From assembly GCA_017554605.1 (NCBI GenBank), contig JAFZIA010000003.1, forward strand, positions 1,688 through 65,687: a stretch of 64,000 bases of DNA, written 5' to 3'. Source of the stretch: Bacteroidaceae bacterium. GTDB taxonomy: Bacteria > Bacteroidota > Bacteroidia > Bacteroidales > Bacteroidaceae. A program made the position numbers and the translations under genes. The notes beneath the pieces were generated by a model that saw only the letters and a program-made list of their open reading frames with translations, was not told the origin of the DNA and did no database searches. Shown here one piece after another: positions 1 through 64,000 of this stretch (positions are counted from its first letter, which is position 1; each line of letters begins with the position of its first letter).

Positions 1-917
1 CGGATTGCAATGGAAGTAGCTATGTAATTGGAGAAGAAGCGTTCTACAATTGCAACAGCCTTACAAGCATAACAATACCCAACAGCGTAACAACTATTGG
101 AAAATACGCGTTCTGCGAATGCAGCAACCTTGCAAGCATAACATCACTTATCACTGCCGACAAATTATTCGCAATAGATAGTTATGTATTCGAAGAAGAA
201 GTTAAGAACAATAGCACATTATACGTTCCCGCAGGCGCAAAAGCCACATACGCAGCAACAAGCGGTTGGAACGAGTTTAAGAATATAGTTGAGCTACCCT
301 CTACCGAGACATTCGACCTTACAGTCTCCGCAGCAAACTACGCTACACTCTATCTGGATTACAATGCAAGAATCCCCGCAGGCGTTGAGGTTTATACAGC
401 AAGCACAGTGGACGGCAACCGCCTTATGATGGAGCAGGTAACCGATATTCTTCCCGCAAACACAGGCGTAATTGTGAGAGCAGAGCAAGGCTCATACACA
501 TTTGAGCAGAGCTTTGAGGAGACCGAAGCAATTGAGAACAACCTGCTCCGTGGTTCAGTAGAGGACGAATACATCACACCCGAGAAAGGCGCAAGATACT
601 ACGTTCTTTCAATGAAGGACGGTGTTGTGGGAATGTACAAGGATGCACTCAGCGGTGGCACATTCAAGAACAATGCACACAAGGCTTACCTTGTACTTAA
701 AGCCAACATTGGCATCTACGACGAGGAGGTTAACACCCAGAATCCCGGCGTGCAGCTAAGCAACAGCTACTACTTCGATTTTAGCGGTACAACAGCAATA
801 GAGCCCGTTATAAACGAGGTTGAAGACAACATCTACTACGACCTCAGCGGCCGTCGCGTGGAGAACCCCACACAAGGTATTTATATTGTGAACGGTAAAA
901 AGGTATTGGTAAAATAA
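1..917 (+). CDS. BspA-type leucine-rich-repeat surface protein, C-terminal part (5' end outside window), with a short T9SS-like C-terminal tail
   Basis: Frame 3 is open from position 3. LRR-like text reads ...FYNCNSLTSITIPNSVTTIGKYAFCECSNLASI... and ...TLYVPAGAKATYAATSGWNEFKNIVE. The C-terminus is ...IYYDLSGRRVENPTQGIYIVNGKKVLVK*. Confidence 0.75.
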   Translation, partial: DCNGSSYVIGEEAFYNCNSLTSITIPNSVTTIGKYAFCECSNLASITSLITADKLFAIDSYVFEEEVKNNSTLYVPAGAKATYAATSGWNEFKNIVELPSTETFDLTVSAANYATLYLDYNARIPAGVEVYTASTVDGNRLMMEQVTDILPANTGVIVRAEQGSYTFEQSFEETEAIENNLLRGSVEDEYITPEKGARYYVLSMKDGVVGMYKDALSGGTFKNNAHKAYLVLKANIGIYDEEVNTQNPGVQLSNSYYFDFSGTTAIEPVINEVEDNIYYDLSGRRVENPTQGIYIVNGKKVLVK

Positions 918-942
918 AGCATACTACTTACTACAATAGATT

Positions 943-984
943 ATCCGCGAGCTTTTCAAACAAAGAAAAGCTTGCGGATTTTTT
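943..984 (+). terminator. Rho-independent terminator after the LRR gene
   Basis: 15-bp stem atccgcgagcttttc / gaaaagcttgcggat with 1 mismatch, 7-nt loop, followed by TTTTT. Confidence 0.6.
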
Positions 985-1429
985 CAGCCCCTCTTATTGT
1001 ATTTTTTATCACCCAGACCAGTGCTTTTGTTATTTTGTTTACATTTTTGCTCAACAGACTCACAACCAATTGAATCTCTAATAGTTAACATTCACAAAAA
1101 CAAAGAAAAAAGCGTCGACACTCTGCGAAAGTTGAAAAAAACGCAACTTTCGCAGAGTATCGGGGTGTTTCTTGGAAAAATATTATATTTTTGCCACAGC
1201 CTTCTCGTCATTGTTCAGGAATCCACAGCCATACGTTGAAATAATCTCATAGCTTGCGAAGCACCCCGAAGGTATGACAAGGGAAGAAACAAGCACAGGG
1301 CTGAAAATTACCACTTTTGGCTTGAAAGACGGAATGTACAGCGACCAGATTATAGCAAAGCTCAATATGGACGACCTCTTCCAATCCTGACCTACAAATT
1401 TACAATAGCAGAACCGTGATTCATACATT

Positions 1430-3925
1430 ATGAAAAGAGAGATAATCGCATTGATATTGGCAACCGTGCTACTGGCAGGCTGCACACCCTGTAAGGAAAC
1501 CTCAACAGCACTCTACGACAGTGGCGTATCGCTACAGCTTGCGCAACAGCGCAAGGAGAGCATAAAGGAACTTGCATACTCGCTGTACTTCTCGATTCCC
1601 AAGGAGAAAAGCAGCCCCGTCGAGGGAGTTGCCGAGATTAGCTTCTCTGTAGACAAGCTCCAGGAAATTATCGTCGACTACCGCGAGACGGAGCGCATTA
1701 AGGAGGTGACTGTAAACGGAAAAGCCACAGCATACACCCTGAGGAACGAACATATCATCATTCCGCAGGGAGCGGTGGAGAGGGGGAAGAACAGCATCAA
1801 GGTTACATTCACCGCTGCCGACCAATCGCTCAACCGCAACGAGGAGTTCCTGTACACCCTCCTTGTCCCCGACAGGGCACGCACCCTTTTCCCCTGCTTC
1901 GACCAGCCCGACCTAAAGGCAATATTCACCCTTACACTGGAGCTTCCTGCCCAGTGGACAGCTGTAGCGAACAGCGCAGTAGCCGTCGAGGAGCAGATCG
2001 ACAGCCGCAAAAGGATAACATTCAACCCCACAGAGCCGTTGAGCAGCTACCTCTTCTCCTTTGTGGCGGGAGAGTTCAAGCGCGAACTATACGACAACGG
2101 CAAGCACTCCTTTGCTGCATACTACCGCGAGACCGACCCCAAGCGCATAGCGCAGCTACCCGTCATATTCGGGCAGGTGGCCGATGCACTCGACTGGCTC
2201 GAGGAGTACACGGGCGTGGCCTATCCCTTTGCGAAATATGACTTTGTGATACTGCCGGGATTCCAATATGGAGGAATGGAGCACACGGGAGCCACTCTCT
2301 ACAACGACACGCAACTGTTCCTGAGCGAGCACCCCACACCCGACGAGGAGCTGCGCCGCGCCGAACTCATCGCACACGAGACAGCGCATATGTGGTTCGG
2401 CGACCTTGTGACAATGCAGTGGTTCGACGACGTGTGGACAAAAGAGGTGTTTGCCAACTACTTTGCAGCACGTATAACAGAGCCGCAGTTCCCCGATATA
2501 AACCACCGCCTGGGGTGGCTCAAGAGCATTGTCACACCAGCACTCACCGAAGACCGTACAGCCGGAGGAACATCCATCAAGCAGCCACTCGACAATATGT
2601 GCAACGCAGGGCTCATATACAACAGCATAATATACAACAAGGCACCCGTGACGCTCGAAAAGCTCATAGAGATTATGGGCGAGGAGGCCTTCCGCGAGGG
2701 AATAAACGAGTACCTCACCCGCTACGCCTACGGCAACGCCACGTGGGACGACCTTATAGCTATCCTTGACAGCAGATGCAGCGCCGACCTTGCCGCACTC
2801 AGCGATGCGTGGGTGAACCAGCGGGGAATGCCGAGCATAGCCTTTACACTTTGCAACGACACTCTCATTGTGCGGCAGAGCGACCCCTATGGCAGGAATC
2901 TTGTGTGGCAGCAGAGCTTTGGCGTGACGCTCGGAGGCGACGAGTGCAAGGAGATGGAAATAAGCATCACCGACACGCTCCACAAGATACCCCTTGCCCA
3001 AAAACCCGATTACATACTCCCCAACAGCGACGGAAGAGGATACGGATATTTCATATACGACAGCAGGAGCCTTGAATGGACGCTCAACAACTGGCACAAC
3101 ATCGGCGACGAGGTGTGCCGTCAGGCGCAACTGATGAACCTGCACGAAGAGTACCAGCACCGCAGGTTGAGTGCAGAAGAGTGGCTCGCGAGCCTCATCG
3201 CAGGAACAGAGAAGGAGAGGAACACGCTTGTAGCATCGAGCATATGCAGCTACCTCTACAGGCCATTGATAGAGGTCAGCGACCCACAAAGAGAGAAAGA
3301 GCTGCTGGCACTTGCCAACGGACACCCGTTGAAGAGCTTCCGCTTGCAGATAATGCGCACGCTCATTTCGGCTGCAACGTCGCACGAGGTATGCAATGAG
3401 CTATATACCATCTGGAAAGAGAAGAGCCACCCGCTGCTTAGCGAGAATGACTATATCACACTGGCCTACGAGCTCTCCCTGCGCTTCCCCGACAGGCACA
3501 AGGAAATTACAGATACACAGCGCGAGAGAATAAACAACCCCGACCGCCTGCGTCAGTTCGACTTTATCTCGCGGGCCGTGACACCCGACACACTGGAGCA
3601 AGAGGCACTGTTCCGCTCGTTGCTGCTACCCGAGAACCGCCGCATAGAGCCGTGGACACTGAAGACATTGGGCTATCTGTGCCACCACACACGCCGCGCA
3701 CAGGCAGTAGGATACATACGTCCCGCCCTCGATGCCCTGCAGCATATACAGCGCACAAGCGACATATTCTTTCCGCAGAACTGGGCACGTACCCTGCTCA
3801 AGGAGCAACACAGCAAAGAGGCCGTGCGCGAGCTGGAGCAATTCCTGGGCGACAACCCCCACTACCCCGCTCTGCTCAAGAACAAGATTCTGCAGGCAGC
3901 GTGGCCCTATCCGATGGTGAGGTAA
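1430..3925 (+). CDS. M1-family zinc aminopeptidase (aminopeptidase N-like), probable lipoprotein
   Basis: HETAHMWFGD (HExxH) with a downstream WTKE... Glu, a GGMEHTG exopeptidase-like motif, and an N-terminal LLAGC lipobox. Confidence 0.9.
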   Translation: MKREIIALILATVLLAGCTPCKETSTALYDSGVSLQLAQQRKESIKELAYSLYFSIPKEKSSPVEGVAEISFSVDKLQEIIVDYRETERIKEVTVNGKATAYTLRNEHIIIPQGAVERGKNSIKVTFTAADQSLNRNEEFLYTLLVPDRARTLFPCFDQPDLKAIFTLTLELPAQWTAVANSAVAVEEQIDSRKRITFNPTEPLSSYLFSFVAGEFKRELYDNGKHSFAAYYRETDPKRIAQLPVIFGQVADALDWLEEYTGVAYPFAKYDFVILPGFQYGGMEHTGATLYNDTQLFLSEHPTPDEELRRAELIAHETAHMWFGDLVTMQWFDDVWTKEVFANYFAARITEPQFPDINHRLGWLKSIVTPALTEDRTAGGTSIKQPLDNMCNAGLIYNSIIYNKAPVTLEKLIEIMGEEAFREGINEYLTRYAYGNATWDDLIAILDSRCSADLAALSDAWVNQRGMPSIAFTLCNDTLIVRQSDPYGRNLVWQQSFGVTLGGDECKEMEISITDTLHKIPLAQKPDYILPNSDGRGYGYFIYDSRSLEWTLNNWHNIGDEVCRQAQLMNLHEEYQHRRLSAEEWLASLIAGTEKERNTLVASSICSYLYRPLIEVSDPQREKELLALANGHPLKSFRLQIMRTLISAATSHEVCNELYTIWKEKSHPLLSENDYITLAYELSLRFPDRHKEITDTQRERINNPDRLRQFDFISRAVTPDTLEQEALFRSLLLPENRRIEPWTLKTLGYLCHHTRRAQAVGYIRPALDALQHIQRTSDIFFPQNWARTLLKEQHSKEAVRELEQFLGDNPHYPALLKNKILQAAWPYPMVR

Positions 3926-4053
3926 TAGGGAGATACGCCCAACACCCCGAAAGAAACAGACACTAAATTCATATCTGTGCAAGTTAATTTATTAGAACAG
4001 CAAATAACGCCCAATAATACACCGTAACGCAGGACGATAGAGATACAGTATTA

Positions 4054-4325
4054 TTAAGAAGCTGTTTAAATTTCTAAAAAAAGTATTTATTATATTGGAA
4101 GCCGTTATTTCGTTGTTTTTTATGTTCAAAATTGCCTGTTTTCTTCTTTCTCTCGGTTACGTAGCCCGCTACGCGCCCTCGAAAAATAATAAAACATTTC
4201 ACTTTTGCATTGCGCCAAAATAGGCTGCACTCGCCGAAAAACTGCAAGTAAACTTGCGTTTTGCTCGTTGGCAATATTTTTGACCTATAAAAAACTTAAC
4301 GATATAAATTTAAACAGCTTCTTAG
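4054..4325 (+). mobile_element. IR-bounded repeat element, copy A (MITE-like or inverton-like), ~272 bp
   Basis: Termini are ttaagaagctgtttaaattt ... aaatttaaacagcttcttag, a 19/20 inverted repeat. The interior matches the reverse complement of 42488-42683 and carries ~75 extra bp at about 4199-4275. Confidence 0.65.
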
Positions 4326-4636
4326 TCCAACAAGTCTTCAGCTTTAATATACGGCAATCAGCAAACAGAAAAAACGTGGGTGCTGTTATGGGTTACCGCG
4401 CTTTGAGGCTCTATGCTACCATCTGTTCGCAACAGACAATAGCCCACGCCAAGCAGTATATGGTGCAACCACGGTGTATGAATATATAACATAGACGTGG
4501 GCACTTTGTTCATTAATAGGTTGGATCTGTCTGTATTTCGGCGTAGGATAAAGACAAAATGCTATATGCCAAAATTAGCAGCAACCGCAGACGGTTACTG
4601 CATACAAATGTAGTGCAAAGCAGGAGAATAATAAAA

Positions 4637-4644
4637 TAAATTTG
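4637..4644 (+). promoter_or_regulatory. Candidate Bacteroidetes -7 box (TAAATTTG) for radA
   Basis: Exact match to TAnnTTTG, 67 nt upstream of ATG 4711. Confidence 0.4.
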
Positions 4645-4710
4645 AATAAAAAATGTTTGCGCTTGATAAAAAGCGTTGCAAGCATTATCTTAGCGGCTCA
4701 ATTTGATATT

Positions 4711-6078
4711 ATGGCTAAAGAAAAGACAATTTTCCTGTGCAACGACTGTGGATATGAGTCGCCCAAATGGGCGGGAAAGTGCCCGTCGTGCGGTGCGTGG
4801 AACAGCTTGGTCGAGAAGAGGGTGCGTACAGGCGGTTCGGGTGGAGCGGCTCTCCAGTCCTCCTTTTCGGCCCAGTCGCAGCCTGTGCTCATAGACACTG
4901 TCTCCACCGATGAACTTCCGCGCATAAGTATGGGCGACGCTGAGCTCGATCGTGTGCTTGGCGGCGGGCTTGTGCCCGGTTCGCTTGTACTGCTCGGCGG
5001 TGAACCGGGTATCGGAAAATCGACCCTCATTCTGCAAACTGTGCTGCGTCTATCGGGGCAAAGGATTCTATATGTCTCGGGCGAGGAGAGCGTGCAGCAG
5101 ATTAAGCTGCGTGCCAACCGCATCGAATACTCGCAGTCGCAATGTATGATTGTGTGCGAGACACAGCTCGAGACTGTATTTACGCACATAAAGAATGTGC
5201 AGCCGCAGATTGTGATAATAGACTCCATACAGACTATGTGCAGCGAGACTGTCGACTCCTCACCGGGCAGTATGTCGCAGGTGCGCGAGTGTACGGCTAT
5301 GCTGCTGAAGTATGCCAAGGAAAATAATGTCCCTGTTATTCTCATTGGCCACATTACAAAGGACGGTGCAATAGCCGGGCCTAAAATCCTTGAACACATT
5401 GTAGACGTTGTAATACAGTTCGAGGGCGACCAGCACCACCTCTACCGTGTGCTGCGCTCTATAAAGAACCGCTTCGGCAGTACTGCTGAACTTGGAATAT
5501 ATGAGATGCGCCGCGAGGGACTGCGGCAGGTGAACAACCCATCGGAACTGTTGCTGAGCGAGCGTCACAGTGGAATGAGCGGCGTTGCAATAGCATCGGC
5601 AATAGAGGGCGTGAGTCCTTTCCTCATAGAGGTACAGGCGCTTGTGGGCAGCGCTGTCTATGGTACTCCGCAGCGCTCGTCGACGGGCTTCGACACGCGC
5701 CGTATGAATATGCTGCTCGCTGTGCTTGAGAAACGAGTGGGTTTCAAGCTGGCACAGAAGGACGTTTACCTGAATATTGCTGGAGGATTGAGGGTGAACG
5801 ACCCTGCAATAGATCTCTCGGTGATAAGCGCCATCTTGTCGAGTAATATGGACGTGGAGATTGAGCCTACGGTATGTATGGCGGGTGAGGTCGGACTATC
5901 GGGCGAGATACGTCCAGTAAACAGGATAGAGCAGCGCATTGCCGAGGCTGCAAAGCTCGGCTTCAGCCGCATAATAGTTCCCAAGAGCAATATGAAGGGG
6001 CTCGATGCATCGCGCTTCGCAATAGAAGTGAAGCCGGTTGCCAAGGTCGAGGAGGCTTTCAGGCTAATCTTCGGATAG
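4711..6078 (+). CDS. radA: DNA repair protein RadA/Sms
   Basis: N-terminal zinc ribbon CNDCGYESPKWAGKCPSCGAWN, Walker A GGEPGIGKST, KNRFG motif and a Lon-like C-terminal domain. I prefer ATG 4711 over the TTG at 4642 used by the ORF track. Confidence 0.92.
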   Translation: MAKEKTIFLCNDCGYESPKWAGKCPSCGAWNSLVEKRVRTGGSGGAALQSSFSAQSQPVLIDTVSTDELPRISMGDAELDRVLGGGLVPGSLVLLGGEPGIGKSTLILQTVLRLSGQRILYVSGEESVQQIKLRANRIEYSQSQCMIVCETQLETVFTHIKNVQPQIVIIDSIQTMCSETVDSSPGSMSQVRECTAMLLKYAKENNVPVILIGHITKDGAIAGPKILEHIVDVVIQFEGDQHHLYRVLRSIKNRFGSTAELGIYEMRREGLRQVNNPSELLLSERHSGMSGVAIASAIEGVSPFLIEVQALVGSAVYGTPQRSSTGFDTRRMNMLLAVLEKRVGFKLAQKDVYLNIAGGLRVNDPAIDLSVISAILSSNMDVEIEPTVCMAGEVGLSGEIRPVNRIEQRIAEAAKLGFSRIIVPKSNMKGLDASRFAIEVKPVAKVEEAFRLIFG

Positions 6079-6121
6079 TGGCGGTAAAAGGTTTTAGCAC
6101 CGACAGTTAAATGTTAATCAG

Positions 6122-7717
6122 ATGACACACGAATATCAGATAAGAGTACTGCCGCAACAGGCGGCAAACGAGCAGATGCTCAAGGAGTACATTGCCGGCG
6201 AGAAGGGGTTTGCTTTCCGCTCGATAAATGGAGTGCGCGTGTTGCGTCGCAGTATCGATGCGCGCCAGCGTACAATATATGTCAATCTTACCGTAAGGGT
6301 ATATGTGAATGAACAGCCCAAGGACGACGAGTATGTGAAAAAGGAGTACCCTTGTGTCGACGGGGCGCAGCGTGTCATTGTGGTGGGCGCAGGCCCTGCC
6401 GGACTCTTTGCAGCCCTCAAACTCATTGAACAGGGGCTGTGTCCCATTGTGGTGGAGCGCGGAAAGGACGTGCGTTCCCGCAAGGTTGATGTTGCCAATA
6501 TAAGCCGCACGCATACGGTGGATCCTGAGTCGAACTATTGCTTTGGCGAGGGTGGAGCAGGTGCATACTCCGACGGTAAGCTCTACACACGAAGCAAAAA
6601 GCGAGGAAGTATCGAAGGGGTGTTGAATACATTCTGCCAGTTCGGTGCAAGCCCCGCGATTCTTGCCGATGCGCACCCGCATCTTGGAACGGACAAGCTG
6701 CCGAGGATAATAGAGAATATGCGCAACGCTATCCTTGAGTGTGGCGGCGAGGTGCATTTTGAGACACGAATGGAGGAACTGCTCATTAAGGGCGGACGCA
6801 TCTGCGGTGTACGTACCAATCGTGGCGAGTTCCTTGCTCCCTCAGTGATTCTTGCAACGGGACACTCGGCCAAGGACGTCTACCGCAATCTGCACGCGAG
6901 CGGTGTTGCCCTCGAGGCTAAGGGTATTGCCGTGGGTGTGCGTCTGGAGCACCCCTCGGCGCTGATTGACCAAATTCAGTACCACAATCCCGCCGGGCGC
7001 GGAAAATATCTTCCCGCAGCGGAATACAGCTTTACTACACAGGTCGACGGACGCGGTGTGTACAGTTTCTGTATGTGTCCGGGCGGTGTCGTGGTGCCGT
7101 CGGCGTCGGGAAGCGAGGAACTGCTCGTGAACGGTATGTCACCGTCGCACCGTGGCGGCAAATGGAGCAACTCGGGAATGGTGGTGCAGATTAACTGCGA
7201 GGATATAGATCACCCCGATATGTTTATCGATGTAGATGGCTTTGAACCTGTAGATGCTGCGTCGCCCCTGCGCGTGATGGCTTTCCAGGAGAGGCTTGAG
7301 CGTCTCTGCTGGATTATGGGCAATCGCCGTCAGACGGCTCCTGCGCAGCGTATGACCGACTTTGTGCGCGGCAAGCTGAGCTACGACCTTGCCGAGTCCT
7401 CGTATGCTCCGGGACTTATTTCCTCGCCTATGCACTTCTGGCTGCCCAAGTTCATCTCGGGTCGCCTGCAGAGGGGATTCGACAATTTCGGGCGTACGTC
7501 GCGCGGTTTTCTTACCCGAGAAGCAACAGTCATAGGTGTGGAGACGCGAACATCGTCGCCCGTGCGCATTGTGCGCGACGGCGAGACATTGCAGCACGCG
7601 CAGATTGCAGGACTCTTTCCCTGTGGCGAGGGTGCGGGATATGCGGGCGGCATTGTGTCGGCTGCTGTCGACGGTGAGCGTTGCGCGGTGTCGGCTGCCG
7701 AGTATATAAAAGGCTGA
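6122..7717 (+). CDS. FAD/NAD(P)-dependent oxidoreductase (COG2509-like FAD-dependent protein)
   Basis: Rossmann dinucleotide motif VIVVGAGPAGLFAA. Length and C-terminal GEGAGYAGGI motif are typical of this family. Confidence 0.8.
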   Translation: MTHEYQIRVLPQQAANEQMLKEYIAGEKGFAFRSINGVRVLRRSIDARQRTIYVNLTVRVYVNEQPKDDEYVKKEYPCVDGAQRVIVVGAGPAGLFAALKLIEQGLCPIVVERGKDVRSRKVDVANISRTHTVDPESNYCFGEGGAGAYSDGKLYTRSKKRGSIEGVLNTFCQFGASPAILADAHPHLGTDKLPRIIENMRNAILECGGEVHFETRMEELLIKGGRICGVRTNRGEFLAPSVILATGHSAKDVYRNLHASGVALEAKGIAVGVRLEHPSALIDQIQYHNPAGRGKYLPAAEYSFTTQVDGRGVYSFCMCPGGVVVPSASGSEELLVNGMSPSHRGGKWSNSGMVVQINCEDIDHPDMFIDVDGFEPVDAASPLRVMAFQERLERLCWIMGNRRQTAPAQRMTDFVRGKLSYDLAESSYAPGLISSPMHFWLPKFISGRLQRGFDNFGRTSRGFLTREATVIGVETRTSSPVRIVRDGETLQHAQIAGLFPCGEGAGYAGGIVSAAVDGERCAVSAAEYIKG

Positions 7718-7791
7718 ATTTGAATTTATATACACCAATAAAGCCACTGCATTTGCAGTGGCTTTATTGGTGTATATATATGTAAGCAATA

Positions 7792-8754
7792 TTAGATGTG
7801 GCTTGTAAGTATCTTCATCTTGCCGTTGGGAACAATGTCGAGTGCAGTGGCTGTTGCTGGAACGAGTATCGACTCGCCTTGGCGCACCTGCATCTGCTCG
7901 CCGTTGTTGTCGGTTATAGTGCCTTCGCCCTCGGTGCATATTACAATCACAAACGAGTCGAGCGACGCAAGGTCGATGGTTTGTGCCTTTGTAAGATTGT
8001 AGAGTGCTGTTGTAAAGTAGGGGCACGATACAAGCTCGGTGCGCTGGTCGTCGGCTGCCTCGTAGTGTGTGCGGTAGTCGTCCTGTACGCTGTAGTCGAT
8101 GACGGCCTTGCTCTGCTCGGTGTGCAGCTCGCGGGGATTTCCGTTGGCATCTACGCGGTTGAAGTCGTATATGCGGTAGGTGATGTTCGATGTCTGCTGA
8201 ATCTCGGCAATGAATGCGCCTGCTCCAATGGAGTGTATGCGTCCGGCAGGAAGGAAGAAGAGGTCGCCTGCGTGTATGTCATACTCGGCCAAAAGGTCGG
8301 TGATAGTGTTGTCGGCAATGCTTGCCTCGTACTCCTCGGGGGTGACCTTCTTTGCAAAGCCCGAGCGCAATGATGAGCCTGGGTCGGCATCTACCACGTA
8401 CCACATCTCGGTCTTTCCCTTGGACTGGTGGCGCTCCCACGCCTGCTCGTCGTTGGGGTGTACCTGTATCGACAGGTCCTGACGCGCGTCGATGAATTTT
8501 ATCAGCAGGGGAAACTCCTCGCCGAAGCGCTCGTAGTTGGCTGCTCCCAGCAATTTTGCTCCGTCGCGCTTGATGAGCTCGGGGAGCATCATACCTGCAT
8601 CGGGACCTTCGGCAACTATCGACTCATTGTCCTTTACGCCCGATATTTCCCAGCTCTCGCCCACCTGTTTCTGGTCGGATACTATGCCTTTGTAGGGTAG
8701 AATTTTCTCTCCGCCCCACAGCATCGATTTTAGTATTGGTTTGAATTTGTACAT
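7792..8754 (-). CDS. manA: Class I mannose-6-phosphate isomerase
   Basis: N-terminus KPILKSMLWGGEKI, the SIQVHPND and KTEMWYV cupin metal-site motifs, and LPAGRIHSIG. Confidence 0.85.
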   Translation of the reverse strand: MYKFKPILKSMLWGGEKILPYKGIVSDQKQVGESWEISGVKDNESIVAEGPDAGMMLPELIKRDGAKLLGAANYERFGEEFPLLIKFIDARQDLSIQVHPNDEQAWERHQSKGKTEMWYVVDADPGSSLRSGFAKKVTPEEYEASIADNTITDLLAEYDIHAGDLFFLPAGRIHSIGAGAFIAEIQQTSNITYRIYDFNRVDANGNPRELHTEQSKAVIDYSVQDDYRTHYEAADDQRTELVSCPYFTTALYNLTKAQTIDLASLDSFVIVICTEGEGTITDNNGEQMQVRQGESILVPATATALDIVPNGKMKILTSHI

Positions 8755-8875
8755 AGTGTTTATGCTTTTGGTGTTATTGTCTGATTTGCGAAAATAGTAA
8801 TTTTTTATAAACGGTTGTATATATGAGCGGATTTTTGATTAATTTGCGGGACAAATCGTAAAATTAACCCATTTT

Positions 8876-11152
8876 ATGCTGAAGAGACTCTTTATGTTGC
8901 TGTCCGCAGTTCTTTCTTGTGCGGTTGTTGCGGCTCAGAATATTACGGGCAGGGTGGTGGATATTGACAATGCTCCCGTCGACGGTGCGAGTGTGGTACT
9001 GCAAACTGCCGACTCTGTTCTTGTGGATGTTGCGCTCACTGCTCCCGACGGTGGTTTCTCGTTTGCTACACAACTGTCGGCTTACAGGATTATTGTGCAG
9101 CACATCTCATACGAGACAAAAGTGGTAACAGATATTAGAAAAGATATTGGCGATATTGTGCTTTATGCAAAGGAAGGCAGGCTGCGGGAGCTTGTGGTGA
9201 CGGCCGAGCGTCCGCTGGTGAAGGTTGAGGGAACTGCCCTCGCGTACGATATTGAGGCTATGGCGCAAAGCACCACTGCTAACAATGCATACGAGGCACT
9301 CACTCGTCTGCCGGGAGTGCAGGAGAGTGCCGAGGGGGTGCTGTCGCTTGCAGGGGCGGGCTCGCTTACTGTGGTTATAGACGGAAGGCCTTCGACGATG
9401 AGTGCCGAACAGGTGGCTGTGCTTCTGCGTGGTATGCCCGTGGATAGGCTCGAGAAAGCCGAGGTCCTGTACAGTGCGCCACCGCATTTCCACGTGCGCG
9501 GGGCTGTGATTAATGTCTGTCTTAAAAAGAACAACGATTATCTTTTCCAGGGTGAGGCCGGGGCAAATTATAACAGCGGGTACGATGACAGTTACGCTGC
9601 CCACGCCAATGTGCGTGTAGCGTCGCCCCAATGGGCTTTTGACGCAATGTATTCGGCTGCAAAGCAGTGCACTGCGCAGGATATTTCGCTGCTCTCGTTA
9701 CATAAATTCGGTGGTGAGGTTTATGATATCCGCCAGCAGCAGAGGGCTGTGAACGATGTGCAGGCACATAATTATCGTGCTGCATTGGAGTATAATGTGA
9801 GCGAGAAGGACAATCTTTCTCTTTCCTATACGGGAAACGTCAGCCCCGATGCTTGCGGAAAATCCTTCTCCGACGGTAATTTCCAAAAATCCAATAATGT
9901 AAAGGATATTACCCTCAACCGTATGCATAATGTGTCGTTTGCAGCCTCTTTAGGCATCGGGCTCTCTTTTGGCGTAGATTATACCGACTACAAGATACGC
10001 GACAAACAGAATATGTATGTTGAGTACAAGGGTGCAGAAGAAAAGGAGATTGCTCTTGCTTCAGGGCAGCACGTAAGAAGCGTTTCGGCCTATGCCGACC
10101 GCACGCGCCGTTTGCAACAGGGGTGGAGCATTGGCTATGGTGCTGCATACAAATATACACATACAAAGGATTACCAGCGTTACAGCAACGGTGCTCCAGC
10201 CGATGCTCCTGCTGTAGATTCCAGGCTAGATGAGACAACAGCCTCGCTCTATCTGTCGGCAACAAAGCAGTATGCTGCGGGAGTCTCTTTCCAGCTATCG
10301 GCGACGGGTGAGTATTATACGATAGGCAACTATAAGAAGTGGACGCTCTATCCACAAGCGTCGCTCACGTGGTTCCGCAACCCCAATCATATATTGCAGG
10401 CGTCTCTCTCAACCGACAAGACCTATCCTGCATATTGGGCGCTGCAGTCGGCAATAAGTTATATCGATGGCTACAGCGAGATACACGGTGCACCCGAGCT
10501 TCGTCCTATGACACGCTATAATATGAATGTGAACTATATCCTTAAGCAAAAGTATGTGGCAGGGTTTTTCTACATTTACGACGATGCTTTCTTTGCGCAG
10601 ACACCTTATCAGTCGAGCGAACGGCTTGTGCTCATCTATAAAATGCTCAACTGGGACTATCTGGCAACAGCGGGAGTGAATGTGGTTGTTCCTGTAAAGG
10701 CCGGCGGTTGGCTCGACAGCCGTTTTACGCTTGTGGCAATGAATATCCATCAGTGTTGCGATGATTATTTCGGTGAAGCCTTCACACGCGATAACCTTAC
10801 TTTTTCGGGACGTGTGGACAATACGTTCAAACTGAGCGAGGGGCTGTCGTTGGAACTTAACGGGGTGGTGCAGACACCTGTGTCGCAGGGTACATTCGAT
10901 GTTGAGACAATGGCGAGCCTCACAGCCGGTGCAAAATGGACATTTGCCGACAAGAAGGCTGTGCTCACCCTGCGCTGGAACGATATTTTTGACTCCTACT
11001 CACCCAAACTCTCATTGGACTACAATGGTCAAAGAATGAAGATGGACAATGATTTCTATACGAGCAACGTGAGCGTGAATTTTGTGTATCGCTTCGGTGG
11101 ATACAAGGAGAAGGAGGTGAAGAAGGTCGATACCTCGCGCTTCGGACATTGA
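8876..11152 (+). CDS. Outer-membrane beta-barrel protein, TonB-dependent-receptor-like, with an N-terminal carboxypeptidase-regulatory-like domain
   Basis: Signal peptide, then NITGRVVDIDNAPVDGASVVL (CarboxypepD_reg-like) and a plug-like segment ALTRLPGVQ. The C-terminal two thirds are rich in alternating Y/aromatic residues and the protein ends ...RFGH. Confidence 0.75.
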   Translation: MLKRLFMLLSAVLSCAVVAAQNITGRVVDIDNAPVDGASVVLQTADSVLVDVALTAPDGGFSFATQLSAYRIIVQHISYETKVVTDIRKDIGDIVLYAKEGRLRELVVTAERPLVKVEGTALAYDIEAMAQSTTANNAYEALTRLPGVQESAEGVLSLAGAGSLTVVIDGRPSTMSAEQVAVLLRGMPVDRLEKAEVLYSAPPHFHVRGAVINVCLKKNNDYLFQGEAGANYNSGYDDSYAAHANVRVASPQWAFDAMYSAAKQCTAQDISLLSLHKFGGEVYDIRQQQRAVNDVQAHNYRAALEYNVSEKDNLSLSYTGNVSPDACGKSFSDGNFQKSNNVKDITLNRMHNVSFAASLGIGLSFGVDYTDYKIRDKQNMYVEYKGAEEKEIALASGQHVRSVSAYADRTRRLQQGWSIGYGAAYKYTHTKDYQRYSNGAPADAPAVDSRLDETTASLYLSATKQYAAGVSFQLSATGEYYTIGNYKKWTLYPQASLTWFRNPNHILQASLSTDKTYPAYWALQSAISYIDGYSEIHGAPELRPMTRYNMNVNYILKQKYVAGFFYIYDDAFFAQTPYQSSERLVLIYKMLNWDYLATAGVNVVVPVKAGGWLDSRFTLVAMNIHQCCDDYFGEAFTRDNLTFSGRVDNTFKLSEGLSLELNGVVQTPVSQGTFDVETMASLTAGAKWTFADKKAVLTLRWNDIFDSYSPKLSLDYNGQRMKMDNDFYTSNVSVNFVYRFGGYKEKEVKKVDTSRFGH

Positions 11153-11192
11153 TGCTGCTTGAAGTGGTTTGGTTTTTATTAATATTTGTTTT

Positions 11193-12818
11193 ATGAAAAT
11201 GTTCAGATTATTTGTTGTTGCCATTCTCTTTATGATTGCAATATTGCCGCTAAGAGGAGAGACTTTGCAGAGTGCCAACGGCTATAGTATAAAAAGTGAC
11301 AATGTGTTGCGCTTCTACCGCATTGCAATCCCGGTAACAAATTCCTCCTTTGAGAGGGATTTTGATTGTGACTACAGTTTGGTATTGCGTTTTTGGGACG
11401 AGTGTGAACTCTATCTTAACAGAACTTATCTTTCATTGGGTTTCTGTTTCGATGTTGTAAGAGGTCAGGCACTTGTAATGACGGAGAACAATCTTATAGA
11501 TGAGGATTATTGCAATGCAGTATCGTACGGAACAATGCTGCTCGACGAGGTTGTGGGAACAGAAAACTACGATATTGGAATGTGGGTTACCTATCGCCCC
11601 GAGTATAGCGAAAATACAGGACTTTCGATAGAAGGCGGTGCTTATGCAGCTACAACAAAGGCATCGGGCTATGCAGTGCCCGACACTTGGGTGATTGCGC
11701 ACGAGGTGGGACATCTTTTCGGTGCCAACCACACAATGGACGGGACTCTTATGGACGTGGGAGGAGATTTCTTCTCGCTCGAGTCGATAGAGCGCATACG
11801 GCGCTGCAATGTGGAGCGCAACGGCGCATATTATTCCGACGTCGAGCGTACCACTCTTGTAGGCAGCAATAATGGCGGCAATTATGTCTATGGTATAAAA
11901 GTGCAGAACACAGCTCCTGTGTTTGACGGTATTGCAATGAAGTCTCTCTATCGTGTACCGCAGGGCGCTTGCCTCTCGTTCTATTTGCACGTTGACGATG
12001 CCGAGAACGATAATCTGAACTACGCTGCGGTGGGCGACTGTTTTGCTGCTGTTGCTCCGTCGGAAAATAGTGTCATTGATTATGCTCCGTCGTACGTTGC
12101 CGATTTATATTATGACGACTATTACATTGTGTGGGGAACCGATATTCCTTCGATGAGCGTCGGCAGCTACGATATATCCTTTGTGGTAAATGATTGTCCC
12201 GCCGATTGTTCCTACCGTTACGGCGATATTCTCGATTCTCCGTTCTACAGCCTGTACGGTGTGTGGAGTGCTGCTGTGCAGATTGTTGCGGGCACAGCGT
12301 TCGAGGCCTCGCTTTATCCGCAAAAGAGTGCTTACGTTGCGGGCGAGGAGGTTACGGTTGAGTGGGGTGTGAACAGAGCCTGTTTCGGCGAAAGCACCCG
12401 CTTGCGTATTCTCTTGTCCGATGATTATGGAAAGAGCTACAAGCATATCCTCGCAACTGATGTGCCTGCATTGGACGGTATGTGCAAGGTTACTATGCCC
12501 AATGTGAACATAGGAGAGGTTGAGGTCGATTTTGATACGGCTCTACGTACTATGAGGGGTGGAATAATCCGAATCGAGGAGATTGGAGGTATTGCCTTTA
12601 CTCTTACCGAAAGTTCTCCGTACAATGGCGGCGGTTTTATGCTGGAGGCTTCTACCGGTGTGGACGGTGCTTCTTGTACCAAAGAGTGCGGGGAGTGTTA
12701 CGACACTGCGGGGCGCAGGCTGTATGCTCCCCAAAAAGGAATAAATATAGCAGGAGGGAAAAAGTTTCTTTACAACTCCACAAGCAGTCGCACATTCAAT
12801 TGTCGTCCTGTGAGATAG
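11193..12818 (+). CDS. Secreted reprolysin/M12B-like zinc metalloprotease with a degenerate T9SS-like tail
   Basis: Metzincin motif HEVGHLFGANHT (HExxHxxGxxH), signal peptide MKMFRLFVVAILFMIAILPL, and C-terminal ...CYDTAGRRLYAPQKGINIAGGKKFLY followed by a 15-aa extension. ATG 11193 is preferred over the alternative start at 11169. Confidence 0.7.
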   Translation: MKMFRLFVVAILFMIAILPLRGETLQSANGYSIKSDNVLRFYRIAIPVTNSSFERDFDCDYSLVLRFWDECELYLNRTYLSLGFCFDVVRGQALVMTENNLIDEDYCNAVSYGTMLLDEVVGTENYDIGMWVTYRPEYSENTGLSIEGGAYAATTKASGYAVPDTWVIAHEVGHLFGANHTMDGTLMDVGGDFFSLESIERIRRCNVERNGAYYSDVERTTLVGSNNGGNYVYGIKVQNTAPVFDGIAMKSLYRVPQGACLSFYLHVDDAENDNLNYAAVGDCFAAVAPSENSVIDYAPSYVADLYYDDYYIVWGTDIPSMSVGSYDISFVVNDCPADCSYRYGDILDSPFYSLYGVWSAAVQIVAGTAFEASLYPQKSAYVAGEEVTVEWGVNRACFGESTRLRILLSDDYGKSYKHILATDVPALDGMCKVTMPNVNIGEVEVDFDTALRTMRGGIIRIEEIGGIAFTLTESSPYNGGGFMLEASTGVDGASCTKECGECYDTAGRRLYAPQKGINIAGGKKFLYNSTSSRTFNCRPVR

Positions 12819-15163
12819 TTGGGAACGGCGAAATTGTTGTTGTAGATGTCGCTCACCCAGTAGTATGAGTTCACGTTGTTTATTCCCAACAGATTGAATG
12901 CGTCTATGCCCAGCCATATATTCTTTATATACTGGTAAATGCCCGTGCGGTAGATGTTCTCGCTGTTGTCGAGCATTCTGTAGGACATTCCAATGTCGAC
13001 ACGCTTGTATGCAGGAGCGCGAAAGGTGTGTTTCTCGCGTCCCGTGTGTGGTGGACCGAAGGGCAGTCCGTCGGCATATACTCCGCGCAGGCTCATCTTC
13101 CATTTGTCGGTACCGGGGAAAAAGTCGGTAAAGTAGAGCGAGGCGTTGAATGTCTGGTCGGTGGGACGGGGAAGCCAGCCGCTGCCTCTTATTTTCTCTT
13201 TTGTATCCATTATCGAAAAGGTGATCCAAGAGTCGGTACCCGGGACAAACTCTCCGAACAGTTTGAGGTCTATTCCTGTTGCATATCCGTGGGCGCAGTT
13301 CTCGCCGTAGTACACAATGCGCACGTTGTCTACATTGTAGGGGATAATGTTGTCGAGTTTCTTGTAGTATGCTTCGGCTGTGAATTTGAAAGGACGGTCG
13401 AGCATCTTGAAATTGTAGTCGTATCCCAGTACAAAATGTATCGAGCGCTGCGATTTTATATTCTTGTTGAGTACTACGGTGGTTGTTCCTGCGGTTGTCA
13501 CTGTGTCGCGCAGCTCCTTGAAGAACGGTACTTGGTAATATACGCCCGTTGCGAAGCGCAGCGTCATATTGTCGTTGAATTTAGGAATAAGACCTACCGA
13601 GGCGCGGGGCGACACCAAAAACTCGTTGTTCCAGTCCCAATGCGAGAAGCGCAGGCCTGCATTTACCGAAACGACGCCTATGCTGCTACTGAATTTGTAT
13701 GTATCCTGTATGAAGCCTTTTATGTGGTTGCTGTCGGTGCTTGTCCTCGACTTTAGGCTGTATATGGGCACAAGGGTGTTGCCCGTATGCGGGATATTGT
13801 ATCCGGCAGAGTCGCGCATCTCCCATTCGCGCTGGTTGTCGCTCACGTGCTCGCCTTTCCATTGTACTCCCCAGCGCAGGTCGTGCGCGCCCAGGAAGTG
13901 CACTCCGCTCAGTGAGAGTGTCTGCACGTCGGCCTCCAGATAGTTGCGTGCGTGTTCCATATATCGTCCCACGCTCATATTCTCGCCGGCGTTTATGTCG
14001 TCTATCCAATATTCGCCTATAATGTCGTAGGTCTCTTCCTCCCTTGTGCTGAATGCCGAGCCTTGCAGCGACAGGCGGTTGTACTCGTCTATGGTGTAGT
14101 TGAGCGAGAGTGAACCGAAGAGGGTGTTGAATGCATCTTTTTCCCAGCCGCCGAAATATACCTTGAACTCCTTGGCATTCTCCATTGTGCCGAATGTGGT
14201 GCTGCGGTCGCTCGGAGTGAAACGGTAATCGTTGCGCGATATGTTTCCTATGAGGCTGAGGCTGAGCTTGTGTGTGGGACGCCACTCGAAGAAGGTCTGG
14301 TAATCGAGAAATTTGGGCTTATACTCGCCCTTTGTGTCGAGCGTGCCCAGCAGATAGCTGTTGGTCTTGTAGCGTACCGAGTTCGAGAAGCTGAATTTGT
14401 TGTTTCCCGTGCCTATGTATATGCTTCCGCCGAGAAGACTTGCCGATACCGTGCCCTCGAATGCCTTTGGGCGGCGGTAGGTGATGTCGAGCACCGACGA
14501 CATCTTGTCGCCATATTTTGCCTCATAGCCTCCTGTAGAAAAGGCTATAGAACCAACCATATCGGGGTTGAGGAAGCTTAGTCCTTCTTGCTGCCCTGCG
14601 CGTATGAGTAAGGGGCGGTATATCTCTATTCCGTTGACATACACGCTGTTCTCGTCGAAGTTTCCTCCGCGTACGTTGTACTGCGAGCTGAGTTCGCTGT
14701 GCGAGCTTACACCCGCCTGTGTCGATATTATCGCCTCTACCCCGTTGCCGCTTGCATCGGGCGACAGGCGCAGTTGCTCGGGCGCCTTAATCTGCTGCGT
14801 GCCTCCCATCTGTCGCTGCTCGTCGGTAATCTCCACTCCTTGCAGCTTGTAGTCCATCGGCGGCAATGTGACGTTTACGACCACGGTGTCCTGCGGGTTG
14901 CGCAGCGTGCGCTTGCGTGTCTGGTAGCCCAGCATTGAGTAGGTGATGACAAGGCTGTCGCTGCTCTCGCAACTGAAAATGTAGTATCCTTTAAGGTCGG
15001 TCACAGTGCCCGCGGCCTGTCCCTCGGCCTTTACGTTCGCAATTTCTATGGGGTTGTGGCCTGTGTCTGTCACCCTGCCTTTTATTGTGACCTTCTGTGC
15101 GAAACAGCCAAAAGCAAGGAGCAGTGCCGATATTAATGTAATATATTTTTTTATATTGCTCAT
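12770..15163 (-). CDS. TonB-dependent receptor with a carboxypeptidase-regulatory-like N-domain
   Basis: Signal peptide, KVTIKGRVTDTGHNPIEIANV, plug motifs (...AIISTQAGV..., NVRGGNFDENSVYVNGIEIY) and a long beta-barrel. Confidence 0.85.
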   Translation of the reverse strand: MSNIKKYITLISALLLAFGCFAQKVTIKGRVTDTGHNPIEIANVKAEGQAAGTVTDLKGYYIFSCESSDSLVITYSMLGYQTRKRTLRNPQDTVVVNVTLPPMDYKLQGVEITDEQRQMGGTQQIKAPEQLRLSPDASGNGVEAIISTQAGVSSHSELSSQYNVRGGNFDENSVYVNGIEIYRPLLIRAGQQEGLSFLNPDMVGSIAFSTGGYEAKYGDKMSSVLDITYRRPKAFEGTVSASLLGGSIYIGTGNNKFSFSNSVRYKTNSYLLGTLDTKGEYKPKFLDYQTFFEWRPTHKLSLSLIGNISRNDYRFTPSDRSTTFGTMENAKEFKVYFGGWEKDAFNTLFGSLSLNYTIDEYNRLSLQGSAFSTREEETYDIIGEYWIDDINAGENMSVGRYMEHARNYLEADVQTLSLSGVHFLGAHDLRWGVQWKGEHVSDNQREWEMRDSAGYNIPHTGNTLVPIYSLKSRTSTDSNHIKGFIQDTYKFSSSIGVVSVNAGLRFSHWDWNNEFLVSPRASVGLIPKFNDNMTLRFATGVYYQVPFFKELRDTVTTAGTTTVVLNKNIKSQRSIHFVLGYDYNFKMLDRPFKFTAEAYYKKLDNIIPYNVDNVRIVYYGENCAHGYATGIDLKLFGEFVPGTDSWITFSIMDTKEKIRGSGWLPRPTDQTFNASLYFTDFFPGTDKWKMSLRGVYADGLPFGPPHTGREKHTFRAPAYKRVDIGMSYRMLDNSENIYRTGIYQYIKNIWLGIDAFNLLGINNVNSYYWVSDIYNNNFAVPNYLTGRQLNVRLLVEL

Positions 15164-15290
15164 TTATGTCTTCTTGAATATAATATGTCTATAACGTAAA
15201 AAAAACGGTAAACGTATGTTGTAGCGATTATTTTATGCGAAAAAGAAATATTGTTGTATCTTCGCAGCAGAAAACTGTTTACCGTTAATT

Positions 15291-16325
15291 ATGGTTGAGA
15301 AAAAAGAGGATATATATATATTGGCAATAGAGTCGTCGTGCGACGATACGTCGGCTGCGGTGATGCGTGGCGATACAGTGCTTTCTAACGTTACAGCAAG
15401 CCAGGCGGTGCACGAGCAGTATGGCGGTGTTGTACCCGAGCTTGCGTCGCGTGCGCACGAACTCAATATTGTTCCTGTTGTCGATGCTGCGCTCAAGAGG
15501 GCGGGTGTAAAGAAAGAGGAACTTAGTGCCATCGCTTTTACGCGCGGTCCTGGCTTAATGGGTTCTCTGCTTGTGGGTGTGTCGTTTGCCAAGGGACTTG
15601 CTGCGTCATTGGGGATACCTATGGTCGAGGTCAATCATCTTCAAGGGCATATATTGGCGCATTTTATTAAGGAAGAAGGGGTGGAGCACAAGTCGCCCGA
15701 GTATCCTTTCCTGTGCCTTATGGTGTCGGGCGGAAACTCGCAGATAGTGAAGGTGAACAGCTACGACAATATGGAAATTGTTGGGCAGACTATAGACGAC
15801 GCAGCAGGCGAGGCAATGGACAAATGTGCAAAGGTAATGGGGCTGGGCTATCCTGGCGGTCCTATCATCGACCGTTTGGCACGAGAGGGCAACCCAAAAT
15901 CTCATACTTTCAGCAAACCTCATATTCCCGGGCTCGACTACAGTTTCAGTGGATTGAAGACTTCGTTCCTTTATACGCTGCGCAAACTCGTTGCCGAGGA
16001 CCCCGATTATGTATCCAAAAATTTGAACGACCTTGCAGCTTCGTTCGAGGCCACTGTGGTGGAAATTCTTATGGATAAGCTCTACAAGGCTACTAAGATG
16101 CTGAACATTAAGCGTGTAGCACTCTCGGGAGGCGTGTCGGCAAATACAGCGTTAAGGCAGGCGTTCCACGATTATGCAAAGCGATATGGTTGGGAAATCT
16201 TCATTCCTAAATTTGGTTTTACTACAGATAATGCGGCAATGATTGGTATTGTGGGCTATTATAAATTCCTCGACAAAGATTTTTGTACAATGGATAAACC
16301 CGCATTCTCGCGTACCACAATATAA
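15291..16325 (+). CDS. tsaD: tRNA N6-adenosine threonylcarbamoyltransferase
   Basis: ILAIESSCDDTSAAV, NHLQGHIL and the overall Kae1/TsaD layout. Confidence 0.93.
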   Translation: MVEKKEDIYILAIESSCDDTSAAVMRGDTVLSNVTASQAVHEQYGGVVPELASRAHELNIVPVVDAALKRAGVKKEELSAIAFTRGPGLMGSLLVGVSFAKGLAASLGIPMVEVNHLQGHILAHFIKEEGVEHKSPEYPFLCLMVSGGNSQIVKVNSYDNMEIVGQTIDDAAGEAMDKCAKVMGLGYPGGPIIDRLAREGNPKSHTFSKPHIPGLDYSFSGLKTSFLYTLRKLVAEDPDYVSKNLNDLAASFEATVVEILMDKLYKATKMLNIKRVALSGGVSANTALRQAFHDYAKRYGWEIFIPKFGFTTDNAAMIGIVGYYKFLDKDFCTMDKPAFSRTTI

Positions 16326-16335
16326 TATATTAAAT

Positions 16336-16839
16336 ATGGACGCGGAACTTAAGGCACTTGCTCGGGAGGTTAACGCTCGTTTGCGTGAGCTTGGACTTAC
16401 CCTCTCTACAGCCGAGAGCTGTACGGGCGGTACTGTTGCAGCTGCGGTGACATCGGTACCAGGCAGTTCGGCTGTGTTCAAGGGCGCAGTTGTTGCCTAT
16501 TCCAACGACGTAAAGCACGCAGCGCTGGGTGTGCCTCTTGAGGTTATAGAGAAAAACGGTGCAGTGAGTAGCGCGGTGGTAGAGGCTATGGTTACGGGTG
16601 CTCGCCTATTGACAGGGAGCGATTGTGCTGTGGCAACGTCGGGGATAGCCGGTCCTGGCGGTGCAACTGCCGGCAAACCTGTCGGTACCGTGTGGGTGGC
16701 GGTAGATGTCTGCGGCTCTGTATCAACGCACCTTCTGCAACTGAAAGACGAAGGGAGAGAAATTAATATTTGCACATCTGCAAAAAAGGTATTATCTTTG
16801 CTGCTCAATAGGGTGAACAAGGTCTGCATTCGACAATAA
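16336..16839 (+). CDS. CinA-family protein (PncC-like nicotinamide-nucleotide amidohydrolase domain)
   Basis: LSTAESCTGGTVAAAVTSVPGSS and ATSGIAGPGGAT motifs. ATG 16336 is preferred over the upstream start that overlaps tsaD. Confidence 0.85.
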   Translation: MDAELKALAREVNARLRELGLTLSTAESCTGGTVAAAVTSVPGSSAVFKGAVVAYSNDVKHAALGVPLEVIEKNGAVSSAVVEAMVTGARLLTGSDCAVATSGIAGPGGATAGKPVGTVWVAVDVCGSVSTHLLQLKDEGREINICTSAKKVLSLLLNRVNKVCIRQ

Positions 16840-16984
16840 TGTTGCTTTATAAACCTGTTGGGTACAACTTCTTTCTTAGAATAGTGAGCGGTTGTACAGT
16901 GTGTTGTAGTGGCATAAAAGGCATATATTTGCGGTGAAAATCAAAATAAATGCTTTTTTGTTTGCATAGTATGTGCAAAATTTA

Positions 16985-16992
16985 TATCTTTG
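16985..16992 (+). promoter_or_regulatory. Candidate -7 box (TATCTTTG) with a -33 TTTG at 16961-16964, for rpmB-rpmG-DUF4295
   Basis: Exact TAnnTTTG with a TTTG 20 nt upstream, 52 nt before ATG 17045. Confidence 0.45.
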
Positions 16993-17044
16993 CACGCTGT
17001 TTTAAGTAAGCATACAAGATTAAAATCAAAAAAAATATATAGAG

Positions 17045-17305
17045 ATGTCTAAAATTTGTCAAATCACCGGTAAGAAAGCCATGGTGGGTAACAATGTTTC
17101 ACACTCAAAGAGAAGAACAAAGCGTCTTTTTAATGTGAATTTGTTTACCAAGAAGTTCTTCTATGTTGAAGAAGATTGTTGGATTCAGTTGCGCGTGAGT
17201 GCAGCGGGGTTAAAAATTATCAACCGAGTAGGTCTCGATGCAGCGCTCAAGGCAGCTGTAGACAAGGGATACGTTGCTTGGGAGGAAATTAAAGTACTCT
17301 ATTAA
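17045..17305 (+). CDS. rpmB: 50S ribosomal protein L28
   Basis: [27 protein letters not shown]... Confidence 0.95.
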
Positions 17306-17326
17306 AATTAAGGAGGTAAAGTAATT

Positions 17327-17515
17327 ATGGCTAAGAAGGTTAAAGGAAACCGCGTTCAGGTAATCCTCGAATGCACAGAGCAAAAAGGCAGTGGCGTTCC
17401 CGGTATGTCTCGTTACATTACAACGAAGAATCGTAAGAACACTACAGAGCGTTTGGAGTTGAAGAAATACAACCCCTATTTGAAGAAAGTTACTGTTCAC
17501 AAAGAAATAAAGTAA
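17327..17515 (+). CDS. rpmG: 50S ribosomal protein L33
   Basis: [18 protein letters not shown]...[23 protein letters not shown]. Confidence 0.95.
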
Positions 17516-17521
17516 TAAGAA

Positions 17522-17674
17522 ATGGCTAAGAAAGCAGTCGCAACTCTCCAGACAGGCGAAAGAGAGAAGTTCGTAAAAGTAATCAAGATGGTAAAGTCGC
17601 CCAAGACAGGTGCATATATGTTTGCAGAGGAGATTCTTCCCCAGTCTAAGGCTGACGAGAAATTGAAGAAGTAA
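17522..17674 (+). CDS. DUF4295-like small protein (50 aa), absent from the ORF track
   Basis: My translation is MAKKAVATLQTGEREKFVKVIKMVKSPKTGAYMFAEEILPQSKADEKLKK. The position directly after rpmG is typical for Bacteroidetes. Confidence 0.7.
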   Translation: MAKKAVATLQTGEREKFVKVIKMVKSPKTGAYMFAEEILPQSKADEKLKK

Positions 17675-17702
17675 GAAATCGAACCGAAAGGTTATATTGT
17701 AT

Positions 17703-17741
17703 AGAAGCATCGAAAGTACGCTATTCGATGCTTCTTTGTTT
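17703..17741 (+). terminator. Rho-independent terminator of the rpmB operon
   Basis: 12-bp stem agaagcatcgaa / ttcgatgcttct, 9-nt loop, then TTGTTT. Confidence 0.7.
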
Positions 17742-17786
17742 ACATATTCCCCTCTTCTGCTCAGAGTGATAAAAGAATTAAAAACT

Positions 17787-18632
17787 ATGATAACCCGTTG
17801 CTATCTCGAAATAACAAATATCTGTAATCTCGACTGCGTGTTCTGTCCAAAGACAGAGCGAAGGAAGCAGTCGCTAACGTTGCAGCAATTCGAAGCGCTC
17901 ACCGACAGCTTGCAAGGGAAAATACGTTTCCTCTATTTTCATCTTATGGGCGAGCCGTTGCTTCACCCTCTGTTGCCGCAGTTTGTAACCATTGTGCGCG
18001 AAAAAGGTTTTGTGCCTGTACTCACTACAAACGGAACATTGCTGCCGCGTGCGTGGGCTCTTATAGATGCTCGCCCACATAAGGTACAAATATCGTTGCA
18101 GGCATTCGAGGGTAATAGAAAAGAGAATCTCGAGGAGTATATGGCGGGTGTGATGCGCTTTACCGTTGAGGCTGCCTCGCAGGGTATCGTGGTGGTGCTC
18201 AGGCTGTGGAATATTGGTGGGTGCGACAGTGCCAACGATGATATACGCAATTTTATCTCCCAGTATCTGCCTGCTGGGCAGTGGGAGGAGCGTCATTATG
18301 GCTGGAGGCTTGCCGAGAATGTCTATCTTGAGTACGACGGGGTGTTCGAGTGGCCAGACGCTGAACGCGAGGAGTTCCCCGACGAGGAGTGTTTCTGCTA
18401 TGCGCTCCGCAATCAGATTGGTGTGCTTGTCGACGGTACGGTTGTTCCCTGTTGCCTCGACCACGCGGGTGATATTCCTTTGGGTAATCTCTATGAGGAG
18501 TCGCTCGACGATATTCTTTCCAGTGAGCGTGCCCGCAATATATATGATGGCTTTACACGTCACAAGGCTGTGGAGCCGCTGTGCCGCAGGTGCGGATATG
18601 CCGCGGTAGCAAAAAGGTTCAGAAAGAAATAG
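17787..18632 (+). CDS. Radical SAM protein with a SPASM/twitch-type C-terminal Cys cluster
   Basis: CNLDCVFCP (CxxxCxxC) near the N-terminus; C-terminal CFCYA...VPCCLDH...CRRCG. ATG 17787 lies after the terminator, so the alternative start at 17697 is rejected. Confidence 0.8.
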   Translation: MITRCYLEITNICNLDCVFCPKTERRKQSLTLQQFEALTDSLQGKIRFLYFHLMGEPLLHPLLPQFVTIVREKGFVPVLTTNGTLLPRAWALIDARPHKVQISLQAFEGNRKENLEEYMAGVMRFTVEAASQGIVVVLRLWNIGGCDSANDDIRNFISQYLPAGQWEERHYGWRLAENVYLEYDGVFEWPDAEREEFPDEECFCYALRNQIGVLVDGTVVPCCLDHAGDIPLGNLYEESLDDILSSERARNIYDGFTRHKAVEPLCRRCGYAAVAKRFRKK

Positions 18633-18684
18633 TTCGGAGATTTACTTCCGAACAGTTTCTTTATTGTTGTATATTGACGATTCT

Positions 18685-19563
18685 TCAATCCTCCTCAGAA
18701 CTGTAATCCCTGGTTATTTTGTATGGATTATCCAGATGTGAGTGGTCGTATTTCCCGTGTATATAGTATAGCTGCCACGGATAAAGGCTCTTCAGTATCT
18801 CTTTTATGGCTTTAATCTCGGCTGACGACTGCTTCTTGTATTCCTTGTTGCCGATGGTAAGAATTACTCTGCAATCGATGAATCTTCCATTTTCGTCTAT
18901 TGCATAGTCGCTTGTATGTATCAATATCTTGTCGACCTTCCTGCAACTTCTAAAGCGTTCCCAGGGAAAGTTCCTGTTTAAGGCTTCCTTTATTTGCCGC
19001 CAGCCTACGCCCATTCTGTGAAAATTGTTGTAGAGGGTTTTATCGGTAATTACTCCGTTTGTAACCGGAAAGATATACTCTTCTTCGTATGTGCGGTCAA
19101 AGCCGGCGTGAAAATAATCTACAAGATTGCCTTTGCCTGCGCGTAGTGTGTCGCTCACCCACGATGCCAATATCCCGTCCTCGGTGAGGTAGTCGGCAAA
19201 AATATCCTTATAGCTGTCGTAGGGCAGTTTCGCTTCTCCGAATTTATGCTTGCCGTTCACTATACGTATCGTCTCAATGTATATATTACGTAGGTATAGT
19301 TTCTCGTTTGTAATCTCCCATTCTCCGATGTATCTGCGCCAATTAGAGGTCCATTCTATGCGCTCCCACTTTTCTCCATCAATCATCACGGTGTCGGGAA
19401 GGATTCTTCTTATCCCGTTGCTCAACGCGGTGTCCAACTCGATGGGGCAATAGAGTAAATCCCACTCCTCGCCTTCTATGATAATTCTTTCGGCTTCTTG
19501 TCCTGTTGCACCTGCTGTAAGTGAAACGAGTAATAGGATAATTGTGTGGATAATCTTTCTCAT
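18685..19563 (-). CDS. Hypothetical secreted protein, no family recognised
   Basis: 292-aa ORF with signal peptide MRKIIHTIILLLVSLTAGATG. By eye it is more AT-rich than its neighbours. Confidence 0.6.
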   Translation of the reverse strand: MRKIIHTIILLLVSLTAGATGQEAERIIIEGEEWDLLYCPIELDTALSNGIRRILPDTVMIDGEKWERIEWTSNWRRYIGEWEITNEKLYLRNIYIETIRIVNGKHKFGEAKLPYDSYKDIFADYLTEDGILASWVSDTLRAGKGNLVDYFHAGFDRTYEEEYIFPVTNGVITDKTLYNNFHRMGVGWRQIKEALNRNFPWERFRSCRKVDKILIHTSDYAIDENGRFIDCRVILTIGNKEYKKQSSAEIKAIKEILKSLYPWQLYYIHGKYDHSHLDNPYKITRDYSSEED

Positions 19564-19779
19564 AAGTACATTTTTTGCAATGTTAATTATAAATTCCGAT
19601 AAACTACTCTCGTATATTAAATAATATTAAAATATAGTTCTGCTGTCTCTTTTATATAATGACGCTGATGCTATGGAATTTTAGCAATAAAAATATATTT
19701 TATGTTAAGAATTTCCATAAATAGAAGTGTGCTACCTGCGGGGCAGCACACTTCTATTATTTAGTATGAATGTTCTTTT

Positions 19780-20766
19780 TTACGATGCAAGGATTTCCTG
19801 TGCGCGTACAGCGTCGCGGTCGAGGGGTTTGTCGTCCTTGATGGCCTTTGTAAAGGGGATATATACAATCTCGTTGTTGCGGCTGCCAATCATTACATTG
19901 CGCTGGCCCTCAAGAAGGGCATCAACGGCAGCTACGCCCAGACGGCTGGCAAGGATACGGTCGTTGGCGGTGGGGCTGCCTCCGCGTTGCAAATAACCGA
20001 GGATTGATACGCGTACGTCGAGCTCGGGGAAGCGCTCGCGCATTCCTTCGGCTACCTCCATAATGTTGTAGTCTTTCTCTCGTCCCTCGGCAAACAGTAC
20101 GATACTGCTGCTCTTTGTGCGGCGCAGACCGTTTGCGATGAACTTGTTAATGGTCTCGAACTCGGGGTCAATTTCGGGCAGCACGCAAGCCTCGGCTCCA
20201 GTTGCTATTGTACCGTTGAGGGCAAGGAAGCCGGCGTCGCGTCCCATCACCTCCACGATAAAGAGACGCTCGTGCGACGATGCGGTGTCGCGTATCTTGT
20301 CGACGCACTCCATAATGGTGTTGAGCGCTGTGTCGTAGCCTATTGTGGTATCTGTGCCGTAAAGGTCGTTGTCTATTGTTCCAGGCAGTGCGATACAGGG
20401 AATGTCATATTCGCGGGCAAGGTTGTATGCTCCTGTAATCGAGCCGTCTCCGCCAATTACAACAAGTGCGTCTATGCCTTCTTTCTTTAGTGTCTCGTAT
20501 GCCTTTGCGCGGCCTTCTTCGGTCTTGAACTCGGGGCAACGGCTGGTCTTGAGGATTGTTCCTCCGCGCTGGATTATGTTGCTTACATCTTCGGTCTTGA
20601 ACTCCTTTATCTCGCCAGTCATCAAGCCTTTGTAGCCACGGTAGATGGCTTTAACTGTAATTCCGTGATAGATGCAGGCACGTGTGACGGCACGGATAGC
20701 AGCGTTCATTCCAGGTGCGTCGCCACCCGATGTGAGCACGCCTACGCAATTGATTCTGTTCTTCAT
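19780..20766 (-). CDS. pfkA: ATP-dependent 6-phosphofructokinase
   Basis: [31 protein letters not shown] and MGR motifs. Confidence 0.92.
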
Positions 20767-20790
20767 AATGTTGGTATGTTTTTTGGTTGT

Positions 20791-21666
20791 TTATTGTTTC
20801 TGTTCCTTATAGGTTTGTATTGCCTCCTTGCATTCCTCCATAAGCCATTTGGGGGTGGAGGTTGCACCGCATATTCCTATGCTCTCTACATTGTCGGTGA
20901 GCGAGAGGTCTATCTCCTGAGGCCCTTCGATGTGGTACGAATTGGGGTTCTGGCGCTTGCACTCGTCAAAGAGTATCTTGCCGTTGGAACTTTTGCGTCC
21001 GCTCACAAAGAGTATAAGCTGGTGCGATTTTGCAAATTCACCAATGTTGTTCATTCTGTTTGCTACGCGGCGGCATACGGTGTCGAAGTATTCGAGCGTG
21101 TAGCCGGGTGACATTTGCTCTTTTATGGCTTCTACTATCTTTGTGTAGCCGTCCAGCGATTTTGTCGTTTGTGAGTAGACGTATGTGTTCTTGTCGGGCG
21201 AGAGACGGCCGAGCTGCGATGTATCCTCGATGACAATGGCTTCGCCGTGTGTCTGTCCTACAAGGCCAAGCACCTCGGCGTGACCCGCCTGTCCGTGTAT
21301 CACTATCTGGCGCTCCTCGTTGGCGCTCTCTTGCCACTTTTTCTTTATACGTTGCTGTAACTTGAGCACTACGGGGCAGGTGGCATCTATTAGCTGAAGA
21401 TTGTTGCGTCGGGCAATCTCGTATGTTTCGGGTGGCTCGCCGTGTGCTCTCAGCAGTACCTTGGCATTTTGAAGGGTGGCAAATGTGGCGCGGTCTATCG
21501 TTATAAGTCCCATCTGCTTCAGGCGTTCGCACTCCTTGCCGTTGTGCACAATGTCGCCCAGGCAGTAGAGTATGTCGCCCTTGCCCAACTCCTCCTCGGC
21601 TTTCTGTATGGCTGTTGTCACTCCAAAACAAAAGCCCGATTGTTCGTCAATCTCAATTTTCAGCAT
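20791..21666 (-). CDS. ispH: 4-hydroxy-3-methylbut-2-enyl diphosphate reductase
   Basis: GFCFGV, IVHN, ATCP and SSN motifs of IspH/LytB. Confidence 0.93.
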   Translation of the reverse strand: MLKIEIDEQSGFCFGVTTAIQKAEEELGKGDILYCLGDIVHNGKECERLKQMGLITIDRATFATLQNAKVLLRAHGEPPETYEIARRNNLQLIDATCPVVLKLQQRIKKKWQESANEERQIVIHGQAGHAEVLGLVGQTHGEAIVIEDTSQLGRLSPDKNTYVYSQTTKSLDGYTKIVEAIKEQMSPGYTLEYFDTVCRRVANRMNNIGEFAKSHQLILFVSGRKSSNGKILFDECKRQNPNSYHIEGPQEIDLSLTDNVESIGICGATSTPKWLMEECKEAIQTYKEQKQ

Positions 21667-22352
21667 TCTTTTGTAATCTTGTTGAATTGTTCAATGAGCC
21701 ACTGCTCTTGCTCTTCGCGTGTCATATTGCTGTTGTCGAGCAAAAGGGCGTCGTCGGCCTTGCGCAGGGGGCTCACCTCGCGTGTCTGGTCGATGTGGTC
21801 GCGTTGCTGTACATTCTCGAGAATCTCGTTGTAATCGGCTTCGTCGCCACGGGCTATAATCTCGTCGTAGCGGCGCTGTGCGCGTACCTCGGCCGACGCT
21901 GTTACGAAGATTTTCATTTCGGCATCGGGGAATACAGTAGTGCCGATGTCACGGCCGTCCATCACAATGCCCTTTGCTTTGCCCATTTCGCGCTGCTGCT
22001 CAATGAGATTGGTGCGTACAAAGTCGATGGCTGCAACGGGACTTACTATGCGCGATACTTGCAATGAGCGAATTTCTTTCTCTACGTTTCTGCCGTTGAG
22101 GAATGTTATCGAATTTTTTGTTACGGGGTCGGCTTCGAATGTTATCTTTATTCCGTCCATTCGGCTGCGCAGAACCTCGGTATTGATGCCATTATCGTCG
22201 ACGAGTCCCTCTTCTATGCAAAAGAGTGCCACAGCGCGGTACATTGCGCCGCTGTCAAAGTAAAGGTAACCTACGTTGCGTGCCAGTGATTTTGCCATTG
22301 TGCTCTTTCCGCACGACGAGAATCCGTCTATTGCTATTACAATTTTTTTCAT
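21660..22352 (-). CDS. cmk: Cytidylate kinase
   Basis: IAIDGFSSCGKST P-loop and DSGAMYR motif. The stop overlaps the ispH start by 7 nt. Confidence 0.93.
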   Translation of the reverse strand: MKKIVIAIDGFSSCGKSTMAKSLARNVGYLYFDSGAMYRAVALFCIEEGLVDDNGINTEVLRSRMDGIKITFEADPVTKNSITFLNGRNVEKEIRSLQVSRIVSPVAAIDFVRTNLIEQQREMGKAKGIVMDGRDIGTTVFPDAEMKIFVTASAEVRAQRRYDEIIARGDEADYNEILENVQQRDHIDQTREVSPLRKADDALLLDNSNMTREEQEQWLIEQFNKITKEC

Positions 22353-22388
22353 ATATCGTTTCTGTTTGTTATTCTTTGTGTCTGTGTT

Positions 22389-23360
22389 TTACAGTGCATA
22401 CGATGCGTTGAACATCAGCGACGAGGAAGATATGTGCAACTTGCTGTACGACACCGCGAGTTTTATCTTTTTTATTGACAGTCCTGCGCCTGCTGTCAGT
22501 CCGTCCCATTTTGTTCCCTCGGCCGAGAGCTCTTTGCCTATGCGGTAGTTGTACCCGAGCGATAGGCGGAAGTTCCCTCCTATAAGAAAGTCGGCACCGA
22601 ATACAGCGTGCTTGAGCAACAGGTCGCCCAGGCTGTCCTCGCTACCGTCGGCATTGTAAAAGTCGTCCTTGCTCCATTTGTCGAGGCTCACCAGTGTCGC
22701 CGATAGGCGTATGGGTGCGTGTGCAAGGCGTTTGGTCACTCCCAATTGAATGTCGAACGGCAGCTTTTCGGTCTTGTCCTCAAAGGCCTTTACCTGTCCG
22801 CCCAAGTTCTTGAGTACCAGCGATGCTGAGAGGTCGCTTTCTTCGTCGAAATAGTTCAGTCCAAGGTCAACGCCCAATGCGACTGAGCTGTAGCTCTCGT
22901 ATTTCGAGTAGATGAAACGTCCCGACACACCTCCGCTCCAGCGGTCGCTCAACAGGTAGTTGTAAATGAGGCCAATCTCAATATCTTTGGCCGAGAATGA
23001 ACCGGTAGAAATGTTGTCGGGGGTGTATCCGTTGAATGAGCCGTAGTCGATGTAGCGTGCCGCGACGGCTGCCGAGGAGCGCTCGCCGAACATTAGGGAG
23101 AATGCCGCGCCTGCTACCTTGCTGTCGCTTATGTATGTCATATAGCTCAGTCCCATTGTTCTGTCCGATACGTTTGCGAGCAGTGCGGGGTTGTGCATAG
23201 AGAGCATTATGTCGTCGTCGGGCAACGATATGTTGCTGCCTCCGAGTGCCGCTGCGTGCGATGAGTAGGGCAGACGCAGGAAATGAAAAGCCTTGTCGCT
23301 CTCTTGGGCAAGGAGCAGCGAGGGGAGCATCAGTAATATGGCAAGCAGTTTGTTTCTCAT
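22389..23360 (-). CDS. PorQ/PorV-like outer-membrane beta-barrel protein (putative T9SS component)
   Basis: Signal peptide, then FHFLRLPYSSHAAALGGSNIS, which resembles the F-L-x-x-P-x-SAR-x-x-A-L-GG motif of this family. ~320 aa of beta-rich sequence. The assignment is from memory of the motif only. Confidence 0.5.
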   Translation of the reverse strand: MRNKLLAILLMLPSLLLAQESDKAFHFLRLPYSSHAAALGGSNISLPDDDIMLSMHNPALLANVSDRTMGLSYMTYISDSKVAGAAFSLMFGERSSAAVAARYIDYGSFNGYTPDNISTGSFSAKDIEIGLIYNYLLSDRWSGGVSGRFIYSKYESYSSVALGVDLGLNYFDEESDLSASLVLKNLGGQVKAFEDKTEKLPFDIQLGVTKRLAHAPIRLSATLVSLDKWSKDDFYNADGSEDSLGDLLLKHAVFGADFLIGGNFRLSLGYNYRIGKELSAEGTKWDGLTAGAGLSIKKIKLAVSYSKLHISSSSLMFNASYAL

Positions 23361-23588
23361 TGTTTTTTAGAGGGTGTTTGATTGACCTGCAAAAGGCTGT
23401 CCGTTTCCTATTTTAGATGCGAAGATAACTAATTTTCTTTGTGTAGCCGATAATGCGGTCTGTTTTTTTGTTGGAATATTCTTTTTATAAACGAAAAAAC
23501 AGACGGTGTAGTGCTTGCCTATTGAAATATTTTTATCGGCAGGAGATATTTATAATATCTAAAAATATATTTATCGGCTAAAAATGAG

Positions 23589-23596
23589 TAACTTTG
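23589..23596 (+). promoter_or_regulatory. Candidate -7 box (TAACTTTG) for the polyprenyl synthase operon
   Basis: Exact TAnnTTTG, 43 nt upstream of ATG 23640. Confidence 0.45.
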
Positions 23597-23639
23597 CACT
23601 ATTCTATAAAACAATTGGATAACTACAAAAACTACGAAT

Positions 23640-24614
23640 ATGCAAAGCTGGGAACAAATAAGAGAAATTGTAAACAGTTTCATCGCAGGACTCGATATTG
23701 AGCGTCGTCCCGAGGAACTTTACCGTCCTATAACTTACACCCTCTCGCAGAGCGGCAAGCGTGTACGTCCTGTTCTTTTTCTTATGGCATACAACCTATA
23801 CAAGGATAATGTAGAACAGGCTCTCTATCCTGCTGTGGCAATGGAGACCTACCACAACTATACCCTTATTCACGACGACGTGATGGACCGTGCCGATATT
23901 CGTCGCGGAAAGCCCACGGTGGCGGCAAAATGGGGCGACAATGCGGCCATTCTCTCGGGCGACACTATGCTGGTGATTGCCTACGAATTTATGACTAAGT
24001 CGCCCGATGACAAATTGCGCCCTATGCTCGACCTTTTTACCCGCACGGCTAAGGAGATTGGCGAGGGACAGCAGTTCGATATGGAGTTTGAGACACGCGA
24101 CAATGTCACCGAAGAGGAGTACCTCGAAATGATTCGTCTCAAGACATCGGTGCTTATGGCTGCCTGTCTCAAGATGGGCGGTATTCTTGCAGGGGCATCG
24201 GAGAGCGACCTTGACAACCTCTATGCGTACGGCGAGACAATGGGACTCGCCTTTCAGCTTCAGGACGACCTTCTCGATGTTTATGGCGATGCTGCGGTGT
24301 TCGGAAAAAAGATAGGTGGAGACATTGTGTGCAACAAAAAGACCTTCCTGCTCATAAAGGCACTTGAACTTGCTTCGCCCGAGCAGCGTGCCGCTCTTGA
24401 GGAGTGGATGCAAAAGGAAACATTCGATAAGGAAGAGAAGATTGCTGCCTTTACACAAATATACGACAGCATAGGTGTGCGTCGCTTGTGCGAGGAGAGG
24501 ATAAACGAGCTTTTTGCAAAGTGCGATGCATATATCAATGCCGTGTCGGTGTCTGCCGATAGAAAGGCCGAGCTGAAGAAATTTGTCGATTCGCTGTTGA
24601 ACAGAAATCTATAA
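23640..24614 (+). CDS. Polyprenyl diphosphate synthase family protein
   Basis: First and second Asp-rich motifs IHDDVMD and LQDDLLD. Confidence 0.88.
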   Translation: MQSWEQIREIVNSFIAGLDIERRPEELYRPITYTLSQSGKRVRPVLFLMAYNLYKDNVEQALYPAVAMETYHNYTLIHDDVMDRADIRRGKPTVAAKWGDNAAILSGDTMLVIAYEFMTKSPDDKLRPMLDLFTRTAKEIGEGQQFDMEFETRDNVTEEEYLEMIRLKTSVLMAACLKMGGILAGASESDLDNLYAYGETMGLAFQLQDDLLDVYGDAAVFGKKIGGDIVCNKKTFLLIKALELASPEQRAALEEWMQKETFDKEEKIAAFTQIYDSIGVRRLCEERINELFAKCDAYINAVSVSADRKAELKKFVDSLLNRNL

Positions 24615-24620
24615 TTGCTG

Positions 24621-25334
24621 ATGCCTTATCGTCGACTACCAAAGACCGACCAAGCAAGGTTGCGTGCATTGAGTATGGCTGTGGAGAGCAGTGTGCAGAA
24701 TGGCATATATATGAATGTGCTCACACACAATACCTACTACAAGGCAAAGACCTTTCTTGAGCGCTTCTCGCGCGAGGTCGAACAGTATAAAAAGTGTGTG
24801 ACCGAGCAGTCGTCAAAGCGCGGTAATCAGAAATACGATACAGCGTTGCGTCGTGCCCGTATGTACGTGTCGCATTTTTTGCAGGTGCTCAGTATGTCCA
24901 TCGTGCGTGGAGAGATACCCCGCAGCAAGCGTCCCTATTATGGGCTGCCCAAGGACGAGGATACTGTGCCCAACCTCTTCAGTGAAGCGGCTGTCCTTGA
25001 ATGGGGTAAGCTGGCAATAGAGGGCGAGAAACGGCGTCAGGGCGAGGGTGGTGTGCCTATGTACAATCCCACAATGGGACGTATGTCTGTTGAGTACGAA
25101 ATTTTCAAGGAGATGTACCAGCGTCAGCAGCAGTTGCAGATGCACACAGCCGAGGCTCTGCGTAATATTGCGGCAATGCGTCCCGAGGGCGACGCTCTTA
25201 TTCTTGAGGTGTGGGCCGAGATTGAAAGGTCGTTTGCCTCACTGCCCGTCGAGGAGCGCCTTGAGAAGTGTGCGCAGTTCGGTGTCATATACTACACACG
25301 CACCGACAGAGGAAAAAAGAAAAATGAGGAGTAA
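24621..25334 (+). CDS. Hypothetical protein (basic, helix-rich), operonic with the polyprenyl synthase
   Basis: 237-aa ORF whose ATG follows the upstream stop codon after 6 nt. No motif recognised. Confidence 0.6.
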   Translation: MPYRRLPKTDQARLRALSMAVESSVQNGIYMNVLTHNTYYKAKTFLERFSREVEQYKKCVTEQSSKRGNQKYDTALRRARMYVSHFLQVLSMSIVRGEIPRSKRPYYGLPKDEDTVPNLFSEAAVLEWGKLAIEGEKRRQGEGGVPMYNPTMGRMSVEYEIFKEMYQRQQQLQMHTAEALRNIAAMRPEGDALILEVWAEIERSFASLPVEERLEKCAQFGVIYYTRTDRGKKKNEE

Positions 25335-25380
25335 GGAGCGTTGCTGTAAGTTCAACGTCTGTATATAGATAAATAGCACA

Positions 25381-26166
25381 GTGATACAATTGATTGATAC
25401 ACATAGTCATCTTTTTGTAAAAGAGTTTGACGAGGACCGCGCCGCCGCTGTGGAGCGTGCTCTTGCTGCGGGTGTTGCACACATCTGTCTGCCCTGCATC
25501 GATGCGTCGAGCATTGAGCCGATAGATGCAATGTGCAGGGATTATCCCGGAGTCTGCCACCCTATGATAGGGCTTCACCCCACAGATGTGGGCGATGATT
25601 ATCGCGAGCAGCTTGCATTGATGCACAGCCGCTTGATCTCCTGCGACAGTTACATTGCAGTGGGTGAGGTGGGACTCGATTTTTATTGGGACGACAGCCG
25701 AAAGCAACAGCAGATTGAGGCCTTTGAGACGCAGATTGGTTGGGCCAAGGAAAAGAATCTTCCGCTTGTCATTCACTCGCGCAGTGCCTTTGATGAGCTT
25801 TACAGGGTGATGTCGGCACATCGCAACGACGGACTTACCGGTATTTTTCACTGCTTTTCGGGAACAGCCGACGAAGCGCGTGCTCTCTTGGAGTTTTCGG
25901 GCTTTATGCTGGGAATAGGGGGAACGGTTACATACAAGAAGAATACTCTCCCGCAAGTGCTGCTCGAGGCTGTGCCGTTGGAAAGGATTGTGCTTGAGAC
26001 CGATGCGCCTTACCTCTCGCCTGTCCCCTATCGTGGACGGCGCAACGAGAGTGCATACGTAGCCGAGGTTGCACGGTTCATCGCGCAGCTATACTGTGTG
26101 TCGTTCGATGAGGTTGCACGTGTTACAACTGCAAATGCAAAGAAGGTGTTTGCATCAATCGGTTAA
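25381..26166 (+). CDS. TatD-family metal-dependent hydrolase
   Basis: LIDTHSHL, EVGLDFYW, IHSR and LETDAPYL motifs. The start codon is GTG. Confidence 0.88.
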   Translation: MIQLIDTHSHLFVKEFDEDRAAAVERALAAGVAHICLPCIDASSIEPIDAMCRDYPGVCHPMIGLHPTDVGDDYREQLALMHSRLISCDSYIAVGEVGLDFYWDDSRKQQQIEAFETQIGWAKEKNLPLVIHSRSAFDELYRVMSAHRNDGLTGIFHCFSGTADEARALLEFSGFMLGIGGTVTYKKNTLPQVLLEAVPLERIVLETDAPYLSPVPYRGRRNESAYVAEVARFIAQLYCVSFDEVARVTTANAKKVFASIG

Positions 26167-26230
26167 CATTCATTGCTGGCTGTCACTCTGTTAATGGGAC
26201 AGCTTCTTGAAGAAAGAGAAAAATATTCAA

Positions 26231-27295
26231 ATGGAAATAGAGAAAATAAAACTATTCGATAATTGTACAAAGCCTATAGTATCGGCAGGCCCTTGCAGTG
26301 CCGAGAGTGAGGAACAGGTGATGCAGGTAGCATCGTCGCTTGCAGGTAAGGGGGTGACATTTTTTCGTGCTGGAATTTGGAAGCCCCGTACAAAGCCCGG
26401 CTGCTTCGAGGGCGTGGGCAAGGAGGGGCTCGCGTGGTTGCGCCGCGTGCGTAGCGAACTGTCGCTTCCTGTGGCAACGGAGGTTGCTACCCCTGAGCAC
26501 ATTGAACAGTGTCTCGAGGCTGGTGTCGATATTCTGTGGGTGGGTGCACGTACAACCGCCAATCCTTTTGCAGTGCAGGATATTGCCGATGCTCTGCGCG
26601 GAGTGGATATTCCAGTTCTTGTGAAAAATCCCGTGAATCCCGACCTTGAACTGTGGATAGGTGCGCTTGAGCGTCTCAACAACGCTGGTATCAAGCAGTT
26701 GGGAGTGATACACAGGGGCTTCTCGTCGTATGGCGAGAAGATTTTCCGCAACTCGCCACAATGGCAGATACCGCTCGAACTCAAACGGCGTATGCCGCAT
26801 ATTCCAATGCTGTGCGACCCCAGTCACATTGCAGGCAAGCGCGAGTTGCTGTCGCTGCTCTCCCAAGAGGCAATGGACCTCAATTTCGACGGACTGATGA
26901 TTGAGACGCACTGCTATCCCGATTGTGCATTGAGTGACAGTCGCCAGCAGGTTACTCCTGCCGAACTTTTTGTTATTCTCGACAGGCTTGTGCATCGTAG
27001 CTCAAAGAGTGAGGGTAATGAAATATCGCGCTACCGCACGTTGCTCGACGAAATTGACGGCGAACTGATGCGTCTTATAGCCAAGCGTATGCAGATTGCA
27101 CGTGAGATTGGCGAGATTAAGCGCGAGAAGGGGCTTACCGTCTTTCAGCCTTTCCGCTACAACGAGGCAATGGAGCGCTTCGCAGCCGAGAGTGCTCTGC
27201 GCAGTCTCGATGTAGAGGCGATGAAGGATATTTTCGAGGTCATACATTCCGAGAGTATACGCCAGCAGTTGCGTATAGTTAACGATATAAAGTAA
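26231..27295 (+). CDS. Bifunctional 3-deoxy-7-phosphoheptulonate synthase / chorismate mutase type II
   Basis: KDO8P/DAHP-synthase I-beta-like core (GPCSAES...FRAGIWKPRT...DPSH) plus a C-terminal CM-II helix region LLDEIDGELMRLIAKRMQIAREIGEIK. Confidence 0.85.
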   Translation: MEIEKIKLFDNCTKPIVSAGPCSAESEEQVMQVASSLAGKGVTFFRAGIWKPRTKPGCFEGVGKEGLAWLRRVRSELSLPVATEVATPEHIEQCLEAGVDILWVGARTTANPFAVQDIADALRGVDIPVLVKNPVNPDLELWIGALERLNNAGIKQLGVIHRGFSSYGEKIFRNSPQWQIPLELKRRMPHIPMLCDPSHIAGKRELLSLLSQEAMDLNFDGLMIETHCYPDCALSDSRQQVTPAELFVILDRLVHRSSKSEGNEISRYRTLLDEIDGELMRLIAKRMQIAREIGEIKREKGLTVFQPFRYNEAMERFAAESALRSLDVEAMKDIFEVIHSESIRQQLRIVNDIK

Positions 27296-27434
27296 GTCAA
27301 TCTGTTAAAAAACAGTACAAAATGTAATTTACATAATAGTTGCGTTGTTTGGTCGTTTATTTTATTGTAAATTTGTACGATTTTTTGGAAAGCACTGTTT
27401 TAAGTGAAATGTTTTATAGTAAATAGATGAATTG

Positions 27435-30400
27435 ATGAGCAAAAAGACACAAAAAACGATGTTATTTGGCAAAATGCTATTATGCTCGCTTTTGATGCTG
27501 ATAGCCTTGCCTGCGGCTACTCTGGCCAATGACAACTATGCCGAGGAGGTTGTGTGTGCTAACGAAGATGAAGCAACGGTTGTTTTTGGTTACGTAATAG
27601 ACAAACAGACCCGTGAGCCGCTTATTGGTGCCTCTGTTGCAATATGGAAGGACGGCAAGCTGCTGACAGGTACTTCCACAAACCTCGAGGGTGATTTCCG
27701 TATAATATCCCCCGTAAAGGATTTTGAGGTAGAAGTTACTTTTGTTGGTTACAGACCCATTAGATTCCGTTCGAATGAGCGTAAGCTCAAAGATATGATA
27801 ATTGAGCTCGAAGAGGACGCAAATACGTTGGGCGACGTTGTCATTACAGGTTTTGTTACAAAGAACAAGCAGACCTTTACCGGTTCGGCAACCGAAATAT
27901 CGGGTGTGGAGCTCAAGCAGGTATCGAGTACCAACATACTCAACGCAATTGCTGCACTTACTCCTGGTATGTCAATGGTGCAGAACAACTCGCAAGGTTC
28001 TAACCCTAACCATATGCCCGAGCTTGTGTTGCGCGGTATGAGCTCTTTCTCCAATGAGGGACAGCAGGTTAACCAGCCTACAATTATCCTCGACGGTTCC
28101 GAGATTACAATGCAGGACCTCTACGACCTCGACATAAACGAGGTTGAAAAGATTACCGTGCTCAAAGACGCGTCGGCAACGGCACTGTACGGTTCAAAGG
28201 CGGCAAACGGCGTCATTGTAATTACTCGCAAGCCTATCCTCGAGAGCAAGCTGCGTGTGCAGTATAACTTTACGGGTAATTTGCAGTTCCCTATGCTCGA
28301 CGATTATGATGTGCTCAATGCAGCCGAGAAACTCGAGTATGAGCGTTTGGCAGGACTGTACGATGCAAAGGGAGCGATAAACGCTACAACAGGAATGCCC
28401 TTGCAGTACGACTACGACAAGCTCTACAACCAGCGTTATATGGCTATCAGGGCTGGGCAGAATACCGATTGGCTCTCGCAGCCTGCGCGTACGGCATTCT
28501 CGCACGACCACTCGTTGCGTGTGTACGGTGGCGCACAGGACCTTCGCTTTGAGCTTACTGGCCGCTTTGGCGATACACGCGGAGTTATGAAGGACGACTA
28601 TCGTAAGCGTTACAGCATAGGATTTAAGATTGACTACTTTATGGAGAACGGTTTGCAGATTTCTAACCGTACTACCTATCAGGAATTGGACATCCAGAAT
28701 ACCCCTTACGGCTCATTCTCGCAGTATGTGCAGATGAACCCCTACGATGCAATATACAATGCCGACGGAACGCTCAACAACAATCTTGCGTGGGACCTCG
28801 ATAATCCGCTTTATGAGGCCACTATCGGCAGTTTCTCTACAAGTGGCGAGCGTACATTCAGCAATATCACGGACTTGCGTTGGGATATAAGCAAGATGTT
28901 CCTTGTGACAGGACACTTCAATGTGACAAGCAGCGCGGGTGAGAGCGACATCTTTACTTCGCCAAAGTCACGTGTCTACAAGGATATTACCGATATATCA
29001 AAGAAAGGACAATATACAAAGAGCAACGACCGCGGAACAAGCTACAACGGTAATCTTGTGGGTACTTTCAACAAGATGTTCAAGGACGAGTCGCTCATAA
29101 GCGTGTCGGCAGGTTGGGAAATAAACCACTCGCAGAATACGGGTGAGACCATACGTACAATAGGATTCTTCAACGACCACCTCTCGTCGGTTGGCAATGC
29201 TGTGGGTTATCCCAATGACGGAAAGCCTTACGGTTCAGTTTCGGAGACGGCCGATGTGGGTTTCTTTACAACAGGAAACTTCTCTTTCCGCAACCGCTAT
29301 TTTGCCGATGCAACCTGGCGTACCACAGGTTCGTCGCAGTTTGGCGAGAACAACCGCTTCGGACACTTCTGGTCGGGTGGTCTTGGCTGGAATGTGATGA
29401 ACGAGGAGTTTATGAAGGACGTAAAGAAGAACTTCGATGTATTCAAGGTGCGTTCAAGCGTAGGTTATACTGGAAAGGTAAGCTTCAGCCCCTTCCAGGC
29501 AATGACAATGTACCAGTATATGAACAGCTACGAGTATAAGAACGGAGTGGGTGCAATTCCTATTACAATTGGCAACGTCGACCTTGCCTGGGAGCGCACA
29601 ATGAACTACAATGTGGGTATAGACCTTAGTATGTTCAACCGCCGTCTGAACTTTACCGTCGATGCGTATATCCGTAACACTACCGACCTTTTGCTCGACA
29701 AGGCAAAAGCTCCTTCGACAGGTGTTACCACTGCAAAGTCGAACTTGGGCGAGATGCAGAATAAAGGTATCGAGTTCCAACTCGACGGATATGTATATCG
29801 TACCAATGATTTCTATTGGCGATTGGCTACTACCGGTTATATGAATCGCAACAAGATAACAAAGATAAATAAGGCGCTCGAGGAGATTAACAAGGAGAAC
29901 CAGGCGAATGCCGACCTCTATCTTACTCCTCTGCCACAGTATGCCGAGGGTGAGAGTGTGACTGCACTTAAGCTTGTACGCTCGGGAGGTATTGACCCAG
30001 CTACAGGAAAGGAGATATACATCAAGCGCAATGGCGAGCGTACATTTGTCTACGACCCAGCCGACAAGGTACTCATTGGTGATACCGAGCCTGCATACAA
30101 TGGAACATTCAGCACTAATCTCTATTGGAAAGGCTTCAGTCTTTATGCAATGTTCAATTTACGTTTGGGTGCGTGGGTGTATAACACCACCCGTGTGACA
30201 AAGGTCGAGGGTTCCGACCCTGTCTACAATGCCGACCGCCGTGTCTTCCAGAGCCGTTGGAAAAAGCCTGGCGATGTAGCACTGTACAAGAATATTGCCG
30301 ACAGCTCACGTCCCGAGCAGACCGACCGTTTTGCCGAGGAAGAGAATACACTTACATTGGGCTCTCTCAACCTGAGCTATGAGTTTAGCGATGACTTCTG

Positions 30401-30539
30401 CAAGAAGATGCATTTGCGTAATATGCGTGCAGGATTGAACTTTACCGATATTCTGCGCTTCTCGACAGTGAAGATTGAGCGCGGAACCGATTATCTCTAC
30501 AGTCAGGGCTTTGAATTCTATTTGAACTTAACACTTTAA
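27435..30539 (+). CDS. SusC/RagA-family TonB-linked outer membrane protein
   Basis: CarboxypepD_reg-like N-domain (VVFGYVIDKQTREPLIGASV), plug region (ITGFVTKNKQTFTGSATEISG, LRGMSSF, TVLKDASATALYGSKAANGVIVITRK) and a barrel. No STN-type N-terminal extension. Confidence 0.92.
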   Translation: MSKKTQKTMLFGKMLLCSLLMLIALPAATLANDNYAEEVVCANEDEATVVFGYVIDKQTREPLIGASVAIWKDGKLLTGTSTNLEGDFRIISPVKDFEVEVTFVGYRPIRFRSNERKLKDMIIELEEDANTLGDVVITGFVTKNKQTFTGSATEISGVELKQVSSTNILNAIAALTPGMSMVQNNSQGSNPNHMPELVLRGMSSFSNEGQQVNQPTIILDGSEITMQDLYDLDINEVEKITVLKDASATALYGSKAANGVIVITRKPILESKLRVQYNFTGNLQFPMLDDYDVLNAAEKLEYERLAGLYDAKGAINATTGMPLQYDYDKLYNQRYMAIRAGQNTDWLSQPARTAFSHDHSLRVYGGAQDLRFELTGRFGDTRGVMKDDYRKRYSIGFKIDYFMENGLQISNRTTYQELDIQNTPYGSFSQYVQMNPYDAIYNADGTLNNNLAWDLDNPLYEATIGSFSTSGERTFSNITDLRWDISKMFLVTGHFNVTSSAGESDIFTSPKSRVYKDITDISKKGQYTKSNDRGTSYNGNLVGTFNKMFKDESLISVSAGWEINHSQNTGETIRTIGFFNDHLSSVGNAVGYPNDGKPYGSVSETADVGFFTTGNFSFRNRYFADATWRTTGSSQFGENNRFGHFWSGGLGWNVMNEEFMKDVKKNFDVFKVRSSVGYTGKVSFSPFQAMTMYQYMNSYEYKNGVGAIPITIGNVDLAWERTMNYNVGIDLSMFNRRLNFTVDAYIRNTTDLLLDKAKAPSTGVTTAKSNLGEMQNKGIEFQLDGYVYRTNDFYWRLATTGYMNRNKITKINKALEEINKENQANADLYLTPLPQYAEGESVTALKLVRSGGIDPATGKEIYIKRNGERTFVYDPADKVLIGDTEPAYNGTFSTNLYWKGFSLYAMFNLRLGAWVYNTTRVTKVEGSDPVYNADRRVFQSRWKKPGDVALYKNIADSSRPEQTDRFAEEENTLTLGSLNLSYEFSDDFCKKMHLRNMRAGLNFTDILRFSTVKIERGTDYLYSQGFEFYLNLTL

Positions 30540-30547
30540 TTGCACCG

Positions 30548-32002
30548 ATGATTATGAAGAAGATGAAATATATTGTATTGTGCTTATTAGCGTTGACGTT
30601 TGTAACCACATCGTGTGACGACTTTTTGGATATTACTCCCGACGGTCAGGTGAAGCGCGACCCGCTTCTCTCTACAGCCGAGGGTATTGAGGACGCAATG
30701 TACGGCGTCTATTCGCAGATGCGCTCTACCTCGCTCTATGGTCAGGAACTTTATTTCTCGGCACTCGAGATACTTGCGCAGAATATGCACTGCGATGGTA
30801 ATGTAACCGTTACTCCGTTGAGCGCCTACGACTACACAAACACTAATGTGAAGAGTCTTTTTGAAAATGTGTGGACTCAGATGTATAAAAACATATCCAA
30901 TGTGAACAGTGTGCTCGATGCTCCTCTTGTGGCAAACGCTACTGAGTTTCCTTATACCGTATATCGTGGCGAGGTGTTGGGTTTGAGAGCCTTTATGCAC
31001 TTTGACCTTGTAAGGTTGTTCGCACCGCAATATACTCTCGACGCAACAGTGGAGGGAATACCTTATGCTACGGACTTCTCGCTCAATACCCCCGACTTTG
31101 AGTCGCTCGCGAAGAACTACGAGCATATCCTTGCCGACCTTCACGAGGCCGAGCTCCTGCTTGCCGACGAGGACGACTACGAGGGTGCGGGCAACTTTAT
31201 GCTCGACCGTCAGATACACTTCAACAAGTATGCTGTGTGGGCTACTCTTGCGCGCGTCTACCTTACAATGGGCAATAAGGAAAAGGCTAAGGAGTATGCC
31301 CTCAAGACTATCGGCGGCAAATATTCGTTGAAGGAGAAAACCGAGATTGAGAACGACCTTGCCGGAGTGCTCTCGAAGAAAGAGTGTCTCTTTGGTATCT
31401 ACAGTGCTACTTTCTATGACCAGGTGTATGCAAAATTGCACCTTACAACCACCCGTTACTCCCTAAACCTGCGCAACGATTATATGGCAATATACGAGAA
31501 GGATAATTCGGGACTCGATTATCGTGTCGATGCATATTTTGTTCCCGTTACACAGGGAGACGAGAAGGTGTACCGCCTGAAGAAGCTCACCGAGTATTAC
31601 GAGCTCAACAATATGGCTGCCAACCGTCCCGCCGACCTCATACTGGGAATAAATATGATAAGACTGCCCGAGATGTACTACATCATTGCCGAGGCATTGC
31701 TCGACGAGAACCCCACTGAGGCACTCAGCTACTACAATGCGGTGCGTGTGAACCGCGGATTGGAGCCCCTTACAGGTACTGCGCTCGACGAGAATACTGG
31801 TGAACTTGTGGAGCGTCCCCTTACTTTGGAGCATATCAATGAGGAGCGTTACAAGGAGTTCTTTGGCGAGGGACAGGAGTTCTTCAACAAGAAGCGCCTG
31901 AATCTTCCTATTCTCTCGTACGACGGTGCAACGGAGTATAAGGCAAGCAACGCAATGTTTGTCATTCCCATTCCCGATGCCGAGCGCGAGAATCGTTACT
32001 GA
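30548..32002 (+). CDS. RagB/SusD-family nutrient-binding lipoprotein
   Basis: Lipobox FVTTSCDDFLD immediately followed by the typical SusD N-terminus. TPR-like helices and ERxxEF-type motif INEERYKEFFGEGQEFFNKKR. Confidence 0.9.
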   Translation: MIMKKMKYIVLCLLALTFVTTSCDDFLDITPDGQVKRDPLLSTAEGIEDAMYGVYSQMRSTSLYGQELYFSALEILAQNMHCDGNVTVTPLSAYDYTNTNVKSLFENVWTQMYKNISNVNSVLDAPLVANATEFPYTVYRGEVLGLRAFMHFDLVRLFAPQYTLDATVEGIPYATDFSLNTPDFESLAKNYEHILADLHEAELLLADEDDYEGAGNFMLDRQIHFNKYAVWATLARVYLTMGNKEKAKEYALKTIGGKYSLKEKTEIENDLAGVLSKKECLFGIYSATFYDQVYAKLHLTTTRYSLNLRNDYMAIYEKDNSGLDYRVDAYFVPVTQGDEKVYRLKKLTEYYELNNMAANRPADLILGINMIRLPEMYYIIAEALLDENPTEALSYYNAVRVNRGLEPLTGTALDENTGELVERPLTLEHINEERYKEFFGEGQEFFNKKRLNLPILSYDGATEYKASNAMFVIPIPDAERENRY

Positions 32003-32032
32003 TTTTATTGTTGAACAGAATACTATAGATAT

Positions 32033-32866
32033 ATGAAAAAAGCATTGAATATGGTGCTGCGCGCGTTGTCTGTTGCAGCAGTCTTTCTTTTTGCAGCCTG
32101 CGAGGAGACCGATTATCTGAGATTCGATACATCGCACTCGGGAATATATTTTACAAAAGATACGCTGCACTATTCTTTCAGCGTGACTCCTGTGGAGATT
32201 AAGAGTCACCAATTCAACATCCCCGTGAGGGTGATGGGCGGTATTAGCGATAAAGAGCGCGAGGTTGAATTTGCTGTAAGAGCCGACTCTACAACAGCCG
32301 AGGAGGGCGTACATTATACGATAGGCAAAGCAGTCATTATGCCAGATTCTATCGACGGATATATTCCCGTGACAATCCTGCGCGATAATCTCGAAGGAAA
32401 TTACACCGACGGTTATAAAAAATATCGTCTCTGCATCGAGTTGAGGCAGAACAAGAACTTTGTTCCCACACTCGACTCGCTCAGCCAGGTGCGTATGCTC
32501 TATTTCGACAATGCGATTGACACTCCCGAGTGGTTCGACTATAAGAACGACAAGATATGGCACGAGGGTGCGCCTCACCCCGAGCTCGGCTCTTGGCATC
32601 CCTATACATTCATTAAGCTGGTGGAGCAGTTCCACACAATAGCCGATGTACTGCCCGAGACATACGTCAAGATGGTGGAGTATTATGGTGGCGAGAATCT
32701 CGAGAAAGTGCCATACGCATCGTTCTACCCCTATCTGCCCATTATGCAGAAGTATGTGCTTGCGCCCCTGTACGAGTACTTCAGCAACCCCGACAACCGC
32801 GAGGATATATTGGCAATGTACCCCGACTATCCTTTCGATTTCCCCAATCCATACTCTAACGATTAA
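32033..32866 (+). CDS. DUF4843-like lipoprotein
   Basis: Lipobox LFAAC and a Calx-beta-like N-domain (VEFAVRADSTTAEEGVHYT). The position after SusD matches the common SusC/SusD/DUF4843/PKD-like gene order. Confidence 0.65.
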   Translation: MKKALNMVLRALSVAAVFLFAACEETDYLRFDTSHSGIYFTKDTLHYSFSVTPVEIKSHQFNIPVRVMGGISDKEREVEFAVRADSTTAEEGVHYTIGKAVIMPDSIDGYIPVTILRDNLEGNYTDGYKKYRLCIELRQNKNFVPTLDSLSQVRMLYFDNAIDTPEWFDYKNDKIWHEGAPHPELGSWHPYTFIKLVEQFHTIADVLPETYVKMVEYYGGENLEKVPYASFYPYLPIMQKYVLAPLYEYFSNPDNREDILAMYPDYPFDFPNPYSND

Positions 32867-32897
32867 GAATCATAAACAATAGAATATCAACGGTATT

Positions 32898-34448
32898 ATG
32901 AGAATTGCAAAATATATTCTTCCGCTGTTCCTGGCGCTTGTGTCGGTATCTTGTTTCGAGGATGAGACAACCAGTGCTACCCGTCCGCTCTCCGAAATAA
33001 CCATCGATGCACAAAGTGTGTCGGGCGAATATAATGTAAACAAGAACGAAGTATTGGAGATTGCTCCTGTCGTAACCCAGACAAACAAGCAGCTGCCTTT
33101 GTCGTATACCTGGGAGATTGACCAAAAGGTTGTATCGAAAGACGAGGTATTTGTGTATAAGGCTACAACGCTTGGTGTCTTTGACGGCCGACTCATTGTT
33201 GAGAACGAGGACGGAAAGGCGTTCCACCCGTTCAAGCTCTATGTGAACTCGCCTTACGAGGAGGGTATAACCGTTCTGAGCAAGGACGCCGACGGAAAGT
33301 CTATGCTCTCTTTTATGCAAAAGGCTACATCGCCCGACGAGGAGCAGAAGTTCTACGAGGGTGACTGCTTCTCGATAAACAACGAGGGACTCTTCTTCGC
33401 CTCGAATGCCTCGGATATAATACAGACAAGCGGCTCGGTGATTATTGCCTGTCAGGGTGGCGATGCGTCGCCCGAGGACGAGGCTACGATATATTTCCTC
33501 AACGAGAAGACATTCGTGATGGAGAATATCGTAAGAGGAAGCGAGTATCCCACCTTCAAGCCTACAAAATTGCTGACACCCGGCGAGAGTGCCGAGGGCG
33601 TGTCGTATCCTGTGCTCTCGGCCGACGGCAAGGTGTATGCGCTCCCCACATACAATGCGTTGCTACAGCCTTCGCCCAAGCTACTCTCTACATACGCACA
33701 GACGGCGTTTGTGGCAGGAGAGAGTGCAAGCTACTACGATGTAATACTTTGGGACAAGGAGGTGAACGACATTACCCTTGTGTACAACGGCTACGGTCCT
33801 TACTATTGCGGCTCCAAATATCTGCTGATGCGCAACGACTCGGCTTTCTCTTCGGACGAGTACTATGTGAAGAACTTCAGCAAGCTCAAGGGCGTGCGCA
33901 CCCTAACATACATACACCGTACAAAGGAGCAGATGCTTACATCGCGTCGTGAGCTCATTGCAATTGTTGAGGCTCCGCTTATGTTGCAGAAAGTTGTGCT
34001 TGCCACATTCTTCTGGGAGCCCGTGGCAGGAAAGACAGGCGAGTACGTGGTGCTCGACAACAACGGATTTAAGAAGGCTGCTTCCCGTAACTATACATTG
34101 ATAAACGAGAATACCCCCTGTATTGCAAATGCCACATTCAAGACAATGCTTTTTGCCAATGGCAACAAGGTTATGAAGTGGTTCTACACAAAGGAGGAGA
34201 AAGAGGGTGGCAAGCAGTATCTGCTTGAGGATGCCGAGGTGCTCTTGACTGTAGGCAGTGACGACGCAGTCATTACCTCATTCGAAATAAGCGATGACCA
34301 CAAAACCACTTACGTAGCTTTTTATGAGCCCAATCAGGAGGGGCTGAACGGCTCTGTATGGGTGTTTGACACCGATAATGGTACTGTGCTTGAGAAATAC
34401 GACAATGTATGCTATCAGCCCGTGAAAATGTTCTATAAGAAGAAATAA
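32898..34448 (+). CDS. PKD-like family lipoprotein
   Basis: Lipobox VSVSC, an N-terminal Ig/PKD-like segment (LSYTWEIDQKVVS) and a long beta-rich body. Position after DUF4843. Confidence 0.6.
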   Translation: MRIAKYILPLFLALVSVSCFEDETTSATRPLSEITIDAQSVSGEYNVNKNEVLEIAPVVTQTNKQLPLSYTWEIDQKVVSKDEVFVYKATTLGVFDGRLIVENEDGKAFHPFKLYVNSPYEEGITVLSKDADGKSMLSFMQKATSPDEEQKFYEGDCFSINNEGLFFASNASDIIQTSGSVIIACQGGDASPEDEATIYFLNEKTFVMENIVRGSEYPTFKPTKLLTPGESAEGVSYPVLSADGKVYALPTYNALLQPSPKLLSTYAQTAFVAGESASYYDVILWDKEVNDITLVYNGYGPYYCGSKYLLMRNDSAFSSDEYYVKNFSKLKGVRTLTYIHRTKEQMLTSRRELIAIVEAPLMLQKVVLATFFWEPVAGKTGEYVVLDNNGFKKAASRNYTLINENTPCIANATFKTMLFANGNKVMKWFYTKEEKEGGKQYLLEDAEVLLTVGSDDAVITSFEISDDHKTTYVAFYEPNQEGLNGSVWVFDTDNGTVLEKYDNVCYQPVKMFYKKK

Positions 34449-34487
34449 ATATTTCGAAAAAAATAAAATAGTTACTTGTGATATGTC

Positions 34488-34527
34488 ATAAAGTCAGTGT
34501 ATCAAGCGATGCGCTGACTTTATTTTG
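34488..34527 (+). terminator. Terminator after the PKD-like gene
   Basis: 10-bp stem ataaagtcag / ctgactttat, extendable with G-U pairs, followed by TTTT. Confidence 0.5.
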
Positions 34528-34657
34528 TTAAATTGAGAGGTGATTTTGGATAGATGTTCGCAGAATTGTGTGAATTGTATTGAATGTCAATGCTGTATGA
34601 TGGCCGTTTTTTGTTGATTCTTTTTGTCCGGAATGCTAATTTTAGATAATTTTTTAT

Positions 34658-34665
34658 TAACTTTG
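34658..34665 (+). promoter_or_regulatory. Candidate -7 box (TAACTTTG) for the GH95 gene
   Basis: Exact TAnnTTTG, 80 nt upstream of ATG 34746 and downstream of the 34488-34527 hairpin. Confidence 0.45.
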
Positions 34666-34745
34666 CACAAATATTGCGGTGTTGTGTATGTGTAAAAAGC
34701 AGCCCTTGCCGATAATGCGGATATAACTTTATTAATTTATATTTT

Positions 34746-37700
34746 ATGTTAAGAAAACTTTGTTTGATGTTCACCGCCCTCTTGGCGGTAGCTGTGATGA
34801 GAGTCGAGGCTGCTGAGCCTGTCTTCTCCACAGAGGGTGCCCCTGTTTGGCACTGGATTCAGTTCAATGCAGGTTCGAACCTGCTTAAGGACAATGGAAA
34901 CGGCAATAATCTTAAGACAGTCACTGTTGCCGACCGTAACGACGATGCAAAATGGATTCTTGTAGGTAACGCCGATGCGTTCTACCTCAAGAGTGCCAAT
35001 GGCAACTACGTTTCTTGGAGCGGCAGCCGCTACGCTGCAACTTCTGATGCTAATGGCAAGGCTACTCTCAAGCTGCGTTTGAAGGACGATGGCAAATACG
35101 AGATAAAGCGTGCCGATAATGAAGCTGAGAAATATATGAATCAGTGGGGTGGTACAGGCGCTGGTGTAGAGCTTGGCGAGTGGAACAGTAACGACAACAA
35201 CAATGCTCTCTCATTTGTGGTTGCTCCCGAGGTGCCTATGTGCTCTACCGAGGAACTCCCCGAGTGGTACTACATACAGTTCAGTACAGGTTCGGGCGTC
35301 CTCAGCGACAAGGGAGCTGGCAACGAGGTGCTCACTGCTGCAAAAGCCGAGGAAGATGCCAATCTGTGGCAGTTGGTAGGCGAGAAGAGCAACTTCTACC
35401 TCAAGAGCAAGGCCGGTAACTACCTCTACCGCAAGGACGACGGCTTCTATGCTACAACAAACGACGCAGCGTCAAAGACAATGCTTGCAATTGACGAGAG
35501 AGTTCTTGGTTACTGGGATATTCACCGTGTGGGTGAGTCTAAGGGCCTCAACCAGTTCCAGGGTGCAGGTGTAGGCCGCCGACTCTCTGAGTGGACTGCC
35601 GGTGACACCAACAACCGTTTGCACTTCGTATATTTCCCCGTAGAGCCCGAGGTATACGAGCCTAACGTGTTCTCTACCGAGGAGTCGCCCGTATGGCACT
35701 CTGTAGAGTTCAAGACAGGTGGTCACTTCCTCTCGGACAAGGGTAACGGACAGAACCTTACAACAACTGCTGCTGCCGAGGCCGATGCACAGTTGTGGAT
35801 GTTCATCGGTAAGCCCGAGAACTTCAAGATGAAGAACAGGACTGGCAACTATGTAACCTGGAACAGTGGAGCTTCGCGCTTCGCATCATCGTCTGCTGCT
35901 GCCGATGCTGTGGAGTTGAGTTTCGTAAAGGGTACAACCGACGGTACTTGGGAACTCCAGCGTGTGGGTAGCAACAAGTGTCTCAACCAAAATGGCGGTA
36001 CTGGCGTAGGTGTCTCTTTGGGTGAATGGAATGCAGGAGATGCTAACAACCCCGTATATCTCAATCTTATCGACGAGAGCACACTTGAAAGCTATATAGA
36101 GCCTGTATTCAGCAACGACGATACTGACAACTGGTTTATGATTAAGTTTGCCAAGAATGGCAACCACCTTTCATCGGGTGGCGAGGGCAACCAGGCTGTT
36201 ACCGCATTGATGAAGAACGTGAAGTCGCAGTGGTGGAAATTTGTCGGTACAGCCGATAACTTCCAGCTCGTAAACAAAGATGGCTGCTACGCTACAATGA
36301 AGGCAGGTACAGCAACCAACGGACAGACAAGCAACCACCTGCTCTATATGCAGTCAACAGCCGATGAGCACGGTTTCCGCATCGAAAAATCGACACGCGC
36401 AAACTACACCGATGCATACGAGATCCGCTACAACGGCAAGGACGGCAACCAGAACTCGTTCAACCAGTGGGGTGGTGCAAATGCCGGCGTATCTATCGGT
36501 CTTTGGACTGCACACAGCGACGACAACAACCCTCTTTACATATATATTCCTGCTGCTAACCTTGCAAGTGTATTCGACATCGAGGGAATCGAGAACTATA
36601 CTCCCGAGAACCCCCTCACACTCTGGTACAAGAATGCGGCAAGCAATATGAATGTGAGCGACCAGTGGATGGAGTATTCACTCCCCATCGGTAACGGACA
36701 GTTCGGTGCAAGCATCTTCGGTGGTGTTGCACGCGAGCAGGTACAGTTCAACGAAAAGACACTGTGGAGCGGTACAAAGAACGACAAGAGCTCTGAGTAC
36801 GGCGACTACGAGAACTTCGGTAGCGTATATATCAACGACATAAGCGAAATCTTCGGCGAGGGCAAGAGCGTAAAGAACTACTATCGTCAGCTCGACCTCT
36901 CTAACGCAACTGCAAGCGTACACTACAGCAGCACCGACGGTTCAATCAACTTTACACGCGAATACATAGCAAGCAACCCCGACAAGGTGGTGGCTATGCG
37001 CCTCACAGCCGACAAGCCCGGAAACATCAGCATCAATGTTACATTTGAGGCTGGCCGTCCCGGATTGCGTGCTACTACCACTTACAGCAACGGTACAGCA
37101 TCGTTTGCAGGAAAATTGGAGACAATATCATACAATGCTCTTGTAAAGGTAGTTCCCACAAACGGAACAATGACAACCGACGAGAAGGGTATCACAGTGA
37201 AGGGTGCCGATGAGGTTCTTATCATCTTGGGTGGAGATACCGACTTTGATGCTTACAACCCCAACTATGTTTCGGCTACCGAGGAGCTTCCCGCCCGCGT
37301 TGAGGCAAGAGTGAACAGCGCTGCTGCAAAAGACTGGAACACTCTCTACACAGCACACGTTGAGGATTTCCAGCACTATTTCGACCGTTGTAGCTTTGAG
37401 CTTGCTGGTGCTGCAAATACAATGCCCACCGACGACCTCGTAAGAGAGTATGCTAAGCGTACAACAGGTATGGAGTCGTATGCTCTTATGCTTGAGCAGA
37501 TGTACTTTGCTTACGGCCGTTACCTCGAGATTTGTTCTTCACGTGGTGTAGACCTCCCCAGCAACCTTCAGGGTATTTGGAACAACAGTTCAGAGCCTGC
37601 ATGGAATGCTGACATTCACGCAAACATCAATGTTCAGATGAACTACTGGCCCGCAGAGCCCACCAATATGAGCGAAATGCACTTGCCTTTCCTTAACTAT

Positions 37701-39590
37701 ATCATCAATATGGCAAACAGCGCCGAGTGGAAGGCATTGGCCCAGAAGAACGGTGCCACCCGTCCCGAGGCTTGGACATTCTTGACAGAGAACAACATCT
37801 TCGGTGGTTTCGGTAGCTTTGCGTCGACAGCGTTCATCAACAACGCTTGGTACTGCTCGCACTTGTGGCAGCACTACCGTTACACTCTTGACAAGGAGTT
37901 CCTTACACGTGCATTCCCTGCAATGTGGGGCGCATCGTTGTTCTGGGTAGAGCGTGTTGTTTACAATGAGCAGGACGGTACATACGAGTGTCCCAACGAG
38001 TACTCTCCCGAGCACGGTCCCGGTGCACAGAATGCTACAGCACACTCGCAGCAGCTTGTTTGGGAGTTGTTCGACAATACTCTCCAGGCTATCGAGATTT
38101 TGGGTGCTCAGAATCTGGGAATTGCCGCTGAGGATATTGATGCTCTCAAGGACCGTTTCTCAAAGCTCGATACAGGTCTTGCAACCGAGACTTACAACGG
38201 CGATTGGGGCAATGCCATCGCTGCCGGCTCAAAGCTCCTGCGCGAGTGGAAGTACAGCTATTATACAGCAGGACAGAACGGTCACCGTCATATGTCGCAC
38301 CTTATGTGTCTCTATCCCTTTGCACAGGTTACAGGCGAGAGCGAGTACTTTGAGGCTGCTATAAACTCTATGCTCCTCCGTGGCGATGCTTCTACCGGCT
38401 GGTCAATGGGTTGGAAGATTAACCTCTGGGCACGTGCATTGGACGGCAACCACTCACACGACATTCTCGAGCTTGCATTGCGTCACCACAGCGTGAGCGG
38501 TGGCGGTGTTTACTACAACCTCTACGACAGCCACTCACCCTTCCAGATTGACGGTAACTTCGGTGCTTGTGCAGGTATTGCCGAGATGCTCTTCCAGAGC
38601 CACAGCGACGTGCTGCACATTCTTCCCGCTCTTCCCGACGTATGGGCCGAGGGTTCTATTAAGGGTCTCAAGGCTGTTGGCGACTTCACCGTTGATATTG
38701 ACTGGGCTGCAAACAAGGCTACAAAGGCTACAATCGTAAACAACCAGGGTACAAAGTGCGTAGTTAAGGCCGAGGGAATTACCAATGCACTTATAACAGT
38801 AAACGGTGTCGAGGTTACAGCACAGTGTGCAGGCGACGGTACTTGCTACATACCCTCGGGTAAGGGCGACAAGATTGTCATCGACTTTACTCAGGAGCCT
38901 ACTGTGCACCCCACATTGGTAATCCTCGACAGCGAGAAGAAGAATTTCTCGGCAACAGGAACATTCTCAAAGATTACCTACGAGCGTACACTCTCAGCTG
39001 GAAAGTACGGTACAATTGTTCTTCCTTTCGAGGTTGACGATGCTACAAAGGCAGCCTTTGAGTTCTATGCCTTCAAGGGCAAGGAGGACGGAGTATTGAA
39101 CTTTACTCAGGTTGACGCTCCCCAGGCCAATGTTCCCTACCTCTACAAGAACGTAGCCGATGTTCCTGCAACTGAACTTGTTTCGGTGGGCGACTATACA
39201 ATTGCTTCAACTGTTGTAAATAACACAGCCAACGGAGAGTGGAGTATGGTAGGTACATACAGAAACGTATCCATCACCGATGCCGACGAGCTGTTGGTAA
39301 CATACGCAGTATCGAACAATGCTATACGTAACTCATCGGCAGGTTTGAGCTTTGCTCCTTTCCGTGCATATTTTGTAGGTGAGAACTTCAACGACCTCTT
39401 CCCTGCAGATGCTCCCGCTAAGTCACTCTCTATAAGTATCACCGACAATGACGGCAATGTAACAAATATCACTCCAGTCGATATTGAGAATGTGAACGAT
39501 GGTATCTTCTACGACCTTTGTGGTCGCAGAGTAGAGCAGCCTGTTAAGGGTATCTACATTGTTAACGGTAAAAAAGTAATCATCAAATAA
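34746..39590 (+). CDS. Multidomain secreted GH95 glycoside hydrolase (alpha-L-fucosidase/galactosidase family) with four N-terminal tandem modules and a T9SS-like tail
   Basis: Signal peptide. GH95 signatures are LWYKNAA...WMEYSLPIGNGQFGASIFGG...QFNEKTLWSG, LQGIWN...NADIHANINVQMNYWP, STGWSMGWKINLWARALDG and HSPFQIDGNFGACAGIAEMLFQSH. The C-terminus is ...GIFYDLCGRRVEQPVKGIYIVNGKKVIIK*. Confidence 0.9.
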   Translation: MLRKLCLMFTALLAVAVMRVEAAEPVFSTEGAPVWHWIQFNAGSNLLKDNGNGNNLKTVTVADRNDDAKWILVGNADAFYLKSANGNYVSWSGSRYAATSDANGKATLKLRLKDDGKYEIKRADNEAEKYMNQWGGTGAGVELGEWNSNDNNNALSFVVAPEVPMCSTEELPEWYYIQFSTGSGVLSDKGAGNEVLTAAKAEEDANLWQLVGEKSNFYLKSKAGNYLYRKDDGFYATTNDAASKTMLAIDERVLGYWDIHRVGESKGLNQFQGAGVGRRLSEWTAGDTNNRLHFVYFPVEPEVYEPNVFSTEESPVWHSVEFKTGGHFLSDKGNGQNLTTTAAAEADAQLWMFIGKPENFKMKNRTGNYVTWNSGASRFASSSAAADAVELSFVKGTTDGTWELQRVGSNKCLNQNGGTGVGVSLGEWNAGDANNPVYLNLIDESTLESYIEPVFSNDDTDNWFMIKFAKNGNHLSSGGEGNQAVTALMKNVKSQWWKFVGTADNFQLVNKDGCYATMKAGTATNGQTSNHLLYMQSTADEHGFRIEKSTRANYTDAYEIRYNGKDGNQNSFNQWGGANAGVSIGLWTAHSDDNNPLYIYIPAANLASVFDIEGIENYTPENPLTLWYKNAASNMNVSDQWMEYSLPIGNGQFGASIFGGVAREQVQFNEKTLWSGTKNDKSSEYGDYENFGSVYINDISEIFGEGKSVKNYYRQLDLSNATASVHYSSTDGSINFTREYIASNPDKVVAMRLTADKPGNISINVTFEAGRPGLRATTTYSNGTASFAGKLETISYNALVKVVPTNGTMTTDEKGITVKGADEVLIILGGDTDFDAYNPNYVSATEELPARVEARVNSAAAKDWNTLYTAHVEDFQHYFDRCSFELAGAANTMPTDDLVREYAKRTTGMESYALMLEQMYFAYGRYLEICSSRGVDLPSNLQGIWNNSSEPAWNADIHANINVQMNYWPAEPTNMSEMHLPFLNYIINMANSAEWKALAQKNGATRPEAWTFLTENNIFGGFGSFASTAFINNAWYCSHLWQHYRYTLDKEFLTRAFPAMWGASLFWVERVVYNEQDGTYECPNEYSPEHGPGAQNATAHSQQLVWELFDNTLQAIEILGAQNLGIAAEDIDALKDRFSKLDTGLATETYNGDWGNAIAAGSKLLREWKYSYYTAGQNGHRHMSHLMCLYPFAQVTGESEYFEAAINSMLLRGDASTGWSMGWKINLWARALDGNHSHDILELALRHHSVSGGGVYYNLYDSHSPFQIDGNFGACAGIAEMLFQSHSDVLHILPALPDVWAEGSIKGLKAVGDFTVDIDWAANKATKATIVNNQGTKCVVKAEGITNALITVNGVEVTAQCAGDGTCYIPSGKGDKIVIDFTQEPTVHPTLVILDSEKKNFSATGTFSKITYERTLSAGKYGTIVLPFEVDDATKAAFEFYAFKGKEDGVLNFTQVDAPQANVPYLYKNVADVPATELVSVGDYTIASTVVNNTANGEWSMVGTYRNVSITDADELLVTYAVSNNAIRNSSAGLSFAPFRAYFVGENFNDLFPADAPAKSLSISITDNDGNVTNITPVDIENVNDGIFYDLCGRRVEQPVKGIYIVNGKKVIIK
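34815..36560 (+). repeat. Four tandem ~145-aa protein-level repeats inside the GH95 gene (aa ~24-605)
   Basis: Each unit begins EP(V/N)FS(T/N)(E/D)..P.W..(I/V)(Q/E/K)F. Each contains D(A/S)(K/N/Q).W.(L/F)(V/I)G....F.(L/M)K(S/N)..GNY and (L/F/M)NQ(W/F/N)(G/Q)G.G.GV.(L/I).(E/L)W....(D/N)NN. Confidence 0.8.
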
Positions 39591-39602
39591 AAATACGAAG
39601 TT

Positions 39603-39767
39603 ATGAAAAAGCAATATAAAACCCCCGAGACAAATGTATTCTCAGTTGAGTCCGACTCGATGTTGGCTCTCTCTCCCAACATCGTAATATCGAACAAAAG
39701 AGAGGACGATGTGGTAATGGGCGAATCTAAAGGTTATAGAGGCGAGTGGGGAAATCTTTGGAAATAA
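39603..39767 (+). CDS. Unlisted 54-aa ORF co-transcribed with the GH95 gene (hypothetical small protein)
   Basis: My translation is MKKQYKTPETNVFSVESDSMLALSPNIVISNKREDDVVMGESKGYRGEWGNLWK. The ATG follows the GH95 stop codon after 12 nt, and the strong terminator comes only after this ORF. Confidence 0.4.
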   Translation: MKKQYKTPETNVFSVESDSMLALSPNIVISNKREDDVVMGESKGYRGEWGNLWK

Positions 39768-39793
39768 ATCCTGAATCCCTGTAAATATTCCAG

Positions 39794-39831
39794 TCCAGGA
39801 GTGCCATTTTTGGCACTCCTGGATATTTTTT
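39794..39831 (+). terminator. Rho-independent terminator of the GH95 / small-ORF unit
   Basis: 13-bp perfect stem tccaggagtgcca / tggcactcctgga, TTTT loop, followed by ATATTTTTT. Confidence 0.75.
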
Positions 39832-39898
39832 GGAACTATTCTTTGTTGTTTATCGTTTATTCTTTATATTCACGGCGTAACCCATAAAACATACAGCT

Positions 39899-41005
39899 AT
39901 GATAATCGGAATTCCAAAAGAGATTAAGAACAACGAGAACAGAGTGGGTATGACTCCCTCGGGTGTTCAGGAGATGACCAAACGCGGTCATACAGTGTAT
40001 GTGCAGTCCTCGGCTGGAGAGAACAGTGGCTTTTGCGACGATGCATATATTGCAGCCGGAGCAAAAATCCTTCCTACCATAGAGGAGGTTTATGCAGTTG
40101 CCCAAATGATTGTAAAGGTTAAGGAACCAATTGAGTGTGAGTACAAGTTGGTACAGAAAGGGCAACTCGTCTTTACCTATTTCCATTTTGCATCGAGCGA
40201 GCCCCTTACAAAGGCAATGGTGGAGAGTGGAGCAGTATGTTGTGCTTACGAGACGGTGGAGCGTAAGGACCGCTCGCTGCCGCTGCTTGTACCAATGTCC
40301 GAGGTGGCAGGACGTATGGCTACGCAGGAGGGTTGCTATTTCCTTGAGCGTCCGCGTGGAGGCAAGGGCAAGCTGATGGGCGGTGTCCCTGGAGTGAAGC
40401 CTGCAAAGGTGTTTGTTATTGGAGCAGGAGTAGTGGGAACGGCAGCAGCTCGCACCGCAGCGGGAATGGGTGCCGACGTGACAATATGCGACATTTCACT
40501 CCCACGGCTCACATATCTTGCCGATGTGATGCCCCGCAATGTAAAGACCCTTATGTCGTCGGAGTACAATATACGTGAGGAACTCAAGAGTGCCGACCTT
40601 GTAATAGGCTCGGTGCTTATACCCGGTGCAAAAGCTCCCAAGCTGGTGACGCGCGATATGCTCTCGCTTATGGAAAAGGGCAGCGTGCTTGTCGACGTGG
40701 CGATAGACCAGGGCGGTTGCTTCGAGACTTCGCACGCAACGACGCATCAGGAGCCTACATATTATGTCGACGGAATACTGCACTATTGTGTGGCTAATAT
40801 CCCCGGTGCTGTGCCCTATACATCGACTCTTGCGCTCACAAATGCCACGCTGCCATACGCCCTGCAGCTTGCCGACAAGGGTTGGCAACGTGCCTGCGCC
40901 GACAACGAGGAGTTGCGCAAGGGCCTGAATGTGGTCGAAGGAAAGATTGTTTACAAAGAGGTTGCCGATGCGTGGGGTATGCCCTACGAGCCCATTGCGT
41001 GGTAA
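39899..41005 (+). CDS. ald: Alanine dehydrogenase
   Basis: MIIGIPKEIKNNENRVGMTP and the NAD motif VFVIGAGVVGTAAA. Confidence 0.92.
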   Translation: MIIGIPKEIKNNENRVGMTPSGVQEMTKRGHTVYVQSSAGENSGFCDDAYIAAGAKILPTIEEVYAVAQMIVKVKEPIECEYKLVQKGQLVFTYFHFASSEPLTKAMVESGAVCCAYETVERKDRSLPLLVPMSEVAGRMATQEGCYFLERPRGGKGKLMGGVPGVKPAKVFVIGAGVVGTAAARTAAGMGADVTICDISLPRLTYLADVMPRNVKTLMSSEYNIREELKSADLVIGSVLIPGAKAPKLVTRDMLSLMEKGSVLVDVAIDQGGCFETSHATTHQEPTYYVDGILHYCVANIPGAVPYTSTLALTNATLPYALQLADKGWQRACADNEELRKGLNVVEGKIVYKEVADAWGMPYEPIAW

Positions 41006-41020
41006 CTTGTTGAGTAACCA

Positions 41021-41065
41021 CTATAAACATTTACAGCGGACTTTAAGTCCGCTGTAAATGTTTAT
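41021..41065. terminator. Bidirectional terminator palindrome between convergent ald and the ROK kinase gene
   Basis: 20-bp perfect stem tataaacatttacagcggac / gtccgctgtaaatgtttata with a 5-nt loop. Confidence 0.65.
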
Positions 41066-41077
41066 AGGAGAAGCAGG

Positions 41078-42058
41078 CTAAGGCAATTGCTCCCACGCAA
41101 GGGCGCTTGCTCCAAGAATGGCTGCGTCGGAGTCGGGCAGTTGCGAGATTATTATCTTTGTCTTTCCCTTGAATGTGTGCAGCACACTCTTGTCGAGCGA
41201 GCGTTGCAGGGGGGCGAGCAGCAGGTTGCCGGCACGCGACAGTCCTCCAAAGAGTATTATTGCCTCGGGGCTCGAGAAGGCTACAAAATCGGCTATCGCC
41301 TCGCCGAGCATCTTGCCCGTGTATTCGAACACGTCCAATGCTATCTTGTCTCCCTTGAGCGCTGCTTCGTACACGTCGCGCGAGGTTATTCCCTTAATGT
41401 CGCGCAGCAGGCTGGGGGTGTCGAGCGTTTCGAGCATCTCCTTGGCAGTGCGCACTACACCCGTTGCCGAGCAGTATGCCTCCAGGCAGCCTTTACGTCC
41501 GCAGCCGCACAGCCGGCCCTCTTCTCCGCGCACCATCGTCACGTGTCCCAGCTCGCCGGCAAAGCCGTCGCTGCCGTAGACCAGCTCGCCGTTTATCACA
41601 ATGCCGCTGCCCACACCCGTGCCAAGCGTTATGACAATGAAATTCTTCATTCCTTTGGCTGTGCCGTATGTCATTTCGCCTATTGCTGCCGCGTTGGCGT
41701 CGTTTGTCACGCGGACGGGTATCCCGCTGCACTCCGAGAGCATCTGGGCAAGCGGGAGCACTCCTTTCCACGGCAGGTTGAACGCGTGTTCAATGTTACC
41801 GGTGTAAAAGTTGCTGTCGGGAGCGCCCACGCCAATGCCGCGAATCTTGCCCTTGCTGCCGGTTATCTCTATGAGCCGTCCGATAACCTCGTTTATGGCG
41901 TTGATATACTCCCCGAAAGTGGGGTAGGCGTTTGTGGCGATGCTCTCGTCGCGTGCAAGAATCTTGCCGCGGGCATCTACAATGCCTATCTTGGTCCCCG
42001 TTCCGCCAATATCAATGCCAATCACTCTGTTCTTTTCGACATTCATACGCGAAGGCAT
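41078..42058 (-). CDS. ROK-family sugar kinase (glucokinase-like)
   Basis: VIGIDIGGTGTKIGIV ATP motif and the ROK Cys cluster GHVTMVRGEEGRLCGCGRKGCLEAYCS. Confidence 0.85.
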   Translation of the reverse strand: MPSRMNVEKNRVIGIDIGGTGTKIGIVDARGKILARDESIATNAYPTFGEYINAINEVIGRLIEITGSKGKIRGIGVGAPDSNFYTGNIEHAFNLPWKGVLPLAQMLSECSGIPVRVTNDANAAAIGEMTYGTAKGMKNFIVITLGTGVGSGIVINGELVYGSDGFAGELGHVTMVRGEEGRLCGCGRKGCLEAYCSATGVVRTAKEMLETLDTPSLLRDIKGITSRDVYEAALKGDKIALDVFEYTGKMLGEAIADFVAFSSPEAIILFGGLSRAGNLLLAPLQRSLDKSVLHTFKGKTKIIISQLPDSDAAILGASALAWEQLP

Positions 42059-42325
42059 TTATTTTATGCCATTCCCGTGGGCTACGGCAGCGTCGGCCTG
42101 TGCCTTCTCCTTTATGCCGTGTGCAACCTCGGCCACGGCGTCGGCAACGTCGGCTCCCGCATCTGCCATCTTTAGCTTTATGTCGCACCCTTTGTTGTGC
42201 ATAACTTCGCACATTGCGCCCAACCACGCTTTTGTACGCTCACTCCTGGCACATTTGTATGCCATTGCACCTGCTATGGCACCCAGTGCCATTCCCACCC
42301 AGAATTTAGGATTGCTCAGAATCAT
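42059..42325 (-). CDS. Small hypothetical protein (88 aa; one N-terminal hydrophobic helix, Ala/Asp-rich tail; YtxH-like at best)
   Basis: The ORF's stop codon directly abuts the ROK start (TAAATG). N-terminus is FWVGMALGAIAGAMAY. Confidence 0.45.
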   Translation of the reverse strand: MILSNPKFWVGMALGAIAGAMAYKCARSERTKAWLGAMCEVMHNKGCDIKLKMADAGADVADAVAEVAHGIKEKAQADAAVAHGNGIK

Positions 42326-42487
42326 AGTCTCTGAAAATTAAAGGTTAGTACTGTTTTTTTGGGGCGGTTTTTTCTTCCGTTTCCCGAGAAAATAACGAGT
42401 GGGGCAGGCGATAAGTTTGCCCTTGGGGCGCAATTAACAGAATTGGACTCTTTGGAATTAATTTTGACAAAAATAATCCAACGGAAA

Positions 42488-42683
42488 TTAAGAAGCTGTT
42501 TTAAATTTATATCGTTAAGTTTTTTATAGGTCAAAATTGGAATGTTTTATTATTTTTCGAGGGCGCGTAGCGGGCTACGTAACCGAGAGAAAGAAGAAAA
42601 CAGGCAATTTTGAACACAAAAAACAACGAAATAACGGCTTCCAATATAATAAATACTTTTTTTAGAAATTTAAACAGCTTCTA
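42488..42683 (-). mobile_element. IR-bounded repeat element, copy B (short form, ~196 bp), inverted relative to copy A
   Basis: The reverse complement of 42541-42682 matches 4057-4198 with a single mismatch. 42488-42536 matches the reverse complement of the copy A right arm with one 1-nt indel. Termini form a ~20-bp inverted repeat. Confidence 0.65.
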
Positions 42684-42689
42684 AAAACG

Positions 42690-44189
42690 ATGATGAATAT
42701 GAAATTTCTTTTGGGGATTCTGTGCCTTAATTTCCTGGTTACCGGTGCTTATGCAACGTCTTTAAGTGACTCAACGAATGTATCGTTTGCAGATATCCCT
42801 TTCCATAACCTGACTAAAGATTCGTTGAAGATTCTGGACATCGGCAACAGCTACACAACCGATGCGACACACTATATCCCTCAAATAACCAATGCAGCAG
42901 GCGCAATAGGCGGATATTCCCTTTATAGCGCTGTGCGAAGTTCGGCTTCGTACAAAAGTTGGGTGAATATATATAACGACTGTGACTTTATGGAATATAG
43001 AGTCAACAAGGTAGCAGGCGATGAGATCGAAGGGGTGAATGCCGGTGTTGGCGAGATAGGTGACGGAGTCCTTTTCAGGCAGGCACTGGAGAGAGGAAAT
43101 TGGGACTTGATTATAATCCACCAGGTCAGCCTTTATGCCAATGATTTTGATTTGTGGGGAGGAGACACTGCCGGTGGCTATTTGAACGAATTGTTAACTA
43201 TTCTGTGCGAGACCAACCCACAGGCATCAATAGGCATTTATCTTATCCATAGTTATAGGGGAGATTACAAGAACAACACCGAAGGCTCCTCCTTGGCAAG
43301 GTGGCAGAATGTTGCCGACGCGATTAAAAAGCTCAAATTGAATTACGGCATTGATTTTGTGATACCTTATGGCACTGCTGCACAAAATCTTCGCGCCTCT
43401 TCCCTGAATGACGAGTATGACTTTTCCTATGATGGAGCACATCTTTCCGACGGTATTGGCGATTATGTAGCGGCCTGTTGCTATTGGGAGGCGCTGCTTG
43501 CACCCCGTTTCGGCAGTATTATTGGAAATAGCTGGCGTTACACAAACCTGAATGAGAATACTGCGGGTGTCAAGAAAATAACCGACGAAACAGTATCTTT
43601 TGCCCAAAAGGCAGCCGTGTTGGCAATGAGAAATATGTACCAACTGACAGACGTGGACAGTTTTGATACATATATGCAACTGCCTGCCGAGTATGTCTGC
43701 TACGATAATAGAATCATAGGTTACAATTATAACAAACCGATGGGTTGCATAACTATTCCCGACAGCATTGTGGGCATTACCCGTGGGGTGTTCAACGACT
43801 GTAAGGAGGTTAGAAGACTTATCTTGCCAGCGGGCTTGCGGTCTTTGGGCAATTATGCATTCAACAATTGTACAGCCATTGAAGCCATCACTTCTTTTAT
43901 TCCGGGAGATGAACTGTTCCCGATTAACGAGAGTGTCTTCAACGGTGTCGACAAGAGTGCTTGTACACTATATGTACCTTACGGTTCAAAAGAAGCATAC
44001 ACCTCAACAGATGGTTGGAAAGATTTTTACAACGTCGTGGAGGGGGATTTATCTGATATAAGTGAAATTAAGAGTGATGATTGGAATGTGGACACAGAAA
44101 TTGTCTATGACATGAATGGTAGAAGAACAAAGGGCTCTACAAATGGCATTCACATCATCAATGGCAAAAAAGTATTGGTAAAGCAATAA
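42690..44189 (+). CDS. Secreted fusion protein: DUF4886/SGNH-like hydrolase domain + BspA-type LRR + T9SS-like tail
   Basis: Signal peptide. LKILDIGNSYTTDA (GDS(L)-like block I position) and ...SYDGAHLSD (block V-like D-x-x-H). LRR text is ITIPDSIVGITRGVFNDCKEVRRLILPAGLRSLGNYAFNNCTAIEAI and TLYVPYGSKEAYTSTDGWKDF. The C-terminus is IVYDMNGRRTKGSTNGIHIINGKKVLVKQ*. Confidence 0.7.
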   Translation: MMNMKFLLGILCLNFLVTGAYATSLSDSTNVSFADIPFHNLTKDSLKILDIGNSYTTDATHYIPQITNAAGAIGGYSLYSAVRSSASYKSWVNIYNDCDFMEYRVNKVAGDEIEGVNAGVGEIGDGVLFRQALERGNWDLIIIHQVSLYANDFDLWGGDTAGGYLNELLTILCETNPQASIGIYLIHSYRGDYKNNTEGSSLARWQNVADAIKKLKLNYGIDFVIPYGTAAQNLRASSLNDEYDFSYDGAHLSDGIGDYVAACCYWEALLAPRFGSIIGNSWRYTNLNENTAGVKKITDETVSFAQKAAVLAMRNMYQLTDVDSFDTYMQLPAEYVCYDNRIIGYNYNKPMGCITIPDSIVGITRGVFNDCKEVRRLILPAGLRSLGNYAFNNCTAIEAITSFIPGDELFPINESVFNGVDKSACTLYVPYGSKEAYTSTDGWKDFYNVVEGDLSDISEIKSDDWNVDTEIVYDMNGRRTKGSTNGIHIINGKKVLVKQ

Positions 44190-44225
44190 CAGCGTCCGGG
44201 AACTTGCTTAATGTGTTATTCCATT

Positions 44226-44270
44226 ATCATACTCCGTGAACATTTTGTTTGCGGAGTATGATATTTTTTT
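44226..44270 (+). terminator. Rho-independent terminator
   Basis: 11-bp stem atcatactccg / cggagtatgat followed by ATTTTTTT. Confidence 0.7.
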
Positions 44271-44303
44271 CTAATTTCGCCAGCAAAGCAAGGAATAGGA
44301 GCA

Positions 44304-45260
44304 ATGAGGTGCATTTACATAAAATCGGCAATATACGCGGAGTATCAGAAAACGATATTCTTCGCTACTGGCTGCCCCACCGACGGCACACTCGAGAAAC
44401 TGCGGACAAGCAGCAACATCATAACCGATTACCTTGCCCGCAACGGTGCTCCAGGCTACACCCTTTATACAGCCGACACATCGGCACATACGCCACAAGA
44501 GCTTGCTCTAAGAAACAACCCAGCACAGTGTACACCCACAGCTACTGTGCCACAGCCGTCGGCAACACTGGCTGCCATAATAGATGCCGACTATACACAG
44601 GGTGGGCAACCCATTGTAGAGATTTTAGTGACAGACATTCCACTGTTCCCCACCCCCGAGGAGCTTCACAACTGCATATACGGGCTACTATGCGCTATAA
44701 TACGTATTGAGAAGGAGTACAGTCTGCACTCAACATCCCCCGACGTAAGCCTGCACCACCGTTTACCTGAGAGAGCAGAGAACGAGCACGAATTTATTGC
44801 CGCCGACCTGCTCTTGAGCGACACCCTTGCACAACAGCAGGAGGCCCTACCGAGCACACTGCTTATAAATAGCGATTTTGAGATTCGCCTGCCACAATAT
44901 CCGCAAATAACAATAGAGCTTGCCCCGCTGCCAAAAGCACTGTACATACTGTTGCTTATGCACCCCGAGGGCTTTGCCCTAAAGGAGATTGTCGAATATG
45001 CAACGGAGTTGCGCAGCATATACTGCACGGTATCGGGACGACAAAACACGAGCGTACTCAACAAGATGCTCAACAGCATAACCGACCCTACAAGCAACCC
45101 CCTGCACAAGAACCTTTCAATAATACGCCGCGCCTTCCTGAGCAAGCTGCGCAGCGACATTGCCGAGTGCTACATTCCCACACAGGGACGCAACACCCTG
45201 CACCGCATTCCATTGGCGAGCAGTATGATAGAGCTGCCGGCAGCCCTCTGCCACAACTAA
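44304..45260 (+). CDS. Hypothetical protein (318 aa), no family recognised
   Basis: Long ORF isolated between two terminator hairpins. A TAATTTCG -7-like box lies at 44272-44279. Confidence 0.55.
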   Translation: MRCIYIKSAIYAEYQKTIFFATGCPTDGTLEKLRTSSNIITDYLARNGAPGYTLYTADTSAHTPQELALRNNPAQCTPTATVPQPSATLAAIIDADYTQGGQPIVEILVTDIPLFPTPEELHNCIYGLLCAIIRIEKEYSLHSTSPDVSLHHRLPERAENEHEFIAADLLLSDTLAQQQEALPSTLLINSDFEIRLPQYPQITIELAPLPKALYILLLMHPEGFALKEIVEYATELRSIYCTVSGRQNTSVLNKMLNSITDPTSNPLHKNLSIIRRAFLSKLRSDIAECYIPTQGRNTLHRIPLASSMIELPAALCHN

Positions 45261-45316
45261 GCAGAAAGGGCCCGCAACCACCCGGAAAAGCGGCAGCGCA
45301 GATGCACCGCACAGAT

Positions 45317-45361
45317 AAACGGCCGTCGGGACACAAAGAGACGGCTGTTTATTTGTCTTTT
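45317..45361 (+). terminator. Terminator-like hairpin
   Basis: 11-bp stem aaacggccgtc / gacggctgttt with 1 mismatch, followed by a T-rich run. Confidence 0.5.
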
Positions 45362-45439
45362 TGCTGCAAAAATGCTATCTTCGCAACAAATATTCTATTC
45401 TACAACAAAAACAGCTTACTTTTAGAAAGTACAACAAAG

Positions 45440-47878
45440 ATGAAAGTAATGAAATTCGGCGGAACATCGGTAGGTTCCGTAAACAGCATATTGAATCTGA
45501 AAAGCATTGTCGAGGCAGCAGCCGCCAAGGAGAGAGTAATAGTAGTAGTATCGGCATTGGGCGGTATTACCGACAAACTCATAAGGACATCGCAGTTGGC
45601 AGTAGAGGGCGACGCGACCTTCAACGACGAGTTCCAGAAAATCGTAGCCCGTCACCACGACCTCATATACAGCGTAATTGAGGGCGAAGCAAAGCGCACC
45701 GCACTGCTGCAAGAGGTAGACAAGCTGCTCAACGAGCTCGACAACATCTACCAGGGACTCGCGCTCATAAACAACATAACCCCAAAGACCGAGGCAACAA
45801 TCCTCAGTTACGGCGAGAGAATATCGAGCCGCATCGTGACAGCCCTCATCGAGGGCGCAGTGCGCTACAACGCCCGCAAGTTCATAAGGACCGAGGTAAA
45901 GCACGGAAAGAACATTCTTTCGGACGAGGAGACCGACCGTCTGATACACGAGACATTCGACGGCAGCACCGACCCTGTGATAATTGTCCCGGGATTCATC
46001 TCGCAGGACACCGCCGGCGGCGACATCACCAACCTTGGACGCGGAGGCTCCGACTACACGGCAGCCATACTCGCAGCCGCGCTGAAGGCGAATATCCTCG
46101 AAATATGGACCGACGTCGACGGTTTTATGACCGCCGACCCCAAAGTGATAAACAATGCCTACACCATCAAGCGCCTGAGCTATGTGGAGGCAACCGAGCT
46201 CTGCAACTTCGGCGCAAAGGTTGTCTATCCCCCCACCATCTACCCCGTGTTCAAGGCAAATATCCCCATAGCCATAAAGAACACATTCAACCCCGAGGGA
46301 GAGGGCACAATCATAAGCTCGCAGAGTGAGTCCGAGGGACGTCAGATTAAAGGAATATCGAGCATCAACGACACAGCGCTGCTCACCGTACAAGGATTGG
46401 GAATGGTGGGTATCGTGGGCGTCAACCACCGTATATTCAAGACCCTTGCCGACGCGGACATCAGCGTGTTCCTTGTGGCGCAGGCATCATCGGAGAACAG
46501 CACATCGATAGGACTCCGCAGCGTCGATGCCGCTAAAGCGTGCAGCGTGCTGAACCGCGAGTTTGCAAAGGAGATTACAATGGGACTTATGGAGCCCGTA
46601 ACAGCATCGTGCGACCTCTCTACGGTTGCAATAGTGGGCGAGAATATGCGCCACAACGCAGGCATCATAGGAAAATTATTCCAAACATTGGGACGAAACG
46701 GTATAAACGTAGTAGCCTGTGCACAAGGCGGCCAGGAGACAAACATCTCATTTGTCGTAAACAACAAGTCGCTGCGCAAGACGCTCAATGTGATACACGA
46801 CTCGTTTTTCCTCTCGGAATACAAGGTGCTAAATCTCTTCATCTGCGGAGTGGGAACAGTGGGCGGCAGCCTCATCGAGCAGATAGCATCGCAGCGCCAG
46901 AAACTGATGGACGAGCACAGTCTGCAATTAAACGTAGTGGGAATAGCCAACAGCCGCCACGCAATATTCAACCGCGAGGGAATAGACCTCACAAGCTACC
47001 GCACAGCCTTGCTGGAGAGCCCCGAGAGTAGTGTCCAAAAGATGCGCGACGACATCATAAAGATGAATATCTTCAACTCGGTATTTGTAGACTGTACGGC
47101 AAACAGCACCGTAGCCGAGCTATATGCCGATTTTCTCTCGCACAACATTTCAGTGGTGGCAGCCAACAAGATTGCAGCCTCATCGGACTACGCCACATAC
47201 TGCGAGCTCAAGCACATAGCCCGTCAACGCAACATCAAATTCCTGTTCGAGACAAACGTGGGTGCAGGACTACCCATCATTAACACCATAAACGACCTTA
47301 TAAACAGTGGCGACAAGATATTGAAGATAGAGGCAGTACTAAGCGGCACACTAAACTTCGTATTCAATATGCTCAGCGCCGACGTACCGTTGAGCGAGAC
47401 TGTGCGCCTGGCGCAGGAGAAGGGCTACAGCGAGCCCGACCCCCGCATAGACCTAAGCGGCAAGGACGTTATCCGCAAGTTAGTGATTCTTGCACGCGAG
47501 GCTGGCTACGCAATTGAGCAGGAGGAGGTAGAAGCCAATCTCTTTATCCCCTCGGAGCTTTTCGACGGCACACTGGATAATTTCTGGGAGCAGTTGCCCA
47601 AACTCGATGCCGCATTCGAGGAACAGCGCAAGCAACTGGAAAGCGAAAAGAAACGCTGGCGCTTTGTTGCCAAATATCAGGACGGCAAGGGCAATGTATC
47701 GCTGAGCAAGGTAGACAGCTACCACCCTTTCTATAACCTCGAGGGCAGCAACAACATTGTATTGCTCACCACAGAGCGCTACAAGGAGTACCCTATGCTC
47801 ATAAAGGGGTACGGTGCTGGAGCAAGCGTAACGGCAGCAGGTGTATTTGCCGACATTATGCGAATTGCCAATATCTGA
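45440..47878 (+). CDS. thrA: Bifunctional aspartokinase / homoserine dehydrogenase
   Basis: MKVMKFGGTSVGS aspartokinase N-terminus, two ACT-like regions, and the homoserine dehydrogenase NAD motif ICGVGTVGGSL. ATG 45440 is preferred; the in-frame 91-aa upstream extension spans a terminator and a promoter. Confidence 0.92.
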   Translation: MKVMKFGGTSVGSVNSILNLKSIVEAAAAKERVIVVVSALGGITDKLIRTSQLAVEGDATFNDEFQKIVARHHDLIYSVIEGEAKRTALLQEVDKLLNELDNIYQGLALINNITPKTEATILSYGERISSRIVTALIEGAVRYNARKFIRTEVKHGKNILSDEETDRLIHETFDGSTDPVIIVPGFISQDTAGGDITNLGRGGSDYTAAILAAALKANILEIWTDVDGFMTADPKVINNAYTIKRLSYVEATELCNFGAKVVYPPTIYPVFKANIPIAIKNTFNPEGEGTIISSQSESEGRQIKGISSINDTALLTVQGLGMVGIVGVNHRIFKTLADADISVFLVAQASSENSTSIGLRSVDAAKACSVLNREFAKEITMGLMEPVTASCDLSTVAIVGENMRHNAGIIGKLFQTLGRNGINVVACAQGGQETNISFVVNNKSLRKTLNVIHDSFFLSEYKVLNLFICGVGTVGGSLIEQIASQRQKLMDEHSLQLNVVGIANSRHAIFNREGIDLTSYRTALLESPESSVQKMRDDIIKMNIFNSVFVDCTANSTVAELYADFLSHNISVVAANKIAASSDYATYCELKHIARQRNIKFLFETNVGAGLPIINTINDLINSGDKILKIEAVLSGTLNFVFNMLSADVPLSETVRLAQEKGYSEPDPRIDLSGKDVIRKLVILAREAGYAIEQEEVEANLFIPSELFDGTLDNFWEQLPKLDAAFEEQRKQLESEKKRWRFVAKYQDGKGNVSLSKVDSYHPFYNLEGSNNIVLLTTERYKEYPMLIKGYGAGASVTAAGVFADIMRIANI

Positions 47879-47893
47879 CAAATAAAGATATAT

Positions 47894-47939
47894 ACAACAG
47901 AAAAAAAGCAGCCTTGCGGGGCTGCTTTTTTTCTGTTGT
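47894..47939. terminator. Bidirectional terminator between convergent thrA and the DUF349 gene
   Basis: 20-bp stem acaacagaaaaaaagcagcc / ggctgctttttttctgttgt with A/T runs on both arms. Confidence 0.7.
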
Positions 47940-47956
47940 ATATAAGAGAATAAGTC

Positions 47957-49825
47957 TTACTGCTTCTCAATCTCCTCCTCGATAAGGTGTATCTTCTTTA
48001 GTACAACCTCGGCATCGGCTTTCAGTTTCTCCATCTTCTGACGCATAACGTCGAGCAGGCTTGCACCCTTCTTGCTCGATGTGCTCAGGAAGCCCAAATT
48101 GTTGCCGTATGTGGCAATCTCGGCCTTCATATTCTCATACTGACGTATAAGGCGCTCGCGCTCACGGCTGAGATTATTGCCGCCCTTTGCGATATTGCTG
48201 CGGAAATCGGCCAGCTTACGCTCGTTGGCGCTCACGTGCAGACGCTCATATACAGCATTCACCTGCTCCTTATACTCCTTGTATATCTTGTCCTTCTCCT
48301 TGAAGGGTACGTGTCCCACTGCGTTCCACTGTGCAACAAGCGCATTCATTGCCTTAACCTGCTCATCTTCGGCAGCAGTTGCGTCTATAGCCTTTATCTG
48401 TGCAATAATATCACGCTTGGCCTTGAGGTTCTCCTGCTCCACGCTGCGCTGCGACGATGTCGCCTTGTTGCGGCGCGCGAAGAACTCGTCACAAGCGCTT
48501 ACGAAACGCTTCCACAATGCCTCGGAATACTTTTGGGGAACAGCGCCAATCTCCTTCCACTCCTTTTGCAGACGGGTAAGGGCTTCGGCAGTCTCCTTCC
48601 AATCCTCGCTGTCCTTGAGGGCCTCGACCTGCTCACAGAGAGCACGCTTCTTCTCGAGGTTCTCTACCAACGACGATTTTACCTGCTTAAAAAATTCGCT
48701 CTTGCGGCGGAAGAACTCATCGCAGTCGTAACGGAAGCGCTCAAAAATCTTGATATTCGACTTTTGGGGAGCAAAGCCTATCTGCTTCCAGCGTACCTGC
48801 ATATCGAGTACCTGCTGAGTGGCAGTGTTCCACGCCTGATAGCTTGTGAGTGCATCGAGCTCAATAGCCTCAATCTCCTCACAGATAGCAGTCTTTTGCT
48901 CAAGGTTCTCATTCTCGCGACGTTTCTTCTCCTCGAAATAATCCTGATGACGCTTGTTCACCACTGTCGATGCAGCCTTGAAGCGGTTCCACACCTCCTC
49001 GCGCAGCTCGGGTGCCACGGGACCTGCCTCGCGGAACTCATTGTGCAACTGCTGCAACTGGCGGAAAGAAGCTATCACATCTTCGTCGCCCGCCAATGCC
49101 TCGGCCAGCTCGCAGATGCGGCTCTTTATCTCGAGATTCTTCTTGAAGTCATACTCGCGGAACTCGTGGTTGAGCTTGAGCACATCGTAGAACTGCTCCA
49201 CCAACTGCTGGTACTGATGCCACATTGTGGTTGCGGTAGCCTGGGGCACCTCCTTCAGTTCCTTCCACTGTGCCTGGATATTGCGCAATGCTGTAACATC
49301 GGGGTTGCCCTGCTCAGCCTTTGCAATAAGTTCCTGTAGTTCGCCCAGCAACGCCAACTGACGCTGGTAATTGGCCTGACGGAGTTCCTCCTGGGCTCTG
49401 AGCCACTCGCTGCGCTTCTCCTTTATGCTGTTCATTGCAGCCTTGAAGGCCTCCTCGAGCACATCGGCTGCGGGGATAAACACATTCTCTTCGCCGCCAT
49501 TCTCCACAAATGCCTTGCGTTCCTCCTCAATCTCAACAGTACGCATCTTGTAGAAGAGCATTTTAAGAGACTCCACCTCGGCCTTGCAGTTGAGTACATC
49601 GTCGCTTTCTGCAATCTGTTGCAGGCGCTCGATTACCTCCTGTCGGCTTGCCGGTTTTGAGCCTGTATTTGCACTCTCTTCCCCTTCAACGGAAAGATTT
49701 TCTGTTGTCTCCTCAACAGGTTGTTCGTAGCTCAACTTGGTCGTAGCGGCATTGTCAGCCTGTTCAGGGGTTTTCGCGATGCCCGACTCTTGGAGAGGAG
49801 CACCCGGTTTCATTGTTTCACTCAT
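47957..49825 (-). CDS. DUF349 repeat protein
   Basis: Repeated ~75-aa units carrying W..(I/A)G.(V/A)P and (L/V)W.RF..A.D.FF.RR motifs. Confidence 0.8.
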   Translation of the reverse strand: MSETMKPGAPLQESGIAKTPEQADNAATTKLSYEQPVEETTENLSVEGEESANTGSKPASRQEVIERLQQIAESDDVLNCKAEVESLKMLFYKMRTVEIEEERKAFVENGGEENVFIPAADVLEEAFKAAMNSIKEKRSEWLRAQEELRQANYQRQLALLGELQELIAKAEQGNPDVTALRNIQAQWKELKEVPQATATTMWHQYQQLVEQFYDVLKLNHEFREYDFKKNLEIKSRICELAEALAGDEDVIASFRQLQQLHNEFREAGPVAPELREEVWNRFKAASTVVNKRHQDYFEEKKRRENENLEQKTAICEEIEAIELDALTSYQAWNTATQQVLDMQVRWKQIGFAPQKSNIKIFERFRYDCDEFFRRKSEFFKQVKSSLVENLEKKRALCEQVEALKDSEDWKETAEALTRLQKEWKEIGAVPQKYSEALWKRFVSACDEFFARRNKATSSQRSVEQENLKAKRDIIAQIKAIDATAAEDEQVKAMNALVAQWNAVGHVPFKEKDKIYKEYKEQVNAVYERLHVSANERKLADFRSNIAKGGNNLSRERERLIRQYENMKAEIATYGNNLGFLSTSSKKGASLLDVMRQKMEKLKADAEVVLKKIHLIEEEIEKQ

Positions 49826-50030
49826 CTGCTTTTATTTTAAAGGTTATATGCGAATAAAAAGTGTGCGCACATATACTAAAAAATACCTATGTGTGCACCC
49901 CGTTCTCTGCATTATTGTGCGAATATAATGATAACTTTCGATTCAAACAGCATTATTCGCAAAAGTTTTTACAAACAGGATTCTTTTTACGATTTATTCT
50001 GTACTTTTTCACACTGCCAAAAGCATGCGG

Positions 50031-50735
50031 TTATAATATTTCCATTATATTTTCAAGAGCAGTTACCTCGTATGTGGGGATAAACGCCATATCCCGTACA
50101 CCTTTCGCATTATAGAATATCTGTTTAAGACCTATATTGTGCGCACCTACAATATCTGTTTCGAACATATCACCTATCATAATGCTGTTCTCAACTGTGG
50201 CACCAGTCTTTCGCAGCGCATACTCGAAGAGCTCGGGGCGGGGCTTATTTACGCCAATATGATCGGAGAGAATCAGTTCCTTGAAATAGTGCCGTATGCC
50301 CGTAGTACGCATCTTCTTGTCCTGCAATTCCTGAAAGCCATTGGAAAGTATATAAAGGTCATACTTTGGAGTAAGATACTCCAACAGTTCCACAGCCCCG
50401 GGAACAAGTTTATTCTTTGTGGGTATACGTCCAAGAGCTTCGGCACAGAAGCGTGCCGCAAGTTCCTTGTCGTGTACGCCAACAACCTCAAGAGGATAAC
50501 TGTAGCGCAAGGCATTAAGTTCTTCCTTTGTTATTTCGCCTCGTCCGTAGAGCTCCCACAATTGCAGATTGCGCGGAGTGTATATACTCATAAAATGTTC
50601 AAAAGAGTCGAAGAACCTACCGTAGCCCAGCAGGTCGTATGCCTCGTTGAAGGACTCGCGCGAGGAGGCCGAAAAGTCGTACAGCGTATCGTCGAGGTCG
50701 ATGAACACATTTTTTATATCAGGTTCTTTTGCCAT
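50031..50735 (-). CDS. HAD-superfamily hydrolase (subfamily IA, YjjG-like)
   Basis: Motif I FIDLDDTLYDF, plus SNG and GDMFETD motifs. ATG at 50735 is preferred over the TTG at 50759. Confidence 0.8.
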   Translation of the reverse strand: MAKEPDIKNVFIDLDDTLYDFSASSRESFNEAYDLLGYGRFFDSFEHFMSIYTPRNLQLWELYGRGEITKEELNALRYSYPLEVVGVHDKELAARFCAEALGRIPTKNKLVPGAVELLEYLTPKYDLYILSNGFQELQDKKMRTTGIRHYFKELILSDHIGVNKPRPELFEYALRKTGATVENSIMIGDMFETDIVGAHNIGLKQIFYNAKGVRDMAFIPTYEVTALENIMEIL

Positions 50736-50823
50736 TGTTGTCTGTGTGTATGTGTACAATTATCTTAAAAAGGCTGCATCAGAATTGACACAGCCCCTGA
50801 ATCCATAAATATTTTTTTGAAGA

Positions 50824-51654
50824 TTATACTCTTACCTGTATCACAAGGTAACGCGATGTCTCCCAAAATTTATCGGGATTGATAATCGTAAGCACGTACT
50901 GCTTATTTTCGTCGCGCTCAAGTATGTAGCTGCCCTCGGGGTGCGAAGTGAGCAATTTTGCACTCTTTGCCTGAGTGTTTATTGTGGTAAGTTCGCGCTT
51001 GTCCGACTTTGTAAAATAGTCGAGGTTGGCGTCTTTATCTGCGAGCACGTCGCCACCCTTCAATATCTTCATATCCTTGAGTTCGCGCTTTGTACCAATT
51101 GCATACCACACCGTGTTAAGCTCGTTCACCTGACGTTGGATAGTGCGTTCTTTGTCGGCATTCACAAAAGCAAGTACGGTAACAGTACTGTCGAGCTGTG
51201 CAATATCAAGGTCTTTGCTTGCAAGAAGAGCACGCAGCGAGGCAATCTCGTCGTTCTTCTGCGCGAGCAACTGCTCAAGGTTGCTTATCATCTGCTTCAA
51301 CTGCGCCGAGGCTGCCTTGTTGTTTCTTATCTGCGCCTGCAGGCGGTCAATTTCGGTCTTGTTACGCGCAAGGGTCTGGTTGATGAACGCGAGGTCGCCC
51401 GCAATAGCCTCCTTACGGCTTGTTCCGTCACCCGCAGTATTGATGTTTATGCGTCCCTGGGCCTCGTTTATTGCACGGAAGCCCTCCTCTACGAGGTTAA
51501 TTGTACTCAACATTTCCTGCAATGCCGCATCGCGCTCGTTTATCACAGTACGCAACGAGTCGTTCTGGCTCAACAGCGCATCGCGGCGTGCATTTTGCTG
51601 GCAGCTTGTGAACAGCAGCGCTGCCATTGCAAACAAGATTATACTTTTTCTCAT
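50824..51654 (-). CDS. Coiled-coil lipoprotein, hypothetical
   Basis: Lipobox LLFTSC and a heptad-rich central region (...RLQAQIRNNKAASAQLKQMISNLEQLLAQKNDEIASL...). Confidence 0.6.
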   Translation of the reverse strand: MRKSIILFAMAALLFTSCQQNARRDALLSQNDSLRTVINERDAALQEMLSTINLVEEGFRAINEAQGRININTAGDGTSRKEAIAGDLAFINQTLARNKTEIDRLQAQIRNNKAASAQLKQMISNLEQLLAQKNDEIASLRALLASKDLDIAQLDSTVTVLAFVNADKERTIQRQVNELNTVWYAIGTKRELKDMKILKGGDVLADKDANLDYFTKSDKRELTTINTQAKSAKLLTSHPEGSYILERDENKQYVLTIINPDKFWETSRYLVIQVRV

Positions 51655-51726
51655 TATCGTAATTTTTAGTTTGTTATTTTATTTATTGACGGTTCACACA
51701 ATGCCAATCTATCATAGGGAGGCATC

Positions 51727-52404
51727 TTATTTTTCCACTCCACCCACAAGAAGCACAAACTCGCCACGCGGCTCGTTTGCCGTGAAGTGTGCCACAAGTT
51801 CGTCCAACGTACCGCGCACGCACTCCTCGTGGAGCTTGGATATTTCGCGCACAGCCGCAGCCTGCCTCTCGCCGCCAAAGACCTCCTTGAGCTGGACAAG
51901 AGTCTTGAGCACCCTGTAGGGCGACTCATATATTATTATAGTGCGTTCCTCCTCCTTCAGTTGGTTGAGTCTTGTCTGCCTGCCCTTCTTCTGCGGCAAG
52001 AAACCTTCGAACACGAATTTGTCGGATGGAAGAGCCGAGCACACAAGCGCCGGCACAAAGGCTGTTGCCCCGGGGAGGCATTGCACCTCGACATTGTTGC
52101 GCACGCACTCTCGCACAAGCAAGAAGCCCGGGTCGGATATTGCCGGCGTACCTGCATCGGAGACGAGCGCCACGTGGTGCTCGCTATTCTGTATGCGCTC
52201 CACAAGACCGCCTACAGTCTTGTGCTCATTGAACTTGTGGTGCGAGTATGCAGGCACCTGAATCTCAAAATGCTTCAGGAGCTTACTCGTCGTACGCGTG
52301 TCCTCGGCGAGGATAAAGTCGGCCTCGCGCAGCACTCTGAGCGCACGCATAGTAATATCTTCGAGGTTGCCCACAGGTGTGGGCACAACATATAACATTC
52401 CCAT
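51727..52404 (-). CDS. rsmI: 16S rRNA (cytidine1402-2'-O)-methyltransferase
   Basis: LYVVPTPVGNLEDITMRALRVL...AEDTR and VSDAGTPAISDPG. The start is ambiguous between 52404 and 52398. Confidence 0.88.
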   Translation of the reverse strand: MGMLYVVPTPVGNLEDITMRALRVLREADFILAEDTRTTSKLLKHFEIQVPAYSHHKFNEHKTVGGLVERIQNSEHHVALVSDAGTPAISDPGFLLVRECVRNNVEVQCLPGATAFVPALVCSALPSDKFVFEGFLPQKKGRQTRLNQLKEEERTIIIYESPYRVLKTLVQLKEVFGGERQAAAVREISKLHEECVRGTLDELVAHFTANEPRGEFVLLVGGVEK

Positions 52405-52669
52405 TCCTATTCTTTTTTTACCGTTATTGCAGCAGAAGCGGCAAGAGCACCTCCCGCCCGGCAGTGTCCGCTGCAAATTGTTTCTGCAAAAATAATCGTT
52501 ATTGTTGAATAAGTCCCAATTTTAACAAATAAAAGCATAACAAGAATAATTTATGCAGTGCCACAGCCAAAAAACAAGAATTAAGTCCTAACTTCGCACT
52601 GTGAGCACAGACAGGCGGGCAACCCCGTACCGACAGCCACATTCACCCCCCAAAAAAAAGAAAATCGCA

Positions 52670-53809
52670 ATGTTAGTAAACAGAGAAATTACGGTAGGAC
52701 GCTTCCTGCGCATAATACTGATTCTCATCACAATGGGAATACTCTACTTTGTACTCGACAGCCTGAGCAGCGTGCTGCTGCCCTTTTTTGTAGCCTGGCT
52801 CATAGCCTATCTGCTCTACCCTATGGTATGCTTTTTTCAGTACAGGGCAAGGTTCAAGTACCGAATGCTTGCAATAATAGCATCGCTCACAGTGATGTTC
52901 ATTGCAGTAATCGGCGTATTTATGCTCATTGTCCCCTCCATCATAGGAGAATTCGCCACATTCAAGGGCGCTGCAATATCGTTCTTCGTCGAGCAGGCCA
53001 GGAACCCCTCTATCCCCGCATTCATAACCGACTACATACGCGAGGCAGGCAACGAGCAAGGTATAGTGCAGCTATTGCAGAGCGACAGCGCACAGAACAT
53101 ATTGTCCGAGGCGTGGCAACGTGCAAGCCACCTGTTATTGGGCACAATAGATGTCGTGACGCAGTTTGCGGCATCGTTCATTGTCATACTTTATATCTTC
53201 TTCATTCTGCTCGACTACGAGCGTCTTGCCGACGAGTGGAAACAGGTACTCCCCGTCAAATGGCGCAATTTCGCGACAAAACTATCAGACGACCTCACCG
53301 ACGGAATGAGCCAGTATTTCCGCGGACAGGCAATTGTAGCCCTGTGCGTAGGAATACTTTTTGCAATAGGATTCCTCATTATCGATTTTCCCATTGCCAT
53401 AGGCTTTGGACTCTTCATAGGAGCGCTCAACCTTGTGCCCTACCTGCAAATAGCAGCCCTTTTCCCAATGACGCTACTTGCTCTGATGAAAGCCGCGAAC
53501 ACAGGCGACAATTTTTGGTTGATACTCCTCTCGGCCCTTGTCGTGTTGTGCGTGGTACAAGCAATACAGGACTTGATACTTGTTCCGCGCATTATGGGCA
53601 AACGTATGAACTTGCACCCTGCCGTGATACTTCTGTCGCTGTCGGTATGGGGTAATCTGCTGGGATTGTTGGGTATGATTATAGCCCTGCCCCTGACCAC
53701 CCTGCTCATTGGCTACCTTAAGCGCTACCACGAACTGAACCACGAGCCAAACAACAACGGGGAAAGCGTCAACGTAACAAACGGAGAGACACCCCAAGAC
53801 AAAGAATAA
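52670..53809 (+). CDS. AI-2E family transporter (PerM-like permease)
   Basis: Multiple transmembrane helices and motifs typical of the family. ATG 52670 is preferred over the GTG at 52601. Confidence 0.85.
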   Translation: MLVNREITVGRFLRIILILITMGILYFVLDSLSSVLLPFFVAWLIAYLLYPMVCFFQYRARFKYRMLAIIASLTVMFIAVIGVFMLIVPSIIGEFATFKGAAISFFVEQARNPSIPAFITDYIREAGNEQGIVQLLQSDSAQNILSEAWQRASHLLLGTIDVVTQFAASFIVILYIFFILLDYERLADEWKQVLPVKWRNFATKLSDDLTDGMSQYFRGQAIVALCVGILFAIGFLIIDFPIAIGFGLFIGALNLVPYLQIAALFPMTLLALMKAANTGDNFWLILLSALVVLCVVQAIQDLILVPRIMGKRMNLHPAVILLSLSVWGNLLGLLGMIIALPLTTLLIGYLKRYHELNHEPNNNGESVNVTNGETPQDKE

Positions 53810-53876
53810 AAGCCCGTATTTATCGGGGAAATCACAAAAAAACCACTAAAAAGTTTGCAGATACAAAAAATATGCT

Positions 53877-53884
53877 TACCTTTG
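53877..53884 (+). promoter_or_regulatory. Candidate promoter of tRNA-Lys: -7 box TACCTTTG with a -33 TTTG at 53854-53857
   Basis: Exact TAnnTTTG with a TTTG 19 nt upstream. The tRNA 5' end lies 30 nt downstream. Confidence 0.5.
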
Positions 53885-53913
53885 CACTCGCTTAACGGCA
53901 GATAATTAAGGTC

Positions 53914-53986
53914 GACTCGCTAGCTCAGCAGGTAGAGCACATCCCTTTTAAGGATGGGGTCTTGGGTTCGAGCCCCAAGCGAGTCA
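53914..53986 (+). tRNA. tRNA-Lys (anticodon UUU)
   Basis: Hand-folded cloverleaf: acceptor GACTCGC/GCGAGTC, D stem GCTC/GAGC, anticodon stem CATCC/GGATG with loop CTTTTAA, T stem TTGGG/CCCAA with loop TTCGAGC, and discriminator A. No CCA is encoded. Confidence 0.93.
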
Positions 53987-53992
53987 CTCAAA

Positions 53993-54024
53993 AAGACGAG
54001 GAACATCAGTTTCTCGTCTTTTTG
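53993..54024 (+). terminator. Terminator after tRNA-Lys
   Basis: 8-bp stem aagacgag / ctcgtctt followed by TTTTT. Confidence 0.55.
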
Positions 54025-54120
54025 TTTATTAAAATATACATAAAAAAGTAACTTACACTCCATACAGGTTGTTTCAATATCTATTTTTATGTAAATTCGC
54101 GGGGTTAAACAATTGCGAAT

Positions 54121-56913
54121 ATGGAGGAGAAAGAGTGTATAATAATACGTGGGGCGAGAGTAAATAATCTCAAGAATATAGACATAGACATTCCACGCGG
54201 AAAATTGGTTGTAATAACCGGTCTGTCGGGTTCGGGAAAATCGTCCCTTGCCTTTGACACGCTGTATGCCGAAGGACAGCGCAGATATGTAGAGTCGCTC
54301 TCTTCATACGCCCGCCAGTTCCTGGGACAGATGAACAAGCCCGAGTGTGACTTTATTAAAGGCATTCCCCCCGCAATAGCAATTGAGCAGAAGGTGAACA
54401 ACCGCAACCCACGCTCCACTGTGGGCACAAGCACCGAAATTTACGAGTATATGAAACTGCTCTATGCCCGCATAGGAAAGACATACTCACCCGTAAGCGG
54501 CAAGCTCGTAAAACGCGACACAGTAGAAGATCTAATAGAATGCGTCAAGAACAGCCCCGAGGGCCGACGTTTTATGCTCCTTGCCCCCATTCCCAAGCGC
54601 AAGGGACGCACGTTGCAGGAGCAGCTTGCAATATATCTGCAACAGGGTTTTGCCCGTGTATGGGTAAGCGGAGAGGCAAAGCGCATAGATGAATATACCC
54701 CCGCCAAGGGCGAAGAGCCCCACCTGCTTGTCGACCGCCTGGCTGTGTCACACACGCAAGAGGCCGAGAGCCGCCTGCGCGATTCGGCCGAGACCGCATT
54801 CTACGAGGGCAACGGCTGCTGTATGCTACAATTCACCGACGAGGAGACACCGCACAGCTTCAGCATACGATTCGAAGCCGACGGCATTACATTCGACGAA
54901 CCCACCGAACAGATGTTCTCATTCAATTCACCGATAGGAGCTTGCCCCGACTGCGAAGGCTTCGGACGCATCGTCGGCATTGACGAGGACCTTGTCGTAC
55001 CAAACAAATCGCTAAGCGTATACGACGGCGCTGTATTCTGCTGGCGCGGCGAGAAGATGGGTGAGTGGAAAAACGAATTCTGCCTGCGCGCACCAAAGGA
55101 CGACTTTCCCATTTTTGAGCCATACTACAACCTCACGCAAGAGCAAAAGGATTACCTGTGGCACACGGGCCCCTTTATCGAGGAGTACGGCGAAAGCATC
55201 TGTATAGACAACTTCTTCAAGATGGTGAAAGAGAATCAGTACAAGATACAGTACCGTGTGATGCTGGCACGCTACCGCGGAAAGCCCATCTGCCCCACCT
55301 GCCACGGCACACGCCTCAAGAAAGAGTCGACATACGTAAAAGTGGGCGGCAAGAGCATCACCGAGCTCATTGAAATGCCCGTAACACGCTTGAAGGAGTT
55401 TTTCGACACACTGCAACTCGACGAGCACGACACCGCAATTGCCAAGCGCATACTCACCGAGATTAAGAACCGCGTCGACTGCCTGATAGACGTCGGGTTG
55501 GGCTATCTTACTATGAACCGACTGAGCAACAGCCTATCGGGCGGAGAAAGCCAACGAATAAACCTTGTGACATCGCTGGGCAGTAACCTTGTAGGCTCGT
55601 TGTACATACTCGACGAGCCGAGCATCGGACTGCACAGCCGCGACACAGAGAGGCTTATAAGCGTACTGCTGCGTCTGCGCGACCTGGGCAACACCGTTGT
55701 AGTAGTAGAGCACGACGAGGATATAATACGCGCTGCCGACTACATAATAGACGTAGGACCAAAAGCCGGCTCATACGGTGGCAACATTGTCTACAAGGGA
55801 AGTATGAACGACCTCACCCCTGCGTGCAACAGCTATACGGTAAAATACCTCCTGGGAACAGAGACCATACCCGTACCGACATTCCGCCGCACAAGCAACA
55901 ATTTCATCACCATAAAAGACGCACGCGAGAATAACCTCAAAGGAATAGACGTCAACTTCCCGCTCAACCTGCTCACCGTAGTAAGCGGAGTCAGCGGCTC
56001 GGGAAAATCCACCCTTGTACGCGATATTCTCTACCGCGCACTCAAGCGCCACTTTGGCGAGGTGTGCGACGCCCCCGGCCAGCACAGCAGCATAGAGGGA
56101 GCGCTGAAGCAAATCCGCGGAGTGGAGTTCATCGACCAGAACCCAATAGGAAAATCCTCACGCTCAAACGCCGTCACCTACCTCAAGGTGTACGACGACA
56201 TTCGCCACCTCTTTGCACAGCAGCCTCTTGCCAAGCAGTTGGGCTACGGCGCCGGATACTTCTCCTTTAACTCCGAGGGCGGACGCTGCGAGGAATGCAA
56301 GGGCGAAGGCAAGATAACCGTATCGATGCAGTTTATGGCCGACCTCCAGCTCGAATGCGACGTGTGCCACGGCAAGCGCTTCAAGAGAGAGGTGCTGGAA
56401 GTAAAATTTAAAGGAAAGAATATCTACGACATTCTCGAGATGACAGTGGGCGATGCAATAAACTTCTTCCAGGAGCACGGACAGAACCGCATAGCAAACG
56501 CACTGCAACCGTTGCAGGACGTGGGACTCGCCTACATTAAACTGGGACAAAGCTCCTCAACCCTCTCGGGCGGCGAGAACCAGCGCGTGAAGCTCGCCTC
56601 ATACCTTGGAATGCAAAACGACAAGCCCACGCTCTTCATCTTCGACGAGCCGACGACAGGACTGCACTTCCACGACATAAAGAAACTGCTCGACAGTTTC
56701 CGTCGACTTATAGAAAGAGGACACACCCTTGTCATCATCGAGCACAATATGGACGTCATAAAATGCGCCGATTATCTGATAGACCTTGGGCCCGACGGTG
56801 GCGAGAACGGTGGCAATCTTGTTGCCTGCGGAACACCCGAAGAGGTGGCTTCCTGCGAAGCATCGTACACAGGGCTATACTTAAAGGAAAAACTCGGTAT
56901 GCAACAGACCTAA
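54121..56913 (+). CDS. uvrA: Excinuclease ABC subunit A
   Basis: Two ABC modules ([12 protein letters not shown] and [10 protein letters not shown]), LSGGE signature motifs, and zinc-finger Cys clusters ([24 protein letters not shown]...CDVCHG). Confidence 0.93.
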
Positions 56914-56954
56914 GAATCATCTGTTACAATTGACAAATATCTTTAAGAGATTAG

Positions 56955-56982
56955 AAAAAAAGACCGGTTTCCCGGTCTTTTT
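56955..56982. terminator. Bidirectional terminator between uvrA and the convergent chromate transporter gene
   Basis: Stem agaccgg / ccggtct flanked by an A-run and a T-run. Confidence 0.6.
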
Positions 56983-57005
56983 CATAGTTGCCTTGCAATA
57001 CAGCC

Positions 57006-57590
57006 TCAAGACAGCAATCCATAAACAACTCCGCCTATTGCGCCGCAGATAACAAGAATAAGAATTGGACCAAGCTTAAAAAAACGCAGCGCCACAAACG
57101 CAAACAAAAAGAGAGCTACACTCACCCAAAATTGCAAGGGAGCATCGACAAGAGAGCCGAAATTATCGCTGTTCATCAACAGGAGCGCGGCCGAGGCTAT
57201 GAGCCCGACAACAGCAGGACGAAGCACACCGAAAAGCTCCTCCACCCTCTTGTGGCGCGAGTATTTCATAAGCCACCGGCTTATAATGAGCATAAGAATA
57301 AACGAAGGAAGCATAACGGCAAACGACGCGACAAGAGAACCAAGGACAGCAAGCGGAACTGTCCCTCCACTGTTGATGACCGACGTATATCCGACAAAGG
57401 TTGCCGAGTTTATTCCGATGGGGCCGGGTGTCATCTGGCTCACAGCCACAATATCGGTAAACTCCTGCACACTAAGCCAGCCGTGACGCGCCACCACCTC
57501 GCCTTGAATGAGCGAGAGCATTCCGTATCCTCCGCCAAAGCCAAAGAGTCCAATCTTGAAAAACGTATAGAAGAGTTCCAAAAAAATCAT
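57006..57590 (-). CDS. Chromate transporter (CHR) family protein, half-size
   Basis: MIFLELFYTFFKIGLFGFGGGYGMLSLIQ, typical of a CHR domain. Confidence 0.85.
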   Translation of the reverse strand: MIFLELFYTFFKIGLFGFGGGYGMLSLIQGEVVARHGWLSVQEFTDIVAVSQMTPGPIGINSATFVGYTSVINSGGTVPLAVLGSLVASFAVMLPSFILMLIISRWLMKYSRHKRVEELFGVLRPAVVGLIASAALLLMNSDNFGSLVDAPLQFWVSVALFLFAFVALRFFKLGPILILVICGAIGGVVYGLLS

Positions 57591-58132
57591 CTTGCACCCC
57601 CTTTCACTCTACCCCATACAATGCCGCCCACCACAGCAAGCATAATAATGTACACAGGCGACAAGCCCATCGCCACAATGAGCAGAGCCGAGAGGAGGGG
57701 TATCCACACATTTGTCCACCCAATGCGAGCACTCTTTGCCAACGAGAATACAGGAGCAGCAATGAGCGCCACCACAGCAGGACGCAACCCCTTGAATACA
57801 TTATTCACAATCTCATTCTCGCGAAATCCGTTGAAGAACATCGCTATGAGCAGAATGATGATAACCGACGGTGCCACACAACCGAGCGAAGCAGCAACAG
57901 CTCCGCGCAACCTGCGGAGCTTATACCCAATGAAGATTGACATATTGACGGCAAACACTCCTGGTGCCGACTGTGCAACAGCCAGCAGATCGACAAATTC
58001 CTCCTTCGAAAGCCAGCAATTACGCTCAACCACATATTTCTCTATGAGAGGTATCATAGCATAGCCTCCTCCTATGGTAAAAAGACCGATGCGGAGGAAG
58101 GTAAAAAACAATTTCAACAACTCAGTAGTCAT
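57587..58132 (-). CDS. Chromate transporter (CHR) family protein, half-size
   Basis: LLKLFFTFLRIGLFTIGGGYAMIPLIE. ATGA overlap with the downstream half. ATG 58132 is preferred over the TTG at 58141. Confidence 0.8.
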   Translation of the reverse strand: MTTELLKLFFTFLRIGLFTIGGGYAMIPLIEKYVVERNCWLSKEEFVDLLAVAQSAPGVFAVNMSIFIGYKLRRLRGAVAASLGCVAPSVIIILLIAMFFNGFRENEIVNNVFKGLRPAVVALIAAPVFSLAKSARIGWTNVWIPLLSALLIVAMGLSPVYIIMLAVVGGIVWGRVKGGAR

Positions 58133-58149
58133 AATGTACAAATATAATC

Positions 58150-58171
58150 AAAGAGGGCTCTCGCCCTCTTT
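58150..58171 (-). terminator. Hairpin after purL
   Basis: 9-bp stem aaagagggc / gccctcttt with a 4-nt loop. Confidence 0.45.
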
Positions 58172-58194
58172 GACCTTCATTTAACAATATACTG

Positions 58195-61100
58195 TTACTT
58201 TGTCTTCTCTACGACCCAGTTGTAAGCATTGCGGAATATCTCAATCCAAGGTGTCACATCGTCGGCAATGTGGTTCTGAGGATAGTTTGCACATTGCCAG
58301 GGGAAGATGGCACGCTCGGGGTGAGGCATCATTGCCACGTGACGGCCGTTGGCGCTTGCAAGGGCTGCGACGTTGTATGCCGAACCGTTGGGGTTCGCGG
58401 GATAACCATCGTAGGCGTAACGTGCCACAATGTTGTAACGCTCTGCCTCGTAGGGAAGGTCGAACTTACCCTCGCCGTGAGCAACCCACACACCCAAACG
58501 ACTATTTGAGAGCGAACCGAAGAGTACGCTGTTGTTCTCGGGGATATTTACACCCACAAACGACGACTCGAACTTGTGCGAATTATTGTGACGCATATAT
58601 CCGCGCTCCTCGTGCTCGGGGTTGATGAGGTTGAGCTCCATCATCAACTGGCAACCGTTACAGATACCGAGCGAGAGAGTGTCCTCGCGCTGGTAGAAGC
58701 GGTCGAGCGCAGCCTTGGCCTGAGGATTGAAGAGGAAACCTCCTGCCCAACCTTTAGCCGAGCCAAGAACGTCGGAGTTGGAGAATCCGCCGCAGAACAC
58801 GATGAAGTTCACCTCGTCGAGTGTCTCGCGACCGCTGATAAGGTCGGTCATTGTAACGTCCTTCACGTCGAAACCTGCAAGGTGCATTGCGTATGCCATC
58901 TCACGCTCGCCGTTTGTACCCTTCTCGCGGATAATAGCTGCACGCACGCCCGATTTCTCGCGGCGGTCGGCCGACATTCCGTAGCTCTCGAGCATACCTG
59001 TGAAGTTGGCGGGCAGACGGAAGCGCAGGGGCTGTACCTTGTAGTTGCGCAGACGCTCGTCGGCACAGCCGTTGAAGCTCTGCTTGCGGTCCATAAGGTA
59101 CGAGCTGTCGTACCACACGTCGCGGTAGTGGTCGATGTCGAAGAGGCGTGTACGCTTGTCCTTGGCAACAGCAATATGACGTTTCTTTGTGGGAACACCA
59201 ATCTTGACGAAGCAGATACCTGCATTGTCGAGTATCTCCTGCATACGGCATTTGTCCTTGTCGGCAACCTGAATTACAAGTGCAGGGTTCTCGGCAAAGA
59301 GAAGTTTTACTATATCATTCTCGGCAATGGAGTTAAGATCAATCTCCATACCGCCGTCAACATTTGCGAAACACATCTCGAGCAATGTGGTTATGAGACC
59401 ACCAGCCGATACGTCGTGACCGGCAAGGAGAAGTCCCTCGTTCACGAGTTTCTGTACAGCATCGAAAGCCTCGGCAAAATACTCGGGGTTCTCAACCGAA
59501 GGAACATCGCTGCCCACACAGTTGAGCGACTGTGCAAATGCCGAACCGCCCAAACGCAATGTATCGAAGCTGAAGTCGATGTGGTAGAATGCGCTCTTGG
59601 GCTCATTCACCATCACGGGCGAAACAACCTTGCGTACATCTGAAACCTCACCGCCGGCCGACACGATTACTGTACCCGGGCTTATTACCTTAGTACCGTC
59701 GGGGTACTTCTGTGTCATTGAGAGCGAGTCCTTACCTGTGGGGACATTTATCTTGAGGTCGCAGCAGAAATCCGAGAGAGCCTCAACGCCACGATAGAGA
59801 CGTGCGTCCTCGCCCTGTTGCGAGCGGCAAGGCCACATCCAGTTTGCACTGAGCGATACAGTCTTTATTCCATCGGCAAGAGGAGCAAGAACGATGTTTG
59901 TCAGTGCCTCGGCAACAGCAAGCACAGAGCCCTTTGCGGGGTCGGCAAGACCTGCCTGGGGAGCGTGACCGATTGATGTTGCGATACCCTTGCGTCCGCG
60001 ATAGTCGAGTGTCACTACACCGCAGTCGCTCAAGGGAAGCTGAATCTCGCCTTGGCACTGCTGGCGTGCAATTTTACCTGTCACCGAACGGTCTACCTTG
60101 TTTGTCAACCAATCCTTGCAGGCAACAGCCTCGAGGCGGAGCACATTTGTAAGATATTCCTCAATCCTGTCGGCATCGTACTCGGCATTCTTGTACTTAC
60201 GCTCAACGGTTGTATCGTTCATATATGTCTTGGGCGACGAGCCAAACATCTGGCTTACAGAGAGGTCGAAGGGACGTACACCGTCGGCCTGCTCGAAAGC
60301 GAAACGGGCGTCACCTGTTGTCTCGCCGACAACGTACATAGGAGCACGCTCACGCTCGGCAACCTTGCGCACATATTCAATGGCATCTTCCTTTATGAGC
60401 AGACCCATACGCTCCTGCGACTCGTTGGCAATGATTTCCTTTGCCGAGAGAGTCTTGTCACCTACGGGGAGCTTTGACATATCGATGAGACCGCCGCACT
60501 CCTCAACAAGCTCCGAGAGACAGTTGACGTGTCCTGCCGAACCGTGGTCGTGGATAGATACTACGGGGTTGTTGTCGTCCTCGCACAATGCACGTACCAC
60601 GTTGTATGCACGTTTCTGCATCTCGGCATTGGCACGCTGAACGGCGTTGAGCTCGATACCCGATGAATAACGGCCTGTATCGACCGACGATACTGAACCG
60701 CCGCCAAGACCGATACGGTAGTTGTCGCCACCCATCACAATGACCTTGTTACCCTTCTCGGGCGAGCCCTTGAGGCAGTCGCGGCGTGTACCGTAGCCCA
60801 CACCACCTGCAAGCATAATAACTTTGTCGTATCCGTATACCTCGTTGTTCTCGGCGTGCTCGAATGTAAGCACCGAACCGCAGATAAGGGGCTGACCGAA
60901 CTTGTTACCGAAGTCCGAAGCACCGTTAGATGCCTTTATAAGAATCTGCTCGGGTGTCTGATAGAGCCATTTGCGCACGGGCAGGAGCTCCTCCCAGCAA
61001 CGGTCCTCGTATGTACGGGGGTACGATGTCATATATACCGCAGTACCGGCAATGGGCCAAGAACCCTTACCGCCACCCATACGGTCGCGTATCTCACCGC

Positions 61101-61896
61101 CTGTTCCTGTTGAAGCACCGTTGAAAGGCTCAACGGTTGTGGGGAAGTTGTGTGTCTCGGCCTTGAGCGAAATTACAGTCTCAATATCCTTTATTACAAA
61201 GTAGTCGGGCATAGAGTGGTCGGCGGGAGCGAACTGCTCAACCACGGGACCCTGCGCAAATGCCACGTTATCCTTGTAAGCCGAAATAATCTTATTTGGA
61301 TTCTCGTTTGTGGTACGCTTTATCATTGCAAAGAGTGACGAAGGCATCTCCTCGCCGTCGATGATGAATGTACCGCCGAAAATCTTGTGACGGCAGTGCT
61401 CCGAGTTTATCTGTGCAAAGCCGAACACCTCGCTGTCGGTGAGCTTGCGTCCGAGCTCGCCCTCGACACGGTGCAGGTAGTCTATCTCCTCCTTTGAGAG
61501 GGCAAGACCCTCGGCCTCGTTGTAGGAATCAAGGTCCTCAATGAACTCAATGGGACGGGGCTCAATATCTATCTTGAAGATATTCTGGTCGAGTCCGCTG
61601 TACATACGCTGGAGCATAGGGTCGTACTCGGCATTCTGGTCCTTCACCGCAAAATACTCCTCGATGCGCACAACACCGCCGACACCCATATTCTGGGTAA
61701 TCTCAACAGCATTGGTACTCCAGGGAGTAACCATCTCGCGACGAGGACCTACATAGTATCCCTCGAGCGCCTCACCCTCGGCAAGTGTAGCCTCACCGTA
61801 GAGCCAGCATAGTTTCTCTATCTCTTCTTGACTGAAAGTGTGGGTAACCTCGGTTGCTATCACCGTATTACCCTTGGTGACAAAAAAGTAAATCAT
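58195..61896 (-). CDS. purL: Phosphoribosylformylglycinamidine synthase (single-chain large PurL)
   Basis: 1233 aa. FGAM synthase N-domain, AIR-synthase-like repeats (SEHCRHK..., DHGSAGH...) and a C-terminal glutaminase domain with GICNGCQ. Confidence 0.95.
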   Translation of the reverse strand: MIYFFVTKGNTVIATEVTHTFSQEEIEKLCWLYGEATLAEGEALEGYYVGPRREMVTPWSTNAVEITQNMGVGGVVRIEEYFAVKDQNAEYDPMLQRMYSGLDQNIFKIDIEPRPIEFIEDLDSYNEAEGLALSKEEIDYLHRVEGELGRKLTDSEVFGFAQINSEHCRHKIFGGTFIIDGEEMPSSLFAMIKRTTNENPNKIISAYKDNVAFAQGPVVEQFAPADHSMPDYFVIKDIETVISLKAETHNFPTTVEPFNGASTGTGGEIRDRMGGGKGSWPIAGTAVYMTSYPRTYEDRCWEELLPVRKWLYQTPEQILIKASNGASDFGNKFGQPLICGSVLTFEHAENNEVYGYDKVIMLAGGVGYGTRRDCLKGSPEKGNKVIVMGGDNYRIGLGGGSVSSVDTGRYSSGIELNAVQRANAEMQKRAYNVVRALCEDDNNPVVSIHDHGSAGHVNCLSELVEECGGLIDMSKLPVGDKTLSAKEIIANESQERMGLLIKEDAIEYVRKVAERERAPMYVVGETTGDARFAFEQADGVRPFDLSVSQMFGSSPKTYMNDTTVERKYKNAEYDADRIEEYLTNVLRLEAVACKDWLTNKVDRSVTGKIARQQCQGEIQLPLSDCGVVTLDYRGRKGIATSIGHAPQAGLADPAKGSVLAVAEALTNIVLAPLADGIKTVSLSANWMWPCRSQQGEDARLYRGVEALSDFCCDLKINVPTGKDSLSMTQKYPDGTKVISPGTVIVSAGGEVSDVRKVVSPVMVNEPKSAFYHIDFSFDTLRLGGSAFAQSLNCVGSDVPSVENPEYFAEAFDAVQKLVNEGLLLAGHDVSAGGLITTLLEMCFANVDGGMEIDLNSIAENDIVKLLFAENPALVIQVADKDKCRMQEILDNAGICFVKIGVPTKKRHIAVAKDKRTRLFDIDHYRDVWYDSSYLMDRKQSFNGCADERLRNYKVQPLRFRLPANFTGMLESYGMSADRREKSGVRAAIIREKGTNGEREMAYAMHLAGFDVKDVTMTDLISGRETLDEVNFIVFCGGFSNSDVLGSAKGWAGGFLFNPQAKAALDRFYQREDTLSLGICNGCQLMMELNLINPEHEERGYMRHNNSHKFESSFVGVNIPENNSVLFGSLSNSRLGVWVAHGEGKFDLPYEAERYNIVARYAYDGYPANPNGSAYNVAALASANGRHVAMMPHPERAIFPWQCANYPQNHIADDVTPWIEIFRNAYNWVVEKTK

Positions 61897-62084
61897 AAAA
61901 GATTATTTATGTAAGTTATTTATCGACATAACCATTGTACAGAGGTAACTACTCCCCTGCAAATTCTATGCGAAGATAGCACAAAAAAAACAAAACTGCG
62001 GGCACACTGCTGTACTTTTTATTAAACAAGGTTATTATTTTATATAAAACTCCCTACAAGTATGCTTTTTCTCTGCGAATTTTC

Positions 62085-62092
62085 TACTTTTG
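62085..62092 (+). promoter_or_regulatory. Candidate -7 box (TACTTTTG) for the ZIP transporter gene
   Basis: Exact TAnnTTTG, 25 nt before ATG 62118. Confidence 0.4.
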
Positions 62093-62117
62093 CAAGCTGT
62101 AAAAACAGTATTCGATT

Positions 62118-62894
62118 ATGGAAAATATTTTACTTGGATTTTCTATTCCTTTCATAGGCACAGCAGTGGGTGCTGCATTGGTATTCTTTTTGCGCGACAA
62201 GATAACCGACTTTGCACAGAAACTGATGTTGGGCTTTGCCTCGGGAGTGATGATGGCGGCAAGCTTTTGGTCGCTGCTGCAACCCGCGCTGGAACAGTGC
62301 GAGAGCAGTCTTGTCGGAATCTTGCCTGTTATTGGCGGCTTTGTCGTGGGAATGGGTTTCCTGTATCTGCTCGATTCTTTTGTGCCCCACCAGCATATTG
62401 GCGACGAAGAGTCGGAGGGTGTGCGCTCCTCGCTACCCCGCTCCACCAAGCTCATACTGGCCGTAGCACTGCACAATATCCCCGAGGGAATGGCAGTGGG
62501 CGTAGTCTTTGCGGGTATCCTCAACGGCGACACCTCGCTCACGCTCGCCGGTTCGTTTGCATTGTCAACAGGTATGGCAGTGCAGAATATCCCCGAGGGA
62601 GCAATAATCGCAATGCCTCTGCGCCAGGAGGGCAAGAGCCGTGCAAGTGCCTTCACAATGGGAGCACTCTCGGGACTTGTGGAGCCCGTTGCCGCAGTAT
62701 GCACGCTGCTGTTCCTCGACAACGCATCGGGTGCAATGCCGCCCCTGCTTGCCTTTGCTGCCGGAGCTATGCTCTACGTGATTGTAGAGGAGCTTATCCC
62801 CGCCTCGCAGGCAGGCAAACACAGCAACGTAGGAACAATTGGCTTTGCTTGCGGTTTTATTCTTATGATGATACTCGACACCGTATTGGGATAA
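62118..62894 (+). CDS. ZIP-family divalent metal transporter (ZupT-like)
   Basis: Multi-transmembrane protein with HNIPEGMAVG and QNIPEGA motifs. Confidence 0.88.
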   Translation: MENILLGFSIPFIGTAVGAALVFFLRDKITDFAQKLMLGFASGVMMAASFWSLLQPALEQCESSLVGILPVIGGFVVGMGFLYLLDSFVPHQHIGDEESEGVRSSLPRSTKLILAVALHNIPEGMAVGVVFAGILNGDTSLTLAGSFALSTGMAVQNIPEGAIIAMPLRQEGKSRASAFTMGALSGLVEPVAAVCTLLFLDNASGAMPPLLAFAAGAMLYVIVEELIPASQAGKHSNVGTIGFACGFILMMILDTVLG

Positions 62895-63164
62895 AGGGAA
62901 GGAGCATCACAAATTTACGGTAGGTTCTATAAATTAGTCCGAGTCGATTTTTGAATTTATTGTGAGTATATTATTTATCTCGATGGTGCAACCTCGGGCG
63001 TTGCAACTTAGTAAGAATGAATAAGATGCCATAATAAAATAAAAGGAGACCGAAACAGGACAGACTATACTATGGACATTAATAAGTAATTTACAGAACC
63101 TCCCTTGTAAAAAACGCCGTTATTTTAACGGCAAAAAGCCATCCACCCCAAAAACATTTTTTAC

Positions 63165-63172
63165 TACATTTG
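63165..63172 (+). promoter_or_regulatory. Candidate -7 box (TACATTTG) for the nuo operon
   Basis: Exact TAnnTTTG, 72 nt before ATG 63245. Confidence 0.45.
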
Positions 63173-63244
63173 CGGGCAGACAGCACTACAAAAGCTGTTA
63201 CAAATGCATTACACTTTGATTAAAAACAATTTATAAAAAGAAAT

Positions 63245-63595
63245 ATGAATTTCGTCCTATTGTTCACAATGATTGTAGCGTCAACAATTCTGGTGTTTGC
63301 CGGAATGTTGGTGGCACGCCTAATCTCGCCCCGCACGCACAATCGCCAGAAAGGCGAGGCCTACGAGTGCGGTATTCCCACACAAGGCGAGACGTGGGTA
63401 CACTTCAGGGCAGGATATTATCTGTTCGCCATTCTTTTCCTTATGTTCGACATTGAGACAGTATTCCTGTTCCCTTGGGCAACCATAGTCAAGGAACTTG
63501 GAATGAAGGCTCTATTGGGAATACTTTTCTTCTTATTTATCCTCATACTTGGCCTTGCCTACGCTTGGCGCAAGAAAGCACTTGAATGGAAATGA
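63245..63595 (+). CDS. nuoA: NADH-quinone oxidoreductase subunit A
   Basis: 116 aa with three transmembrane helices. YECGI and [11 protein letters not shown] motifs. Confidence 0.92.
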
Positions 63596-64000
63596 AAAAG
63601 CCCGAGATAAAATCTATCCCTTACGAGGAGTTCAAGGACAACGAGACACTCGAGGCCCTTATCCAGGAAATAAACAAGGAACGCACCAATGTACTCGTGG
63701 GCAAGCTCGACGAGCTCATCAACTGGGGCAGGAGCAACTCACTGTGGTCGCTCACCTTTGCCACAAGCTGCTGCGGCATTGAGTTTATGGCTGTGGGTGC
63801 AGCCCGCTACGACTTTGCCCGCTTCGGATTCGAGGTGACACGCAACTCACCCCGCCAGGCCGACCTCATAATGGTTGCAGGAACAATAACGCACAAGATG
63901 GCACCCGTACTGAAGCGCCTCTACGACCAGATGGCCGATCCCAAATACGTTGTTGCCGTAGGCGGTTGCGCCATAAGCGGCGGACCTTTCAAGGGGTCGT
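63592..64000 (+). CDS. nuoB: NADH-quinone oxidoreductase subunit B (3' end outside window)
   Basis: My translation is MKKPEIKS...[23 protein letters not shown]...[13 protein letters not shown]...[18 protein letters not shown] overlap with nuoA. Confidence 0.92.

Follow-up and report, generated by a model that had tools for sequence, protein, structure and literature searches.

Within the 64,000-nucleotide stretch of Bacteroidaceae DNA analysed here (the window), two nearly identical sequences bounded by inverted repeats face each other in opposite orientation across some 38 kb. This raises the question of what kind of element these sequences represent, how they came to lie at both sites, and whether the DNA between them has been rearranged. 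The proteins encoded in the window match MBR5892042 to MBR5892073, all from one MAG. The analysis set out below suggests strongly that both elements are copies of a small non-coding transposon (MITE), very probably moved by an IS5-family transposase that is encoded elsewhere.

Anatomy and surroundings of the two copies

The ends of the two elements were set by comparison across the family. Copy A occupies positions 4058-4321 on the plus strand (264 bp, a long form of mosaic composition) and copy B positions 42492-42681 on the minus strand (190 bp, the short canonical form). A 16-bp terminal inverted repeat (TIR), GAAGCTGTTTAAATTT, is common to both copies and is perfect in copy A, where it is found at 4058-4073 (+) and 4306-4321 (-). 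In copy B the TIR at 42666-42681 (-) is perfect, its end lying 8 nt before the DUF4886/LRR_5 start codon (ATG, 42690), and the TIR at 42492-42508 (+) carries a 1-nt insertion (GAAGCTGTTTTAAATTT). The TIR core AGAAGCTGTTTAAATTT was located in the window at 4057 (+), 4306 (-), 42666 (-) and, with the 1-nt insertion, at 42491 (+). These four matches, all of which are at copy ends, compare with 0.18 expected, and none of 100 shuffles reached four.

A preliminary description of this DNA had reported a near-identical, inverted-repeat-bounded element present twice in opposite orientation. A repeat search of the window bears this out, the arm 4054-4207 being 97% complementary to 42532-42685 and the arm 4278-4314 being 100% complementary to 42500-42536. 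The inverted termini described there as a 19/20 TIR bounding 4054-4325 are also real; the ends were, however, placed a few bases too far out, and the outer bases are in fact the flanking TWA triplets. With a 75-nt block set aside, copies A and B differ by three substitutions and one indel (~98% identity). The substitutions are A/G at 4122, which is the single long-arm mismatch noticed previously, T/C at 4199 and C/A at 4202. The 1-nt indel previously seen in the other arm is placed near 4311 and corresponds to the extra base in one copy B TIR. The additional block of copy A, first estimated at about 75 bases, is exactly 75 nt long; its best placement is at 4208-4282 (+), between TTTTG repeats, rather than at 4199-4275, and it marks a long subfamily. 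Two smaller features were likewise found where they had been described: the GC hairpin CGTAGC-CC-GCTACG at 4160-4173 (+), which forms the apex of the fold-back of the whole element, and the box TATTTTTG at 4275-4282, a perfect TAnnTTTG that borders the 75-nt block and has no perfect counterpart in copy B.

Both copies are intergenic, again as originally stated, and the ORFs that overlap them are only short and of low complexity. The left neighbour of copy A is an M1 aminopeptidase gene (1430-3925, +) and the right neighbour is radA (about 4663-6078, +). On one side of copy B are an 88-aa ORF and a ROK kinase gene, both on the minus strand, and on the other is the DUF4886 + BspA-LRR gene (42690-44189, +). 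The segment bracketed by the inverted copies (4322-42491), which runs from radA to the 88-aa gene, is 38 kb long.

Two further kinds of repeat were observed in the window. Palindromes at gene 3' ends, at 7724-7781 (28-nt arms, 96%) and 47889-47944 (25-nt arms, 100%), are probably intrinsic or bidirectional terminators. A 1614-aa ORF (34746-39590), which is GH95-like in homologous contigs, contains a diverged 41-nt motif three times at spacings of 846 and 477 nt, and this triplet probably reflects repeated protein domains.

Insertion sites, family and parent element

A scan for the TIR in one genome per species returned at least 114 loci, mostly from uncultured Bacteroidales, and the matches listed often comprise several contigs per MAG and lie near contig ends. 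Pairing of TIRs in the window and in the fetched loci gave 44 bounded elements among the matches listed, with the element proper starting GAAGCTG and ending CAGCTTC. Direct identical 3-bp flanks (TTA/TTA or TAA/TAA) were found at 28 of these 44 and inverted flanks (TAA/TTA) at just three; for TWA/TWA pairs among the matches listed, the 28:3 ratio has a binomial p of about 2e-6 against a 1:1 null. The other 13 TIR pairs are without a clean TWA duplication, some being spurious pairs at relaxed mismatch and some having TCA or TGA flanks. Flanks that merely continued the inverted repeat should be mostly of the inverted type, and independent flanks should show both types about equally often. Neither expectation fits the observed ratio; the direct flanks are a 3-bp TWA target-site duplication.

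The flanks of copy B are of this direct type, with TAA at 42489-42491 on the side of the 88-aa gene and TAA at 42682-42684 on the DUF4886 side. Copy A has TAA/TTA flanks. Its TAA on the M1-peptidase side (4055-4057) is half of the duplication made by an insertion between the M1 peptidase and Na_Ca_ex genes, which is intact in contig L115, and the TTA on the RadA side (4322-4324) has no direct-repeat match to it. The mismatch would follow from copy A being a hybrid of two insertions (see below); mismatched flanks at copy A are the signature of a recombinant or chimeric element.

An empty counterpart exists for one insertion. In contigs L125, L128 and L129 a UbiA gene lies directly upstream of the gene for the identical 88-aa protein, and the spacer reads ccaatgtttatta-TTA-atttccgttgg. 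Contig L128 is 100% identical to window positions 41949-42491, and the match stops exactly at the TAA beside copy B. For the UbiA gene of the same MAG as the window (MBR5892497.1), the contigs end inside the left arm of a MITE and read ...CAGCTTC-TAA-taataaacattgg; as judged from these contig ends, this TAA is the other half of the TTA duplication next to copy B. Together, the empty site and the two TTA halves suggest that the UbiA/88-aa spacer took an insertion at TTA, which duplicated this triplet. None of the contigs examined has the UbiA/88-aa site filled and retains both original flanks. In the same spacer of contigs L123 and L124, a replacement of about 45 nt, situated some 215 nt before the 88-aa gene on its upstream side, contains a solo TIR (TTAGAAGCTGTTTTAAATTTC) and no full MITE; it may be a truncated copy or the remnant of an excision or deletion.

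At the M1 peptidase locus of a related lineage, where Na_Ca_ex, an acetyltransferase gene and gyrB follow, the spacer is 181 nt long and has no MITE. The strain-level relatives of the window, L115 and L116, have a short-form MITE with TAA/TAA flanks in the spacer between the M1 peptidase and Na_Ca_ex genes. The MITE-less spacers of L138 and L139 are too diverged to give a base-level empty site at this locus, where synteny alone is informative. In all, at least eight distinct MITE flanks were counted in contigs of the same species. Diverged copies of 72-76% identity were also seen in other spacers of this species (8093-8194 in both L115 and L116, and 611-810 in L128), one of them between the acetyltransferase gene and gyrB; these copies indicate older insertion waves.

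The form of about 190 bp is the canonical one. Among the matches listed, many Bacteroidaceae and Bacteroidales MAGs of ruminant and horse gut origin, including yak, buffalo, sheep, goat and cattle hindgut, contain full-length relatives of it (70-88% identity), with several per genome and often at contig ends. Other subfamilies with the same TIR, 83-203 bp long and with differing interiors, were found among the matches listed in Paludibacteraceae, Muribaculaceae and other Bacteroidales MAGs, and for Alistipes contigs only single TIR matches were noted among them. Many single 17-mer matches from outside the Bacteroidota (Serratia, Nostoc, Neisseriaceae) were discounted, being no more than expected by chance. 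A scan of metagenomes with a 44-nt internal core gave four contig-end fragments with new flanks and no full sites.

The 75-nt block of copy A was also considered as a one-off insertion, which was rejected because the block recurs as a subfamily feature: it is present in L118 (between RadA and DUF4886), in L120 (196-459, upstream of uvrB) and, in diverged form, in L135. No other sequence match to the block was found, and alone it has no significant structure (z = -0.9). Some loci contain paired elements. In L120 uvrB lies between two MITEs in direct orientation, one long (196-459) and one short (2645-2834), both with the left flank TCA, a layout that is either composite-transposon-like or a recombination product. 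Two MITEs are head-to-tail at the start of contig L025 (5-139 and 195-353), and L040 contains two 162-bp copies of another subfamily (5841-6002 and 6939-7100), 1.1 kb apart, with TTA and TAA duplications; the L025 and L040 pairs are local insertion clusters.

A screen of the ORFs beside the TIRs of the at least 114 loci returned mainly housekeeping genes, and a transposase from L092 and L104 only, which share an ORF for a 258-aa protein next to the TIR. This protein scores 221.7 bits over its full length on the model NF033580 'IS5 family transposase' (cutoff 110) and contains the DUF4096 (PF13340) and DDE_Tnp_1 (PF01609) domains. An intact IS is present in L136 (1386-2292). It is 907 bp long, with a TIR, GAAGCTGTTTAAATTTTAT, that matches at 19/19 positions and a TAA/TAA duplication, and its 258-aa ORF, at 1501-2277, encodes a transposase with 84% identity to the first homologue, the stop codon lying within the right TIR. 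The first 16 nt of the TIR of this IS are exactly the TIR of the window elements, and no sequence is shared further inward. Since only the TIR and no subterminal sequence is common to both, the MITE is not a simple deletion derivative of this IS. Further IS copies lie beside the TIR in L104, L092, L046 and L102. A search for relatives of the transposase at E <= 1e-40 gave 3031, mostly on contigs of 0.9-1.1 kb, a pattern typical of a multi-copy IS, and IS of the 907-bp type are abundant in gut Bacteroidales. A related IS is found on a Bacteroides fragilis plasmid from a cultured strain (L144, CP103159.1, about 291-1189), with the TIR GAAACTGTTTTGAATT, a TTA/TTA duplication and a transposase sharing 65.5% identity with the one encoded by the cognate IS. 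The L144 type of IS was also observed in L137, and its protein cluster has 1308 member sequences.

The window elements are therefore shorter than ~600 bp, encode no transposase, are bounded by TIRs and a target-site duplication of fixed length, are multi-copy, and are polymorphic for presence and absence. Moreover, their TIRs are common to an autonomous transposase-encoding element, the IS of L136, and the DDE transposase of this parent scores above a curated IS5-family model cutoff. It had been proposed beforehand that the element is a discrete, mobile unit bounded by inverted repeats and recently active or homogenised, and that a census of copies among genomes and a search for a full-length parent would be informative. 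The census did find many copies, a 3-bp target-site duplication and an empty site, and the search found an IS with the same termini and an IS5-family transposase. Instead of only two copies and no polymorphism, the genome population holds more than two copies and the insertion is polymorphic; instead of continuing as a larger segmental duplication, the identity stops at the element ends. The earlier suggestion that a factor in trans is needed is also in keeping with these data, as tblastn found no match to the cognate transposase in the 64-kb window and the parent IS was found elsewhere.

In the proposed mechanism, the IS5-family DDE transposase of the ~907-bp IS, supplied in trans, would recognise the 16-bp TIRs and integrate the element by cut-and-paste at TWA, where a 3-bp staggered cut would give the 3-bp duplication. 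We infer transposition itself from its footprints in the sequence, and mobilisation in trans by an IS active in the source genome likewise. Near-identical copies would then recombine homologously as a secondary consequence, since copies that are about 98% identical can act as portable homology.

Mosaic copies, fold-back and alternative readings

Comparison with other contigs of the species shows that the two window copies are composed of arms found separately elsewhere. Contigs L115 and L116 are 100% identical to window positions 1-4207; their MITE is of the short form, with A at 4122 and without the 75-nt block, and is followed by Na_Ca_ex. In contigs L118, L130, L131 and L141, window 4054-7049 or 4054-8578 is present as its reverse complement and continues into the sequence from 42532 onward, with the order (L118 type) RadA(-)-TAA-(long MITE, G allele)-TAA-DUF4886(+). 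In copy A the left flank and left arm, with A at 4122, are those of L115, and the remainder (75-nt block, right arm, right flank) is that of L118. By these markers copy A is a hybrid of the M1-peptidase insertion and the RadA/DUF4886 insertion, each of which is intact elsewhere. The right arm of copy B, with the extra T in its TIR and a CCAA junction, is that found at the 88-aa flank in L120, L121 and L127, and its left arm (G allele) is that of L118. On its marker pattern, then, copy B is a mosaic as well, its right arm coming from the UbiA/88-aa insertion and its left arm from the RadA/DUF4886 insertion.

On a larger scale, a 146-kb contig (ERZ28019117:k141_269039) has the order uvrB-MITE-88aa, followed after about 38 kb by radA(-)-MITE-DUF4886, and in other contigs of the same species the 38-kb segment has the opposite orientation relative to the DUF4886 gene to that in the window. 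A MITE connects the 88-aa flank to uvrB in L120, to yceG in L121 and to DUF4886 in the window, and the left-arm SNP pattern differs in each case. Recombination between MITE copies would have to have taken place at least twice to give the window arrangement. The inversion that had been envisaged for this locus fits the 38-kb DNA between the copies, but no flipping of the element itself was seen.

The alternative junctions are, on balance, probably the result of genuine MITE-mediated recombination. It is also quite possible, at somewhat below even probability, that the MITE is real and that copy A, and perhaps copy B, is a chimeric join made across a collapsed repeat during short-read assembly. 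The window seems to come from a short-read MAG; if this MAG belongs to the RGIG set, to which contig naming and accession series point, assembly was with MEGAHIT defaults or IDBA-UD at k 90-124, co-assemblies included (PMC8199421). The window junctions at both copies are absent from every other contig displayed. Five of the seven contigs with an identical M1 peptidase read M1pep-MITE-Na_Ca_ex (L115, L116 and three grouped as similar), the other two break inside the MITE, and all six contigs with an identical RadA appear to read RadA-MITE-DUF4886 (two displayed and four grouped as similar). Breaks within the MITE were also seen in Logan and several ENA contigs, and the UbiA contig of the same MAG ends in one. 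Against a chimeric join, just 86 nt separate the A allele (4122) from the first base of the block (4208), and in copy B less than 100 nt lie between the CCAA junction and the G-type left arm. Given how assemblers work, markers combined over 86-100 nt, a distance below a final k of 124-141, should require real reads or molecules. In addition, a single inversion of the bracketed segment fits both novel junctions together, the 88-aa flank has three different partners in three assemblies with a different left-arm SNP haplotype in each, and inversions associated with MITEs and IS are documented in Porphyromonas gingivalis (PMC2575886). Whether the junctions represent a real inversion or a chimeric join, the identification of the elements as MITEs is unaffected.

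The elements are also characterised by a pronounced fold-back. The short form is predicted to fold into a near-full-length hairpin (DNA MFE -28.5 kcal/mol, z = -4.8), and in an alignment of 14 family members the consensus fold-back has 54 pairs, with 94.5% of cells paired as against 42-54% in slid controls. In the same alignment 15 pairs are changed on both sides, as against 5-7 in slid controls. In 500 column shuffles, neither the percentage paired, nor the covariation score, nor the number of pairs or of cells with changes on both sides ever came up to the observed value; for further pair types, the count did not stand out from the shuffles (265/500). The apical GC hairpin shows compensatory swaps between G:C and A:T across the family. 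The element is an imperfect palindrome, and the fold-back is conserved across genera.

Such conservation could mean that the fold-back has been exapted, either for cis-regulation by an RNA or DNA hairpin or for use as a portable promoter, and is kept by selection, with mobility secondary or extinct. We consider this unlikely. The whole-length hairpin, with 15 covarying pairs, is conserved at 70-88% identity across genera, copy B is inserted 8 nt from a start codon, and nAnnTTTG motifs point outward on both arms. However, searches against Rfam gave no match in the window at gathering thresholds and only noise at E <= 1 over 3950-4700, there is no T-run after the hairpin on either strand, and the -7-like motif is variable. 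Indeed, TAnnTTTG is not conserved in the MITE family, and with 48 occurrences in the window, where 36 are expected, a single match such as that in copy A is weak evidence. Palindromy is generic for MITEs and may serve transposition, and an exapted hairpin would in any case be compatible with the MITE explanation rather than exclusive of it.

Two candidate native Bacteroidota -7 boxes were observed outside the elements, TAAATTTG at 4637-4644 (+), just before radA, and TATTTTTG at 42475-42468 (-), before the 88-aa gene and 16 nt from the end of copy B. The position of the latter would mean that the MITE replaced the DNA where the -33 element of the 88-aa gene would lie, and, as copy B is 8 nt from the DUF4886 ATG, the DUF4886 transcript must start in copy B or read through it. 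A broader proposal, in which the family is a portable cis-regulatory module (hairpin and/or outward promoter) whose copies also drive frequent real strain-level inversions and neighbourhood shuffling, is doubtful; if true, it would make the family a major unrecognised source of structural variation and MAG misassembly in uncultured ruminant-gut Bacteroidaceae.

Invertible promoters (invertons) switch Bacteroides capsule and fimbrial loci, and the location of copy B invites the same reading, in which a recombinase would flip a segment of about 200 bp and so switch DUF4886 or a neighbouring gene. An inverted-repeat segment of about this length does lie directly upstream of the surface-protein-like DUF4886 + BspA-type LRR gene, 8 nt from its ATG, TAnnTTTG-like boxes face outward, and the family is common to several loci. 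This reading is nevertheless very improbable and was rejected. In all contigs examined the left arm is toward the M1 peptidase, DUF4886 or UbiA gene and the right arm toward the RadA or 88-aa gene, and none of these contigs has an in-place flip between the same flanks. Moreover, the flanks are direct 3-bp duplications and not extensions of the inverted repeat, an empty site exists, the same TIR bounds a transposase-encoding IS, and the -7-like motif is not conserved across the family. Finally, plain segmental duplication or gene conversion of intergenic DNA without mobility, which two ~98% identical copies 38 kb apart might have suggested, is scarcely credible and was rejected, as identity ends exactly at the TIRs, dozens of copies with TWA duplications lie in unrelated contexts and genomes, and both an empty site and a parent IS exist.

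Relation to known elements

The kind of element found here is ordinary, and the MITE family itself appears to be undescribed: a search of the literature, both for the TIR string and for MITEs of Bacteroidales, turned up no paper on it. To our knowledge, few Bacteroidales MITEs have been described outside Porphyromonas. The family and its parent form a widespread, apparently unnamed MITE/IS5 pair in gut Bacteroidales, recognisable by its TIR and TWA duplication, and offer a clean natural case for the study of trans-mobilisation and of fold-back constraints in this order. The main value of the finding is for annotation, MAG quality control and studies of structural variation in gut Bacteroidales. 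The MITE breaks or scrambles short-read assemblies; annotators can mask it, and users of MAGs should not trust synteny across it. If the alternative junctions are real, recombination at the MITE also inverts segments of tens of kilobases between strains.

The parent resembles short single-ORF IS of the IS5 family, presumably the IS1031/IS427/ISL2-like groups of ISfinder, in its length of 907 bp, its one 258-aa transposase, its short TIRs starting GA and its 3-bp TWA duplication; the window elements differ from such IS in that they encode nothing. The best relatives of the transposase outside Bacteroides (about 44% identity) are from Komagataeibacter, Agrobacterium and Rhizobium, which are the hosts of IS1031 and IS427. 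The Bacteroidales transposase clade has only 43-45% identity to these, and a subgroup drawn from such relatives would be tentative.

By analogy only, the TWA (TTA/TAA) 3-bp duplication and an IS5-related transposase are shared with the eukaryotic Tourist-like MITEs (PIF/Harbinger), from which the present elements differ in being bacterial, in having an unrelated TIR sequence and in lacking a Myb-like second protein. The Correia elements (CREE) of Neisseria and the enterobacterial ERIC sequences are comparable as palindromic intergenic repeats of 100-270 bp with a long hairpin that often abut gene starts and are a possible source of promoters or processing sites. Correia elements have a TA duplication and 26-bp TIRs, and we know of no cognate transposase for them, whereas a cognate IS is identified here and any regulatory activity is only putative. 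With the invertons of Bacteroides, also Bacteroidales, the elements have in common an inverted-repeat-bounded intergenic segment of about 200 bp beside a surface-protein gene; they are distinguished by direct target duplications, an empty site, a TIR shared with a transposase-bearing IS, and no in-place inversion seen.

The nearest described Bacteroidales examples are the MITEs of P. gingivalis, in which MITE239 and MITE700 carry the TIRs of ISPg3 and MITEPgRS those of ISPg1, and where MITEs and IS have been linked to inversion breakpoints (PMC2575886). The present family is set apart from these, by description, in having another TIR (GAAGCTGTTTAAA, in no paper searched) and another host clade, the uncultured Bacteroidaceae and relatives of ruminant and horse gut, and the window elements are without an internal minisatellite. 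In both cases, however, the elements are small, non-coding and of Bacteroidales, have TIRs that equal those of an IS (co-resident in P. gingivalis), and are multi-copy, strain-polymorphic and located at inversion and translocation breakpoints.

Follow-up and report, generated by a model that had tools for sequence, protein, structure and literature searches.

The repeat that lies directly upstream of a gene for a secreted LRR protein in a 64,000-nt stretch of Bacteroidaceae DNA (hereafter, the window) is a non-autonomous DNA transposon, a 190-bp MITE denoted here copy B, and does not behave as a site-specific invertible promoter. We consider it likely that a single scenario jointly explains the observations: insertion of the MITE at a TAA upstream of the ROK kinase operon, use of the dispersed copies as recombination homology, and service of the R-arm of the element as the upstream region of the gene that follows it. 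The features of the window on which the analysis draws are the following:

4058 to 4321, minus strand: copy A, a long-form MITE of 264 bp in the orientation opposite to that of copy B
4208 to 4282, minus strand: 75-nt internal block that marks the long form, linked to the RadA-side 'a' flank and found also in L076, L090 and L108
4325 to 42488: 38-kb segment between the inverted copies, from RadA to the ROK operon
41078 to 42325, minus strand: operon of an 88-aa small ORF and a ROK kinase ('e' flank)
42459 to 42466, plus strand, and 42468 to 42475, minus strand: divergent canonical TAnnTTTG -7 boxes (TAATTTTG and TATTTTTG, respectively) outside the element
42489 to 42491: left TAA of the target duplication of copy B, the same TAA that is single in the empty-site alleles
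42492 to 42681, plus strand: copy B, a 190-bp short-form MITE (~90% alignment to 20 unique copies from other MAGs); in the forward orientation, the L-end is GAAGCTGTTT… and the R-end is …AAACAGCTTC
42492 to 42507, plus strand: left TIR of copy B, GCTGTTTTAAATT, with one additional T that marks the 'e' (ROK-side) copy
42532 to 42539, minus strand: -7-like box CAATTTTG facing the ROK operon (family consensus TATTTTTG)
42563 to 42584, plus strand: apex core GCGCGTAGCGGGCTACGTAACC, 22 nt, at the centre of copy B
42605 to 42612, plus strand: putative -7-like box CAATTTTG facing the LRR gene
42666 to 42681, plus strand: right TIR of copy B, AAATTTAAACAGCTTC
42682 to 42684: right TAA flank of copy B, part of the LRR-side 'b' flank
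42690 to 44189, plus strand: DUF4886 and BspA-type LRR protein with an N-terminal signal peptide

The intergenic gap between the start of the minus-strand small ORF (42325) and the ATG of the DUF4886-LRR gene (42690) is 364 bp long, and 54% of it is occupied by the ~196-bp repeat, in agreement with the original prediction, derived from the sequence of the window, that copy B fills more than half of the gap. The predicted segment of ~196 bp bounded by ~20-bp inverted repeats upstream of a secreted-protein gene is likewise present: the inverted repeats, at 42488-42507 and 42666-42685, are 20 nt long, 85% complementary and have the sequence TAAGAAGCTGTTT(T)AAATTT, and the element itself could be refined to 42492-42681. 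With this refinement, the end of copy B is located 8 nt before the ATG rather than the predicted 7 nt, 3 of these 8 nt belonging to the target duplication. Copies A and B, which share a common arm of 154 nt with 97% identity, are the only core and TIR matches in the window (0 expected by chance), which otherwise contains ordinary Bacteroidota housekeeping genes and a SusC/SusD-GH95 locus.

An exact search with the 22-nt core against one genome per species matched at least 89 stretches. Among the listed matches, at least 45 are the same element at unrelated loci in about 12 Bacteroidaceae, Bacteroidales and Prevotella MAGs from ruminant and human guts, with at least 19 loci in the MAG RGIG7477 alone. 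The 27 complete copies are ~90% alike and comprise a short form of 183-191 bp and a long form of 264 bp; the TIRs are 16-22 nt long, the size (190 or 264 bp) is that of a MITE, and the element is non-coding, with spurious short ORFs only. In 17 unique copies, the flanking triplets are identical in direct orientation in 13 cases (TAA/TAA in 7, TTA/TTA in 5 and ATA/ATA in 1) vs 2 of the inverted type (p = 0.007). Given that these triplets are mostly direct repeats, they represent a 3-bp TWA target duplication that lies outside the inverted repeat. Through the identical 88-aa ORF, we also found contigs with the empty site. The precise empty site ggaaatTAAtaataaac is present in L126, L128, L129, L130 and the 97%-identical L097, where the sequence …ggaaatTAAtaataaacattgg… runs into the UbiA gene; the occupied site, ggaaatTAA followed by the element, is present in the window, L121 and L123; and in L122, L124, L125 and L127, UbiA is the neighbor at a gene spacing that implies an empty site. 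Copy B was thus inserted at a TAA in the upstream region of the ROK operon, with the empty site kept in sister strains. The alternative included in the original prediction, a MITE that landed in a promoter, is borne out with regard to the MITE by the dispersed copies, the target duplication and the empty sites.

The ends and flanks of the Bacteroidales element (GAAGCTG… with TWA) have counterparts in two further families that are described below, one from Rhodocyclales (GAGGCTG… with TCA) and the other from Robinsoniella (GAGCGTG… with TA or CTAR). The combination of GA(A/G)G ends with a 3-bp TNA duplication is, we presume, that of the ISfinder IS1031 group of the IS5 family, an assignment that is made from the ends and the duplication length only. 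No autonomous IS with matching ends was found in ~0.7 Mb of element loci, in viral contigs or in plasmids. Two kinds of candidates for the parent IS were rejected: orphan TIR matches proved to come from copies that are degenerate or truncated, or from a second subfamily, and TIR pairs 300-3000 bp apart enclosed ordinary genes, not transposases. Viral contigs contained 0 matches for the core and 0 for the R-end. A plasmid match to the core was rejected on inspection as a chance match in a Burkholderia coding region, and the search of plasmids with the whole consensus element retrieved low-complexity matches only. The element is a new member of a familiar MITE class.

The lead of the original prediction was an invertible switch, in which a recombinase acting in trans would flip the ~158-bp interior between the 20-nt repeats and so swap the -7-like boxes between the two neighbors. 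This reading draws on the location of an inverted-repeat segment directly upstream of a secreted-protein gene and on the presence of one -7-like box per direction, and the evidence goes against it. Rather than a locus-specific regulatory segment, the repeat is found at dozens of unrelated loci (at least 45 copies), with 3-bp target duplications and empty-site alleles, and there is no need for flipping because transposition explains a dispersed repeat with these properties. No recombinase or transposase genes are encoded in the 64-kb window (a trans-acting enzyme could lie elsewhere in the genome), and ARACGTWCGT, the crossover motif of Mpi-type recombinases, has 0 matches in the window, inverted repeats included. 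None of the ~15 contigs spanning the e or b flank has a flipped interior (consensus assemblies give no view of a minority orientation), and boxes of the -7-like type occur at chance frequency (see below). Accordingly, we give almost no credence to inversion of the copy B interior. More generally, MITEs bounded by inverted repeats upstream of surface-protein genes mimic invertons and will yield false candidates in screens of Bacteroidales that use sequence only or follow the PhaseFinder approach.

Comparison of the gene neighborhoods involves the following flanks of the element:

Flank a: RadA, at the L-end
Flank b: LRR, at the R-end
Flank c: Na_Ca_ex, at the L-end
Flank d: pepM1, at the R-end
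Flank e: ROK, at the L-end
Flank f: UvrB, at the R-end
Flank g: YceG, at the R-end
Flank h: UbiA, at the empty site

The species of the window has at least five copies of the element, namely, those at a/b, c/d, e/f and g, plus L095 8967-9107. The junctions of the window, (a,d) at copy A and (e,b) at copy B, are present in no other assembly. Identical RadA is encoded in 6 other contigs, one of them 146 kb long, and in 6/6 the junction is (a,b), with RadA divergent from DUF4886-LRR; identical pepM1 is found in 5 contigs that are 100% identical to window positions 1-4207, all with the (c,d) junction and Na_Ca_ex next. The e flank is joined elsewhere to f in 4 contigs (including the 146-kb one), to g in 1 and, without the element, to h in at least 5, so that in all other contigs the identical 88-aa ORF adjoins UbiA, UvrB or YceG. 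The divergent ROK/LRR setting that had been predicted is correct for the sequence of the window, but the order ROK, copy B, LRR is found only there.

Marker-by-marker alignment shows that both copies in the window are exact mosaics of other copies. Copy B combines an e-type left part (the additional T, TTGGAATG) with a b-type right part (…GAACAC…), and copy A combines an a-type left part (the 75-nt block) with a d-type right part (…GAACAT…). The flanking triplets match in (a,b) and (c,d), unlike those of copy A (TAA at 4055-57 and TTA at 4322-24), which is therefore a recombinant. On the 146-kb contig, (e,f) and (a,b) are located 38 kb apart, and the (e,f) copy has mismatched TAA/TGA flanks. 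The GC skew, which does not depend on gene strand, is +0.067 in the 38-kb segment, whereas the left and right flanks have values of -0.058 and -0.048, respectively; the cumulative skew has its minimum at 4450 and a plateau maximum at 41.5-44.5 kb, and the (a,b) arrangement would give a continuous skew. Read as sequence, then, the 38 kb between the copies is inverted relative to the other assemblies and to its own GC skew. In the proposed scenario, dispersed copies of 190-264 bp would act as portable homology for rearrangement, and the contigs include at least one real rearrangement at copies of the element, (e,f). Origin of copy B by replicative intramolecular transposition of the RadA/LRR copy was rejected: copy B lacks the 75-nt block and carries ROK-side markers as in (e,f) and (e,g). 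A search for an element-free RadA-LRR site via LRR homologs detected none; the nearest non-identical homologs (56-61%) are in unrelated contexts without the element.

The window represents either a recent, real 38-kb rearrangement or a mis-join at the repeat. Should the rearrangement be real, the three-way permutation of the junctions implies at least two recombination events. If, conversely, contigs were joined incorrectly through the 190-264-bp repeat, LRR really faces RadA, and ROK faces UvrB or UbiA. Such an error would account for the absence of (e,b) and (a,d) from all assemblies but that of the window, when 6 contigs share (a,b), 5 share (c,d) and 4 share (e,f), as well as for the fact that Logan contigs of SRR12529252 that are 100% identical to the window end inside the element at the b and d flanks; furthermore, the copies are identical over ~60-90 nt around the core, enough to confuse small-k assemblers, and the GC skew breaks exactly at both copies. 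A recent true inversion, however, leaves the same skew signature, and several observations argue for actual recombination: (e,f) and (a,b) are both carried by one k141 contig of 146 kb, the occupied e site is never found with its ancestral partner h, and mismatched target duplications mark (e,f) and (e,g) as recombinants. A mis-join is a serious contender, although we lean slightly against it. On the mis-join reading, the ROK/LRR setting of copy B and the 38-kb inversion would exist in no cell, and, in any case, the gene adjacency behind the original prediction may be peculiar to this assembly.

A regulatory role of the large inversion, with copies A and B as the crossover sites of a reversible 38-kb switch, appears very improbable. 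Inverted copies do bound a segment that is seen elsewhere in the other relative orientation, and all mapped crossovers fall within an interval that contains the conserved core; this interval, though, is simply the longest marker-free stretch. Moreover, the junctions show a three-way permutation, not a two-state flip, no recombinase is encoded in the window, and the linkage of promoters to genes does not change: because each gene keeps the proximal half of the element, exchange between copies produces no promoter swap. Wherever near-identical strains of this gut species were seen to differ in structure, the breakpoints are copies of the element, which therefore account both for real genome plasticity and for contig breaks or mis-joins in MAGs.

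Returning to the MITE as an upstream region, both of the opposed -7-like boxes that figured in the original prediction are present (42605-42612 and 42532-42539), but the motif YANNTTTG occurs 80 times in the window vs 80.8 expected, and because this is the chance frequency, the presence of the boxes carries no weight alone. In the box at 42605-42612, the A and the TTTG are kept in 20/20 aligned copies and the two middle bases vary, a pattern of conservation that would fit a Bacteroidetes -7 element without proving one. A scan for sigma-70 promoters and terminators yielded nothing above the shuffled expectation. The divergent boxes at 42459-66 and 42468-75 are likely to be the original promoters of the ROK operon and its ancestral UbiA neighbor; the operon has probably retained this promoter of its own, and transcription might read through into the element.

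The two ends of the element differ sharply in their relationship to genes. In the Bacteroidales copies flanked by 400 nt or more, the ends were scored for an ATG no further than 40 nt away that begins an ORF of 100 aa or longer. Such an ATG is present at 17 of the 30 R-ends and at 1 of the 38 L-ends; without orthologous loci, the R-end count is 14 of 27 (p = 3.8e-6 vs the L-ends). Several of the R-end ORFs, including that of the window (MMNMKFLLGILCLNFLVTGAYA), begin with clear signal or lipoprotein peptides, and hence their start codons are genuine. In Bacteroidales, the R-end is faced by the 5' end of a gene in 21/29 cases, compared with 13/33 for the L-end (p = 0.012). Given that the TIRs are nearly symmetric, the transposase is unlikely to set the orientation relative to genes, and the R-end bias more likely reflects the insertions that survive. 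A copy inserted 4-28 nt ahead of the start codon would sever the gene from its own promoter, so that the survivors would be those copies whose R-arm supplies transcription together with a translatable, AU-rich leader. The R-arm could then function as the proximal upstream region of the downstream gene, in the capacity of an outward promoter and/or an AU-rich untranslated leader. Such promoter or leader donation is plausible, and of the two outcomes named in the original prediction, supply or disruption of a promoter, it is supply that is suggested by the prevalence of R-ends next to start codons. In every arrangement seen, the R-arm is directly upstream of the DUF4886-LRR gene and stays with it, so rearrangement should not switch this gene. 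In about half of the copies, the distance from the R-end to the start codon that follows is 4-28 nt, and the upstream regions of many genes, including those for secreted proteins, may thus be re-wired by a mobile element.

Beyond the Bacteroidales, the core GCGCGTAGCGGGCTACGTAACC is found, without a single change, in MITE families from two other phyla, so that three families represent Bacteroidota, Firmicutes and Betaproteobacteria. The predicted folding energies of the forward strand and its reverse complement are given for each family:

Bacteroidales family of copy B: forward -53 and reverse complement -40 kcal/mol; forward strand more stable in 19/20
Robinsoniella peoriensis CCUG 48729 (a cultured isolate, at least 13 loci) and Clostridiales MAGs: ~160 nt, ends GAGCGTGTTTTAAAATTG…; forward -88 and reverse complement -50 kcal/mol; forward strand more stable in 24/24
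Rhodocyclales groundwater MAG and 12 metagenome contigs: ~180 nt, ends GAGGCTGTGAAAAAT…, flanks TCA/TCA in 8/9; forward -113 and reverse complement -88 kcal/mol; forward strand more stable in 3/3

The three families have related end sequences; apart from these, the arms cannot be aligned, and their base composition follows that of the respective hosts (AT-rich, intermediate and GC-rich). The core is located in each family at the tip of a long predicted hairpin (fold z-scores of -5.9, -12.0 and -13.4), and the predicted apical fold is the same, with a GG/CC lower stem, a GC/AA internal loop, a 6-bp GCGUAG/CUACGU stem and a CGGG loop. L021, L048 and L082, which form a second Bacteroidales subfamily, have the variant GGCGCATAGCGGGCTATGTAACT, in which each of the two stems carries one compensatory change from G:C to A:U. 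On the forward strand, G·T wobble pairs outnumber A·C by 17 to 6 (p = 0.035); this excess points to selection on one strand, as RNA or single-stranded DNA. In Robinsoniella, the L-end is faced by gene 5' ends in 18/27 cases, compared with 6/25 for the R-end (p = 0.003), the opposite of the Bacteroidales pattern, and a common sense-strand leader role is therefore unlikely.

Searches against Rfam 15 produced only chance-level hits at the element in the window and nothing relevant for the Robinsoniella, Rhodocyclales and Bacteroidales copies; the locus at permissive Rfam thresholds gave nothing relevant either. A full-text literature search with the core and the three TIR sequences found no match. 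A survey of prokaryotic MITEs (PMC11602168) describes MITE clusters as mostly genus-specific, and a term search of this survey returns no mention of Robinsoniella or IS5. Since none of the ~100 core-bearing loci is a full-length IS, the core is unlike a relic of a transposase gene. An identical motif in otherwise unrelated MITEs of three phyla has no explanation in current MITE models.

We tentatively propose that the apical hairpin of 22-24 nt (GG-GC-GCGUAG-CGGG-CUACGU-AA-CC) might be a conserved module of cross-phylum IS5-like hairpin MITEs that serves as the docking site for a putative factor. Such a factor could be needed for mobilization of the element or could mediate a host effect on neighboring genes or on recombination between copies; selection would hold the apex identical across the three phyla while the surroundings drift to the host composition. 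A rather unlikely alternative is that selection on the element acts mainly on a rod-like, strand-specific hairpin, in the form of RNA or single-stranded DNA. The invariance of a 22-nt apex between unrelated arms with host-matched GC content, the apical fold predicted in all families, the compensatory changes in the second subfamily, the far better folding of the forward strand, the wobble excess and the low z-scores all speak for this alternative. It is at odds with the lack of an Rfam family match and with the opposite orientation relative to genes in the Robinsoniella family; besides, the copies within each family are too alike for covariation, and a palindromic protein-binding site in double-stranded DNA would also yield symmetric changes. 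Selection of this kind would have a conserved factor recognize the apex and gene-proximal insertion deliver a cis-regulatory leader, not just a promoter.

Among the known systems, the capsule and fimbrial invertons of Bacteroides (Mpi/Tsr) resemble the copy B locus in that, in a Bacteroidales genome, a short inverted-repeat segment directly precedes a gene for a surface or secreted protein. Unlike these, the element is scattered over multiple loci, has target duplications and empty sites, and shows neither a recombinase site motif nor an alternate orientation in contigs. The similarity to IS5-family (IS1031-group-like) MITEs is more extensive: a length below 300 bp, lack of coding capacity, multiple copies, TIRs beginning with GA(A/G)G, a 3-bp T-N-A duplication (TWA here and TCA in the Rhodocyclales relatives) and presence/absence polymorphism between strains. 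The differences are that no cognate transposase-bearing IS was found in the loci searched and that a 22-24-nt apical hairpin is strictly conserved across three phyla, with fully diverged arms. With ERIC/IRU, RUP and YPAL, the element shares an imperfect, near-full-length palindrome with a conserved centre and an intergenic location, often with co-transcription and orientation-dependent effects; those repeats, however, are confined to related genera, whereas here the central motif is identical in three phyla, and the ends and duplications point to DDE transposition.

The Correia elements (CREE/NEMIS) of Neisseria are TIR-bounded repeats of ~100-155 bp with a short A/T target duplication; they adjoin genes, with reported outward promoters and hairpins in transcripts, come in a long and a short form distinguished by an internal block, and are present at rearrangement breakpoints. 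The copy B family is similar in its TIR-bounded structure, proximity to genes, long and short forms and association with breakpoints, but differs in sequence, phylum and duplication (TA in Correia elements vs 3 bp here), in the strong preference for one end next to start codons and in the centre, where a conserved hairpin takes the place of an IHF site. The Correia and ERIC-type repeats are the closest functional analogs of the element, which stands apart by the end-specific juxtaposition to start codons, the role at breakpoints and, above all, the cross-phylum apical motif.

The joining of one flank to different partners through an element copy is not peculiar to the species of the window. 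In metagenome-assembled genomes of other species (loci L022, L023, L017, L063 and L074), a single left flank meets differing right flanks through the element, and the reverse also occurs: L022 and L023 share the right flank but differ in the left one, and the left flank of L022 is common to L063 and L074. Such junctions reflect either exchange at the element copies or chimeric assembly, and whichever of the two is at work is therefore not confined to the species of the window.

At least five copies of the element are present in that species, given an additional long-form copy on the 146-kb contig L095:

L095 8967-9107, long-form copy with the 75-nt internal block, just past UvrB

In its left part, the ROK-side copy differs from all other copies by an unusual marker, the 9-mer ATTGGAATG (window 42534-42545), which is also present in the UbiA-side flank of the empty-site contig (L097 2693-2712); this could be a coincidence or a trace of the origin of the ROK-side copy.

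The apex of the element recurs outside the window:

Window 42563-42584 and 4155-4176, 22-nt apex, also present in loci L003-L091 and L102-L115 from other assemblies

MITE-like hairpins with the identical 22-nt sequence are found in Bacteroidales, in Clostridiales including Robinsoniella, and in Rhodocyclales, and the arms around it are unrelated between these three groups. The apex-bearing hairpins fold in a strand-asymmetric manner and, in one subfamily, compensatory changes are seen in both stems. A copy of the Bacteroidales type is located on a 3.9-kb contig (L058) of a metagenome-assembled genome labelled Acutalibacteraceae (Firmicutes), most likely as a binning contaminant rather than through cross-phylum transfer.

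In the Robinsoniella loci L075 (~190-260), L032 and L068, tiny derivatives of ~45 nt, consisting of the terminal repeats only, without the core, directly adjoin full copies; evidently, the element ends are recognised by some machinery in the Robinsoniella genome. Two other copies are truncated:

L056 ~5300-5480, truncated element copy
L086 ~1330-1500, truncated element copy

One unrelated sequence (…gtaataatatagatattgaccc…tttagccccttcgggc…cgaccgttggttcg…) cuts off both copies and is probably a further small mobile repeat, nested within the MITE. Separately, L022 contains a perfect-looking 70-nt hairpin (4112-4183), probably another palindromic repeat; on both strands it gives weak matches to several models of animal microRNA precursors.

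Among the other genes of the window, no record was found anywhere of the ROK ORF as called here (41078-42058, 326 aa), and the neighbouring proteins are on record; the ORF is called at 322 or 319 aa in other contigs, so that the 326-aa form reflects a differing called start codon, not a unique allele. The window further encodes a polysaccharide-utilisation-type cluster:

Window 27432-39590, SusC-like, SusD-like, DUF4843 and PKD-like proteins, followed by a GH95 fucosidase

The fucosidase (1614 aa) carries fascin/ricin-type lectin repeats at its N-terminus, and the 41-nt repeats at 35128, 35974 and 36451 are internal to its gene.
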